From contig JASTWF010000329.1 in NCBI GenBank assembly GCA_030390025.1, forward strand, positions 186,001 to 250,000: a stretch of DNA of 64,000 nucleotides. Direction: 5' to 3'. Each line of letters begins with the position of its first letter. Positions within the stretch are counted from its first letter, which is position 1. The DNA is from Squalus acanthias. Its lineage: Eukaryota. A program made the translations under genes and the position numbers. A model generated the notes under the pieces. It was given only the letters and a program-made list of their open reading frames with translations, did not search any database and was not told where the DNA came from. Shown here one piece after another: positions 1 to 64,000 of the stretch.

Positions 1-161
1 TTGCGGGCCCAGGGGCTGAGTGGCCGGGTCCTGCTCCTACTTCTTCTGTTCTTTAGATTTGAGGTGAGGATCAGATCAGCCATGATCTTATTGAATGGCG
101 GAGCAGGCTCGAAGGGCCGATTGGCCTACTCCTGCTCCTATTTCTTATGTTCTTATGTTCT
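1..161 (+). mobile_element. 3' tail of a CR1-family LINE (or a SINE sharing its tail)
   Basis: gatcagccatgatcttattgaatggcggagcaggctcgaagggccga...ctcctgctcctat followed by (TTCTTATG)n; the same tail ends the CR1 RT fragment at 21989-22397. Confidence 0.8.
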
Positions 162-185
162 CCCGGTCACAGGTCCAGGATAACG

Positions 186-259
186 GCCGCCATTTTGATT
201 CAGTGAGTAGCAAAGCGCATGCGCGGTCATCTTGGTGAGGAACAAAGAGTGGGCGGGGC
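186..259 (+). promoter_or_regulatory. CpG-rich promoter-proximal motif cluster upstream of ZNF-A
   Basis: YY1-type GCCGCCATTTTG (186-197), NRF1 palindrome GCGCATGCGC (215-224), GC box GGGCGGGGC (251-259); similar to the YY1/GC-box block at 62252-62345. Confidence 0.55.
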
Positions 260-441
260 TTCAGTGTCTATTCCCAACCGGGTCCTAGTGCCCGGGAGAG
301 TAAATCAGTGACTCAGTTATTTGATTCAGACTCTCCACACTTCTGATTTCTCACCATCTCTCCTGAAGGCGCTGGTAAAAGCAGAGCAGATGGTTAACAT
401 CCCACACAATTGTAACAGAAGAGCCCCAGAGCTGGGCCCCT

Positions 442-1056
442 TGTACAGTCCCAGGATAGGAATCCCCATGTACAGTCCCAGGGTTAGAATCCCCATGTAC
501 AGTCCCAGGGTTGGAATCCCCATGTACAGTCCCAGGGATGTAATCTCCATGTACAGTCCCAGGGTTGGAATCCCCAAGTACAGTCCCAGGGTTAGAATCC
601 CCATGTACAGTCCCAGGGTTGGAATCCCCATGTACAGTCCCAGGGTTAGAATCCCCATGTACAGTCCCAGGGTTGGAATCCCCATGTACAGTCCCAGGGT
701 TGGAATCCCCATGTACAGACCCAGGGTTAGAATCCCCATGTACAGTCCCAGGGTTGGATTCCCCATGTACAGTTCCAGGGTTAGAATCCCCATGTACAGT
801 CCCAGGGTTGGAATCCCCATGTACAGTCCCAGGGTTGGAATCCCCATGTACAGTCCCAGGGTTGGAATCCCCATGTACAGTCCCAGGGTTGGAATCCCCA
901 TGTACAGTCCCAGGGTTAGAATCCCCATGTACAGTCCCAGGGTTAGAATCCCCATGTACAGTCCCAGGGTTGGAATCCCCATGTACAGTCCCAGGGTTAG
1001 AATCCCCATGTACAGTCCCAGGGTTGGAATCCCCATGTACAGTCCCAGGGTTGGAA
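442..1056. repeat. 27-bp minisatellite, about 23 units (tgtacagtcccagggttggaatcccca)
   Basis: Direct tandem periodicity; explains ORFs 321-1157, 326-1072 and 565-1164. Confidence 0.97.
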
Positions 1057-1133
1057 CCTTCAGCAACACCAAGTGCGGTTTTCAGGCCCCGAGTCGGAGC
1101 CGCCGGGCCCGGGGCAACACCGAGTGGGAACGG

Positions 1134-1257
1134 CGATATATGCCCAAGTCAGGATAGTGTGTGACTTGGAGGGGAACTGGGAGGTGATGGTGTTCCCATG
1201 CACCTGCTGCCCTTGTCCTTCTAGGTGGTGGAGGTCGCGTGTTTGGGAGGTGCTGTC
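1134..1257 (-). mobile_element. LINE fragment, same family as 6835-7370
   Basis: gtgtgacttggaggggaac...cctgctgccct...ctaggtgg...gaggtcgcg...tttgggaggtgctg matches 7035-7133. Confidence 0.7.
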
Positions 1258-1351
1258 AAAGTTCTAGTCGAGTTACAGATGTATAAAGTCGCTCTCCTTC
1301 ACCCTCCCCCTCCCACCTCACTCTCTCTCCTCCCATAGAGGCTAGAGCCTT

Positions 1352-1500
1352 GTGTAGGCCCAGACCGGGTGGCGGGTTCCCTTCCCTGAAGGACATTAGT
1401 GAACCAGTTGAGTTTTTACGTCAATCCGGCAGCTTTCATGGTCACTTTTTTCTAGTGCCGGCCCCACAAATTCCCAGATTCATTCAACTCAATTTCACAA
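1352..1500 (-). mobile_element. Probable SINE fragment
   Basis: gtaggcccagaccgggt...ccttccctgaaggacattagtgaaccag resembles an abundant chondrichthyan SINE body (from recollection; not searched). Confidence 0.45.
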
Positions 1501-1661
1501 CCTGCCTTTGTGTTTTTGTGGGTTCTCTCTCACCCTCCCTTTTTCCTGTTTTAAATTAATTTTACAGGCTGTTAGAAGGGGAGGATTTGCAGACGGGAAA
1601 CTCAAACCAAACATCACTTCAAGATCTGACAGAGTCGCTCGATTCATCATGACCTTTGAAC

Positions 1662-2453
1662 ATGGAAGCAGAAAGCACCGTTCAGAACGGGGAGAAATCG
1701 TACACGTGTTCTGTGTGTGGACGAGGCTTCAGCCGATCCTCTGGCCTGTCGAGACACAAGCGCAGTCACACCAGGGAGAGACCGTTCACCTGCACTGAGT
1801 GTGGGAAGGGATTCACTAATTCATCCAACCTGCTGCAGCACCAGCGAGTTCACACTGACGAGAGACCTTTTAAATGCCCGGACTGCGGGAAGTGCTATAA
1901 AAGTTCCAGGGAACTGACACGCCATCAAAGTGTTCACTCTGACGAGAGACCGTTCAGGTGCTCTCACTGCGGGACTGGGTTCAGGCGATCATCTCACCTC
2001 ACTGTACACCAGCGCACTCACACCGGGGAGAGACCGTTCACCTGCTCCGAGTGTGGGAAGGGATTCACTCAGTCATCCGACCTTCTGAAACACCAGCGAG
2101 TTCACACTGGGGAGAGACCGTTCACCTGCACTGAGTGTGGGATGGGATTCAGGTGTTCAACCCACCTGCTGACACACCAGCGAGTTCACACTGGGGAGAG
2201 GCCGTTCACCTGCTCTGAGTGTGGGAAGGGATTCACTCAGTCATCCAACCTGCTGACACACCAGCGAGTTCACACTGGGGAGAGGCCGTTCACCTGCTCC
2301 GAGTGCAGGAAGGGATTCACGTGTTCATCCCACCTGCTGACACACCAGCGAGTTCACACTGGGGAGATGCCGTTCACCTGCTCCGAGTGTAGGAAGGGAT
2401 TCATGTGTTCATCCCACCTGCTGAAACACCAGCGAGTTCACACTGGGGAGTGA
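1662..2453 (+). CDS. ZNF-A: tandem C2H2 zinc-finger protein, 9 fingers
   Basis: Nine CxxC-x12-HxxxH units with TGERP-type linkers; ATG at 1662; polypyrimidine tract and acceptor tttacag at 1561-1567; ends at TGA within a linker, followed by a relic 10th finger. Confidence 0.8.
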
Positions 2454-2617
2454 CCGTTCACCTGCTCCGAGTGTGGGAAGGGCTACACTCGGTCATCCAC
2501 CCTGTTGACACATCAGGTGTCAAACTGCGATCTGTTCCTGACTGAAAGTGAAATGGCAGGGTTAAGTTTCCAGTCTAAAAATGACTGGTAATTATTCTGT
2601 GACAGTTTAATGTGTTC

Positions 2618-3120
2618 GTAGAATCATAGAATGGTTACAGCACAGAAGGTGCCCATTCGGCCCGTTGAGCCCGTGCCGGCTCTCTGCAAGAACACTTCAG
2701 CTAGTCCCACTCCCCCACCCTTCCCTCGTAGCCCTGCAAATTTTTGTCCTTCAGGTACTCATCCAATTCCCTTTTGAAAGCCACGATTGAATCTGCCTCC
2801 ACCACCCTTTCAGGCAGTGCATTCCCGATCCTAACCACTCACTGCGTAAAAAGTTTTTCCCCATGTCACCTTTGGTTCTTCTGCCAATCACCTTAAATCT
2901 GTGTCCTCTAGTTCTCGACCCTTCCACCAATGGGAACAGTTTCTCTCTATCTACTCTGTCCAGAACCCTCATGATTTTGAACACCTCTATCAAATCTCCT
3001 CTCAACCTTCTCTGCTCCAAGGAGAACAACCCCAGCTTCTCCAGTCTATCCATGGAACTGAAGTCCCTCATCCCTGGAACCATTCTCGTAAATCTTTTCA
3101 GCACCTTCTCGAATGCCTTC
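2618..3120 (-). mobile_element. CR1 LINE 3' end (ORF2 C-terminus plus 3' UTR)
   Basis: RFTRMVPG...LGLFSLEQRRLRGDLIEVFKIM; tail seen as tagaatcatagaat. Confidence 0.9.
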
Positions 3121-4503
3121 ACATAGGAGCAGGAGTCGGCCATTTGGCCATTCGAGCCTGCTCCATCATTCAATATGATCATGGCTGATCCTCCATCTCA
3201 ATACCATATTCCCGCTCTCTCCCCATACCCCTTTATGTCTAGAAATCTATCTATCTCCTTCTTAAATATATTCAGTCACTAGGCCTGCACAGCCTTCTGT
3301 GGTAGAGAATTCCACAGGTTCACCACCCTCTGAGTGAAGAAATTTCTCCTCATCTCAGTCCTAAATGTCCTACCCCGTATCCTGAGACTGTGACCCCTCG
3401 TTCTAGACCCCCAGCCAAGGGAAACATCCTCCCTGCATCCAGTCTGTCTAGCCCTGTCAGAATTTTATATGTTTCAATGAGATCCCCTCTCATTCTTCTA
3501 AACTCTAGTGAATACAGGCCTAGTCGACCCAATCTCTCCTCATACGACATCCCAGGAATCAGTCTGGTGAACCTTCGCTGCACTCCCTCTATGGCAAGTA
3601 TATCCTTTCTTAGGTAAGGAGACCAAAACTGCACACAGTACTCCAGGTGTGGTCTCACCAAGGCCCTGTATAACTGTAGTAAGACATCCTTGCTGCTGTA
3701 CTCAAATCCTCTTGCAATGAAGGCCAACATACCATTTGCCTTCCTAACTGCTTGCTGCACCTGCATGTTTGCTTTCAGTGACTGGGGTACAAGGACACCC
3801 AGGTCTCTTTGTACAGCAACATTTCCCAATCTATCACCATTTAAACAATACTCTACCTTTCTGTTTTTCCTACCGAAGTGGATAACTTCACATTTATCCA
3901 CGTTATACTGCATCTGCCATGTATTTGCCCACTCACTCAACTTGTCTAAATCGCCTTGAAGCCTCTTTGCATCCTCCTCACAACCCCACCTAGTTTTGTG
4001 TCGTCAGCAAACTTGGAAATATTACATTTGGTTACCTCATCCAAATCATTGATATGTATTGTGAATAGCTGGGGCCCAAGCCCTGACCCCACTAGTCACT
4101 GCCTGCCACTCCGATTAAGATCCATTTATTCCTACTCTCTGTTTCCTGTCTGTTAACCAATTTTCAATCCATGCCAGTATATTACCCCCAATCCCATGTG
4201 CTTTAATTTTGCACACTAACCTCTTATGTGGGACTTTATCAAAGGCCTTCTGAAAATCCAAATACACCACATCCACTGGTTCTCCCTTATCTATTCTACC
4301 AGTTACATCCTCAAAAAACTCCAGCAGGTTTGTCAAACACGATTTCCCTTTCATAAATCCATGTTGACTTTGTCTAATCCCGTTGATATTTTCTAAGTGT
4401 CCTGTTATCACATCCTTTATAATAGACTCTAGCATTTTCCCTACTACTGATGTTAGGCTAAACAGTCTGTAGTTCCCTGTTTTCTCTCTCCCTCCTTTTT
4501 TTA
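3121..4503 (-). mobile_element. 5'-truncated, degenerate CR1 LINE (RT domain to 3' UTR)
   Basis: NYRLFSLTSVVGKMLE, QHGFMKGKSCLTNLL, YLDFQKAFDKVPH, VRPHLEYCVQFWSP; several frameshifts and deletions. Confidence 0.92.
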
Positions 4504-5782
4504 AATACCTCGTCTTTATCAATTTTTATCCCATCCAGTATCTCCACTACCTCCTCCTTTACTATGTCTATGGCAGCATCCTCTTCCTTGGTGAAGACAG
4601 ATGCAAAGTACTCGTTTAGTACCTCAGCCATACCCTCTACCTCCATACGTAGGTCTCCTTTATGGTCCCTAATCTGCCCCAACCCTCCTCTTACTACCTG
4701 TTGTCTATTTAAAAGACTTTTGGATTACCTTTTATGTTGGCTGCCATTCTATTCTCATACCCTCTCTTTGCCCCTCTCAGTTTCTTTTTCACTTCTCCTC
4801 TGACCTTTCTATATATAGCCTGATTCTCAGATGTATTTGCAACCTGACATCTGTCATACGCGCTCTTTTTCTGCTTCATCATATTCTCTATCTCTTTCGT
4901 CATCCAGGGAGCCCTGACTTTAGTTGCCCTGCCTTTCCCCCAAGTGGGAATGTACCTCAACTGTACCTGAACTATTTCCTCTTTAAAGGCAGCCCGTTGT
5001 TCCATTACAGTTTTGCCTGCTAATCTTTGATTCCAGTTTACCCGGGCCAGATCCGTTCTCATCCCACTGAAATTGGCCTTCCCCCAGTTAAACATTTTTA
5101 CTCTAGATTGCTCCCTATCCTTTTCCATAGCTAATCTAAACCTTATGATACTATGATCACTGTTCCCTAAATGTTCACCTACTGACACTTGCTCCACTTG
5201 ACCCACCTCATTCCCCAGAACCAGATCCAGCAATGCCTCCTCCCTCGTTGGGCCAGAAACATACTGATCAAGAAAGTTCTCCTGAACACACTTCAGAAAT
5301 TCTTCCCCTTCTCTGCCCTTAACACTATTACTATCCCAGTCTATATTAGGATAGTTGAAGTCCCCCATTATCACTGCTCTATAGTTCTTGCACCTCTCTG
5401 TAATTTCTCTGCAAATTTGCTCCTCCATATCTTTCCCACTAGTTGGTGGTCTATGGAATACACCTAGTAGTGTAATGGCACCTCTATTATTTCTTAACTC
5501 TAGCCGTATAGATTCTGTCCTTGACCCCTCCAGGACATCCTCCCTCTCCAGCACTGTAACATTCTCCTTGACCAATACTGCCACACCACCTCCTATCTTT
5601 CCTTCCCTACCTTTCCTGAACACTTTATAACCAGGAATATTTAATACCCAATCCTGCCCTTTTTTGAGCCAGGTCTCAGTTATTGCCACAACATCATATT
5701 CCCATGTGGCTATTTGTGCCTGCAGCTCACTTACCTTGTTTACTACGCTTCGTGCGTTCACATACAGACACTGTAAACCCAT
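4504..5782 (-). mobile_element. CR1 ORF2 N-terminus (APE endonuclease plus linker)
   Basis: CLYVNARS, VAITETWL, GGGVAVLV, MGDFNYP, LDLVL, SDH motifs. Confidence 0.93.
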
Positions 5783-5927
5783 CTTAGACCATCCTGTATT
5801 CTCTCTTAGTTTGACCCCCCTAATACCTTACTATTTCTTACTGTAGTGCTCTCTGCCTCTCCCAATCCTGTGAGCACTTTATTTCCTCTTTCTAATGTTA
5901 CATCCTGGTGCCCATCCCCCTGCCAAC

Positions 5928-6833
5928 TTAGTTTAAACCCTCCCCAACAGCACTAGCAAACCTCCCCGCGAGGATATTGGTACCGGCTCTGTTGAGGTGC
6001 AACCCGTCCGGCCTGTACAGGTCCCACCTCCCCCAGAACCGGCCCCAATTCCCCAGGAATCTGAAGCCCTCCCTCCTGCACCATCTCTCCAGCCACACAT
6101 TCATCTGCTCTATCCTCCTATTTCTATACTCACTCGCGCGTGGCACCGGGAGTAATCCAGAGATTACTACCTTTGAGGTCCTGCTTTTTAATCTCTTTCC
6201 CAGCTCCCTAAAATCTGTCTGCAGGACCTCATCCCTCTTTCTACCTACATTGTTGGGACTGATATGGACAACGACCTCTGGCTGTTCACCCACCCCCTCA
6301 GAGTGTCCTGCAGCCGCTCAGTGACATCCTTAACCCTGGCACCAGGGAGGCAACATACCATCCTGGAGTCAGGTCTGCAGCTGCAGAAACGCCTGTCTGC
6401 TCCCCTAACTATTGAATCCCCTCCCACTATTGCTTTCCCTGTCTTCCTCCTCCACCCCTGTGCAGCTGAGCCACCCGTGGTGCCATGGACTTGGCTCTGG
6501 CTGTACTCCCCAGAGGAACCATCACCCTCACCAGTACTCAGCACAGAATACTGGTTGGAGAGCGAGATGCACTCCGGGGACTCCTGCACTACCTGCCTGG
6601 TCCTCCTCTTCTGTCTGGCAGTCACCCATTCCCTCTCTGCCTGCGCACTCATTAGCTGCGGGGTGACCACCTCCTGAAACGTGCTGTCCACGGAGCTCTC
6701 AGCCTCGCGGATGCACCGCAGTGACGCCAGCTGCTGCTCAAGCTCCGAAACCCGGAGCTCGAACTCCTCCAGCTGACCACACCTCCTGCACACGTGGTTG
6801 TCCAGGACACGGGAAGTGTCCTGGAGTTCCCAC
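5928..6833 (-). mobile_element. CR1 ORF1 with SGNH/GDSL esterase-like domain, frameshifted
   Basis: AIVGGDSIVR, CLPGARVKDV, VVVHI, DGLHLNRAG; N-terminal CRRC plus coiled coil; directly upstream of ORF2. Confidence 0.88.
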
Positions 6834-6834
6834 T

Positions 6835-7370
6835 ATTTTTTTTTATTCGTTCATGGGATGTGGGAGTCTCTGGCAAGGCCAGCATTTATTGCCCATCCCT
6901 AATTGCCGTTGAGAAGGTGGTGGTGAGCCGCCTTCTTGAACCGCTGCAGTCCGTGTGGTGAAGGTACTCCCACAGTGCTGTTAGGGAGGGAGTTCCAGGA
7001 TTTTGACCCAGCGACGATGAAGGATCCTTCTAAGTGTGTGACTTGGAGGGGAACTTGGAGGTGGTTGTCTTCCCATGCGCCTGCTGCCCTCGTCCTTCTA
7101 GGTGGTAGAGGTCGCGGGTTTGGGAGGTGCTGCCGAAGAAGCCTTGGCGAGTTGCTGCAGTACAGATTGTAGATGGTACACACTGCAGCCACGGTGCGCC
7201 GGTGGTGGAGGGAGTGAATGTTTAAGGTGGTGGATGGGGTGCCAATCAAGCGGGCTGCTTTGTCCTGAATGGTGTCGAGGTTCTTGAGTGTTGTTGGAGC
7301 TGCACTCATCCAGGCAAGTGGAGAGTATTCCATCACACTCCTGACTTGTGCCTTGTAGATGGTGGAAAGG
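6835..7370 (-). mobile_element. 5'-truncated LINE (CR1/L2-group ORF2 C-terminus) nested in CR1 ORF1
   Basis: IYKAQVRSVMEYSPLAW...LHHRRTVAA...WNSLP; A-rich tail seen as a T run at 6835-6844. Confidence 0.85.
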
Positions 7371-8139
7371 CACAGGATGGGCATCCGCTGGACCCAGTTG
7401 CCCTGCTGTGCTTTTAATTATTCGACTATTAACTAACTTTTTTTTAAGTAACTTAACAGAAATAACCTCAAGACTTAAAAACAATCCCTCCCCAATCTGC
7501 TCCTTCCCTTGTGCTGAGGTCACTTACCTCGCTCCCTGACACTGGCGCTCCCTCCGGGCTCTTGGGCCTGTCTTTATCTGCGGCCCCTCCTCTCGCTGTC
7601 CCACAGCTCTGCTCTCGTGCCTATTAACTTGGGTTCTGTGGCTCCACTCCTCCTTTTCAGTCAGACGTCTCCACCGCCTTCTCCCTCTCCACCAATTCCT
7701 GCGCCCACTCTGCTTGTGAATCACTGCGTTTGCGAATCTCCCGGCTCTGTCTCCAAGCTCTGTGCTCAAGCTCAGTATTTGAAACAATGATCTCGATGCA
7801 GGAAATAGTGCACGGTGTGTTAGTTCCAGGAGATTAAATCAAGGGCACCATCACAATCAGCAAAGACAATGACAAAGATCAGAACATTCCAAAGGCTGTC
7901 ACATGCAGTACCTGTGGAGGAGTTGGACTAACCGGATCCAAGAAGTGTTAAACCATGCACACAATAACTGGTTTCAAATCTGAAGCAAGAGAGTTCTTTC
8001 AAGGGTTGGTTGAAAGGAATTTCAGATGAGTATAAAGTGAGACACTGTAGTTCAGTCTATGACACCCACAAGCCATGTAGTCAAACGGAACCAGCTTGGG
8101 GTTCGATGTGGTAGAAGGTGAACTCAGTGAGAAGTGATA

Positions 8140-8325
8140 TAATCAAGAGTAAGAAAAGCCCAACAATGGAACAGTGGGTAACAGAACATCAATAAGTCTC
8201 CTCTGATCATGGAGAAATCAAATATTCAATACACTGTGTTTGAAACAAAGCTGCTTTATTCAATATTTATACAGAATATTAATCTCCAGCCCAGGTATAG
8301 GGGTTATTAAGATCAGCAAAAACAC
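8140..8325 (-). pseudogene. Relic 3' UTR and downstream flank of a further ZNF unit
   Basis: Aligns by eye to 11085-11245 (acatcaat..tctcctct.atc.tggaga.atcaaatatt..cactgtgtt..aatattaa.ctccagcccag.tatagg..ttattaa.atcagca); AATAAA on the minus strand at 8255-8260; no finger exon adjacent. Confidence 0.65.
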
Positions 8326-8368
8326 ACTCTGACTGTCTACTAGAGGCGGAAGTAGTACCATATTAGAT

Positions 8369-9220
8369 ATGAGCAGACTAAGAAAGACTACGAAAAATTC
8401 AAAAATGGGTTTAGAATGCATGTACGTAAACACACAAAGTGTGGTGAATAAGGTTGGTGAGCTACAAGCACAATTAGCCATGTGGCAATATGATGTGGCA
8501 ATAATGGAAACGTGGCTTAAAAACGGTGAGGACTGGGCACTAAATATTCAAGGGTACAAGGTGTTCAGAAAGGATAGGGAAGGAAAAAAGGGAGGTGGGG
8601 TGGCAGTGCTGATTAAGGAAGACATTGTCGTGTTGGAATGGGAGGATGTTCTTGAGGGGACAAGGACAGAATCCATTTGGTTAGATTGAGGATCAATAAG
8701 GGTCTGATCACACTATTGGGGGTATTCTATAGGCCTCCAAATAGTGAGAGGGAGGTAGAGGAGCAAATCTGCAGGGAAATCGCAGAGATATGCAAGAGCT
8801 ATAGAGAGGTGATATTGGGGGACTTTAATTACCCAAATATCGATTGGGATAATGCTAGGGTAAAGGGAAAGGAGGGAGAGGAATTTCTGAAATGTGTTCA
8901 GGAGAATTTCCTTGACCAGTATGTTCTTGGCCCAACTAGGAAGGAGGCATTGCTGGATCTGGTGCTGGGGAATGAGGTGGGCCAGGTCGACCAAGTGTCT
9001 GTGGGAGAACACTTGGGTACGAGTGATCATCGTATCATAAGATTTAGATTAGCAATGGAGAGGAGCAAGGAACAACCTAGAGTGGAACTTCTAAACTGGA
9101 ATAGGGCTAACTTCAATGGGATGCGAAAGGATCTAGCCAGGGTAAAATGGAACCAAAGACTGACAGGAAAAACTGTAACGGAACAATGGGTGATCTTTAA
9201 TGAGGAGATGCTCCAAGTAT
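8369..9220 (+). mobile_element. CR1 ORF2 APE endonuclease fragment, one frameshift
   Basis: CMYVNTQS, METWL, GGGVAVLI, LGDFNYP, SDH. Confidence 0.9.
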
Positions 9221-9409
9221 AATTTCAAAACACACATCATTATAAAATACATTTCCTGATTCAATTACTTCCAGTCCAGATAATCAATTTTAATTTCACA
9301 AACAAATTATGCCCAGACTTTGTGATTTTACAAAGAAGACAAAAGTAACAATTGTGTTTGGATGCGAGTCATTTATCCTCCCCTTCGAGCAATGTGTCTT
9401 GGAAAATAG

Positions 9410-10010
9410 GATTACACAGGATATACGGCACAGAAACACACCATTCGGCCCAACCAGTCCATGCCGGCGTTTATGTTCCACTCGAGCCCCCTCACGTCTC
9501 TCCCCATCTAACTATCAGCATAACCCTCTATTCCCTTCTCCCTCATATGCTTGTCTAGCCTCCCCTTAAATGCATCGATACTATTCGCTTCAACCACTCC
9601 CTGTGGTAGCGAGTTCCACATTCTCACCACTCTCTGGGTAAAGAAGTTTCTCCTGAATTCCCTATTTGATTTCTTGGTGACTATCTTATATCGATGGCCT
9701 CCAGTTATGCTCTTCCCCACAAGTGGAAACACTCTCTCTGTATCTACTCTATCAAAACCTTTCATCATTTTAAAGAACTCTATTAGGTCACCCCTCAGCC
9801 TTCTTTTTTCAAGAGAAAAGAGACCCAGCCTGTCCATCCTTTCCTGACAGGTACACCCTCTCATTTCTGGTATCATCCTTGTAAATCTTCTCTGCACCCT
9901 CTCCAGTGCCTCTATATCCTTTTTATAATATGGTGACCAGAATTGTACGCAGTGCTCCAAGTGTGGTCTAACCAAGGTTCAATACAAGTTTAGCATAACT
10001 TCACTACTTT
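9410..10010 (-). mobile_element. CR1 LINE 3' fragment
   Basis: VRPHLEHCVQFWSP, RRLRGDLIE, RRNFFTQRVV, WNSLP. Confidence 0.9.
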
Positions 10011-11323
10011 TCCATTCTATAACAATTCAATTCTATAACAATTGATCCCAATAATTGAACCCAATAGGTTAAAGTCTGAAGTCCAATTTTGTCAGCACGC
10101 TGCGACATTCGATGTCTGCAGATAACGAGAGATAAATACTTAAAACTGCTGGATCTCTTGCTCTGCCATCAACCTCTTATCAAACTGGAGCTGGCATTGC
10201 CTAATATGGTCGTCTCTGGCTACTGCACAGTCCAGAGACACAAGTCTGCATTTTCTTCAACACACATCAACAACGTTAGAAGCAGGTAAAAACACTGTGG
10301 CCTTCCTGGGGCAGCACAAACCACTAGTCTCCAGACTTTCCTTATCCCAACATCATATTTCTGATCGAAACATTCTATGATGAAAATATCCAAGGCCAGT
10401 TGGTTGCAAACACCAGCTGTTGCTCAGTGAAATCTCTCTCTCTCTCTAATGATACCAACCACATTTTCCCCGATATCGAATGAACTAAACATGAACACCT
10501 TTCAGAAGCTGAATTAACCGAGGTCCATATGCCAACACCCCTCTCATCTTCCATTCACTTCAATTGAAAGGAAACCGACAGATTGGACCAGTCAGGATTT
10601 GAAAGATATTTACAACAGATTCTAGATGTTCTTAGAGTTGGGATCTTTCTCTATTCTGTCCACTCGAGGAGTTAGATAACAGACTTTCTCCTGTGAATAT
10701 AGAGCTGGGGTATTGGGCCGTGATGTGTTCACTTGTTCATCTTGTTGACTCTAAACCTTTGCCAATTATTTGATGTGATCTGTTTACTTGTACGTATTGT
10801 TTTAAATACACTTGCTGAGTGGATTCAAATTGAAATTGAAAGCAGGTTTGCAGGCGTGATGCTCTATTCACACATCGAAGGTGAGAGAGATGCTGTGGGA
10901 CACACGCTAAGTCCAGTAGCTGAAAGTGATTAACAGACTGGGTTTTGTGTTTAGTGATCCCGGGCGTGTTACCGAGACCTTCCCTGGATACCAAGGCTAG
11001 GAGAGGCACTCTGGAAGGTATGGGGAGCTGGGATTTGTCCATGAGAGTAACCGAAGGTACGAGAACTGAAATAATCTCGAGTTAGAAAGGAGAAAAGGCC
11101 CAAAAATGGAGCAATCAGTAACAGGACATCAATTAATCTCCTCTTATCTTGGAGACATCAAATATTGGCACACTGTGTTATTTCAAATATCAAAATATTA
11201 AACTCCAGCCCAGTTATAGGGATTATTAACATCAGCAGAAACAAACTCCAACTGTCAGAATGAACATGATTCAGTCGGGATGTGATTAACAGCAGCAACA
11301 ACAGCAGAATCCAACCCCTGCAG

Positions 11324-12157
11324 TCACTTGTGAACTCGCTGGTGTCTCAGCAGGCTGGATGAAGTAGTGAATCCTTTCCCACACTCGGGGCAGGTGAACG
11401 GCCTCTCCCCAGTGTGAACACGTTGATGCGTTAGAAGGTGGGATGGCTGAATGAATCCCTTCCCACACTGAGAGCAGGTGAACGGTCTCTCCCCAGTGTG
11501 AACTCGCTGGTGTCTCAGCAGGTGGGATGACTGAGTGAATCCCTTCCCACAGACGGAGCAGGTGAACGGTCTCTCCCCAGTGTGGACTCGCTGGTGTTTC
11601 AGCAGGGTGGCTGAAAGTGTGAATCCCTTCCCACACTCAGAGCAGGAGAACGGTCTCTCCCCAGTGTGAACTCGCTGGTGTTTCAGCAGGCTGGATGACC
11701 GAGTGAATCCCTTCCCACACTCAGAGCAGGTGAACGGTCTCTCCCCGGTGTGCACTCGCTGGTGAGTTCGAAGGTTGGATGAACAAGTGAATTCCTTCCC
11801 ACAGACGGAGCAGGTGAACGGCCTCTCCCCAGTGTGAACTCGCTGGTGTGACAGCAGGTGGGATGACTGAGTGAATCCCTTCCCACAGACAGAGCAGGTG
11901 AACGGTCTCTCCCCGGTGTGCACTCGCTGGTGAGTTAGAAGGTTGGATGAACAAGTGAATTCCTTCCCACAGACGGAGCAGGTGAACAGTCTCTCCCCGG
12001 TGTGAACGCGCTGGTGTAACAGCAGGTTGAATGACTGAGTGAATCCCTTCCCACACTCAGAGCACGTGAACGGTCTCTCCCCGGTGTGACTGCGATGTTG
12101 AATTTCCAGCTGAGACGGGGAACTGAATCCCTTCCCACATTCCCACGGTTTCTCCGT
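11324..12157 (-). CDS. ZNF-B: tandem C2H2 protein, 9 intact fingers plus a degenerate first finger; putative ACG start
   Basis: Open frame of 278 codons (including stop) from ACG (12157-12155) to TGA; no in-frame ATG; the first finger has an in-frame 9-nt deletion. The start codon is inferred. Confidence 0.65.
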
Positions 12158-12522
12158 GGTGCGGGTGTCCTTGTCTCTCTCCAGGTTGGACGATCAGTTG
12201 AAACCTTAGTCCACACACACAACACGTGTACGGTTTCTCCCCGCTGTGAATGGTGCGATGTTTTTTCAGACTGTGTAACTGGTTAAAGCTCTTTCCACAG
12301 TCAGTGCACTGGAACACTCTCAGTCGGGTGTGTGTGTCTCAGTGCTTTTCCAGTCACACTGGTGTTTGAAATCTTTTCTCCCAGGCAAAACAGACAAACA
12401 TTTCTCCTTCCACATTCAAAAGCCGATGATATTCAGGTCCTGATGAATTGAGTGACTCTGTCAGATCTTGACATGATGTTTGGTTTGAGTTTCCCATCTG
12501 CAAATTCTCCCCTTCTAATACC
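12158..12522 (-). pseudogene. Non-coding 5' part of the ZNF-B exon: three dead fingers
   Basis: Acceptor ttttacag ending at 12523; TGA at 12356-12354, a second TGA near 12194, and a 1-nt frameshift relative to ZNF-C. Confidence 0.65.
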
Positions 12523-12734
12523 CTGTAAAATGAGTTTACAAAACTCGTCACTGTAAATACAGGATAGAAATTCAGAACAGACAATTCTAGTTTCTATGGA
12601 ACATTATTTCCTCTCTTGTTCCCCCAAAGCTGTAAATCCCCATCCCACACATTGTCCCTCCTCCTTGTGCTAAAATCCAAACACATCGCACATCTCAAGA
12701 CAATTTGTCTTCTGCTCCCAGTTTTCTTCCCCAA

Positions 12735-13996
12735 CTCTGGCTGAATTCAGTTCCACACTCACTGGTTTCCCCTCCCTCTCCTCCTCTGAAGGTGCTGACT
12801 CTGGCTGGGTTCAGTTCACTCACTGGTTCCCCTCCCCCTCCTCCCCTGAAGGTGCTGACTCTGGCTGGGTTCAGTTCTACACTCACTGGTTCCCCTCCCT
12901 CTCCTCCCCTGAAGGTGCTGACTCTGGCTGGGTTCAGTTCTACAGTCACCAGTTCCCCTCCCTCTCCTCCCCTGAAGATGCTGACTCTGGCTGGGTTCAG
13001 TTCTACACTCACTGGTTCCCCTCCCTCTCTTCCCCTGAAGGTGCTGACTCTGGCTGGGTTCAGTTCACTCACTGGTTCCCCTCCCTCTCCTCCCCTGAAG
13101 GTGCTGCCTCTGGCTGGGTTCAGTTCTGCACTCACTGGTTCCCCTCCCTCTCCTCCCCTGATGGTGCTGCTTCTGGCTGAATTCAGTTCCACACTCACTG
13201 GTTCCCCTCCCTCTCCTCCCCTGAAGGTGCTGACTCTGGCTGGGTTCAGTTCTACAGTCACCAGTTCCCCTCCCTCTCCTCCCCTGAAGATGCTGACTCT
13301 GGCTGGGTTCAGTTCTACACTCACTGGTTCCCCTCCCTCTCTTCCCCTGAAGGTGCTGACTCTGGCTGGGTTCAGTTCACTCACTGGTTCCCCTCCCTCT
13401 CCTCCCCTGAAGGTGCTGCCTCTGGCTGGGTTCAGTTCTACACTCACTGGTTCCCCTCCCTCTCCTCCCCTGATGGTGCTGATTCTGGCTGAATTCAGTT
13501 CCACACTCACTGGTTCCCCTCCCTCTCCTCCCCTGAAGGTGCTGACTCTGGCTGGGTTCAGTTCCACACTCACTGGTTCCCCTCCCTCTCCTCCCCTGAA
13601 GGTGCTGACTCTGGCTGGGTTCAGTTCTATACTCACTGGTTCCCCTCCCTCTCCTCCCCTGAAGGTGCTGACTCTGGCTGGGTACAGTTCTACACTCACT
13701 GGTTCCCCTCCCTCTCCTCCCCTGAAGGTGCTGACTCTGGCTGGGTTCAGTTCTGCACTCACTGGTTCCCCTCCCTCTCCTCCCCTGAAGGTGCTGCCTC
13801 TGGCTGGGTTCAGTTCTACACTCACTGGTTCCCCTCCCCTGATGGTGCTGATTCTGGCTGAATTCAGTTCCACACTCACTGGTTCCCCTCCCTCTCCTCC
13901 CCTGAAGGTGCTGACTCTGGCTGGGTTCAGTTCCACACTCACTGGTTCCCCTCCCTCTCCTCCCCTGAAGGTGCTGACTCTGGCTGGGTTCAGTTC
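12735..13996. repeat. 63-bp minisatellite, about 20 units, in the presumed ZNF-B intron
   Basis: Unit (minus strand) gaactgaacccagccagagtcagcaccttcaggggaggagagggaggggaaccagtgagtgta. Confidence 0.97.
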
Positions 13997-14040
13997 TCCT
14001 GTGACCCTGTAGCCCCGCCCACTTTTGATTCCTTTACAAA

Positions 14041-15284
14041 CATAGATACATAGATACATAGAAGATAGGAGCAGGAGTAGGCCATCCGGCCCTTCGAGCC
14101 TGCTCCGCCATTTAATGAGATCATGGCTGATCCTCCAATTCAGTATCCCGTCCCCGCCTTCTCTCCGTAACCCTTAACCCCTTTTGCCTGTAGAAATATA
14201 TCTAATTCCCTCTTAAATATATTTAATGAGCTGGCGTACACTGCCCTCTGTGGCAATGAGTTCCACAGGTTCACCACCCTCTGAGTGAAGAAATTCCCCC
14301 TCATTTCTGTCCTAAATGGTTTAGCCCTTATCCTTAAATTATGTCCTCTAGTTCTGTTCTCACCCGCCAAGGGAAACATTCCTTCTGCATCTAGTCTGTC
14401 TAGACCTGTCAGAATTTTATACACTTCTATGAGGTCCCCTCTCAATCTTCTAAACTCCAGTGTGTACATCCCTAAACTACATAGTCTCTCCTCATAGGTC
14501 AATCCCGCCATTCCTGGTATCAGCCTGGTGAATCGCCGCTGCACCCCCTCCATGGCAAGAACATCTTTCCTCAGATGAGGCGACCAAAACTGTACACAGT
14601 ACTCGAGGTGTGGTCTCACCAGTGCCCTGTACAGCTGCAGCAAGGTATCCCTGTTCCTGTATTCCAACCCTTTTGCTATGAAGGCCAGCATACCGTTTGC
14701 CTTCTTGATCGCCTGTTGCACCTGCATGCTCGCCTTCAGTGACTGGTGTACAAGAACACCCAGGTCTCTCTGTACTTCCCCCTCTCCCAATTTATTGCCA
14801 TTTAAATAATAATTTGCCCTCCCGTTCCTGCACCCAAGGTGGATAACTTCGCACTTGTCCACATTATAGTGCATCTGCCATTTATCCGCCCAATCACCCA
14901 GTCTGTCCAAATCGCTCTGGAGCTTCCTGGTCTCCTCCTCTGAGCCCACCCCCCCTCCTAGTTTAGTGTCGTCTGCAAATTTGGAAATGCTGCATCCGAC
15001 TCCCTGATCCAGGTCATTAATGTAAATTGTGAACAGCTGGGGACCCAGGACAGATCCCTGTGGTACCCCACTTGTTACTGCCTGCCATTCAGAAAATGAG
15101 CCGTTTATTCCAACTCTCTGTTTTCTATCTGACAGCCAGTTCTCTATCCACGTCAATACTTTCCCCTTTATCCCATGAGCTTCAATTTTCCCTGCTAATC
15201 TTTTATGTGGGACCTTATCGAAGGCCTTTTGGAAGTCCAGGTACACCACATCTACTGGCTCTCCCCCATCTATTTTACCAGTTA
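14041..15284 (-). mobile_element. Young 5'-truncated CR1 LINE, left arm only
   Basis: Uninterrupted RT frame (GVPQGSVLGP, YINDL, FADDTK) to the stop; tail (catagata)n at 14041; absent from the mirror arm. Confidence 0.93.
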
Positions 15285-15582
15285 TGGGCCTATTGCCGGG
15301 GAAAAAGCCTCGGAGCTGCAAACGCGGAACCCGTAGGTTCTAATTCGGGGCTTGCGGCCTACACCAGGTGTTTATGAAGCTCACCCGCCGGATGCGTTAC
15401 CTCCCTGCGCCCCCTGATTCGTAATCGGCGCAAAAACGGCTTCTCCCGCCGAATTCCGCTGGTCGCACTCGGAGGGCCCGGATCACAGTGACACTGCGCA
15501 TCCTCCAGATACGGGCGGGCACTGCACCTGCGCGCTGGGCTCCTCCAGTGTGAACAGGTCACATTGTCCCCGCGGGACACGT
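15285..15582 (-). promoter_or_regulatory. CpG-island promoter / first exon candidate of ZNF-B
   Basis: CpG-dense; NRF1-like motifs; donor-like CGG|GTGAGC on the minus strand at about 15384; mirrored at 61944-62241. Confidence 0.5.
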
Positions 15583-18135
15583 CATAGAGTCACAGAGTTA
15601 GACAGCACAGAAAGAGGCCCTTCGGCCCATCGTGTCCGCGCCGCCCATCAAGCCCTGTCTATTCTAATCCCACTTTCCAGCACTTGGTCCGTAGCCTTGT
15701 ATGCTATGGCGTTTCAAGTGTTCATCTAAATGCTTCTTGAATGTTGTGAGGGTTCCTGCCTCTACCACCCTTTCAGGCAGTGAGTTCCAGATTCCAACCA
15801 CCCTCTGGGTGAAAAAGTTTTTCCTCAAATCCCCTCTAAACCTCCTGCCCCTTACCTTAAAACTATGCCCCCTGGTTATTGACCCCTCTACTAAGGGGGA
15901 AAGTTCCTTTCTATCTATCCTATCCTTGCCCCTCATAATTTTGTACACCTCAATCAGGTCCCCCCTCAGCCTTCTCTGCTCTAAGGAAAACAATCCCAGC
16001 CTGTCCAGTCTCCCTTCATAGCTGAAGCGCTCCAGCCCAGATAACATCCTGGTGAATCTCCTCTGCACCCTCTCCAATACAATCACATCACTCCTATAGT
16101 TTGGCGACCAGAACTGCACACAGTATTCCGGCTGTGGCCTAACTAGTGTTTTGTACAGCTCCAGCATAACCTCCCTGCTCTTATATTCTATGCCTCGGCT
16201 AATGAAGGCAAGTATCCCATATGCCTTCTTAACCACCTTATCTACCTGTCCTGCTGCCTTCAGGGATCTATGTACATGCACACCAAGGTCCCTCTGATCC
16301 TCTGTCCTTCCTAGGGTCCTACCATTCATTGTGTATTCCCTTGTCTTATTAGTCCTCCCAAAATGCATCACCTCACAGTTTTCAGAGTTAAATTCCATTT
16401 GCCACTGTTCTGCCCATCTGACCAACCCGTACATATTGTCCTGTAGCCTGAGGCTTCCCTCCTCGCTATTTACCACTCCACCAATTTTTGTGTCATCTGC
16501 GAACTGACTGATCATAGCTCCTACATTCATATCTAAATCATTAATGTACACTACAAACAGCAAGGGACCCAGCATCGATCTCTGCGGTACACCACTGCTC
16601 ACAGGCTTCCAGTCACAAAAACAACCTTTGACCATCACCCTCTGCCTCCTGCCACGAAGCCAATTTTGGATCCAATGTGCCAAATTGCCCTGGATCCCAT
16701 GGGCTCTTACCTTCTTGATCAGTCTCCCATGCGGGACTTTGTCAAAAGCCTTACTGAAGTCCATGTAGACTACATCAACTGCACAACCCTCATCCACACA
16801 TCTAGTCACCCCCTCAAAAAAATCAATCAAATTGGTTAGACATGATCTCCCCCTGACAAAGCCATGCTGACTATCCTTGATTAATCCTTGCCTCTCCAAG
16901 TGGAGACTAATTCTGTCCCTCAGAATTTTTTCCAATAATTTCCCTACCACTGATGTTAGGCTCACTGGCCTGTAATTCCCTGGTTTATCCCTACTACCCT
17001 TCTTGAATAATGGTACTATGTTATCTGTCCTCCAGTTCTCTGGCACCTCCCCTGTGGCCAGAGAGGTTCTGAAAATTTGTGTCAGAGCCCCTGCAATCTC
17101 CTCCCTTGCCTCACACAGCAGCCTGGGATACATCTCCTCTGGGCCTGGGGATTTATCCACTTTTAAGCCCGCTAAAACCGCTAGTACCTCCTCCCTCGCA
17201 ATGCTAATTTGTTCTAATATATCACAATCCCCCTGCCTGATTTCTATGCCTACATCATCCTTCTCCATAGTGAACACAGATGCAAAATATTCATTTAACA
17301 CCTCGCCCACATCTTCCGGCTCTACACACAGATTGCCACTTTGGTCCCTAATGGGCCCTACTCTTTCCCTGGTTATCCTCTTGCCCTTAATATACTTATA
17401 AAACACCTTGGGATTTTCCTTTATTTTGCCCGCCAGTGTTTTTTCATGCCCCCTCTTCGCTCTCCTAATTTCTTTTTTAAGTACACCCCTGCACTTTTTA
17501 TACTCCTCTAGGGCTTCCACTGTTTTTAGTCCTTTGTATCTGCCAAAAGCCTCCCTTTTTTTCCTAATCCACTCTTGTATATCCCTTGACATCCAATATT
17601 CCCTGGACTTGTTGGTCCCACCCTTGACCTTTATGGGAACATGTTGGTGCTGTACTCTTTCTATTTCCTTTCTGAATGATTCCCAGTGCTCTGATGTGGA
17701 TTTTCCTACAAGTAGCTGATCCCAGTCCACTTTGGCCAGATCCTGCCTTATCATGTTAAAATCCGCCTTCCCCCAATTTAGAACCTTTATTTCCGGTCCA
17801 TCTTTGTCCTTTTCCATGACTACCTTAAATCTCAACGAATTATGGTCACTGTCACCAAAATGCTCTCCTACTGACACTTTTACCACTTGCCTGGCTACAT
17901 TCCCTAGAATTAGGTCCAGTACCGCCCCCTCACTTGTAGGACTTTCTACATGCTGGCTCAAAAAGCTCTCCTGGATGCACTTTAAGAATTCCGCACCCTC
18001 TAAGCCTTTCACACTCTGACTATCCCAGTTAATATTGGGGAAGTTGAAATCCCCTACTATTATTACCCTATTATTTCTACACTTCTCTGAGATTTGCCTA
18101 CATATCTTTTCCTCTATCTCCCCCTGACTGTTTGT
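15583..18135 (-). mobile_element. 5'-truncated CR1 LINE with 782-aa open ORF2 (partial APE plus RT)
   Basis: GDFN, SDH, KSPGP, NYRPVSLTS, DFSKAFDKVPH, YINDL, FADDTK; 3' tail at 15583. Confidence 0.95.
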
Positions 18136-18139
18136 TACG

Positions 18140-18270
18140 AGCAGGATAGTAAAGGGGGAACCAGTGGATGTGGTGTATTTGGATTTTCAGAAACAATCGA
18201 TAAGATGCCACACAAGAGGTTATTAAACAAAATTAGGGCTCATGGGATTGGGGGTAATATACTAGCATGG
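18140..18270 (+). mobile_element. Short CR1 RT fragment
   Basis: gggaaccagtggatgtggtgtatttggattttcagaa...DKMPHKRLLNKIRAHGIGGNILAW. Confidence 0.8.
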
Positions 18271-18314
18271 TCCCTGGAGTTTGAGAGAAATCATGTTTGA
18301 AAATGATGCAGAGT

Positions 18315-18530
18315 TTCAGCCAATGAGGGAGCTCCGGGCTCAACCCCGCCCACTGGGTGCCGTAAGCCCGCCCCTCATACACTCCGATTGGTTGGAAAAC
18401 CAACCGTCCGCTCGGTCCTCCAACCCCGCCCCACTCTTCCTATTGGCCCGGAGCTCCCGTCAATCACCTGGGCAGTGAGAGCTGAGCATGCGCAAACCTT
18501 GGCAGCAGCCGCTGACACATCAGGTGAGAG
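18315..18530 (+). promoter_or_regulatory. CpG promoter / first exon candidate of ZNF-C
   Basis: CCAAT/ATTGG boxes, several CCGCCC GC boxes, NRF1-like GCATGCGCA, donor CAG|GTGAGA at 18523/18524. Confidence 0.55.
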
Positions 18531-18702
18531 AGCTCAGGGAGCGGGTTAATAAACCCCGGGGGGACGCGGGCTGCTCACACCCCGAGTGCGGCCCCAGGCC
18601 CGGCCCGGAGAAAACACTCAACATTATCCGCCTCCCCACAACTACCCGCCAGTTTAAGATACAAACTCCGGGACAACCAGGAAGTGCTGGGAAATCCCCA
18701 GC

Positions 18703-19910
18703 GAGTCAGGGAGCGTCTGTAAATGCAGGACAAATGGAGATTGGTCAGGGAGCGTCTGTAAATGGAGGAAAAATAGAGACTATTCAGGGAGCGTCTGTAA
18801 ATGGAGGAGATATGGGGACTGGTCAGGGTGCGTCTCTGAATGGAGCAGGAATGGTGACTGGTCAGGGAGCGTCTGTAAATGGCAGAGAAGTGGTGACTCG
18901 TCAGGGAGCGTCTGCAAATGGAGGAGAAATGCAGGCTGGTCAGGGAGCGTCTGTAAATAGAGGAGAAATGGGAACTGGTCATGGAGCGTCTGTAAATGGA
19001 GGAGAAATGGAGAGTGGTCAGGGAGCATCTGTAAATGGAGGAGAACTGGAGACTGTTCAGGGAGCGTCTGTAAATGAAGGAGAAATGGTGAGTGGTCAGA
19101 TCAAGGATTGAACATGGGACCATCCTAGTCAGTAGTGTTTTTTCCTGAAATAATCCCTGCTGTCTGTCCTGAGTGAATCCATTTCTTTGCCAAATGTTGC
19201 AATGTTTGCTCCACCCCACAGGGTTCCATCTGTGGTGTGGAGCAAACAACAGAAAGTCCACAAAGCGGCCCCGCGGCAAACTCCGGGACAGGGAGGAAGT
19301 GAGTCAGGGAGCGTCTGGAAATGGAGACTGGTCAGGGAGCGTCTGGAAATGGAGGAGAAATGGAGACTGGTCAGGGAGCGTCTGTAAATGGAGAAGAACT
19401 GGAGACTGGTCAGGGAGCGTCTGTAAATGAAGGAGAAATGGAGATTGGTCAGGGAGCATCTGTAAATGAGGAGAAATGGAGACTGGTCAGGGAAAGTCTG
19501 GAAATGGAGAAGAACTGGAGACTGGTCAGGGAGCGTCTGTAAATGGAGAAGAACTGGAGACTGGTCAGGGAGCGTGTGTAAATGAGGAGAAATGGAGACT
19601 GGTCAGGGAGCGTCTGTAAATGAGGAGAAATGGAGACTGGTCAGGGAGCGTCTGTAAATGGAGGAGTAAAGGAGACTGGTCAGGGAGCGTTTGTAAATGA
19701 GGAGGAATGGAGACTGGTCAGGGAGCGACTGCAGATGGAGGAGAAATGGAGACTGATCAGGGAGCGTCTGTAAATGAGGAGAAATGGAGACTGGTCAGGG
19801 AGCGTCTGCAAATGAGGAGAAATGGAGACTGGTCAGGGAGCGTCTGTAAATGAGGAGAAATGGAGACTGGTCAGGGAGCGTCTGTAAATGAGGAGAAATG
19901 GAGATGGGTT
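18703..19910. repeat. 38/39-bp minisatellite in two blocks (about 18703-19100 and 19300-19910)
   Basis: Unit ggtcagggagcgtctgtaaatggaggagaaatggagact. Confidence 0.95.
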
Positions 19911-20014
19911 TGGGAGGGTCTGTAAAGAATCATACTTACCTATTTAACACACAGGCTAAAAGTCGGTTTGGCAAAACACGGTTGCTACAAGATTAACCTT
20001 TTCTTTGAAGAGAC

Positions 20015-20110
20015 ACAACTCCTCCTGCCTCCCCTGGACCATGACCCCACGACTGAACACCACACCATCAATTCTCAGACCGTCACTGACCTTACCTCTT
20101 CTACAGGAGA
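20015..20110 (+). mobile_element. Probable Penelope-like retroelement fragment
   Basis: Translates PLDHDPTTEHHTINSQTVTDLTSS, resembling the pre-RT 'LDHDPT' segment of Penelope-like elements (recollection). Confidence 0.45.
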
Positions 20111-20123
20111 ACCCAACGATTGT

Positions 20124-20385
20124 AGAACTGAACCAAGCCAGAGTCAGCACCTTCAAAGGAGGGAGAGGAAGCAGTTCATGCAGAAATAAACCCAGCCAAG
20201 TGTCAACACCTTCAGGGCAGGAGAGGGAGAGAAGGAACCAGTTATTGCAAAACTGAACCCAGCCAGAGTCAGCACCTTCAGCGGAGACACAGAACAAGTT
20301 AGTGCAGGAATGAAACCAGTCAGAGGAATGACCTTCAGGGCAGGAGAGGGAGAGAGTGGAACCAGTTAGTGTCGAACTGAACGCA
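20124..20385. repeat. Degenerate copies of the 63-bp repeat
   Basis: gaactgaacc.agccagagtcagcaccttca cores. Confidence 0.8.
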
Positions 20386-20967
20386 GAGTTGTGGCACTCA
20401 GAAAACTGGGAATAGAGGAAAAAAGTTTGAAGTAAGTGCGATTGGTTTGGATTTCAGCACAGGGAGGAGGGAGAGTGTGTGGGACGGGGATTTACAGCTT
20501 TGGGGAACAAGAGAGGAAAGAATGTTCCACAGTAACTAGAATTGTCTGTTCTGAATTTCTATCCTGTATTTACAGTGATGAGTTTTGTAAACTCCTTTTA
20601 CAGGGTATTGGAAGGGGAGGATTTGCAGACGGGAAACTTAAACCAAACATCACGTCAAGATCTGACAGAGTCACTCCATTCCTCAGGACCTGAATATCAT
20701 CGGCCTTTGAATGTGGAAGGAGAAATGTTTGTCTGTTCTGTCTGTGGGAAAAGATTTCAAACATCAGTGTGACTGGAAAAGCACCGAGACACACACACCC
20801 GAGTGAGAGAGTTCCAGTGCACTGACAGTGGAAAGAGCTTTAACCAGTTACACAGCCTGAAAAAACATCGCACCGTTCACAGTGGGGAGAAACCGTACAC
20901 ATGTTCTGTGTGTGGACAAGGCTTCAACTGATCGGCCAACCTGGAGAGACACAAGGACACCCGCACC

Positions 20968-21810
20968 ACGGAAAAACCGTGGAAATGTGGGGACTGTGGG
21001 AAGGGATTCATTTCCCCGTCTAAGCTGGAAATTCATCATCGCAGTCACACCGGGCAGAGACCGTTCACCTGCTCTGAGTGTGGGAAGGGATTCACTCAGT
21101 CATCCGACCTGACGGCACACCAGCGAGTTCACACTGGGGAGAGGCCGTTCAGCTGCTCTCACTGCGGGATGAGGTTCAAGTGTTCATCCCACCTGCTGAC
21201 ACACCAGCGAGTTCACACCGGGGAGAGGCCGTTCAACTGCCCCGTGTGTGGGAAGGGATTCACTTGTTCATCCAATCTTCTAACTCACCAGCGAGTTCAC
21301 ACTGGGGAGAGGCCGTTCACCTGCTCTGAATGTGGACAGGGATTCGCTCAGTCATCCGGCCTCACAGCACACCAACGTACTCACACCGGGGAGAGGCCGT
21401 TCACCTGCTCCGAGTGTGGGAAAAGATTCACTGAAGCATCCAGCCTGCTGAAACACCAGCGAGTTCACACTGGGGAGAGGCCGTTCACCTGCTCTGAGTG
21501 TGGGAAGGGATTCATTCAGTCATCCCACCTGCTGACACACCAAAGTACTCACACCAAGGAGAGGCCGTTCACCTGCTCCGAGTGTGGGAAAAGATTCACT
21601 GAAGCATTCAGCCTGCTGACACACCAGCGAGTTCACACCGGGGAGAGGCCGTTCATTTGCTCCGTGTGTGGGAAACGATTCACTGAAGTATCCAGCCTGC
21701 TGACACACCAGCGAGTTCACACTGGGGAGAGGCCGTTCACCTGCTCTGAGTGTGGGAAGGGATTCACTCGGTCATCCAGCCTGCTGAGACACCAGCGAGT
21801 TCACAAGTGA
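20968..21810 (+). CDS. ZNF-C: tandem C2H2 protein, 10 fingers; putative ACG start
   Basis: 280 codons (10x28) open from ACG at 20968 ([14 protein letters not shown]...) to TGA; first ATG at 21169 lies inside finger 3; acceptor ttttacag ends at 20603; in-frame TGAs upstream at 20770 and 20929. Confidence 0.72.
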
Positions 21811-21988
21811 CTGCAGGGGTTGGATTCTGCTGTTATTGCTGCTGTTAATCACATCCCGGACTGAACCATGTACATTGTGACAGTTGGGGGTTGTTTCTGG
21901 TGATGTTAATAACCCCTATAACTGGGCTGGAGTTTAATATTTTGATATTTATAATAACACAGTGTGTCGATATTTGATGTCTCTGAGA

Positions 21989-22397
21989 TTAGAGTTTAGA
22001 AGAATAAGAGGTGATCTCATTGAAACTTACAAAATTCTTACAGGGCTTGACAGGGTCGATGCAGGGAGGATGTTTCCCCTGGCTGGGGAATCTAGAACCA
22101 GGGGTCACAGTCTCAGAATAAGGGATCACCCATTTCGGACTGAGATGAGGAGAAATTTCTTCACTCGGAGCGTGGTGAATCTTTGGAATTCTCTACCCCA
22201 GAGGGCTGTGGAGGCTCGGTCTTTGAGTATATTCAAGATAGAGATCGATAGATTTTTGAATATTAAGGGAATCAAAGGATATGGGGTTGGTGCAGGAAAG
22301 TGGAGATGAGGTAGAAGATCAGCCATGATCTTACTGATTGGCGGGCCAGGCTCTAAGGGTCATATGACCTACTCCTGCTCCTATTTCTTATGTTCTT
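21989..22397 (+). mobile_element. CR1 3' fragment inserted downstream of ZNF-C
   Basis: LEFRRIRGDLIETYKIL...WNSLP; tail tttcttatgttctt. Confidence 0.9.
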
Positions 22398-23303
22398 TGA
22401 TAAGAGGAGACTAATTGATGTCCTGTTGCCGACTGCTCCATTTTTGGGCCTTTTCTCCTCTCTACCTCGAGATTGTTTCAGTTCTCGTACCGTCGGTTAC
22501 TCTGATGGACAAGTCCCAGCTCCCCATACCTTCCAGAGTGCCTCTCCCAGCCTTGGTATCCAGGGAAGGTCTCGGTAACACCGGATGGGCTGCCGCAGGG
22601 TCCTAAAGTCCACACAGCATTATGACATCGGGTTAAGCAGAACAACTGAAAAGGGCTCACACAATCTGTTTGTTATATGTGTGAGTGTGTAAACAAAACA
22701 CATCTTTCTTAATGTGCACAAGCACATTCCACAGAGAGAAATCATTATCTTCAGCCATTATTGATCAGCATTTTATTTCCTTTATTCACAGTGTAACTTC
22801 AGAGCATTGAATCCCTTTAACATTTATTGAGAACCCATTGTCTTGTGGGCTCTTGTTTAGAAAGTGATGTCACACTGACCATTCGTTCCCAAGGTGAGCC
22901 TGTCTGTCCGCAGTATTCAGTGGGAAAGGGGATTAAATCACACCGAGGATAATGAGCAGCCACCCACCAGTCTCTGCACTTTATTGTCCAGTGATCACCT
23001 CACCATCACACAGAAGCTCCTGATATAAACCTCCTGTGGGTGATGATTGGTGCAAGTGATGGTAAAAATGAAACTGTACCTGTTCCTGACGTGAGGTTAA
23101 TAAACCTATATTTCTCTGACTTATTATGTCCTTCGTTTGGTAAGGGATTAAACACTGGTTACTCTCCAGTGAAATTTGCACTATTCCTGTTTCCACAATC
23201 TTTTTTTCTGACTGTTACTTTCACTGTTTCCTCCCCAACCACTTCCAATATTTGTGGGCATCGTCTAGTGCAGTAATAACTAAGGCAGGGCCGAGTGGAT
23301 TAG

Positions 23304-26300
23304 AAACAGAGACAGGGTCGAGTGTAATATAAACAGAGACAGGGTCGAGAGTAATATAAATAGAGACACGGTCTAGTGTAATATAAACAGAGACAGAGTC
23401 AAGTGTAATATAAACAGAGACAGGGTCTAGTGTAATATAAACAGAGACAGGGTCTAGTGTAATATAAACAGAGACAGGGTCTAGTGTAAAATAAACAGAG
23501 ACAGGGTCTAGTGTAATATAAACAGAGACAGGGTCTAGTGTAATATAAACAGAGACAGGGTCTAGTGTAATATAAACAGAGACAGGGTCTCATGTAATAT
23601 AAACAGAGACAGGGTCTAGTGTAATATAAACAGAGACAGGGTCTAGTGTAATATAAACAGAGACAGGGTCTAGTGTAATATAAACAGAGACAGGGTCTAG
23701 TGTAATATAAACAGAGACAGGGTCTAGTGTAATATAAACAGAGACAGGGTCTAGTGTAATATAAACAGAGACAGGGTCCAGTGTAATATAAACAGAGACA
23801 GGGTCTAGTGTAATATAAACAGAGACAGGGTCTAGTGTAATATAAACAGAGACAGGGTCTAGTGTAATATAAACAGAGACAGGGTCTAGTGTAATATAAA
23901 CAGAGACAGGGTCTAGTGTAATATAAACAGAGACAGGGTCTAGTGTAATATAAACAGAGACAGGGTCTAGTGTAATATAAACAGAGACAGGGTCTAGTGT
24001 AATATAAACAGAGACAGGGTCTAGTGTAATATAAACAGAGACAGGGTCTAGTGTAATATAAACAGAGACAGGGTCTAGTGTAATATAAACAGAGACAGGG
24101 TCTAGTGTAATATAAACAGAGACAGGGTCTAGTGTAATATAAACAGAGACAGGGTCTAGTGTAATATAAACAGAGACAGGGTCTAGTGTAATATAAACAG
24201 AGACAGGGTCTAGTGTAATATAAATAGAGACAGGGTCTAGTGTAATATAAACAGAGACAGGTCTAGTGTAATATAAACAGAGACAGGGTCTAGTGTAATA
24301 TAAACAGAGACAGGGTCTAGTGTAATATAAACAGAGACAGGGTCTAGTGTAATATAAACAGAGACAGGGTCTAGTGTAATATAAACAGAGACAGGGTCTA
24401 GTGTAATATAAACAGAGACAGGGTCTAGTGTAATATAAACAGAGACAGGGTCTAGTGTAATATAAACAGAGACAGGGTCTAGTGTAATATAAACAGAGAC
24501 AGGGTCTAGTGTAATATAAACAGAGACAGGGTCTAGTGTAATATAAACAGAGACAGGGTCTAGTGTAATATAAACAGAGACAGGGTCAGTGTAATATAAA
24601 CAGAGACAGGGTCTAGTGTAATATAAACAGAGACAGGGTCTAGTGTAATATAAACAGAGACAGGGTCTAGTGTAATATAAACAGAGACAGGGTCTAGTGT
24701 AATATAAACAGAGACAGGGTCTAGTGTAATATAAACAGAGACAGGGTCTAGTGTAATATAAACAGAGACAGGGTCTAGTGTAATATAAACAGAGACAGGG
24801 TCTAGTGTAATATAAACAGAGACAGGGTCTAGTGTAATATAAACAGAGACAGGGTCTAGTGTAATATAAACAGAGACAGGGTCTAGTGTAATATAAACAG
24901 AGACAGGGTCTAGTGTAATATAAACAGAGACAGGGTCTAGTGTAATATAAACAGAGACAGGGTCTAGTGTAATATAAACAGAGACAGGGTCTAGTGTAAT
25001 ATAAACAGAGACAGGGTCTAGTGTAATATAAACAGAGACAGGGTCTAGTGTAATATAAACAGAGACAGGGTCTAGTGTAATATAAACAGAGACAGGGTCT
25101 AGTGTAATATAAACAGAGACAGGGTCTAGTGTAATATAAACAGAGACAGGGTCTAGTGTAATATAAACAGAGACAGGGTCTAGTGTAATATAAACAGAGA
25201 CAGGGTCTAGTGTAATATAAACAGAGACAGGGTCTAGTGTAATATAAACAGAGACAGGGTCTAGTGTAATATAAACAGAGACAGGGTCTAGTGTAATATA
25301 AACAGAGACAGGGTCTAGTGTAATATAAACAGAGACAGGGTCTAGTGTAATATAAACAGAGACAGGGTCTAGTGTAATATAAACAGAGACAGGGTCTAGT
25401 GTAATATAAACAGAGACAGGGTCTAGTGTAATATAAACAGAGAGAGTCAAGTGTAATATAAACAGAGACAGGGTCTAGTGTAATATAAACAGAGACAGGG
25501 TCTAGTGTAATATAAACAGAGACAGGGACTAGTGTAATATAAATAGAGACAGGGTCTAGTGTAATATAAACAGAGACAGGGTCTAGTGTAATATAAACAG
25601 AGACAGGGTCTAGTGTAATATAAACAGAGACAGGGACTAGTGTAATATAAACAGAGACAGGGTCTAGTGTAATATAAACAGAGACACGGTCTAGTGTAAT
25701 ATAAACAGAGACAGGGTCAAGTGTAATATAAACAGAGACAGGGTCTAGTGTAATATAAACAGAGACAGGGTCTAGTGTAATATAAACAGAGACAGGGTCT
25801 AGTGTAATATAAATAGAGACAGGGTCTAGTGTAATATAAACAGAGACAGAGTCAAGTGTAATATAAACAGAGACAGGGTCTAGTGTAAAATAAACAGAGA
25901 CAGGGTCTAGTGTAATATAAATAGAGACAGGGTCTAGAGTAATATAAATAGAGACAGGGTCTAGTGTAATATAAACAGAGACAGGGTCTCATGCAATATA
26001 AAGAGAGACAGGGTCCAGTGTAAAATAAACAGAGACAGGGTCTAGTGTAAAATAAACAGAGACAGGGTCTAGTGAAATATAAACAGAGACAGGGTCTAGC
26101 GTAATATAAATAGAGACAGGGTCTAGTGTAATATAAACAGAGACAGAGTCAAGTGTAAAATAAACAGAGACAGGGTCCAGTGTAAAATAAACAGAGACAG
26201 GGTCTAGTGTAATATAAACAGAAACAGGGTCTAGTGTAATATAAACAGAGAGAGTCAAGTGGAATATAAACAGAGACAGGGTCTAGTGTAATATAAACAG

Positions 26301-29300
26301 AGACAGGGTCTAGTGTAATATAAACAGAGACAGGGACTAGTGTAATATAAATAGAGACAGGGTCTAGTGTAATATAAACAGACACAGGGTCTAGTGTAAT
26401 ATAAACAGAGACAGGGTCTAGTGTAATATAAACAGAGACAGGGACTAGTGTAATATAAATAGAGACAGGGTCTAGTGTAAAATAAACAGACAGGGTCTAG
26501 TGTAATTTAAACAGAGACAGGGTCTACTGTAATATTAACAGAGACAGGGCCCAGTGTAATATAAACAGAGATAGGGTCTAGTGTAATATAAACAGAGAAA
26601 TGGTCTAGTGCAATATCAACAGACAGGGCCAAGTGTAATATAAACAGAGACAGTGTCCAGTGTAATATAAAGAGAGACAGGGCCTAGTGCAATATAAACA
26701 GAGATAGGGTCTAGTGTAATATAAACAGAGCCAGGGCCTAGTGTAATATAAAGAGAGACAGGGTCTAATGTAATATAAAGAGAGACAGGGTCCAGTGTAA
26801 TATAAAGAGAGACAGGGCCTAGTGTAATATAAAGAGAGACAGGGTCTAATGTAATATAAAGAGAGACAGGGTCTAGTGTAATATAAAGAGAGACAGGGTC
26901 TCGTGTAATATAAACAGAGACAGGGTCTAGTGTAATATAAACAGAGACAGGGTCTAGTGTAATATAAACAGAGACAGGGTCTAGTGTAATATAAACAGAG
27001 ACAGGGTCTAGTGTAATATAAACAGAGACAGGGCCTAGTGTAATATAAACAGAGACAGGGTCTAGTGTAATATAAACAGAGACAGGGTCTAGTGTAATAT
27101 AAACAGAGACAGGGTCTAGTGTAATATAAAGAGAGACAGGGTCTAGTGTAATATAAAGAGAGACAGGGTCTAGTGTAATATAAACAGAGACAGGGTCTAG
27201 TGTAATATAAACAGAGACAGGCTCTAGTGTAATATAAACAGAGACAGGGTCTAGTGTAATATAAACAGAGACAGGGTCTAGTGTAATATAAACAGAGACA
27301 GGGTCTAGTGTAATATAAACAGAGACAGGGTCTAGTGTAATATAAACAGAGACAGGGTCTAGTGTAATATAAACAGAGACAGGGTCTAGTGTAATATAAA
27401 CAGAGACAGGGTCTAGTGTAATATAAACAGAGACAGGGTCTAGTGTAATATAAACAGAGACAGGGTCTAGTGTAATATAAACAGAGACAGGGTCTAGTGT
27501 AATATAAACAGAGACAGGGTCTAGTGTAATATAAACAGAGACAGGGTCTAGTGTAATATAAACAGAGACAGGGTCTAGTGTAATATAAACAGAGACAGGG
27601 CCAGTGTAATATAAACAGAGACAGGGTCTAGTGTAATATAAACAGAGACAGGGTCTAGTGCAATATCAACAGACAGGGCCAAGTGTAATATAAACAGAGA
27701 CAGTGTCCAGTGTAATATAAAGAGAGACAGGGTCTAGTGTAATATAAACAGAGACAGGGTCTAGTGTAATATAAACAGAGACAGGGCCTAGTGTAATATA
27801 AAGAGAGACAGGGTCTAGTGTAATATAAAGAGAGACAGGGTCTAGTGTAATATAAAGAGAGACAGGGCCTAGTGTAATATAAAGAGAGACAGGGTCTAGT
27901 GTAATATAAAGAGAGACAGGGTCTAGTGTAATATAAACAGAGACAGGGTCTAGTGTAATATAAACAGAGACAGGGTCTAGTGTAATATAAACAGAGACAG
28001 GGTCTAGTGTAATATAAACAGAGACAGGGTCTAGTGTAATATAAACAGAGACAGGGTCTAGTGTAATATAAACAGAGACAGGGTCTAGTGTAATATAAAC
28101 AGAGACAGGGTCTAGTGTAATATAAACAGAGACAGGGTCTAGTGTAATATAAACAGAGACAGGGTCTAGTGTAATATAAACAGAGACAGGGTCTAGTGTA
28201 ATATAAACAGAGACAGGGTCTAGTGTAATATAAACAGAGACAGGGTCTAGTGTAATATAAACAGAGACAGGGTCTAGTGTAATATAAACAGAGACAGGGT
28301 CTAGTGTAATATAAACAGAGACAGGGTCTAGTGTAATATAAACAGAGACAGGGTCTAGTGTAATATAAACAGAGACAGGGTCTAGTGTAATATAAACAGA
28401 GACAGGGTCTAGTGTAATATAAACAGAGACAGGGTCTAGTGTAATATAAACAGAGACAGGGTCTAGTGTAATATAAACAGAGACAGGGTCTAGTGTAATA
28501 TAAACAGAGACAGGGTCTAGTGTAATATAAACAGAGACAGGGTCTAGTGTAATATAAACAGAGACAGGGTCTAGTGTAATATAAACAGAGACAGGGTCTA
28601 GTGTAATATAAACAGAGACAGGGTCTAGTGTAATATAAACAGAGACAGGGTCTAGTGTAATATAAACAGAGACAGGGTCTAGTGTAATATAAACAGAGAC
28701 AGGGTCTAGTGTAATATAAACAGAGACAGGGTCTAGTGTAATATAAACAGAGACAGGGTCTAGTGTAATATAAACAGAGACAGGGTCTAGTGTAATATAA
28801 ACAGAGACAGGGTCTAGTGTAATATAAACAGAGACAGGGTCTAGTGTAATATAAACAGAGACAGGGTCTAGTGTAATATAAACAGAGACAGGGTCTAGTG
28901 TAATATAAACAGAGACAGGGTCTAGTGTAATATAAACAGAGACAGGGTCTAGTGTAATATAAACAGAGACAGGGTCTAGTGTAATATAAACAGAGACAGG
29001 GTCTAGTGTAATATAAACAGAGACAGGGTCTAGTGTAATATAAACAGAGACAGGGTCTAGTGTAATATAAACAGAGACAGGGTCTAGTGTAATATAAACA
29101 GAGACAGGGTCTAGTGTAATATAAACAGAGACAGGGTCTAGTGTAATATAAACAGAGACAGGGTCTAGTGTAATATAAACAGAGACAGGGTCTAGTGTAA
29201 TATAAACAGAGACAGGGTCTAGTGTAATATAAACAGAGACAGGGTCTAGTGTAATATAAACAGAGACAGGGTCTAGTGTAATATAAACAGAGACAGGGTC

Positions 29301-32300
29301 TAGTGTAATATAAACAGAGACAGGGTCTAGTGTAATATAAACAGAGACAGGGTCTAGTGTAATATAAACAGAGACAGGGTCTAGTGTAATATAAACAGAG
29401 ACAGGGTCTAGTGTAATATAAACAGAGACAGGGTCTAGTGTAATATAAACAGAGACAGGGTCTAGTGTAATATAAACAGAGACAGGGTCTAGTGTAATAT
29501 AAACAGAGACAGGGTCTAGTGTAATATAAACAGAGACAGGGTCTAGTGTAATATAAACAGAGACAGGGTCTAGTGTAATATAAACAGAGACAGGGTCTAG
29601 TGTAATATAAACAGAGACAGGGTCTAGTGTAATATAAACAGAGACAGGGTCTAGTGTAATATAAACAGAGACAGGGTCTAGTGTAATATAAACAGAGACA
29701 GGGTCTAGTGTAATATAAACAGAGACAGGGTCTAGTGTAATATAAACAGAGACAGGGTCTAGTGTAATATAAACAGAGACAGGGTCTAGTGTAATATAAA
29801 CAGAGACAGGGTCTAGTGTAATATAAACAGAGACAGGGTCTAGTGTAATATAAACAGAGACAGGGTCTAGTGTAATATAAACAGAGACAGGGTCTAGTGT
29901 AATATAAACAGAGACAGGGTCTAGTGTAATATAAACAGAGACAGGGTCTAGTGTAATATAAACAGAGACAGGGTCTAGTGTAATATAAACAGAGACAGGG
30001 TCTAGTGTAATATAAACAGAGACAGGGTCTAGTGTAATATAAACAGAGACAGGGTCTAGTGTAATATAAACAGAGACAGGGTCTAGTGTAATATAAACAG
30101 AGACAGGGTCTAGTGTAATATAAACAGAGACAGGGTCTAGTGTAATATAAACAGAGACAGGGTCTAGTGTAATATAAACAGAGACAGGGTCTAGTGTAAT
30201 ATAAACAGAGACAGGGTCTAGTGTAATATAAACAGAGACAGGGTCTAGTGTAATATAAACAGAGACAGGGTCTAGTGTAATATAAACAGAGACAGGGTCT
30301 AGTGTAATATAAACAGAGACAGGGTCTAGTGTAATATAAACAGAGACAGGGTCTAGTGTAATATAAACAGAGACAGGGTCTAGTGTAATATAAACAGAGA
30401 CAGGGTCTAGTGTAATATAAACAGAGACAGGGTCTAGTGTAATATAAACAGAGACAGGGTCTAGTGTAATATAAACAGAGACAGGGTCTAGTGTAATATA
30501 AACAGAGACAGGGTCTAGTGTAATATAAACAGAGACAGGGTCTAGTGTAATATAAACAGAGACAGGGTCTAGTGTAATATAAACAGAGACAGGGTCTAGT
30601 GTAATATAAACAGAGACAGGGTCTAGTGTAATATAAACAGAGACAGGGTCTAGTGTAATATAAACAGAGACAGGGTCTAGTGTAATATAAACAGAGACAG
30701 GGTCTAGTGTAATATAAACAGAGACAGGGTCTAGTGTAATATAAACAGAGACAGGGTCTAGTGTAATATAAACAGAGACAGGGTCTAGTGTAATATAAAC
30801 AGAGACAGGGTCTAGTGTAATATAAACAGAGACAGGGTCTAGTGTAATATAAACAGAGACAGGGTCTAGTGTAATATAAACAGAGACAGGGTCTAGTGTA
30901 ATATAAACAGAGACAGGGTCTAGTGTAATATAAACAGAGACAGGGTCTAGTGTAATATAAACAGAGACAGGGTCTAGTGTAATATAAACAGAGACAGGGT
31001 CTAGTGTAATATAAACAGAGACAGGGTCTAGTGTAATATAAACAGAGACAGGGTCTAGTGTAATATAAACAGAGACAGGGTCTAGTGTAATATAAACAGA
31101 GACAGGGTCTAGTGTAATATAAACAGAGACAGGGTCTAGTGTAATATAAACAGAGACAGGGTCTAGTGTAATATAAACAGAGACAGGGTCTAGTGTAATA
31201 TAAACAGAGACAGGGTCTAGTGTAATATAAACAGAGACAGGGTCTAGTGTAATATAAACAGAGACAGGGTCTAGTGTAATATAAACAGAGACAGGGTCTA
31301 GTGTAATATAAACAGAGACAGGGTCTAGTGTAATATAAACAGAGACAGGGTCTAGTGTAATATAAACAGAGACAGGGTCTAGTGTAATATAAACAGAGAC
31401 AGGGTCTAGTGTAATATAAACAGAGACAGGGTCTAGTGTAATATAAACAGAGACAGGGTCTAGTGTAATATAAACAGAGACAGGGTCTAGTGTAATATAA
31501 ACAGAGACAGGGTCTAGTGTAATATAAACAGAGACAGGGTCTAGTGTAATATAAACAGAGACAGGGTCTAGTGTAATATAAACAGAGACAGGGTCTAGTG
31601 TAATATAAACAGAGACAGGGTCTAGTGTAATATAAACAGAGACAGGGTCTAGTGTAATATAAACAGAGACAGGGTCTAGTGTAATATAAACAGAGACAGG
31701 GTCTAGTGTAATATAAACAGAGACAGGGTCTAGTGTAATATAAACAGAGACAGGGTCTAGTGTAATATAAACAGAGACAGGGTCTAGTGTAATATAAACA
31801 GAGACAGGGTCTAGTGTAATATAAACAGAGACAGGGTCTAGTGTAATATAAACAGAGACAGGGTCTAGTGTAATATAAACAGAGACAGGGTCTAGTGTAA
31901 TATAAACAGAGACAGGGTCTAGTGTAATATAAACAGAGACAGGGTCTAGTGTAATATAAACAGAGACAGGGTCTAGTGTAATATAAACAGAGACAGGGTC
32001 TAGTGTAATATAAACAGAGACAGGGTCTAGTGTAATATAAACAGAGACAGGGTCTAGTGTAATATAAACAGAGACAGGGTCTAGTGTAATATAAACAGAG
32101 ACAGGGTCTAGTGTAATATAAACAGAGACAGGGTCTAGTGTAATATAAACAGAGACAGGGTCTAGTGTAATATAAACAGAGACAGGGTCTAGTGTAATAT
32201 AAACAGAGACAGGGTCTAGTGTAATATAAACAGAGACAGGGTCTAGTGTAATATAAACAGAGACAGGGTCTAGTGTAATATAAACAGAGACAGGGTCTAG

Positions 32301-35300
32301 TGTAATATAAACAGAGACAGGGTCTAGTGTAATATAAACAGAGACAGGGTCTAGTGTAATATAAACAGAGACAGGGTCTAGTGTAATATAAACAGAGACA
32401 GGGTCTAGTGTAATATAAACAGAGACAGGGTCTAGTGTAATATAAACAGAGACAGGGTCTAGTGTAATATAAACAGAGACAGGGTCTAGTGTAATATAAA
32501 CAGAGACAGGGTCTAGTGTAATATAAACAGAGACAGGGTCTAGTGTAATATAAACAGAGACAGGGTCTAGTGTAATATAAACAGAGACAGGGTCTAGTGT
32601 AATATAAACAGAGACAGGGTCTAGTGTAATATAAACAGAGACAGGGTCTAGTGTAATATAAACAGAGACAGGGTCTAGTGTAATATAAACAGAGACAGGG
32701 TCTAGTGTAATATAAACAGAGACAGGGTCTAGTGTAATATAAACAGAGACAGGGTCTAGTGTAATATAAACAGAGACAGGGTCTAGTGTAATATAAACAG
32801 AGACAGGGTCTAGTGTAATATAAACAGAGACAGGGTCTAGTGTAATATAAACAGAGACAGGGTCTAGTGTAATATAAACAGAGACAGGGTCTAGTGTAAT
32901 ATAAACAGAGACAGGGTCTAGTGTAATATAAACAGAGACAGGGTCTAGTGTAATATAAACAGAGACAGGGTCTAGTGTAATATAAACAGAGACAGGGTCT
33001 AGTGTAATATAAACAGAGACAGGGTCTAGTGTAATATAAACAGAGACAGGGTCTAGTGTAATATAAACAGAGACAGGGTCTAGTGTAATATAAACAGAGA
33101 CAGGGTCTAGTGTAATATAAACAGAGACAGGGTCTAGTGTAATATAAACAGAGACAGGGTCTAGTGTAATATAAACAGAGACAGGGTCTAGTGTAATATA
33201 AACAGAGACAGGGTCTAGTGTAATATAAACAGAGACAGGGTCTAGTGTAATATAAACAGAGACAGGGTCTAGTGTAATATAAACAGAGACAGGGTCTAGT
33301 GTAATATAAACAGAGACAGGGTCTAGTGTAATATAAACAGAGACAGGGTCTAGTGTAATATAAACAGAGACAGGGTCTAGTGTAATATAAACAGAGACAG
33401 GGTCTAGTGTAATATAAACAGAGACAGGGTCTAGTGTAATATAAACAGAGACAGGGTCTAGTGTAATATAAACAGAGACAGGGTCTAGTGTAATATAAAC
33501 AGAGACAGGGTCTAGTGTAATATAAACAGAGACAGGGTCTAGTGTAATATAAACAGAGACAGGGTCTAGTGTAATATAAACAGAGACAGGGTCTAGTGTA
33601 ATATAAACAGAGACAGGGTCTAGTGTAATATAAACAGAGACAGGGTCTAGTGTAATATAAACAGAGACAGGGTCTAGTGTAATATAAACAGAGACAGGGT
33701 CTAGTGTAATATAAACAGAGACAGGGTCTAGTGTAATATAAACAGAGACAGGGTCTAGTGTAATATAAACAGAGACAGGGTCTAGTGTAATATAAACAGA
33801 GACAGGGTCTAGTGTAATATAAACAGAGACAGGGTCTAGTGTAATATAAACAGAGACAGGGTCTAGTGTAATATAAACAGAGACAGGGTCTAGTGTAATA
33901 TAAACAGAGACAGGGTCTAGTGTAATATAAACAGAGACAGGGTCTAGTGTAATATAAACAGAGACAGGGTCTAGTGTAATATAAACAGAGACAGGGTCTA
34001 GTGTAATATAAACAGAGACAGGGTCTAGTGTAATATAAACAGAGACAGGGTCTAGTGTAATATAAACAGAGACAGGGTCTAGTGTAATATAAACAGAGAC
34101 AGGGTCTAGTGTAATATAAACAGAGACAGGGTCTAGTGTAATATAAACAGAGACAGGGTCTAGTGTAATATAAACAGAGACAGGGTCTAGTGTAATATAA
34201 ACAGAGACAGGGTCTAGTGTAATATAAACAGAGACAGGGTCTAGTGTAATATAAACAGAGACAGGGTCTAGTGTAATATAAACAGAGACAGGGTCTAGTG
34301 TAATATAAACAGAGACAGGGTCTAGTGTAATATAAACAGAGACAGGGTCTAGTGTAATATAAACAGAGACAGGGTCTAGTGTAATATAAACAGAGACAGG
34401 GTCTAGTGTAATATAAACAGAGACAGGGTCTAGTGTAATATAAACAGAGACAGGGTCTAGTGTAATATAAACAGAGACAGGGTCTAGTGTAATATAAACA
34501 GAGACAGGGTCTAGTGTAATATAAACAGAGACAGGGTCTAGTGTAATATAAACAGAGACAGGGTCTAGTGTAATATAAACAGAGACAGGGTCTAGTGTAA
34601 TATAAACAGAGACAGGGTCTAGTGTAATATAAACAGAGACAGGGTCTAGTGTAATATAAACAGAGACAGGGTCTAGTGTAATATAAACAGAGACAGGGTC
34701 TAGTGTAATATAAACAGAGACAGGGTCTAGTGTAATATAAACAGAGACAGGGTCTAGTGTAATATAAACAGAGACAGGGTCTAGTGTAATATAAACAGAG
34801 ACAGGGTCTAGTGTAATATAAACAGAGACAGGGTCTAGTGTAATATAAACAGAGACAGGGTCTAGTGTAATATAAACAGAGACAGGGTCTAGTGTAATAT
34901 AAACAGAGACAGGGTCTAGTGTAATATAAACAGAGACAGGGTCTAGTGTAATATAAACAGAGACAGGGTCTAGTGTAATATAAACAGAGACAGGGTCTAG
35001 TGTAATATAAACAGAGACAGGGTCTAGTGTAATATAAACAGAGACAGGGTCTAGTGTAATATAAACAGAGACAGGGTCTAGTGTAATATAAACAGAGACA
35101 GGGTCTAGTGTAATATAAACAGAGACAGGGTCTAGTGTAATATAAACAGAGACAGGGTCTAGTGTAATATAAACAGAGACAGGGTCTAGTGTAATATAAA
35201 CAGAGACAGGGTCTAGTGTAATATAAACAGAGACAGGGTCTAGTGTAATATAAACAGAGACAGGGTCTAGTGTAATATAAACAGAGACAGGGTCTAGTGT

Positions 35301-38300
35301 AATATAAACAGAGACAGGGTCTAGTGTAATATAAACAGAGACAGGGTCTAGTGTAATATAAACAGAGACAGGGTCTAGTGTAATATAAACAGAGACAGGG
35401 TCTAGTGTAATATAAACAGAGACAGGGTCTAGTGTAATATAAACAGAGACAGGGTCTAGTGTAATATAAACAGAGACAGGGTCTAGTGTAATATAAACAG
35501 AGACAGGGTCTAGTGTAATATAAACAGAGACAGGGTCTAGTGTAATATAAACAGAGACAGGGTCTAGTGTAATATAAACAGAGACAGGGTCTAGTGTAAT
35601 ATAAACAGAGACAGGGTCTAGTGTAATATAAACAGAGACAGGGTCTAGTGTAATATAAACAGAGACAGGGTCTAGTGTAATATAAACAGAGACAGGGTCT
35701 AGTGTAATATAAACAGAGACAGGGTCTAGTGTAATATAAACAGAGACAGGGTCTAGTGTAATATAAACAGAGACAGGGTCTAGTGTAATATAAACAGAGA
35801 CAGGGTCTAGTGTAATATAAACAGAGACAGGGTCTAGTGTAATATAAACAGAGACAGGGTCTAGTGTAATATAAACAGAGACAGGGTCTAGTGTAATATA
35901 AACAGAGACAGGGTCTAGTGTAATATAAACAGAGACAGGGTCTAGTGTAATATAAACAGAGACAGGGTCTAGTGTAATATAAACAGAGACAGGGTCTAGT
36001 GTAATATAAACAGAGACAGGGTCTAGTGTAATATAAACAGAGACAGGGTCTAGTGTAATATAAACAGAGACAGGGTCTAGTGTAATATAAACAGAGACAG
36101 GGTCTAGTGTAATATAAACAGAGACAGGGTCTAGTGTAATATAAACAGAGACAGGGTCTAGTGTAATATAAACAGAGACAGGGTCTAGTGTAATATAAAC
36201 AGAGACAGGGTCTAGTGTAATATAAACAGAGACAGGGCCTAGTGTAATATAAACAGAGACAGGGTCTAGTGTAATATAAACAGAGACAGGGTCTAGTGTA
36301 ATATAAACAGAGACAGGGTCTAGTGTAATATAAACAGAGACAGGGTCTAGTGTAATATAAACAGAGACAGGGTCTAGTGTAATATAAACAGAGACAGGGT
36401 CTAGTGTAATATAAACAGAGACAGGGTCTAGTGTAATATAAACAGAGACAGGGTCTAGTGTAATATAAACAGAGACAGGGTCTAGTGTAATATAAACAGA
36501 GACAGGGTCTAGTGTAATATAAACAGAGACAGGGTCTAGTGTAATATAAACAGAGACAGGGTCTAGTGTAATATAAACAGAGACAGGGTCTAGTGTAATA
36601 TAAACAGAGACAGGGTCTAGTGTAATATAAACAGAGACAGGTCTAGTGTAATATAAACAGAGACAGGGTCTAGTGTAATATAAACAGAGACAGGGTCTAG
36701 TGTAATATAAACAGAGACAGGGTCTAGTGTAATATAAACAGAGACAGGGTCTAGTGTAATATAAACAGAGACAGGGCCCAGTGTAATATAAACAGAGACA
36801 GGGTCTAGTGTAATATAAACAGAGACAGGTCTAGTGTAATATAAACAGAGACAGGGTCTAGTGTAATATAAACAGAGACAGGGTCTAGTGTAATATAAAC
36901 AGAGACAGGGTCTAGTGTAATATAAACAGAGACAGGGTCTAGTGTAATATAAACAGAGACAGGGTCTAGTGTAATATAAACAGAGACAGGGTCTAGTGTA
37001 ATATAAACAGAGACAGGGTCTAGTGTAATATAAACAGAGACAGGGTCTAGTGTAATATAAACAGAGACAGGGTCTAGTGTAATATAAACAGAGACAGGGT
37101 CTAGTGTAATATAAACAGAGACAGGGTCTAGTGTAATATAAACAGAGACAGGGTCTAGTGTAATATAAACAGAGACAGGGTCTAGTGTAATATAAACAGA
37201 GACAGGGTCTAGTGTAATATAAACAGAGACAGGGTCTAGTGTAATATAAACAGAGACAGGGTCTAGTGTAATATAAACAGAGACAGGGTCTAGTGTAATA
37301 TAAACAGAGACAGGGTCTAGTGTAATATAAACAGAGAAGGGTCTAGTGTATATAAACAGAGACAGGGTCTAGTGTAATATAAACAGAGACAGGGTCTAGT
37401 GTAATATAAACAGAGACAGGGTCCTAGTGTAATATAAACAGAGACAGGGTCTAGTGTAATATAAAACAGAGACAGGATCTAGTGTATATAAACAGAGACA
37501 GGGTCTAGTGTAATATAAACAGAGACAGGGTCTAGTGTAATATAAACAGAGACAGGGTCTAGTGTAATATAAACAGAGACAGGGTCTAGTGTAATATAAA
37601 GAGAGACAGGGTCTAGTGTATATAAACAGAGACAGGGTCTAGTGTAATATAAACAGAGACAGGTCTAGTGTAATATAAACAGAGACAGGGTCTAGTGTAA
37701 TATAAACAGAGACAGGGTCTAGTGTAATATAAACAGAGACAGGGTCTAGTGTAATATAAACAGAGACAGGGCTAGTGTAATATAAACAGAGACAGGGTCT
37801 AGTGTAATATAAACAGAGACAGGGTCTAGTGTAATATAAACAGAGACAGGGTCTACTGTAATATAAACAGAGACAGGGTCTAGTGTAATATAAACAGAGA
37901 CAGGGTCTAGTGTAATATAAACAGAGACAGGGGTCTAGTGTAATATAAACAGAGACGGGTCTAGGTGTAAATATAAACAGAGACAGGGTCTAGTGTAATA
38001 TAAAACAGAGACAGGGTCTAGTGTAATATAAACAGAGACAGGGTCTAGTGTAGATAAACAGAGGACAGGGTCTAGTGTAATATAAACAGAGGACAGGGTC
38101 TAGTGTAATATAAACAGAGACAGGGTCTAGTGTAATTATAAACAGAGACAGGGTCTAGTGTAATATAAACAGAGACAGGGTCTTGTGTAATATAAACAGA
38201 GACAGGGTCTAGTGTAATATAAACAGAGACAGGGTCTAGTGTAATATAAACAGAGACAGGGTCCAGAGTAATATAACATAGAGACAGGGTCTAGTGTAAT

Positions 38301-41300
38301 ATAACAGAGACAGGGTCTAAGTGTAATATAAACAGAGACAGGTCAGTGTAATACTAAACAGAGACAGGTTCTAGTGTAATATAAACAGAGACAGGGTCTA
38401 GTGTAATATAAACAGAGACAGGGGTCAAGTGTAATATAAACAGAGACAGGGTCCTAGTGTAATATAACAGAGACAGGGTCTAGTGTAATATAAACAAGAC
38501 AGGGTCTAGTGTAATATAAACAGAGACAGGGTCTAGTGTAATATAAACAGAGACAGGGTCTAGTGTAATATAAACAGAGACAGGGTCTAGTGTAATATAA
38601 ACAGAGACAGGGTCTAGTGTAATATAAACAGAGACAGGGTCTAGTGTAATATAAACAGAGACAGGGTCTAGTGTAATATAAACAGAGACAGGGTCTAGTG
38701 TAATATAAACAGAGACAGGGTCTAGTGTAATATAAACAGAGACAGGGTCTAGTGTAATATAAACAGAGACAGGGTCTAGTGTAATATAAACAGAGACAGG
38801 GTCTAGTGTAATATAAACAGAGACAGGGTCTAGTGTAATATAAACAGAGACAGGGTCTAGTGTAATATAAACAGAGACAGGGTCTAGTGTAATATAAACA
38901 GAGACAGGGTCTAGTGTAATATAAACAGAGACAGGGTCTAGTGTAATATAAACAGAGACAGGGTCTAGTGTAATATAAACAGAGACAGGGTCTAGTGTAA
39001 TATAAACAGAGACAGGGTCTAGTGTAATATAAACAGAGACAGGGTCTAGTGTAATATAAACAGAGACAGGGTCTAGTGTAATATAAACAGAGACAGGGTC
39101 TAGTGTAATATAAACAGAGACAGGGTCTAGTGTAATATAAACAGAGACAGGGTCTAGTGTAATATAAACAGAGACAGGGTCTAGTGTAATATAAACAGAG
39201 ACAGGGTCTAGTGTAATATAAACAGAGACAGGGTCTAGTGTAATATAAACAGAGACAGGGTCTAGTGTAATATAAACAGAGACAGGGTCTAGTGTAATAT
39301 AAACAGAGACAGGGTCTAGTGTAATATAAACAGAGACAGGGTCTAGTGTAATATAAACAGAGACAGGGTCTAGTGTAATATAAACAGAGACAGGGTCTAG
39401 TGTAATATAAACAGAGACAGGGTCTAGTGTAATATAAACAGAGACAGGGTCTAGTGTAATATAAACAGAGACAGGGTCTAGTGTAATATAAACAGAGACA
39501 GGGTCTAGTGTAATATAAACAGAGACAGGGTCTAGTGTAATATAAACAGAGACAGGGTCTAGTGTAATATAAACAGAGACAGGGTCTAGTGTAATATAAA
39601 CAGAGACAGGGTCTAGTGTAATATAAACAGAGACAGGGTCTAGTGTAATATAAACAGAGACAGGGTCTAGTGTAATATAAACAGAGACAGGGTCTAGTGT
39701 AATATAAACAGAGACAGGGTCTAGTGTAATATAAACAGAGACAGGGTCTAGTGTAATATAAACAGAGACAGGGTCTAGTGTAATATAAACAGAGACAGGG
39801 TCTAGTGTAATATAAACAGAGACAGGGTCTAGTGTAATATAAACAGAGACAGGGTCTAGTGTAATATAAACAGAGACAGGGTCTAGTGTAATATAAACAG
39901 AGACAGGGTCTAGTGTAATATAAACAGAGACAGGGTCTAGTGTAATATAAACAGAGACAGGGTCTAGTGTAATATAAACAGAGACAGGGTCTAGTGTAAT
40001 ATAAACAGAGACAGGGTCTAGTGTAATATAAACAGAGACAGGGTCTAGTGTAATATAAACAGAGACAGGGTCTAGTGTAATATAAACAGAGACAGGGTCT
40101 AGTGTAATATAAACAGAGACAGGGTCTAGTGTAATATAAACAGAGACAGGGTCTAGTGTAATATAAACAGAGACAGGGTCTAGTGTAATATAAACAGAGA
40201 CAGGGTCTAGTGTAATATAAACAGAGACAGGGTCTAGTGTAATATAAACAGAGACAGGGTCTAGTGTAATATAAACAGAGACAGGGTCTAGTGTAATATA
40301 AACAGAGACAGGGTCTAGTGTAATATAAACAGAGACAGGGTCTAGTGTAATATAAACAGAGACAGGGTCTAGTGTAATATAAACAGAGACAGGGTCTAGT
40401 GTAATATAAACAGAGACAGGGTCTAGTGTAATATAAACAGAGACAGGGTCTAGTGTAATATAAACAGAGACAGGGTCTAGTGTAATATAAACAGAGACAG
40501 GGTCTAGTGTAATATAAACAGAGACAGGGTCTAGTGTAATATAAACAGAGACAGGGTCTAGTGTAATATAAACAGAGACAGGGTCTAGTGTAATATAAAC
40601 AGAGACAGGGTCTAGTGTAATATAAACAGAGACAGGGTCTAGTGTAATATAAACAGAGACAGGGTCTAGTGTAATATAAACAGAGACAGGGTCTAGTGTA
40701 ATATAAACAGAGACAGGGTCTAGTGTAATATAAACAGAGACAGGGTCTAGTGTAATATAAACAGAGACAGGGTCTAGTGTAATATAAACAGAGACAGGGT
40801 CTAGTGTAATATAAACAGAGACAGGGTCTAGTGTAATATAAACAGAGACAGGGTCTAGTGTAATATAAACAGAGACAGGGTCTAGTGTAATATAAACAGA
40901 GACAGGGTCTAGTGTAATATAAACAGAGACAGGGTCTAGTGTAATATAAACAGAGACAGGGTCTAGTGTAATATAAACAGAGACAGGGTCTAGTGTAATA
41001 TAAACAGAGACAGGGTCTAGTGTAATATAAACAGAGACAGGGTCTAGTGTAATATAAACAGAGACAGGGTCTAGTGTAATATAAACAGAGACAGGGTCTA
41101 GTGTAATATAAACAGAGACAGGGTCTAGTGTAATATAAACAGAGACAGGGTCTAGTGTAATATAAACAGAGACAGGGTCTAGTGTAATATAAACAGAGAC
41201 AGGGTCTAGTGTAATATAAACAGAGACAGGGTCTAGTGTAATATAAACAGAGACAGGGTCTAGTGTAATATAAAACAGAGACAGGTCTAGTGTAATATAA

Positions 41301-44300
41301 ACAGAGACAGGGTCTAGTGTAATATAAACAGAGACAGGGTCTAGTGTAATATAAACAGAGACAGGGTCTAGTGTAATATAAACAGAGACAGGGTCTAGTG
41401 TAATATAAACAGAGACAGGGTCTAGTGTAATATAAACAGAGACAGGGTCTAGTGTAATATAAACAGAGACAGGGTCTAGTGTAATATAAACAGAGACAGG
41501 GTCTAGTGTAATATAAACAGAGACAGGGTCTAGTGTAATATAAACAGAGACAGGGTCTAGTGTAATATAAACAGAGACAGGGTCTAGTGTAATATAAACA
41601 GAGACAGGGTCTAGTGTAATATAAACAGAGACAGGGTCTAGTGTAATATAAACAGAGACAGGGTCTAGTGTAATATAAACAGAGACAGGGTCTAGTGTAA
41701 TATAAACAGAGACAGGGTCTAGTGTAATATAAACAGAGACAGGGTCTAGTGTAATATAAACAGAGACAGGGTCTAGTGTAATATAAACAGAGACAGGGTC
41801 TAGTGTAATATAAACAGAGACAGGGTCTAGTGTAATATAAACAGAGACAGGGTCTAGTGTAATATAAACAGAGACAGGGTCTAGTGTAATATAAACAGAG
41901 ACAGGGTCTAGTGTAATATAAACAGAGACAGGGTCTAGTGTAATATAAACAGAGACAGGGTCTAGTGTAATATAAACAGAGACAGGGTCTAGTGTAATAT
42001 AAACAGAGACAGGGTCTAGTGTAATATAAACAGAGACAGGGTCTAGTGTAATATAAACAGAGACAGGGTCTAGTGTAATATAAACAGAGACAGGGTCTAG
42101 TGTAATATAAACAGAGACAGGGTCTAGTGTAATATAAACAGAGACAGGGTCTAGTGTAATATAAACAGAGACAGGGTCTAGTGTAATATAAACAGAGACA
42201 GGGTCTAGTGTAATATAAACAGAGACAGGGTCTAGTGTAATATAAACAGAGACAGGGTCTAGTGTAATATAAACAGAGACAGGGTCTAGTGTAATATAAA
42301 CAGAGACAGGGTCTAGTGTAATATAAACAGAGACAGGGTCTAGTGTAATATAAACAGAGACAGGGTCTAGTGTAATATAAACAGAGACAGGGTCTAGTGT
42401 AATATAAACAGAGACAGGGTCTAGTGTAATATAAACAGAGACAGGGTCTAGTGTAATATAAACAGAGACAGGGTCTAGTGTAATATAAACAGAGACAGGG
42501 TCTAGTGTAATATAAACAGAGACAGGGTCTAGTGTAATATAAACAGAGACAGGGTCTAGTGTAATATAAACAGAGACAGGGTCTAGTGTAATATAAACAG
42601 AGACAGGGTCTAGTGTAATATAAACAGAGACAGGGTCTAGTGTAATATAAACAGAGACAGGGTCTAGTGTAATATAAACAGAGACAGGGTCTAGTGTAAT
42701 ATAAACAGAGACAGGGTCTAGTGTAATATAAACAGAGACAGGGTCTAGTGTAATATAAACAGAGACAGGGTCTAGTGTAATATAAACAGAGACAGGGTCT
42801 AGTGTAATATAAACAGAGACAGGGTCTAGTGTAATATAAACAGAGACAGGGTCTAGTGTAATATAAACAGAGACAGGGTCTAGTGTAATATAAACAGAGA
42901 CAGGGTCTAGTGTAATATAAACAGAGACAGGGTCTAGTGTAATATAAACAGAGACAGGGTCTAGTGTAATATAAACAGAGACAGGGTCTAGTGTAATATA
43001 AACAGAGACAGGGTCTAGTGTAATATAAACAGAGACAGGGTCTAGTGTAATATAAACAGAGACAGGGTCTAGTGTAATATAAACAGAGACAGGGTCTAGT
43101 GTAATATAAACAGAGACAGGGTCTAGTGTAATATAAACAGAGACAGGGTCTAGTGTAATATAAACAGAGACAGGGTCTAGTGTAATATAAACAGAGACAG
43201 GGTCTAGTGTAATATAAACAGAGACAGGTCTAGTGTAATATAAACAGAGACAGGGTCTAGTGTAATATAAACAGAGACAGGGTCTAGTGTAATATAAACA
43301 GAGACAGGGTCTAGTGTAATATAAACAGAGACAGGGTCTAGTGTAATATAAACAGAGACAGGGTCTAGTGTAATATAAACAGAGACAGGGTCTAGTGTAA
43401 TATAAACAGAGACAGGGTCTAGTGTAATATAAACAGAGACAGGGTCTAGTGTAATATAAACAGAGACAGGGTCTAGTGTAATATAAACAGAGACAGGGTC
43501 TAGTGTAATATAAACAGAGACAGGGTCTAGTGTAATATAAACAGAGACAGGGTCTAGTGTAATATAAACAGAGACAGGGTCTAGTGTAATATAAACAGAG
43601 ACAGGGTCTAGTGTAATATAAACAGAGACAGGGTCTAGTGTAATATAAACAGAGACAGGGTCTAGTGTAATATAAACAGAGACAGGGTCTAGTGTAATAT
43701 AAACAGAGACAGGGTCTAGTGTAATATAAACAGAGACAGGGTCTAGTGTAATATAAACAGAGACAGTCTAGTGTAATATAAACAGAGACAGGTCTAGTGT
43801 AATATAAACAGAGACAGGGTCTAGTGTAATATAAACAGAGACAGGGTCTAGTGTAATATAAACAGAGACAGGGTCTAGTGTAATATAAACAGAGACAGGG
43901 TCTAGTGTAATATAAACAGAGACAGGTCTAGTGTAATATAAACAGAGACAGGGTCTAGTGTAATATAAACAGAGACAGGGTCTAGTGTAATAAACAGAGA
44001 CAGGGTCTAGTGTAATATAAACAGAGACAGGGTCTAGTGTAATATAAACAGAGACAGGGTCTAGTGTAATATAAACAGAGACAGGGTCTAGTGTAATATA
44101 AACAGAGACAGGGTCTAGTGTAATATAAACAGAGACAGGGTCTAGTGTAATATAAACAGAGACAGGGTCTAGTGTAATATAAACAGAGACAGGGTCTAGT
44201 GTAATATAAACAGAGACAGGGTCTAGTGTAATATAAACAGAGACAGGGTCTAGTGTAATATAAACAGAGACAGGGTCTAGTGTAATATAAACAGAGACAG

Positions 44301-46946
44301 GTCTAGTGTAATATAAACAGAGACAGGGTCTAGTGTAATATAAACAGAGACAGGGTCTAGTGTAATATAAACAGAGACAGGGTCTAGTGTAATATAAACA
44401 GAGACAGGGTCTAGTGTAATATAAACAGAGACAGGGTCTAGTGTAATATAAACAGAGACAGGGTCTAGTGTAATATAAACAGAGACAGGGTCTAGTGTAA
44501 TATAAACAGAGACAGGTCTAGTGTAATATAAACAGAGACAGGGTCTAGTGTAATATAAACAGAGACAGGGTCTAGTGTAATATAAACAGAGACAGGGTCT
44601 AGTGTAATATAAACAGAGACAGGGTCTAGTGTAATATAAACAGAGACAGGTCTAGTGTAATATAAACAGAGACAGGGTCTAGTGTAATATAAACAGAGAC
44701 AGGGTCTAGTGTAATATAAACAGAGACAGGGTCTAGTGTAATATAAACAGAGACAGGGTCTAGTGTAATATAAACAGAGACAGGGTCTAGTGTAATATAA
44801 ACAGAGACAGGGTCTAGTGTAATATAAACAGAGACAGGGTCTAGTGTAATATAAACAGAGACAGGGTCTAGTGTAATATAAACAGAGACAGGGTCTAGTG
44901 TAATATAAACAGAGACAGGGTCTAGTGTAATATAAACAGAGACAGGGTCTAGTGTAATATAAACAGAGACAGGGTCTAGTGTAATATAAACAGAGACAGG
45001 GTCTAGTGTAATATAAACAGAGACAGGGTCTAGTGTAATATAAACAGAGACAGGGTCTAGTGTAATATAAACAGAGACAGTCTAGTGTAATATAAACAGA
45101 GACAGGGTCTAGTGTAATATAACAGAGACAGGGTCTAGTGTAATATAAACAGAGACAGGGTCTAGTGTAATATAAACAGAGACAGGGTCTAGTGTAATAT
45201 AAACAGAGACAGGGTCTAGTGTAATATAAACAGAGACAGGGTCTAGTGTAATATAAACAGACACAGGTCTAGTGTAATATAAACAGAGACAGGGTCTAGT
45301 GTAATATAAACAGAGACAGGGTCTAGTGTAATATAAACAGAGACAGGGTCTAGTGTAATATAAACAGAGACAGGGTCTAGTGTAATATAAACAGAGACAG
45401 GGTCTAGTGTAATATAAACAGAGACAGGGTCTAGTGTAATATAAACAGAGACAGGGTCTAGTGTAATATAAACAGAGACAGGTCTAGTGTAATATAAACA
45501 GAGACAGGTCTAGTGTAATATAAACAGAGACAGGGTTAGTGTAATATAAACAGAGACAGGGTCTAGTGTAATATAAACAGAGACAGGGTCTAGTGTAATA
45601 TAAACAGAGACAGGGTCTAGTGTAATATAAACAGAGACGGTCTAGTGTAATATAAACAGAGACAGGGTCTAGTGTAATATAAACAGAGACAGGGTCTAGT
45701 GTAATATAAACAGAGACAGGGTCTAGTGTAATATAAACAGAGACAGGGTCTAGTGTAATATAAACAGAGACAGGGTCTAGTGTAATATAAACAGAGACAG
45801 GGTCTAGTGTAATATAAACAGAGACAGGGTCTAGTGTAATATAAACAGAGACAGGGTCTAGTGTAATAAAACAGAGACAGGGTCTAGTGTAATATAAACA
45901 GAGACAGGGTCTAGTGTAATATAAACAGAGACAGGGTCTAGTGTAATATAAACAGAGACAGGGTCTAGTGTAATATAAACAGAGACAGGGTCTAGTGTAA
46001 TATAAACAGAGACAGGGTCTAGTGTAATATAAACAGAGACAGGGTCTAGTGTAATATAAACAGAGACAGGGTCTAGTGTAATATAAACAGAGACAGGGTC
46101 TAGTGTAATATAAACAGAGACAGGGTCTAGTGTAATATAAACAGAGACAGGGTCTAGTGTAATATAAACAGAGACAGGGTCTAGTGTAATATAAACAGAG
46201 ACAGGGTCTAGTGTAATATAAACAGAGACAGGGTCTAGTGTAATATAAACAGAGACAGGGTCTAGTGTAATATAAACAGAGACAGGGTCTAGTGTAATAT
46301 AAACAGAGACAGGGTCTAGTGTAATATAAACAGAGACAGGGTCTAGTGTAATATAAACAGAGACAGGGTCTAGTGTAATATAACAGAGACAGGGTCTAGT
46401 GTAATATAAACAGAGACAGGGTCTAGTGTAATATAAACAGAGACAGGTCTAGTGTAATATAAACAGAGACAGGGTCTAGTGTAATATAAACAGAGACAGG
46501 GTCTAGTGTAATATAAACAGAGACAGGGTCTAGTGTAATATAAAACAGAGACAGGGTCTAGTGTAATATAAACAGAGACAGGGTCTAGTGTAATTAAACA
46601 GAGACAGGGTCTAGTGTAATATAAACAGAGACAGGGTCTAGTGTAATATAAACAGAGACAGGGTCTAGTGTAATATAAACAGAGACAGGGTCTAGTGTAA
46701 TATAAACAGAGACAGGGTCTAGTGTAATATAAACAGAGACAGGGTCTAGTGTAATATAAACAGAGACAGGGTCTAGTGTAATATAAACAGAGACAGGGTC
46801 TAGTGTAATATAAACAGAGACAGGGTCTAGTGTAATATAAACAGAGACAGGGTCTAGTGTAATATAAACAGAGACAGGGTCTATGTAATATAAACAGAGA
46901 CAGTGTCTAGTGTAATATAAACAGAGACAGGGTCTAGTTAATAACA
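23304..46946 (+). repeat. 27-bp satellite array, about 875 units (tagtgtaatataaacagagacagggtc)
   Basis: Direct periodicity; variant-rich at 23.3-23.6 kb and 25.4-27.9 kb; near-perfect core. Confidence 0.99.
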
Positions 46947-47146
46947 NNNNNNNNNNNNNNNNNNNNNNNNNNNNNNNNNNNNNNNNNNNNNNNNNNNNNN
47001 NNNNNNNNNNNNNNNNNNNNNNNNNNNNNNNNNNNNNNNNNNNNNNNNNNNNNNNNNNNNNNNNNNNNNNNNNNNNNNNNNNNNNNNNNNNNNNNNNNNN
47101 NNNNNNNNNNNNNNNNNNNNNNNNNNNNNNNNNNNNNNNNNNNNNN
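46947..47146. other. Assembly gap (200 N)
   Basis: Run of N; the round length suggests a placeholder for a gap of unknown size. Confidence 0.99.
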
Positions 47147-47236
47147 TATAAGTCCAAGTGATGGAGGACGAATGAGTCATGAGCACTTCCCCGGTGATCT
47201 GCACTCACGTTTCGGATCCTGAGTTGCGCATCACAG
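47147..47236 (-). mobile_element. PIF/Harbinger-like transposase fragment
   Basis: Minus strand reads CDAQLRIRNVSADHRGSAHDSFVLHHLDL, matching the Harbinger/HARBI1 pattern CD-x(6)-V-x-A-x-x-(P)GS-x-HD-x-x-(I/V)L. Confidence 0.7.
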
Positions 47237-50200
47237 CCTGTCTCTGTTTATATTACACTAGACCCTGTCTCTGTTTATATGACACTAGACCCTGTCTCTG
47301 TTTGTATTACACTAGTCCCTGTCTCTGTTTATATTACACTAGACCCTGTCTCTGTTTTATTACACTAGACCCTGTCTCTGTTTATATTACACTAGACCCT
47401 GTCACTGTTTATATTACACTAGACCCTGTCTCTGTTTATATTACACTAGACCCTGTCTCTGTTTATATTACACTAGACCCTGTCTCTGTTTATATTACAC
47501 TAGACCCTGTCTCTGTTTATATTACACTAGACCCTGTCTCTGTTTATATTACACTAGACCCTGTCTCTGTTTATATTACACTAGACCCTGTCTCTGTTTA
47601 TATTACACTAGACCCTGTCTCTGTTTATATTACACTAGACCCTGTCTCTGTTTATATTACACTAGACCCTGTCTCTGTTTATATTACACTAGACCCTGTC
47701 TCTGTTTATATTACACTAGACCCTGTCTCTGTTTATATTACACTAGACCCTGTCTCTGTTTATATTACACTAGACCCTGTCTCTGTTTATATTACACTAG
47801 ACCCTGTCTCTGTTTATATTACACTAGACCCTGTCTCTCTTTATATTACACTAGACCCTGTCTCTGTTTATATTACACTAGACCCTGTCTCTGTTTATAT
47901 TACACTAGACCCTGTCTCTGTTTATATTACACTAGACCCTGTCTCTGTTTATATTACACTAGACCCTGTCTCTGTTTATATTACACTAGACCCTGTCTCT
48001 GTTTATATTACACTAGACCTGTCTCTGTTTATATTACACTAGACCCTGTCTCTGTTTATATTACACTAGACCCTGTCTCTGTTTATATTACACTAGACCC
48101 TGTCTCTGTTTATATTACACTAGACCCTGTCTCTGTTTATATTACACTAGACCCTGTCTCTGTTTATATTACACTAGACCCTGTCTCTGTTTATATTACA
48201 CTAGACCCTGTCTCTGTTTATATTACACTAGACCCTGTCTCTGTTTATATTACACTAGACCCTGTCTCTGTTTATATTACACTAGACCCTGTCTCTGTTT
48301 ATATTACACTAGACCCTGTCTCTGTTTATATTACACTAGACCCTGTCTCTGTTTATATTACACTAGACCCTGTCTCTGTTTATATTACACTAGACCCTGT
48401 CTCTGTTTATATTACACTAGACCCTGTCTCTGTTTATATTACACTAGACCCTGTCTCTGTTTATATTACACTAGACCCTGTCTCTGTTTATATTACACTA
48501 GACCCTGTCTCTGTTTATATTACACTAGACCCTGTCTCTGTTTATATTACACTAGACCCTGTCTCTGTTTATATTACACTAGACCCTGTCTCTGTTTATA
48601 TTACACTAGACCCTGTCTCTGTTTATATTACACTAGACCCTGTCTCTGTTTATATTACACTAGACCCTGTCTCTGTTTATATTACACTAGACCCTGTCTC
48701 TGTTTATATTACACTAGACCCTGTCTCTGTTTATATTACACTAGACCCTGTCTCTGTTTATATTACACTAGACCCTGTCTCTGTTTATATTACACTAGAC
48801 CCTGTCTCTGTTTATATTACACTAGACCCTGTCTCTGTTTATATTACACTAGACCCTGTCTCTGTTTATATTACACTAGACCCTGTCTCTGTTTATATTA
48901 CACTAGACCCTGTCTCTGTTTATATTACACTAGACCCTGTCTCTGTTTATATTACACTAGACCCTGTCTCTGTTTATATTACACTAGACCCTGTCTCTGT
49001 TTATATTACACTAGACCCTGTCTCTGTTTATATTACACTAGACCCTGTCTCTGTTTATATTACACTAGACCCTGTCTCTGTTTATATTACACTAGACCCT
49101 GTCTCTGTTTATATTACACTAGACCCTGTCTCTGTTTATATTACACTAGACCCTGTCTCTGTTTATATTACACTAGACCCTGTCTCTGTTTATATTACAC
49201 TAGACCCTGTCTCTGTTTATATTACACTAGACCCTGTCTCTGTTTATATTACACTAGACCCTGTCTCTGTTTATATTACACTAGACCCTGTCTCTGTTTA
49301 TATTACACTAGACCCTGTCTCTGTTTATATTACACTAGACCCTGTCTCTGTTTATATTACACTAGACCCTGTCTCTGTTTATATTACACTAGACCCTGTC
49401 TCTGTTTATATTACACTAGACCCTGTCTCTGTTTATATTACACTAGACCCTGTCTCTGTTTATATTACACTAGACCCTGTCTCTGTTTATATTACACTAG
49501 ACCCTGTCTCTGTTTATATTACACTAGACCCTGTCTCTGTTTATATTACACTAGACCCTGTCTCTGTTTATATTACACTAGACCCTGTCTCTGTTTATAT
49601 TACACTAGACCCTGTCTCTGTTTATATTACACTAGGCCCTGTCTCTGTTTATATTACACTAGGCCCTGTCTCTGTTTATATTACACTAGACCCTGTCTCT
49701 GTTTATATTACACTAGACCCTGTCTCTGTTTATATTACACTAGACCCTGTCTCTGTTTATATTACACTAGACCCTGTCTCTGTTTATATTACACTAGACC
49801 CTGTCTCTGTTTATATTACACTAGGCCCTGTCTCTGTTTATATTACACTAGACCTGTCTCTGTTTATATTACACTAGACCCTGTCTCTGTTTATATTACA
49901 CTAGGCCCTGTCTCTGTTTATATTACACTAGACCCTGTCTCTGTTTATATTACACTCGACCCTGTCTCTGTTTATATTACACTAGACCCTGTCTCTGTTT
50001 ATATTACACTAGCCCTGTCTCTGTTTATATTACACTAGACCCTGTCTCTGTTTATATTACACTAGACCCTGTCTCTGTTTATATTACACTAGACCCTGTC
50101 TCTGTTTATATTACACTAGACCCTGTCTCTGTTTATATTACACTAGACCCTGTCTCTGTTTATATTACACTAGACCCTGTCTCTGTTTATATTACACTAG

Positions 50201-53200
50201 ACCCTGTCTCTGTTTATATTACACTAGACCCTGTCTCTGTTTATATTACACTAGACCCTGTCTCTGTTTATATTACACTAGACCCTGTCTCTGTTTATAT
50301 TACACTAGACCCTGTCTCTGTTTATATTACACTAGACCCTGTCTCTGTTTATATTACACTAGACCCTGTCTCTGTTTATATTACACTAGACCCTGTCTCT
50401 GTTTATATTACACTAGACCCTGTCTCTGTTTATATTACACTAGACCCTGTCTCTGTTTATATTACACTAGACCCTGTCTCTGTTTATATTACACTAGACC
50501 CTGTCTCTGTTTATATTACACTAGACCCTGTCTCTGTTTATATTACACTAGACCCTGTCTCTGTTTATATTACACTAGACCCTGTCTCTGTTTATATTAC
50601 ACTAGACCCTGTCTCTGTTTATATTACACTAGACCCTGTCTCTGTTTATATTACACTAGACCCTGTCTCTGTTTATATTACACTAGACCCTGTCTCTGTT
50701 TATATTACACTAGACCCTGTCTCTGTTTATATTACACTAGACCCTGTCTCTGTTTATATTACACTAGACCCTGTCTCTGTTTATATTACACTAGACCCTG
50801 TCTCTGTTTATATTACACTAGACCCTGTCTCTGTTTATATTACACTAGACCCTGTCTCTGTTTATATTACACTAGACCCTGTCTCTGTTTATATTACACT
50901 AGACCCTGTCTCTGTTTATATTACACTAGACCCTGTCTCTGTTTATATTACACTAGACCCTGTCTCTGTTTATATTACACTAGACCCTGTCTCTGTTTAT
51001 ATTACACTAGACCCTGTCTCTGTTTATATTACACTAGACCCTGTCTCTGTTTATATTACACTAGACCCTGTCTCTGTTTATATTACACTAGACCCTGTCT
51101 CTGTTTATATTACACTAGACCCTGTCTCTGTTTATATTACACTAGACCCTGTCTCTGTTTATATTACACTAGACCCTGTCTCTGTTTATATTACACTAGA
51201 CCCTGTCTCTGTTTATATTACACTAGACCCTGTCTCTGTTTATATTACACTAGACCCTGTCTCTGTTTATATTACACTAGACCCTGTCTCTGTTTATATT
51301 ACACTAGACCCTGTCTCTGTTTATATTACACTAGACCCTGTCTCTGTTTATATTACACTAGACCCTGTCTCTGTTTATATTACACTAGACCCTGTCTCTG
51401 TTTATATTACACTAGACCCTGTCTCTGTTTATATTACACTAGACCCTGTCTCTGTTTATATTACACTAGACCCTGTCTCTGTTTATATTACACTAGACCC
51501 TGTCTCTGTTTATATTACACTAGACCCTGTCTCTGTTTATATTACACTAGACCCTGTCTCTGTTTATATTACACTAGACCCTGTCTCTGTTTATATTACA
51601 CTAGACCCTGTCTCTGTTTATATTACACTAGACCCTGTCTCTGTTTATATTACACTAGACCCTGTCTCTGTTTATATTACACTAGACCCTGTCTCTGTTT
51701 ATATTACACTAGACCCTGTCTCTGTTTATATTACACTAGACCCTGTCTCTGTTTATATTACACTAGACCCTGTCTCTGTTTATATTACACTAGACCCTGT
51801 CTCTGTTTATATTACACTAGACCCTGTCTCTGTTTATATTACACTAGACCCTGTCTCTGTTTATATTACACTAGACCCTGTCTCTGTTTATATTACACTA
51901 GACCCTGTCTCTGTTTATATTACACTAGACCCTGTCTCTGTTTATATTACACTAGACCCTGTCTCTGTTTATATTACACTAGACCCTGTCTCTGTTTATA
52001 TTACACTAGACCCTGTCTCTGTTTATATTACACTAGACCCTGTCTCTGTTTATATTACACTAGACCCTGTCTCTGTTTATATTACACTAGACCCTGTCTC
52101 TGTTTATATTACACTAGACCCTGTCTCTGTTTATATTACACTAGACCCTGTCTCTGTTTATATTACACTAGACCCTGTCTCTGTTTATATTACACTAGAC
52201 CCTGTCTCTGTTTATATTACACTAGACCCTGTCTCTGTTTATATTACACTTGGCCCTGTCTCTGTTTATATTACACTAGACCCTGTCTCTGTTTATATTA
52301 CACTAGACCCTGTCTCTGTTTCTATTACACTAGACCCTGTCTCTGTTTATATTACACTAGACCCTGTCTCTCTTTATATTACACTAGACCTTGTCTCTGT
52401 TTATATTACACTAGGCCCTGTCTCTGTTTATATTACACTAGACCTTGTCTCTGATTAGATTACACTAGACCCTGTCACTGTTTATATTACACTAGGCCCT
52501 GTCTCTGTTTATATTACACTGGACCCTGTCTCTGTTTATATTACACTCGACCCTGTCTCTGATTATATTACACTAGACCTTGTCTCTGTTTATATTACAC
52601 TAGGCCCTGTCTCTGTTTATATTACACTAGGCCCTGTCTCTGTTTAAATTACACTAGACCCTGTCTCTGTTTATATTACACTAAACCCTGTCTCTGTTTA
52701 TATTACACTAGATGCTGTCTCTGTTTATATTACAATAGACCCTGTCTCTGTTTATATTACACGAGACCCTGTCTCTCTTTATATTGCACTATACCCTGTC
52801 TCTCTTTATATTACATTAGACCCTGTCTCTCTTTATATTACATTAGACCCTGTCTCTCTTTATATTACACTAGGCCCTGTCTCTGTTTATATTACACTAG
52901 ACCCTATCTCTGTTTATATTACACGAGACCCTGTCTCTCTTTATATTACACTAGACCCTGTCTCTCTTTATATTACATTAGACCCTGTCTCTCTTTATAT
53001 TACACTAGGCCCTGGCTCTGTTTATATTACACTAGACCACATCTCTGTTTATATTGCACTAGGCCCTGTCTCTCTTTATATTACACTGGATACTGTCTCT
53101 GTTTATATTACATTAGACCCTGTCTCTCTTTATATTACACTAGGCCCTGGCTCTGTTTATATTACACTAGACCCTGTCTCTGTTTATATTACACTAGTCC

Positions 53201-53966
53201 CTGTCTCTGTTTATATTACACTAGACCCTGTCTCTGTTTATTTTACACTAGTCCCTGTCTCTGTTTATATTACACTAGACCCTGTCTCTGTTTATATTAC
53301 ACTAGACCCTGTCTCTGTTTATATTACACTTGACTCTCTCTGTTTATATTACACTAGACCCTGTTTCTGTTTATATTACACTAGACCCTGTCTCTGTTTA
53401 TTTTACACTGGACCCTGTCTCTGTTTATATTACACTAGACCCTGTCTCTGTTTATATTACACTTGACTCTGTCTCTGTTTATATTACACTAGACCCTGTC
53501 TCTATTTATATTACTCTAGACCCTGTCTCTGTTTATATTACACTAGACCCTGTCTCTGTTTATTTTACACTAGACCCTGTCTCTGTTTATTTTACACTAG
53601 ACCCTGTCTCTGTTTATTTTACACTGGACCCTGTCTCTCTTTATATTACACTAGACCCTATCTCTATTTATATTACTCTAGACCCTGTCTCTGTTTATTT
53701 TACACTGGACCCTGTCTCTCTTTATATTACATGAGACCCTGTCTCTGTTTATATTACACTAGACCCTGTCTCTATTTATATTACTCTAGACCCTGTCTCT
53801 GTTTATATTACACTAGACCCTGTCTCTGTTTATATTACACTAGACCCTGTCTCTGTTTATATTACACTTGACTCTGTCTCTGTTTATATTACACTAGACC
53901 GTGTCTCTATTTATATTACTCTAGACCCTGTCTCTGTTTATATTACACTAGACCCTGTCTCTGTTT
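47237..53966 (-). repeat. Same 27-bp satellite in reverse orientation, about 250 units
   Basis: gaccctgtctctgtttatattacacta units; variant-rich at 52.2-53.9 kb. Confidence 0.99.
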
Positions 53967-54872
53967 CTAATCCACTCGGCCCTGCCTTAGTTATTACTGC
54001 ACTAGACGATGCCCACAAATATTGGAAGTGGTTGGGGAGGAAACAGTGAAAGTAACAGTCAGAAAAAAAGATTGTGGAAACAGGAATAGTGCAAATTTCA
54101 CTGGAGAGTAACCAGTGTTTAAGTCCTTACCAAACGAAGGACATAATAAGTCAGAGAAATACAGGTTTATTAACCTCACATCAGGTACAGGTACAGTTTC
54201 ATTTTTAGCATCACTTGCACCAACCATCACCCACTGGAGGTTTATATCAGGAGATTCTGTGTGATGGTGAGGTGATCACTGGACAATAAAGTGCAGAGAC
54301 TGGTGGGTGGCTGCTCATTATCCTCGGTGTGATTTAATCCCCTTTCCCACTGAATACTGCGGACAGACAGGCTCACCTTGGGAACGAAATGGTCAGTGTG
54401 ACATCACTTTCTAAACAAGAGCCCACAAGACAATGGGTTCTCAATAAATGTTAAAGGGATTCAATGCTCTGAAGTTACACTGTGAATAAAGGAAATAAAA
54501 TGCTGATCAATAATGGCTGAAGATAATGATTTCTCTCTGTGGAATGTGCTTGTGCACATTAAGAAAGATGTGTTTTGTTTACACACTCACACATATAACA
54601 AACAGATTGTGTGAGCCCTTTTCAGTTGTTCTGCTTAACCCGATGTCATAATGCTGTGTGGACTTTAGGACCCTGCGGCAGCCCATCCGGTGTTACCGAG
54701 ACCTTCCCTGGATACCAAGGCTGGAGAGGCACTCTGGAAGGTGTGGGGAGCTGGGACTTGTCCATCAGAGTAACCGACGGTACGAGAACTGAAACAATCT
54801 CGAGGTAGAAAGGAGAAAAGGCCCAAAAATGGAGCAGTCGGCAACAGGACATCAATTAGTCTCCTCTTATCA

Positions 54873-55281
54873 AAGAACATAAGAAATAGGAGCAGGAGTA
54901 GGTCATATGACCCTTAGAGCCTGGCCCGCCAATCAGTAAGATCATGGCTGATCTTCTACCTCAACTCCACTTTCCTGCACCAACCCCATATCCTTTGATT
55001 CCCTTAATATTCAAAAATCTATCGATCTCTATCTTGAATATACTCAAAGACCGAGCCTCCACAGCCCTCTGGGGTAGAGAATTCCAAAGATTCATCACCC
55101 TCCGAGTGAAGAAATTTCTCCTCATCTCAGTCCGAAATGGGTGATCCCTTATTCTGAGACTGTGACCCCTGGTTCTAGATTCCCCAGCCAGGGGAAACAT
55201 CCTCCCTGCATCGACCCTGTCAAGCCCTGTAAGAATTTTGTAAGTTTCAATGAGATCACCTCTTATTCTTCTAAACTCTAA
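54873..55281 (-). mobile_element. CR1 3' fragment (mirror of 21989-22397)
   Basis: Near-identical reverse complement. Confidence 0.9.
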
Positions 55282-55459
55282 TCTCGGAGACATCAAATAT
55301 CGACACACTGTGTTATTATAAATATCAAAATATTAAACTCCAGCCCAGTTATAGGGGTTATTAACATCACCAGAAACAACCCCCAACTGTCACAATGTAC
55401 ATGGTTCAGTCCGGGATGTGATTAACAGCAGCAATAACAGCAGAATCCAACCCCTGCAG

Positions 55460-56386
55460 TCACTTGTGAACTCGCTGGTGTCTCAGCAGGCTGGATGACC
55501 GAGTGAATCCCTTCCCACACTCAGAGCAGGTGAACGGCCTCTCCCCAGTGTGAACTCGCTGGTGTGTCAGCAGGCTGGATACTTCAGTGAATCGTTTCCC
55601 ACACACGGAGCAAGTGAACGGCCTCTCCCCGGTGTGAACTCGCTGGTGTGTCAGCAGGCTGGATGCTTCAGTGAACTTTTTCCCACACTCGGAGCAGGTG
55701 AACGGCCTCTCCTTGGTGTGAGTACTTTGGTGTGTCAGCAGGTGGGATGACTGAATGAATCCCTTCCCACACTCAGAGCAGGTGAACGGCCTCTCCCCGG
55801 TGTGAACTCGCTGGTGTTTCAGCAGGCTGGATGCTTCAGTGAATCTTTTCCCACACTCGGAGCAGGTGAACGGCCTCTCCCCGGTGTGAGTACGTTGGTG
55901 TGCTGTGAGGCCGGATGACTGAGCGAATCCCTGTCCACATTCAGAGCAGGTGAACGGCCTCTCCCCAGTGTGAACTCGCTGGTGAGTTAGAAGATTGGAT
56001 GACTGAGTGAATCCCTTCCCACACTCAGAGCAGGTGAACGGCCTCTCCCCAGTGTGAACACGCTGGTGAGTTAGTAGGTTGGATGAACAAGTGAATCCCT
56101 TCCCACACATGGGGCAGTTGAACGGCCTCTCCCCGGTGTGAACTCGCTGGTGTGTCAGCAGGTGGGATGAACACTTGAACCTCATCCCGCAGTGAGAGCA
56201 GCTGAACGGCCTCTCCCCAGTGTGAACTCGCTGGTGTGCCGTCAGGTCGGATGACTGAGTGAATCCCTTCCCACACTCAGAGCAGGTGAACGGTCTCTCC
56301 CCGGTGTGACTGCGATGATGAATTTCCAGCTTAGACGGGGAAATGAATCCCTTCCCACAGTCCCCACATTTCCACGGTTTCTCCGT
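55460..56386 (-). CDS. ZNF-D: tandem C2H2 protein, 11 fingers; paralog of ZNF-C; putative ACG start
   Basis: 308 codons (11x28) open from ACG at 56386; splice acceptor mutated AG>AC at 56751, so expression is uncertain. Confidence 0.62.
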
Positions 56387-56974
56387 GGTGCGGGTGTCCT
56401 TGTGTCTCTCCAGGTTGGACGATCAGTTGAAGCCTTGTCCACACACAAAACATGTGTACGGTTTCTCCCCGCTGTGAACGGTGCGATGTTTTTTCAGGCT
56501 GTGTAACTGGTTGAAGCTCTTTCCACTGTCAGTGCACTGGAACTCTCTCACTCGGGTGTGTGTGTCTCGGTGCTTTTCCAGTCACACTGATGTTTGAAAT
56601 CTTTTCCCACAGACAGAACAGACAAACATTTCTCCTTCCACATTCAAAGGCCGATGATATTCAGGTCCTGAGGAATGGAGTGACTCTGTCAGATCTTGAC
56701 ATGATGTTTGGTTTAAGTTTCCCGTCTGCAAATCCTCCCCTTCTAATACCGTGTAAAAGGAGTTTACAAAACTCATCACTGTAAATACAGGATAGAAATT
56801 CAGAACAGACAATTCTAGTTACTGTGGAACATTCTTTCCTCTCTTGTTCCCCAAAGCTGTAAATCCCCGTCCCACACACTCTCCCTCCTCACTGTGCTGA
56901 AATCCAAACCAATCGCACTTACTTCAAACTTTTTTCCTCTATTCCCAGTTTTCTGAGTGCCACAACTCTGCGTT

Positions 56975-57355
56975 CAGTTCGACACTAACTGGTTCCACTC
57001 TCTCCCTCTCCTGCCCTGAAGGTGATTCCTCTGACTGGTTTCATTCCTGCACTAACTTGTTCTGTGTCTCCGCTGAAGGTGCTGACTCTGGCTGGGTTCA
57101 GTTGTGCAATAACTGGTTCCCTCCCTCCCTCTCCTGCCCTGAAGGTCATTCCTCTGACTGGTTTCATTCCTGCACTAACTTGTTCTGTGTCTCCGCTGAA
57201 GGTGCTGACTCTGGCTGGGTTCAGTTGTGCAATAACTGGTTCCTTCTCTCCCTCTCCTGCCCTGAAGGTGTTGACTCTTGGCTGGGTTTATTTCTGCATG
57301 AACTGCTTCCTCTCCCTCCTTTGAAGGTGCTGACTCTGGCTGTGTTCAGTTCTAC
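56975..57355. repeat. Degenerate 63-bp repeat copies (mirror of 20124-20385, with an extra block of about 120 bp)
   Basis: ctgaaggtgctgactctggctgggttcagtt cores. Confidence 0.8.
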
Positions 57356-57569
57356 AATCGCTGGGTTCTCCTGTAGAAGAGGTAAGGTCAGTGACGGTCT
57401 GAGAATTGATGGTGTGGTGTTCAGTAGTGGGGTCATGGTCCAGGGGAGGCAGGAGGAGTTGTGTCTCTTCAAAGAAAAGGTTAATCTTGTAGCAACCGTG
57501 TTTTGCCAAACCGACTTTTAGCCTGTGTGTTAAATAGGTAAGTATGATTCTTTACAGACCCTCCCAAAC

Positions 57570-58825
57570 CCATCTCCATTTCTCCTCATTTACAGACGCT
57601 CCCTGACCAGTCTCCATTTCTCCTCATTTACAGACGCTCCCTGACCAGTCTCCATTTCTCCTCATTTACAGACGCTCCCTGACCAGTCTCCATTTCTCCT
57701 CATTTACAGATGCTCCCTGATCAGTCTCCATTTCTCCTCATTTACAGACGCTCCCTGATCAGTCTCCATTTCTCCTCCATCTGCAGTCGCTCCCTGACCA
57801 GTCTCCATTCCTCCTCATTTACAAACGCTCCCTGACCAGTCTCCATTACTCCTCCATTTACAGACGCTCCCTGACCAGTCTCCATTTCTCCTCATTTACA
57901 GACGCTCCCTGACCAGTCTCCATTTCTCCTCATTTACACACGCTCCCTGACCAGTCTCCAGTTCTTCTCCATTTACAGACGCTCCCTGACCAGTCTCCAG
58001 TTCTTCCTCCATTTACAGACGCTCCCTGACCAATCTCCATTTCTCCTTCATTTACAGACGCTCCCTGACCATTCTCCAGTTCTTCTCCATTTACAGACGC
58101 TCCCTGACCAGTCTCCATTTCTCCTCCATTTACAGACGCTCCCTGACCAGTCTCCATTTCTCCTCCATTTCCAGACGCTCCCTGACTCACTTCCTCCCTG
58201 TCCCGGAGTTTGCCGCGGGGCCGCTTTGTGGACTTTCTGTTGTTTGCTCCACACCACAGATGGAACCCTGTGGGGTGGAGCAAACATTGCAACATTTGGC
58301 AAAGAAATGGATTCACTCAGGACAGACAGCAGGGATTATTGCAGGAAAAAACACTACTGACTAGGATGGTCCCATGTTCAATCCTTGATCTGACCACTCA
58401 CCATTTCTCCTTCATTTACAGATGCTCCCTGAACAGTCTCCAGTTCTCCTCCATTTACAGACGCTCCCTGACCACTCACCATTTCTCCTTCATTTATGAC
58501 GCTCCCTGAGCAGTCCCAATTTCTCCTCCATTTACAGATGCTCCCTGACCACTCTCCATTTCTCCTCCATTTACAGACGCTCCCTGACGAGTCACCACTT
58601 CTCTGCCATTTACAGACGCTCCCTGACCAGTCACCATTCCTGCTCCATTCAGAGACGCACCCTGACCAGTCCCCATATCTCCTCCATTTACAGACGCTCC
58701 CTGAATAGTCTCTATTTTTCCTCCATTTACAGACGCTCCCTGACCAATCTCCATTTGTCCTGCATTTACAGACGCTCCCTGACCAGTAACCATTTCTCCT
58801 CCATTTACAGACGCTCCCTGACTCG
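57570..58825. repeat. 38/39-bp minisatellite, two blocks (mirror of 18703-19910)
   Basis: catttacagacgctccctgaccagtctccatttctcct units. Confidence 0.95.
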
Positions 58826-58996
58826 CTGGGGATTTCCCAGCACTTCCTGGTTGTCCCGGAGGTTGTATCTTAAACTGGCGGGTAGTTGTGGGGAGGCGGA
58901 TAATGTTGAGTGTTTTCTCCGGGCCGGGCCTGGGGCCGCACTCGGGGTGTGAGCAGCCCGCGTCCCCCCGGGGTTTATTAACCCGCTCCCTGAGCT

Positions 58997-59215
58997 CTCT
59001 CACCTGATGTGTCAGTGTCTCCTGCCAAGGTCCACGCATGCTCAGCTCACACTGCCCAGGTGATTGACGGGAGCTCCGGGCCAATAGGAAGAGTGGGTCG
59101 GGGCTGGAGGACCGAGCGGGCGGTTGGTTTTCCAACCAATCGGAGTGTATGAGGGGCGGGGCTTACGGCACCCAGTGGGCGGGGTTGAGCCCGGAGCTCC
59201 CTCATTGGCTGAAAC
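58997..59215 (-). promoter_or_regulatory. CpG promoter / first exon candidate of ZNF-D
   Basis: Mirror of 18315-18530; CCAAT and GC boxes kept; NRF1-like motif altered to GCATGCGTG. Confidence 0.5.
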
Positions 59216-59392
59216 TCTGCATCATTTTCAAACTTGATTTCTCTCAAACTCCAGGGACCATGCTAGTATATTACCCCCAATGCCACGAGCCCTAATTTTG
59301 TTTAATAACCTCTTGTGTGGCATCTTATCGATTGTTTCTGAAAATCCAAATACACCACATCCACTGGTTCCCCCTTATCTATCCTGCTAGTT

Positions 59393-61943
59393 ACAAACAG
59401 TCAGGGGGAGATAGAGGAAAAGATATGTAGGCAAATCTCAGAGAAGTGTAGAAATAATAGGGTAATAATAGTAGGGGATTTCAACTTCCCCAATATTAAC
59501 TGGGATTGTCAGAGTGTGAAAGGCTTAGAGGGTGCGGAATTCTTAAAGTGCATCCAGGAGAGCTTTTTGAGCCAGCATGTAGAAAGTCCTACAAGTGAGG
59601 GGGCGGTACTGGACCTAATTCTAGGGAATGTAGCCAGGCAAGTGGTAAAAGTGTCAGTAGGAGAGCATTTTGGTGACAGTGACCATAATTCGTTGAGATT
59701 TAAGGTAGTCATGGAAAAGGACAAAGATGGACCGGAAATAAAGGTTCTAAATTGGGGGAAGGCCGATTTTAACATGATAAGGCAGGATCTGGCCAAAGTG
59801 GACCGGGATCAGCTACTTGTAGGAAAATCCACATCAGAGCACTGGGAATCATTCAGAAAGGAAATAGAAAGAGTACAGCACCAACATGTTCCCATAAAGG
59901 TCAAGGGTGGGACCAACAAGTCCAGGGAACACTGGATGTCAAGGGATAGACAAGAGTGGATTAGGAAAAAAAGGGAGGCTTTTGGCAGATACAAAGGACT
60001 AAAAACAGTGGAAGCACTAGAGGAGTATAAAAAGTGCAGGGAGGTACTTAAAAAAGAAATTAGGAGAGCGAAGAGGGGTCATGAAAAAACACTGGCGGGC
60101 AAAATAAAGGAAAATCCCAAGGTGTTTTATAAGTATATTAAGGGCAAGAGGATAACCAGGGAAAGAGTAGGGCCCATTAGGGACCAAAGTGGCAATCTGT
60201 GTGTAGAGCCGGAAGATGTGGGCGAGGTGTTAAATGAATATTTTGCATCTGTGTTCACTATGGAGAAGGACAATGTAGGCATGGAAATCAGGCAGGGGGA
60301 TTGTGATATACTTGAACAAATTAACATTGCGAGGGAGGAGGTACTAGCGGTTTTAGCGGGCTTAAAAGTGGATAAATCCCCAGGCCCAGACGAGATGTAT
60401 CCCAGGCTGCTGTGTGAGGCAAGGGAGGAGATTGCAGGGGCTCTGACACAAATTTGCAGATCCTCTCTGGCCACAGGGGAGGTGCCAGAGGACTGGAGGA
60501 CAGATAACGTACTACCATTATTCAAGAACGGTAGTAGGGATAAACCAGGGAATTACAGGCCAGTGAGCCTAACATCAGTGGTAGGGAAATTATTGGAAAA
60601 AATTCTGAGGGACAGAATTAGTCTCCACTTGGAGAGGCAAGGATTAATCAAGGATAGTCAGCATGGCTTTGTCAGGGGGAGATCATGTCTAACCAATTTG
60701 ATTGATTTTTTGAGGGGGTGACTAGGTGTGTGGATGAGGGTAGTGCAGTTGATGTAGTCTACATGGACTTCAGTAAGGCTTTTGACAAAGTCCCGCATGG
60801 GAGACTGATCAAGAAGGTAAGAGCCCATGGGATCCAGGGCAATTTGGCACATTGGATCCAAAATTTGCTTAGTGGCAGGAGGCAGAGGGTGATGGTCGAA
60901 GGTTGTTTTTGTGACTGGAAGCCTGTGTCCAGTGGTGTACCGCAGAGATCGGTGCTGGGTCCCTTGCTGTTTGTAGTGTACATTAATGATTTAGATATGA
61001 ATGTAGGAGGTATGATCAGTAAGTTCGCAGATTACACGAAAATTGGTGGAGTGGTAAATAGCGAGGAGGGAAGCCTCAGGCTACAGGACGATATAGACGA
61101 GTTGGTCAGATGGGCAGAACAGTGGCAAATGGAATGTAACCCTGAAAAGTGTGAGGTGATGCATTTTGGGAGGACTAATAAGGCAAGGGAATACACAATG
61201 AATGGTAGGACCCTAGGAAGGACAGAGGATCAGAGGGACCTTGGTGTGCATGTACATAGATCCCTGAAGGCAGCTGGACAGGTAGACAGGTGGTTAAGAA
61301 GGCATATGGGATACTTGCCTTCATTAGCCGAGGCATAGAATATAAGAGCAGGGATGTTATGATGGAGCTGTACAAAACACTAGTTAGGCCACAGCTGGAA
61401 TACTGTGTGCAGTTCTGGTCGCCACACTATAGGAGTGATGTGATTGTATTGGAGAGGGTGCAGAGGAGATTCACCAGGATGTTATCTGGGCTGGAGTGCT
61501 TCAGCTATGAAGGGAGACTGGACAGGCTGGGTTGTTTTCCTTAGAGCAGAGAAGGCTGAGGGAGGACCTGATTGAGGTGTACAAAATTATGAGGGGCACA
61601 GATAGGATAGATAGAAAGGAACTTTTCCCCTTAGTAGAGGGATCAATAACCAGGGGGCATAGTTTCAAGGTAAGGGGCAGGAGGTTTAGAGGGGATTTGA
61701 GGAAAACCTTTTTCACCCAGAGGGTGGTTGGAATCTGGAACTCACTGCCTGAAAGGGTGGTAGAGGCAGGAACCCTCACAACATTCACGAAGCATTTAGA
61801 TGAGCACTTGAAACGCCACAGCATACAAGGCTAGGGACCAAGTGCTGGAAAGTGGGATTAGAATAGACAGGGTTTGATGGGCGGCGCGGACACGATGGGC
61901 CGAAGGGCCTCTTTCTGTGCTGTCTAACTCTGTGACTCTATGA
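59393..61943 (+). mobile_element. 5'-truncated CR1 LINE (mirror of 15583-18135), frameshifted
   Basis: ORF2 split into 59516-60721, 60718-61338, 61290-61544 and 61532-61834; FADD changed to FADY. Confidence 0.95.
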
Positions 61944-62345
61944 CGTGTCCCGCGGGGACAATGTGACCTGTTCACACTGGTGGAGCCCAGCGCGCAGGCG
62001 CAGTGCCCGCCCGTATCTGGAGCATGCGCAGTGTCACTGTGATCCGGGCCCTCCGAGTGCGACCAGCGGAATTAGGCGGGAGAAGCAGTTTTTGCGACGA
62101 TTACGAATCAGGGGCCGCAGGGAGGTAACGCATCCGGCGGGTGAGCTTCATAAACACATGGTGTAGGCCGCAAGCCCCGAATGAGAACCTACGGGTTCCG
62201 CGTTTGCAGCTCCGAGGCTTTTGTCCCCGGCAATAGGCCCAGGCTAAGGGCGGCCATCTTTGTAAAGGAAAGCAGCGTCTTTGTTCGCCGCCATCTTGGT
62301 TCGTGTGGCCATCTTTGTAAAGGAACCAATAGTGGGCGGGGCTTC
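61944..62345 (+). promoter_or_regulatory. CpG promoter / first exon and YY1-rich intron start of ZNF-E
   Basis: NRF1-like GCGCAGGCGCA and GCATGCGCA; donor CGG|GTGAGC at 62140/62141; three GCCATCTT YY1-type motifs (62252-62316); CCAAT and GC box. Confidence 0.55.
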
Positions 62346-62356
62346 AGGGTCCCAGG

Positions 62357-63078
62357 AGAACTGAACCCAGCCAGAGTCAGCACCTTCAGGGGAGGAGAGG
62401 GAGGGGAACCAGTGAGTGTAGAACTGAACCCAGCCAGAGTCAGCACCTTCAGGGGAGGAGAGGGAGGGGAACCAGTGAGTGTAGAACTGAACCCAGCCAG
62501 AGTCAGCACCTTCAGGGGAGGAGAGGGAGGGGAACCAGTGAGTGTAGAACTGAACCCAGCCAGAGTCAGCACCTTCAGGGGAGGAGCGAGAGGGGAACCA
62601 GTGAGTGTAGAACTGAACCCAGTCAGAGTCAGCACCTTCAGGGGAGGAGAGGGAGGGGAACCAGTGAGTGTGGAACTGAACCCAGCCAGAGTCAGCACCT
62701 TCAGGGGAGGAGAGGGAGGGGAACCAGTGAGTGAAACTGAACCGGAACTGAACCCAGCCAGAGTCAGCACCTTCAGGGGAGGAGAGGGAGGGGAACCAGT
62801 GAGTGAAGAACTGAACCCAGCCAGAGTCAGCACCTTCAGGGGAGGAGAGGGAGGGGAACCAGTGAGTGTAGAACTGAACCCTGCCAGAGTCAGCACCTTC
62901 AGGAGAGGAGAGGGAGGGGAACCATTGAGTGTAGAACTGAATCCATCCAGAGTCAGCACCTTCAGGGGAGGAGAGGGAGAGGAACCAGTGAGTGTAGAAC
63001 TGAACCCAGCCAGAGTCAGCACCTTCAGGGGAGGGGAGGGAGGGGAACCAGTGAGTGTAGAACTGAACCCAACCAGAG
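62357..63078. repeat. 63-bp minisatellite, about 11 units
   Basis: Same unit as 12735-13996, inverted. Confidence 0.97.
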
Positions 63079-63631
63079 TTGGTGGAGAAACTATCTTGAG
63101 ACGTGCGGTGTGTTTGTCACTCCTCCCTGTGCTAAAATCCAATGTGTGGGACAGGAATTTACAGCTTTGGAGGAACAAGAGAGGAAATAATGTTCAGAAA
63201 CTAGAATTGTCTGTTCTGAAATTCTGTCCTGTACTTACAGTGATGAGTTTAGTAAACTCCTTTCACAGGGTGTTAGAAGAGGAGGATTTGCAGAAGGGAA
63301 ACTCAAACCAAACATCACGTCAAGATCTGACGGAGTCACTCGATTCATCAGGACCTGAATATCATCGGCCTTTGAATGTGGAAGGAGAAATGTTTGTTTG
63401 TTCTGTCTGTGGGAAAAGATTTCAGACATCAGCGTGACTGGAAAAGCACCGAGACACACACAGCCGAGTGAGAGTGTTCCAGTGCACTGACAGTGGAAAG
63501 AGCTTTAACCAGTTACACAGTCTGAAAAAACATCGCACCATTCACAGTAGGGAGTAACCGTACACGTGTTCTGTGTGTGACGAGGTTTCAACTGATCATC
63601 CAACCTGGAGAGACACAAGGACACCCGCACC

Positions 63632-64000
63632 ACGGAGAAACCGGGTAAATGTGGGGACTGTGGGAAGGGATTCAGTTCCCCGTCTGAGCTGGAAATTCAT
63701 TGGCGCAGTCACACCGGGGAGAGATCGTTCACCTGCTCTGAGTGTGGGAATGGATTCACTTTGTCATTCAGCCTGCTGACACACCAGCGAGTTCACACTG
63801 GGGAGAGGCTGTTCACTTGCACCATGTGTGGGAAGGGATTCACTTTGTCATCCAACCTGCTGACACACCAGCGATTTCACAGTGGGGAGAGACCGTTCAC
63901 CTGCTCCGTGTGTGGGAAAGGATTCACTCAGTCATCCCACCTTGTAACTCACCAGCGCGTTCACACTGGGGAGAGACCGTTCACCTGCTCTGTGTGTGGG
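63632..64000 (+). CDS. ZNF-E: tandem C2H2 protein, partial (4 complete fingers, runs off the window); putative ACG start
   Basis: Open frame from ACG at 63632 ([14 protein letters not shown]...); acceptor tttcacag ends at 63268; upstream dead fingers with TGA at 63435, an extra TAA and a 1-nt deletion. Confidence 0.62.

Follow-up and report, generated by a model that had tools for sequence, protein, structure and literature searches.

ACG at the head of a large shark zinc-finger gene family: a probable non-AUG start codon

Members of a very large C2H2 zinc-finger gene family in Squalus acanthias open their finger arrays with ACG, in frame and in a strong initiation context. The ACG is a real, family-wide observation and, as read from sequence, probably reflects non-AUG initiation. 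The arrays are likely translated from a near-cognate codon (ACG, CUG, or both), and for ACG as their main start the case is evenly balanced. The window, meaning the whole stretch of DNA analyzed here, comprises 64,000 nt of contig JASTWF010000329.1 (GCA_030390025.1), positions 186,001-250,000 of the forward strand. The DNA is of shark type, the database proteins closest to finger 1 coming from Chiloscyllium, Mustelus, Scyliorhinus, Pristiophorus, Heterodontus, and Cetorhinus.

A preliminary description of the window had reported CGCACC-ACG-GA at the head of the array in four paralogs, and re-reading found it in all four, at 12157 (minus), 20968 (plus), 56386 (minus), and 63632 (plus). Other details also held: the distance from the first TGA to the ACG was re-measured as 199, 198, 198, and 197 nt, copy B has 277 codons and no Met, and the first Met of the others lies within finger 3 (codon 68 in copies C and D, codon 65 in E). 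The in-frame indels are a 9-nt deletion in finger 1 of copy B, which takes out the second Cys of that finger, and one additional 84-nt finger in copy D. Since copies C and D are two arms of one inverted duplication, ∼1% diverged, the window offers three independent examples rather than four. The genes are:

11324..12157, minus strand: ORF of copy B from ACG, 277 codons, nine whole fingers plus the broken finger 1, no Met
20968..21810, plus strand: ORF of copy C, 280 codons, ten C2H2 fingers and no other domain (sequence, Pfam)
55460..56386, minus strand: ORF of copy D from ACG, 308 codons, 11 fingers, the inverted twin of C
63632..64000, plus strand: ORF of copy E from ACG, continuing intact past the window end to 224 codons in total (locus L240)
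1662..2453, plus strand: gene A, a related gene of the ATG-started (MEAES) type without the 144-nt two-finger segment (by alignment; for comparison only)

The surroundings of these genes are rich in repeats. The arms that hold C and D (17900-23300 and 53950-59400) include the promoters and flanking CR1-type elements, and between them a 27-bp satellite is arrayed over 30 kb, its halves pointing toward each other from either side of a 200-N gap at ∼46947-47146. The inverted duplication around this gap could be a real structure or an assembly join. A LINE-type endonuclease/reverse-transcriptase frame, named from its translation alone, lies beside C (15664-18186, minus) and is open for 840 codons, and its twin beside D (59342-61338, plus) is broken by a frameshift. 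A LINE 3' end (14040-15339, minus) abuts the 63-bp intron repeats of copy B, with no exon-1 match nearby; together with the broken finger 1, this may mark copy B as a decaying copy. In the gene A region (1653-2520, plus), an in-frame TGA at 2451-2453 in the last linker removes a final finger.

The anatomy of the family can be followed in copy C, where positions relative to the site count from the A of the ACG:

18320..18495, plus strand: promoter-like region with CCAAT and GC boxes and the GCATGCGC palindrome at 18486 (putative function)
18488..18523, plus strand: predicted end of exon 1, 36 nt, with an ATG within the palindrome and the donor CAG/GTGAGA
20585..20603, plus strand: last-exon splice acceptor, AG at 20602-20603, kept in 195/196 and 193/196 copies, with a depth step in RNA-like runs
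20604..20967, plus strand: leader of 364 nt with three dead zinc fingers, non-coding by periodicity, N/S, and indels
20711..20806, plus strand: out-of-frame uORF of 31 codons, its AUG (-257) in weak context (from sequence)
20713..20715, plus strand: GTG at the position of the ATG of MEAES/MEGKS-type genes (gene A), from alignment and proteins
20725..20772, plus strand: in-frame uORF of 15 codons (from sequence), from the AUG at 20725 (-243) to TGA1 at 20770-20772
20929..20931, plus strand: TGA2, the last in-frame stop (-39), which is CGA in 36/275 sampled copies
20941..20943, plus strand: in-frame CTG (-27), context C-A-A-C-CTG-G, a rival near-cognate start (from sequence)
20968..20970, plus strand: ACG, context CACC-ACG-G, the likely start of copy C (from counts and the tree)

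The GCATGCGC element was found upstream of 176/214 sampled copies. The exon-1 donor is common to 70 sampled copies, in 68 of which the exon measures 36 nt; 4 of the 36-nt versions contain stops, and across the 70 copies the 12-residue peptide is unconstrained. When exon 1 is joined to the acceptor at 20604, its ATG is out of frame with the fingers. Minisatellites make up the intron between exon 1 and the last exon. The introns in the window (12734-13997, 18705-19926, 57551-58822, and 62357-63079) hold family-specific 63-bp and 38/39-bp units, common to ∼87 and ∼36 of the 214 sampled copies, respectively. The last exon carries the tandem C2H2 array with TGE(K/R)P linkers, presumably of standard C2H2 fold. 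A Pfam scan of the ORF and two leader frames returned zinc-finger families only, and no KRAB domain ahead of the array in those frames.

Genome-wide, exact 27-nt matches with the same flanks number 1011 for ACG, 451 for ATG, and 53 for ACA, ACG accounting for about two thirds of copies at the site. The reversed 27-nt control gave 0 matches versus 1011, so the ACG count is not a product of chance; a pattern blind to the site matched 1667 times. The near-cognate ACG that the preliminary description had placed in strong context and in frame is thus present as CACC-ACG-G in 4/4 window copies and 1011 times genome-wide. Two of the three first-position variants at the site in this genome are TTG. 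In the Scyliorhinus and Heterodontus gene models P0018 and P0024 the site encodes Val (TVEKPWK); its codon could be GTG, which is also near-cognate.

For closer study, 260 loci around listed matches were taken in listing order, with deliberate enrichment for ATG and ACA. Together with the window they gave 305 hits and 277 distinct copies of the ∼2000 in the family (115 ACG, 109 ATG, 51 ACA, and 2 other), of which 204 are left after removal of near-duplicates at ∼98% identity. Tree and leader work used the 196 of the 277 copies that have the acceptor motif within 700 nt, excluding the other 81, and intactness counts exclude ∼50 copies without a located 3' end (21 ACG, 22 ATG, and 4 ACA). The earlier statement that all of the ORFs are intact fails at the level of the family, because, of the 94 sampled ACG copies whose 3' end was located, only 53 are intact. 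By alignment, 48/93 ACG, 45/87 ATG, and 29/47 ACA copies are free of lesions, so that about half are broken whatever the codon; some of the frameshifts may be assembly errors.

The pattern of change in the 364-nt leader is that of non-coding sequence. It derives from fingers: both TGAs fall on helix positions where CGA is common, the ACG occupies the linker of the third dead finger (H-T-G/R-E-K-P having become R-T-T-E-K-P), and gene A, which has ATG where the ACG family has GTG at 20713, reads that finger live. Changes per codon position are 3.0, 2.2, and 2.1, with no third-position excess, compared with 3.2, 4.8, and 7.6 in finger 1. N and S are both ∼0.8 of expectation, and N equals S in the dead fingers. 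Indels among close pairs are 51 non-3n versus 5 3n in the leader and 42 versus 60 in the arrays, and the distance from acceptor to site is 364 nt in only 32/81 ACG and 30/84 ATG copies. With a non-coding leader of variable length whose indels shift the frame, readthrough from upstream is not the general route to the fingers. Coding constraint is absent over codons -24 to -7 (N 1.40 and S 1.26 of expectation), and it therefore begins near the ACG site. The column table gives a strong impression that the leader is specially conserved, but this was ruled out because 75 close pairs diverge in the leader as they do in the intron.

Two to three uAUGs lie ahead of the site in most copies, and only 5/494 exon AUGs read in frame through it. 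No conserved AUG before finger 3 was found among the sampled copies, where the first internal Met is scattered in position or absent. Among 80 database hits, with lengths of 204-651, no shark protein reads through the dead fingers at high identity.

Purifying selection acts on the array that follows the ACG, beginning with finger 1. At CGA codons in the finger motif Q-R-V-H, CpG decay takes the form CGA>TGA versus CGA>CAA at ratios of 3:27 in ACG copies (3:17 after near-duplicate removal), 2:22 in ATG copies, and 4:16 in ACA copies; TGA occupies 4/278 CGA sites in ACG copies, compared with C>T at 39/700 leader CpGs (p=0.003). In intact ACG copies, Cys, His, and Phe codons are changed at 10/1145 positions (0.9%) in live fingers versus 24/566 (4.2%) in dead leader fingers (p=8e-6). 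The values in intact ATG copies are 7/1190 (0.6%) versus 4.4%, the live rate being the same as for ACG (p=0.47). The second Cys of finger 1 is unchanged in 81/81 ACG and 82/82 ATG copies. Framework dN/dS is 0.41 in 10 ACG-ACG pairs and 0.36 in 9 ATG-ATG pairs, with helix values of 1.15 and 1.40. The possibility raised earlier that ACG copies are recent pseudogenes, accumulating stops and ligand losses at a neutral rate, does not describe the intact copies, where TGA is depleted and ligands are kept.

Other measures run counter to this. Cys loss with all copy states pooled and near-duplicates removed is 14/702 (2.0%) in live versus 11/370 (3.0%) in dead fingers of ACG copies (p=0.39), and 7/694 (1.0%) versus 17/324 (5.2%) in ATG copies (p=8e-5). 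Counted along the tree, missense changes in the framework reach 1.07 of the leader-based expectation on ACG branches, and silent changes in the arrays are 2.4-3.5x above it; the low ACG dN/dS stems from a 2.4-fold silent excess, and such an excess points to gene conversion. ACA copies, which have lost the codon, have a dN/dS of 0.19 in 7 pairs (9 versus 13 changes). An excess of stops in ACG copies (39 versus 15) was gone in a finger-by-finger count (8/360 versus 8/403), the first count having included misaligned copies.

Three in-frame near-cognate codons lie between the last stop (-39) and the site: CTG at -27, AAG at -15, and ACG at 0. CTG and ACG both have C at -4, A at -3, and G at +4, which are the bases that raise non-AUG starts most in reporters; in the same assays CACC-NNN-G is the best context, and a +4 G lifts ACG ∼7-fold (PMC5778536). 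Gain of ATG is concentrated at the ACG, with ATG at -15 in only 3/275 copies. Against a background of ∼1460 copies, genome-wide single-base variants number 2 at -3 A, 3 at +1 A, 26 at -2 C, 23 at +4 G, and 22 at -9 A. Upstream, where the background for these controls is estimated at 1130-1260, they number 21 at -30 A, which is the -3 position of the CUG (only 3 of them in TGA-type copies), and 2 at -42 A. Because the A at -42, a control position outside any Kozak role, varies just as rarely, invariance of -3 A was rejected as proof of such a role. The +4 G is changed in 14/1025 ACG copies, which is like background, and a supposed relaxation of +4 in ATG copies was likewise rejected (9/460, p=0.37). 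At least 18 copies (G000:C625, C1659, C2671, C3280, C3707, and others) form a subfamily with CGA instead of TGA2 and an altered base at -30.

The preliminary description had envisaged an ATG>ACG change fixed before amplification, and the evidence reverses this order: ACG is at the root and in about two thirds of copies, and ATG arises from it repeatedly. The tree (196 copies, midpoint-rooted with no outgroup, site columns excluded) is approximate owing to gene conversion; it gives C as the root state and 34 C>T, 6-7 T>C, and 20 G>A events, compared with leader CpG rates of 2.1 C>T versus 0.2 T>C. Resampling to genome proportions gives 21.0 C>T events at the site, the highest of 12 CpGs (the 11 leader CpGs have 2.0-14.6), and 3.7 G>A events leading to ACA, which is mid-range for leader CpGs (0.6-19.6). 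ATG thus recurs through CpG decay, faster than at other leader CpGs, and this decay appears to be favored or at least freely tolerated. An internal Thr at the site would predict more silent ACA than ATG, and the reverse is observed. Nor can conversion from other fingers supply the ATG, because the generic finger has GGG at this position. Gene models with a T-type site occur in Heterodontus, Heptranchias, and Pristiophorus (P0007, P0015, and P0051) and M-type models in Pristiophorus, Chiloscyllium, and Mustelus; judging from these sequences, both states are old or recurrent. An ancestral ATG was ruled out by the tree and the counts, with which CpG mutation bias and the T-type models in three distant sharks agree.

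A hairpin over the site was also considered as a cause of the skew between ATG and ACA, and rejected, as the predicted 12-bp structure has z ∼ -1. The hairpin's partner CpG prefers the pair-breaking CCA over CTG, 6 versus 1 (plus 2 CTA) among the first 100 listed and 7 versus 3 in 277 copies.

Four sequencing runs presumed to be RNA, each from a different organism and study, were examined as contigs. Each shares less than half of the window's words; they probably come from other species and give neither strand nor level. Summed contig depth, a weak measure, jumps 18- to 314-fold at the acceptor of the last exon (20604). From there past both TGAs and the ACG it varies no more than about twofold, with a 49% gain across the site in one run. 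Along 91 nt of an ACG copy, of which only the central ∼30 positions are able to show differences, T at the site makes up 13.1, 15.2, 22.4, and 27.6% of contig depth in the four runs. T at a comparison CpG 6 nt upstream makes up 0-2.2% (a second range is 0.3-5.4%), and ACA lies below 1%. Splicing of an AUG-bearing exon into an acceptor between the last TGA and finger 1, the other possibility that the preliminary description had raised beside pseudogene decay, produced no acceptor step in the four runs, and no joint or loose end indicating an acceptor near the site appears among those listed. Neither possibility is therefore borne out, given the selected arrays, the absence of an acceptor step, and the lack of a conserved AUG before finger 3.

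Alternative readings differ in where, or whether, translation of these arrays begins. The in-frame CUG 27 nt upstream (20941, C-A-A-C-CUG-G) might be the main or shared start, with ACG secondary and ATG favored only as an added strong start. Scanning meets this CUG before the ACG, CUG is generally the most efficient near-cognate codon (PMC5666671), and in TGA-type copies the A at its -3 position has just 3 variants. It would also account for the intact ACA copies, since 48/51 ACA copies keep the CUG and its context; however, retention in the other copies is no different (202/224; p=0.59). Moreover, the nine codons from CUG to ACG show no coding constraint (2 stop events versus 1.8 expected), six intact ACG copies have no usable CUG, and two intact ACA copies lack both codons. 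We consider a CUG start of this kind unlikely. Comparably unlikely is that ACG copies are transcribed yet essentially untranslated, the look of selection on their arrays coming from recent origin and from sequence copied in, by conversion or recombination, from translated genes of the ATG and MEGKS types. The silent change in the arrays, at 2.4-3.5x the leader prediction, would fit such overwriting, as would the weak pooled Cys result for ACG copies and the independence of intactness, at about half of copies, from the codon; copies C and D, separated by 5 missense and 2 silent codon changes, differ too little to judge. A lack of translation would leave unexplained why intact ACG copies lose key residues ∼5x less in live than in dead fingers and why TGA is depleted, and conversion, which by a rough, uncomputed estimate may overwrite 20-40% of sites, would be too little for this gap. 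Most lineage time was, furthermore, spent as ACG, because ACG and not ATG is the root state.

A conventional AUG could still serve if the 36-nt, phase 0 exon 1 were joined by a minor splice to an AG at -23, -14, or +4. All three AGs are in phase 0 with the exon-1 AUG, exon 1 measures 36 nt in 68/70 copies, and the one run with a 49% depth gain, as well as joints and loose ends known only among those listed, would accommodate it. These AGs, however, are without a pyrimidine tract (41-59% versus 71%) and are not conserved, the G at -13 being changed in 11/196 copies and the +4 AG being lost in copy C itself. Exon 1 has stops in 4 copies and many missense changes, no joint is among those listed, and the loose ends listed for the site consist of finger-like sequence from related genes rather than exon 1. 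Such a splice is improbable. Far more so are a start at the upstream AUG (20725) with readthrough of both TGAs, or editing of ACG to AUG in the RNA. TGA1 is followed by C, a leaky stop context, and TGA2 is CGA in 36/275 copies, but TGA1 is present in nearly all copies, leader length varies, and N equals S in the dead fingers. Stop-codon readthrough or selenocysteine recoding was rejected, as frame and coding constraint are not kept across the TGAs. As for editing, the 13-28% share of T in the RNA-like runs is not above the genomic 30% here, although the organisms differ.

Near-cognate initiation is the preferred reading. These would be effector-less C2H2 genes in which fingers one to three have degenerated to form a 5' leader. 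After capping and splicing, an mRNA with this long leader would be scanned by ribosomes that leak past, or reinitiate after, at least two uAUGs, consistent with reported effects of uORFs on downstream starts (PMC5666671). Some ribosomes would start weakly at the ACG in the former linker, some perhaps at the CUG 27 nt earlier, and the product would be a bare finger array. Methyl-CpG decay, which repeatedly makes the ACG a perfect CACC-ATG-G start in new copies, would then shift a copy from weak to strong translation. Several findings speak against ACG specifically: intactness is as frequent in ACA copies, decay to ACA occurs no less than decay at other CpGs in this genome, two to three uAUGs precede the site, and the predicted hairpin covers it. 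The earlier proposal of low-level translation from ACG accordingly gains from the selection on the arrays, the lack of a conserved AUG, and the lack of an acceptor step, and it loses from the unconserved +4 G and the intact ACA copies. More tentatively, some 1000 shark zinc-finger genes may have a non-AUG codon as their sole start, with CpG decay to AUG as a recurrent heritable switch from weak trial copy to strong, a mutational dosage dial possibly at work across sharks.

To our knowledge, known non-AUG starts are scattered single genes. If the reading is correct, a thousand-copy family with a non-AUG start would be the largest case found in the literature searched, and its ACG, ATG, and ACA paralogs would form a natural allelic series for near-cognate initiation in vivo. 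That literature, mostly without subscription papers, held nothing on the start codons of shark zinc-finger genes. Shark annotations would also omit or wrongly model most members. The T-type proteins in the databases have N-terminal extensions of unrelated sequence, which we read as gene predictors reaching for an ATG. Such mis-annotation would affect zinc-finger gene counts in a lineage that lost many KRAB families, which are enriched among the families lost in cartilaginous fishes (PMC8455134).

The closest relatives are the shark MEGKS/MEAES-type genes (gene A; P0006, P0010, P0016, and P0026), which share the acceptor and exon front but start at ATG and keep the dead finger live; the ACG family has GTG at that ATG, the extra 144-nt two-finger segment, and two TGAs. 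Like the cyprinid FiNZ-ZNFs and tetrapod KRAB-ZNFs (Wells et al. 2023, PMC10547256), it is a very large, lineage-specific tandem C2H2 family, clustered and with high turnover, and its helix dN/dS of ∼1.2-1.4 versus ∼0.4 for the framework matches the pattern in that comparison. The main text of that study, as far as available, mentions neither cartilaginous fishes nor start codons. Unlike those families, the shark genes have no effector exon or domain that Pfam detects in the ORF and two leader frames, and their exon 1 supplies 12 unconstrained codons with Glu in only one of 70 copies, whereas the FiNZ-ZNF exon encodes 28 residues and is Glu-rich. With regard to initiation, the family resembles the conserved vertebrate non-AUG starts, of which ACG serves in 2/17 known cases and WDR26 uses ACG/CUG from human to fish (PMC3105428, Ivanov et al. 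2011), and EIF4G2, where GUG is the sole start (PMC5666671): the near-cognate codon stands in a strong context, and the sequence after it is constrained as coding. Those cases are single genes, mostly with N-terminal extensions before an AUG, and their codon is conserved, whereas the shark ACG would be a linker-derived codon behind uAUGs, the only start of ∼1000 paralogs, and polymorphic with ATG through CpG decay.
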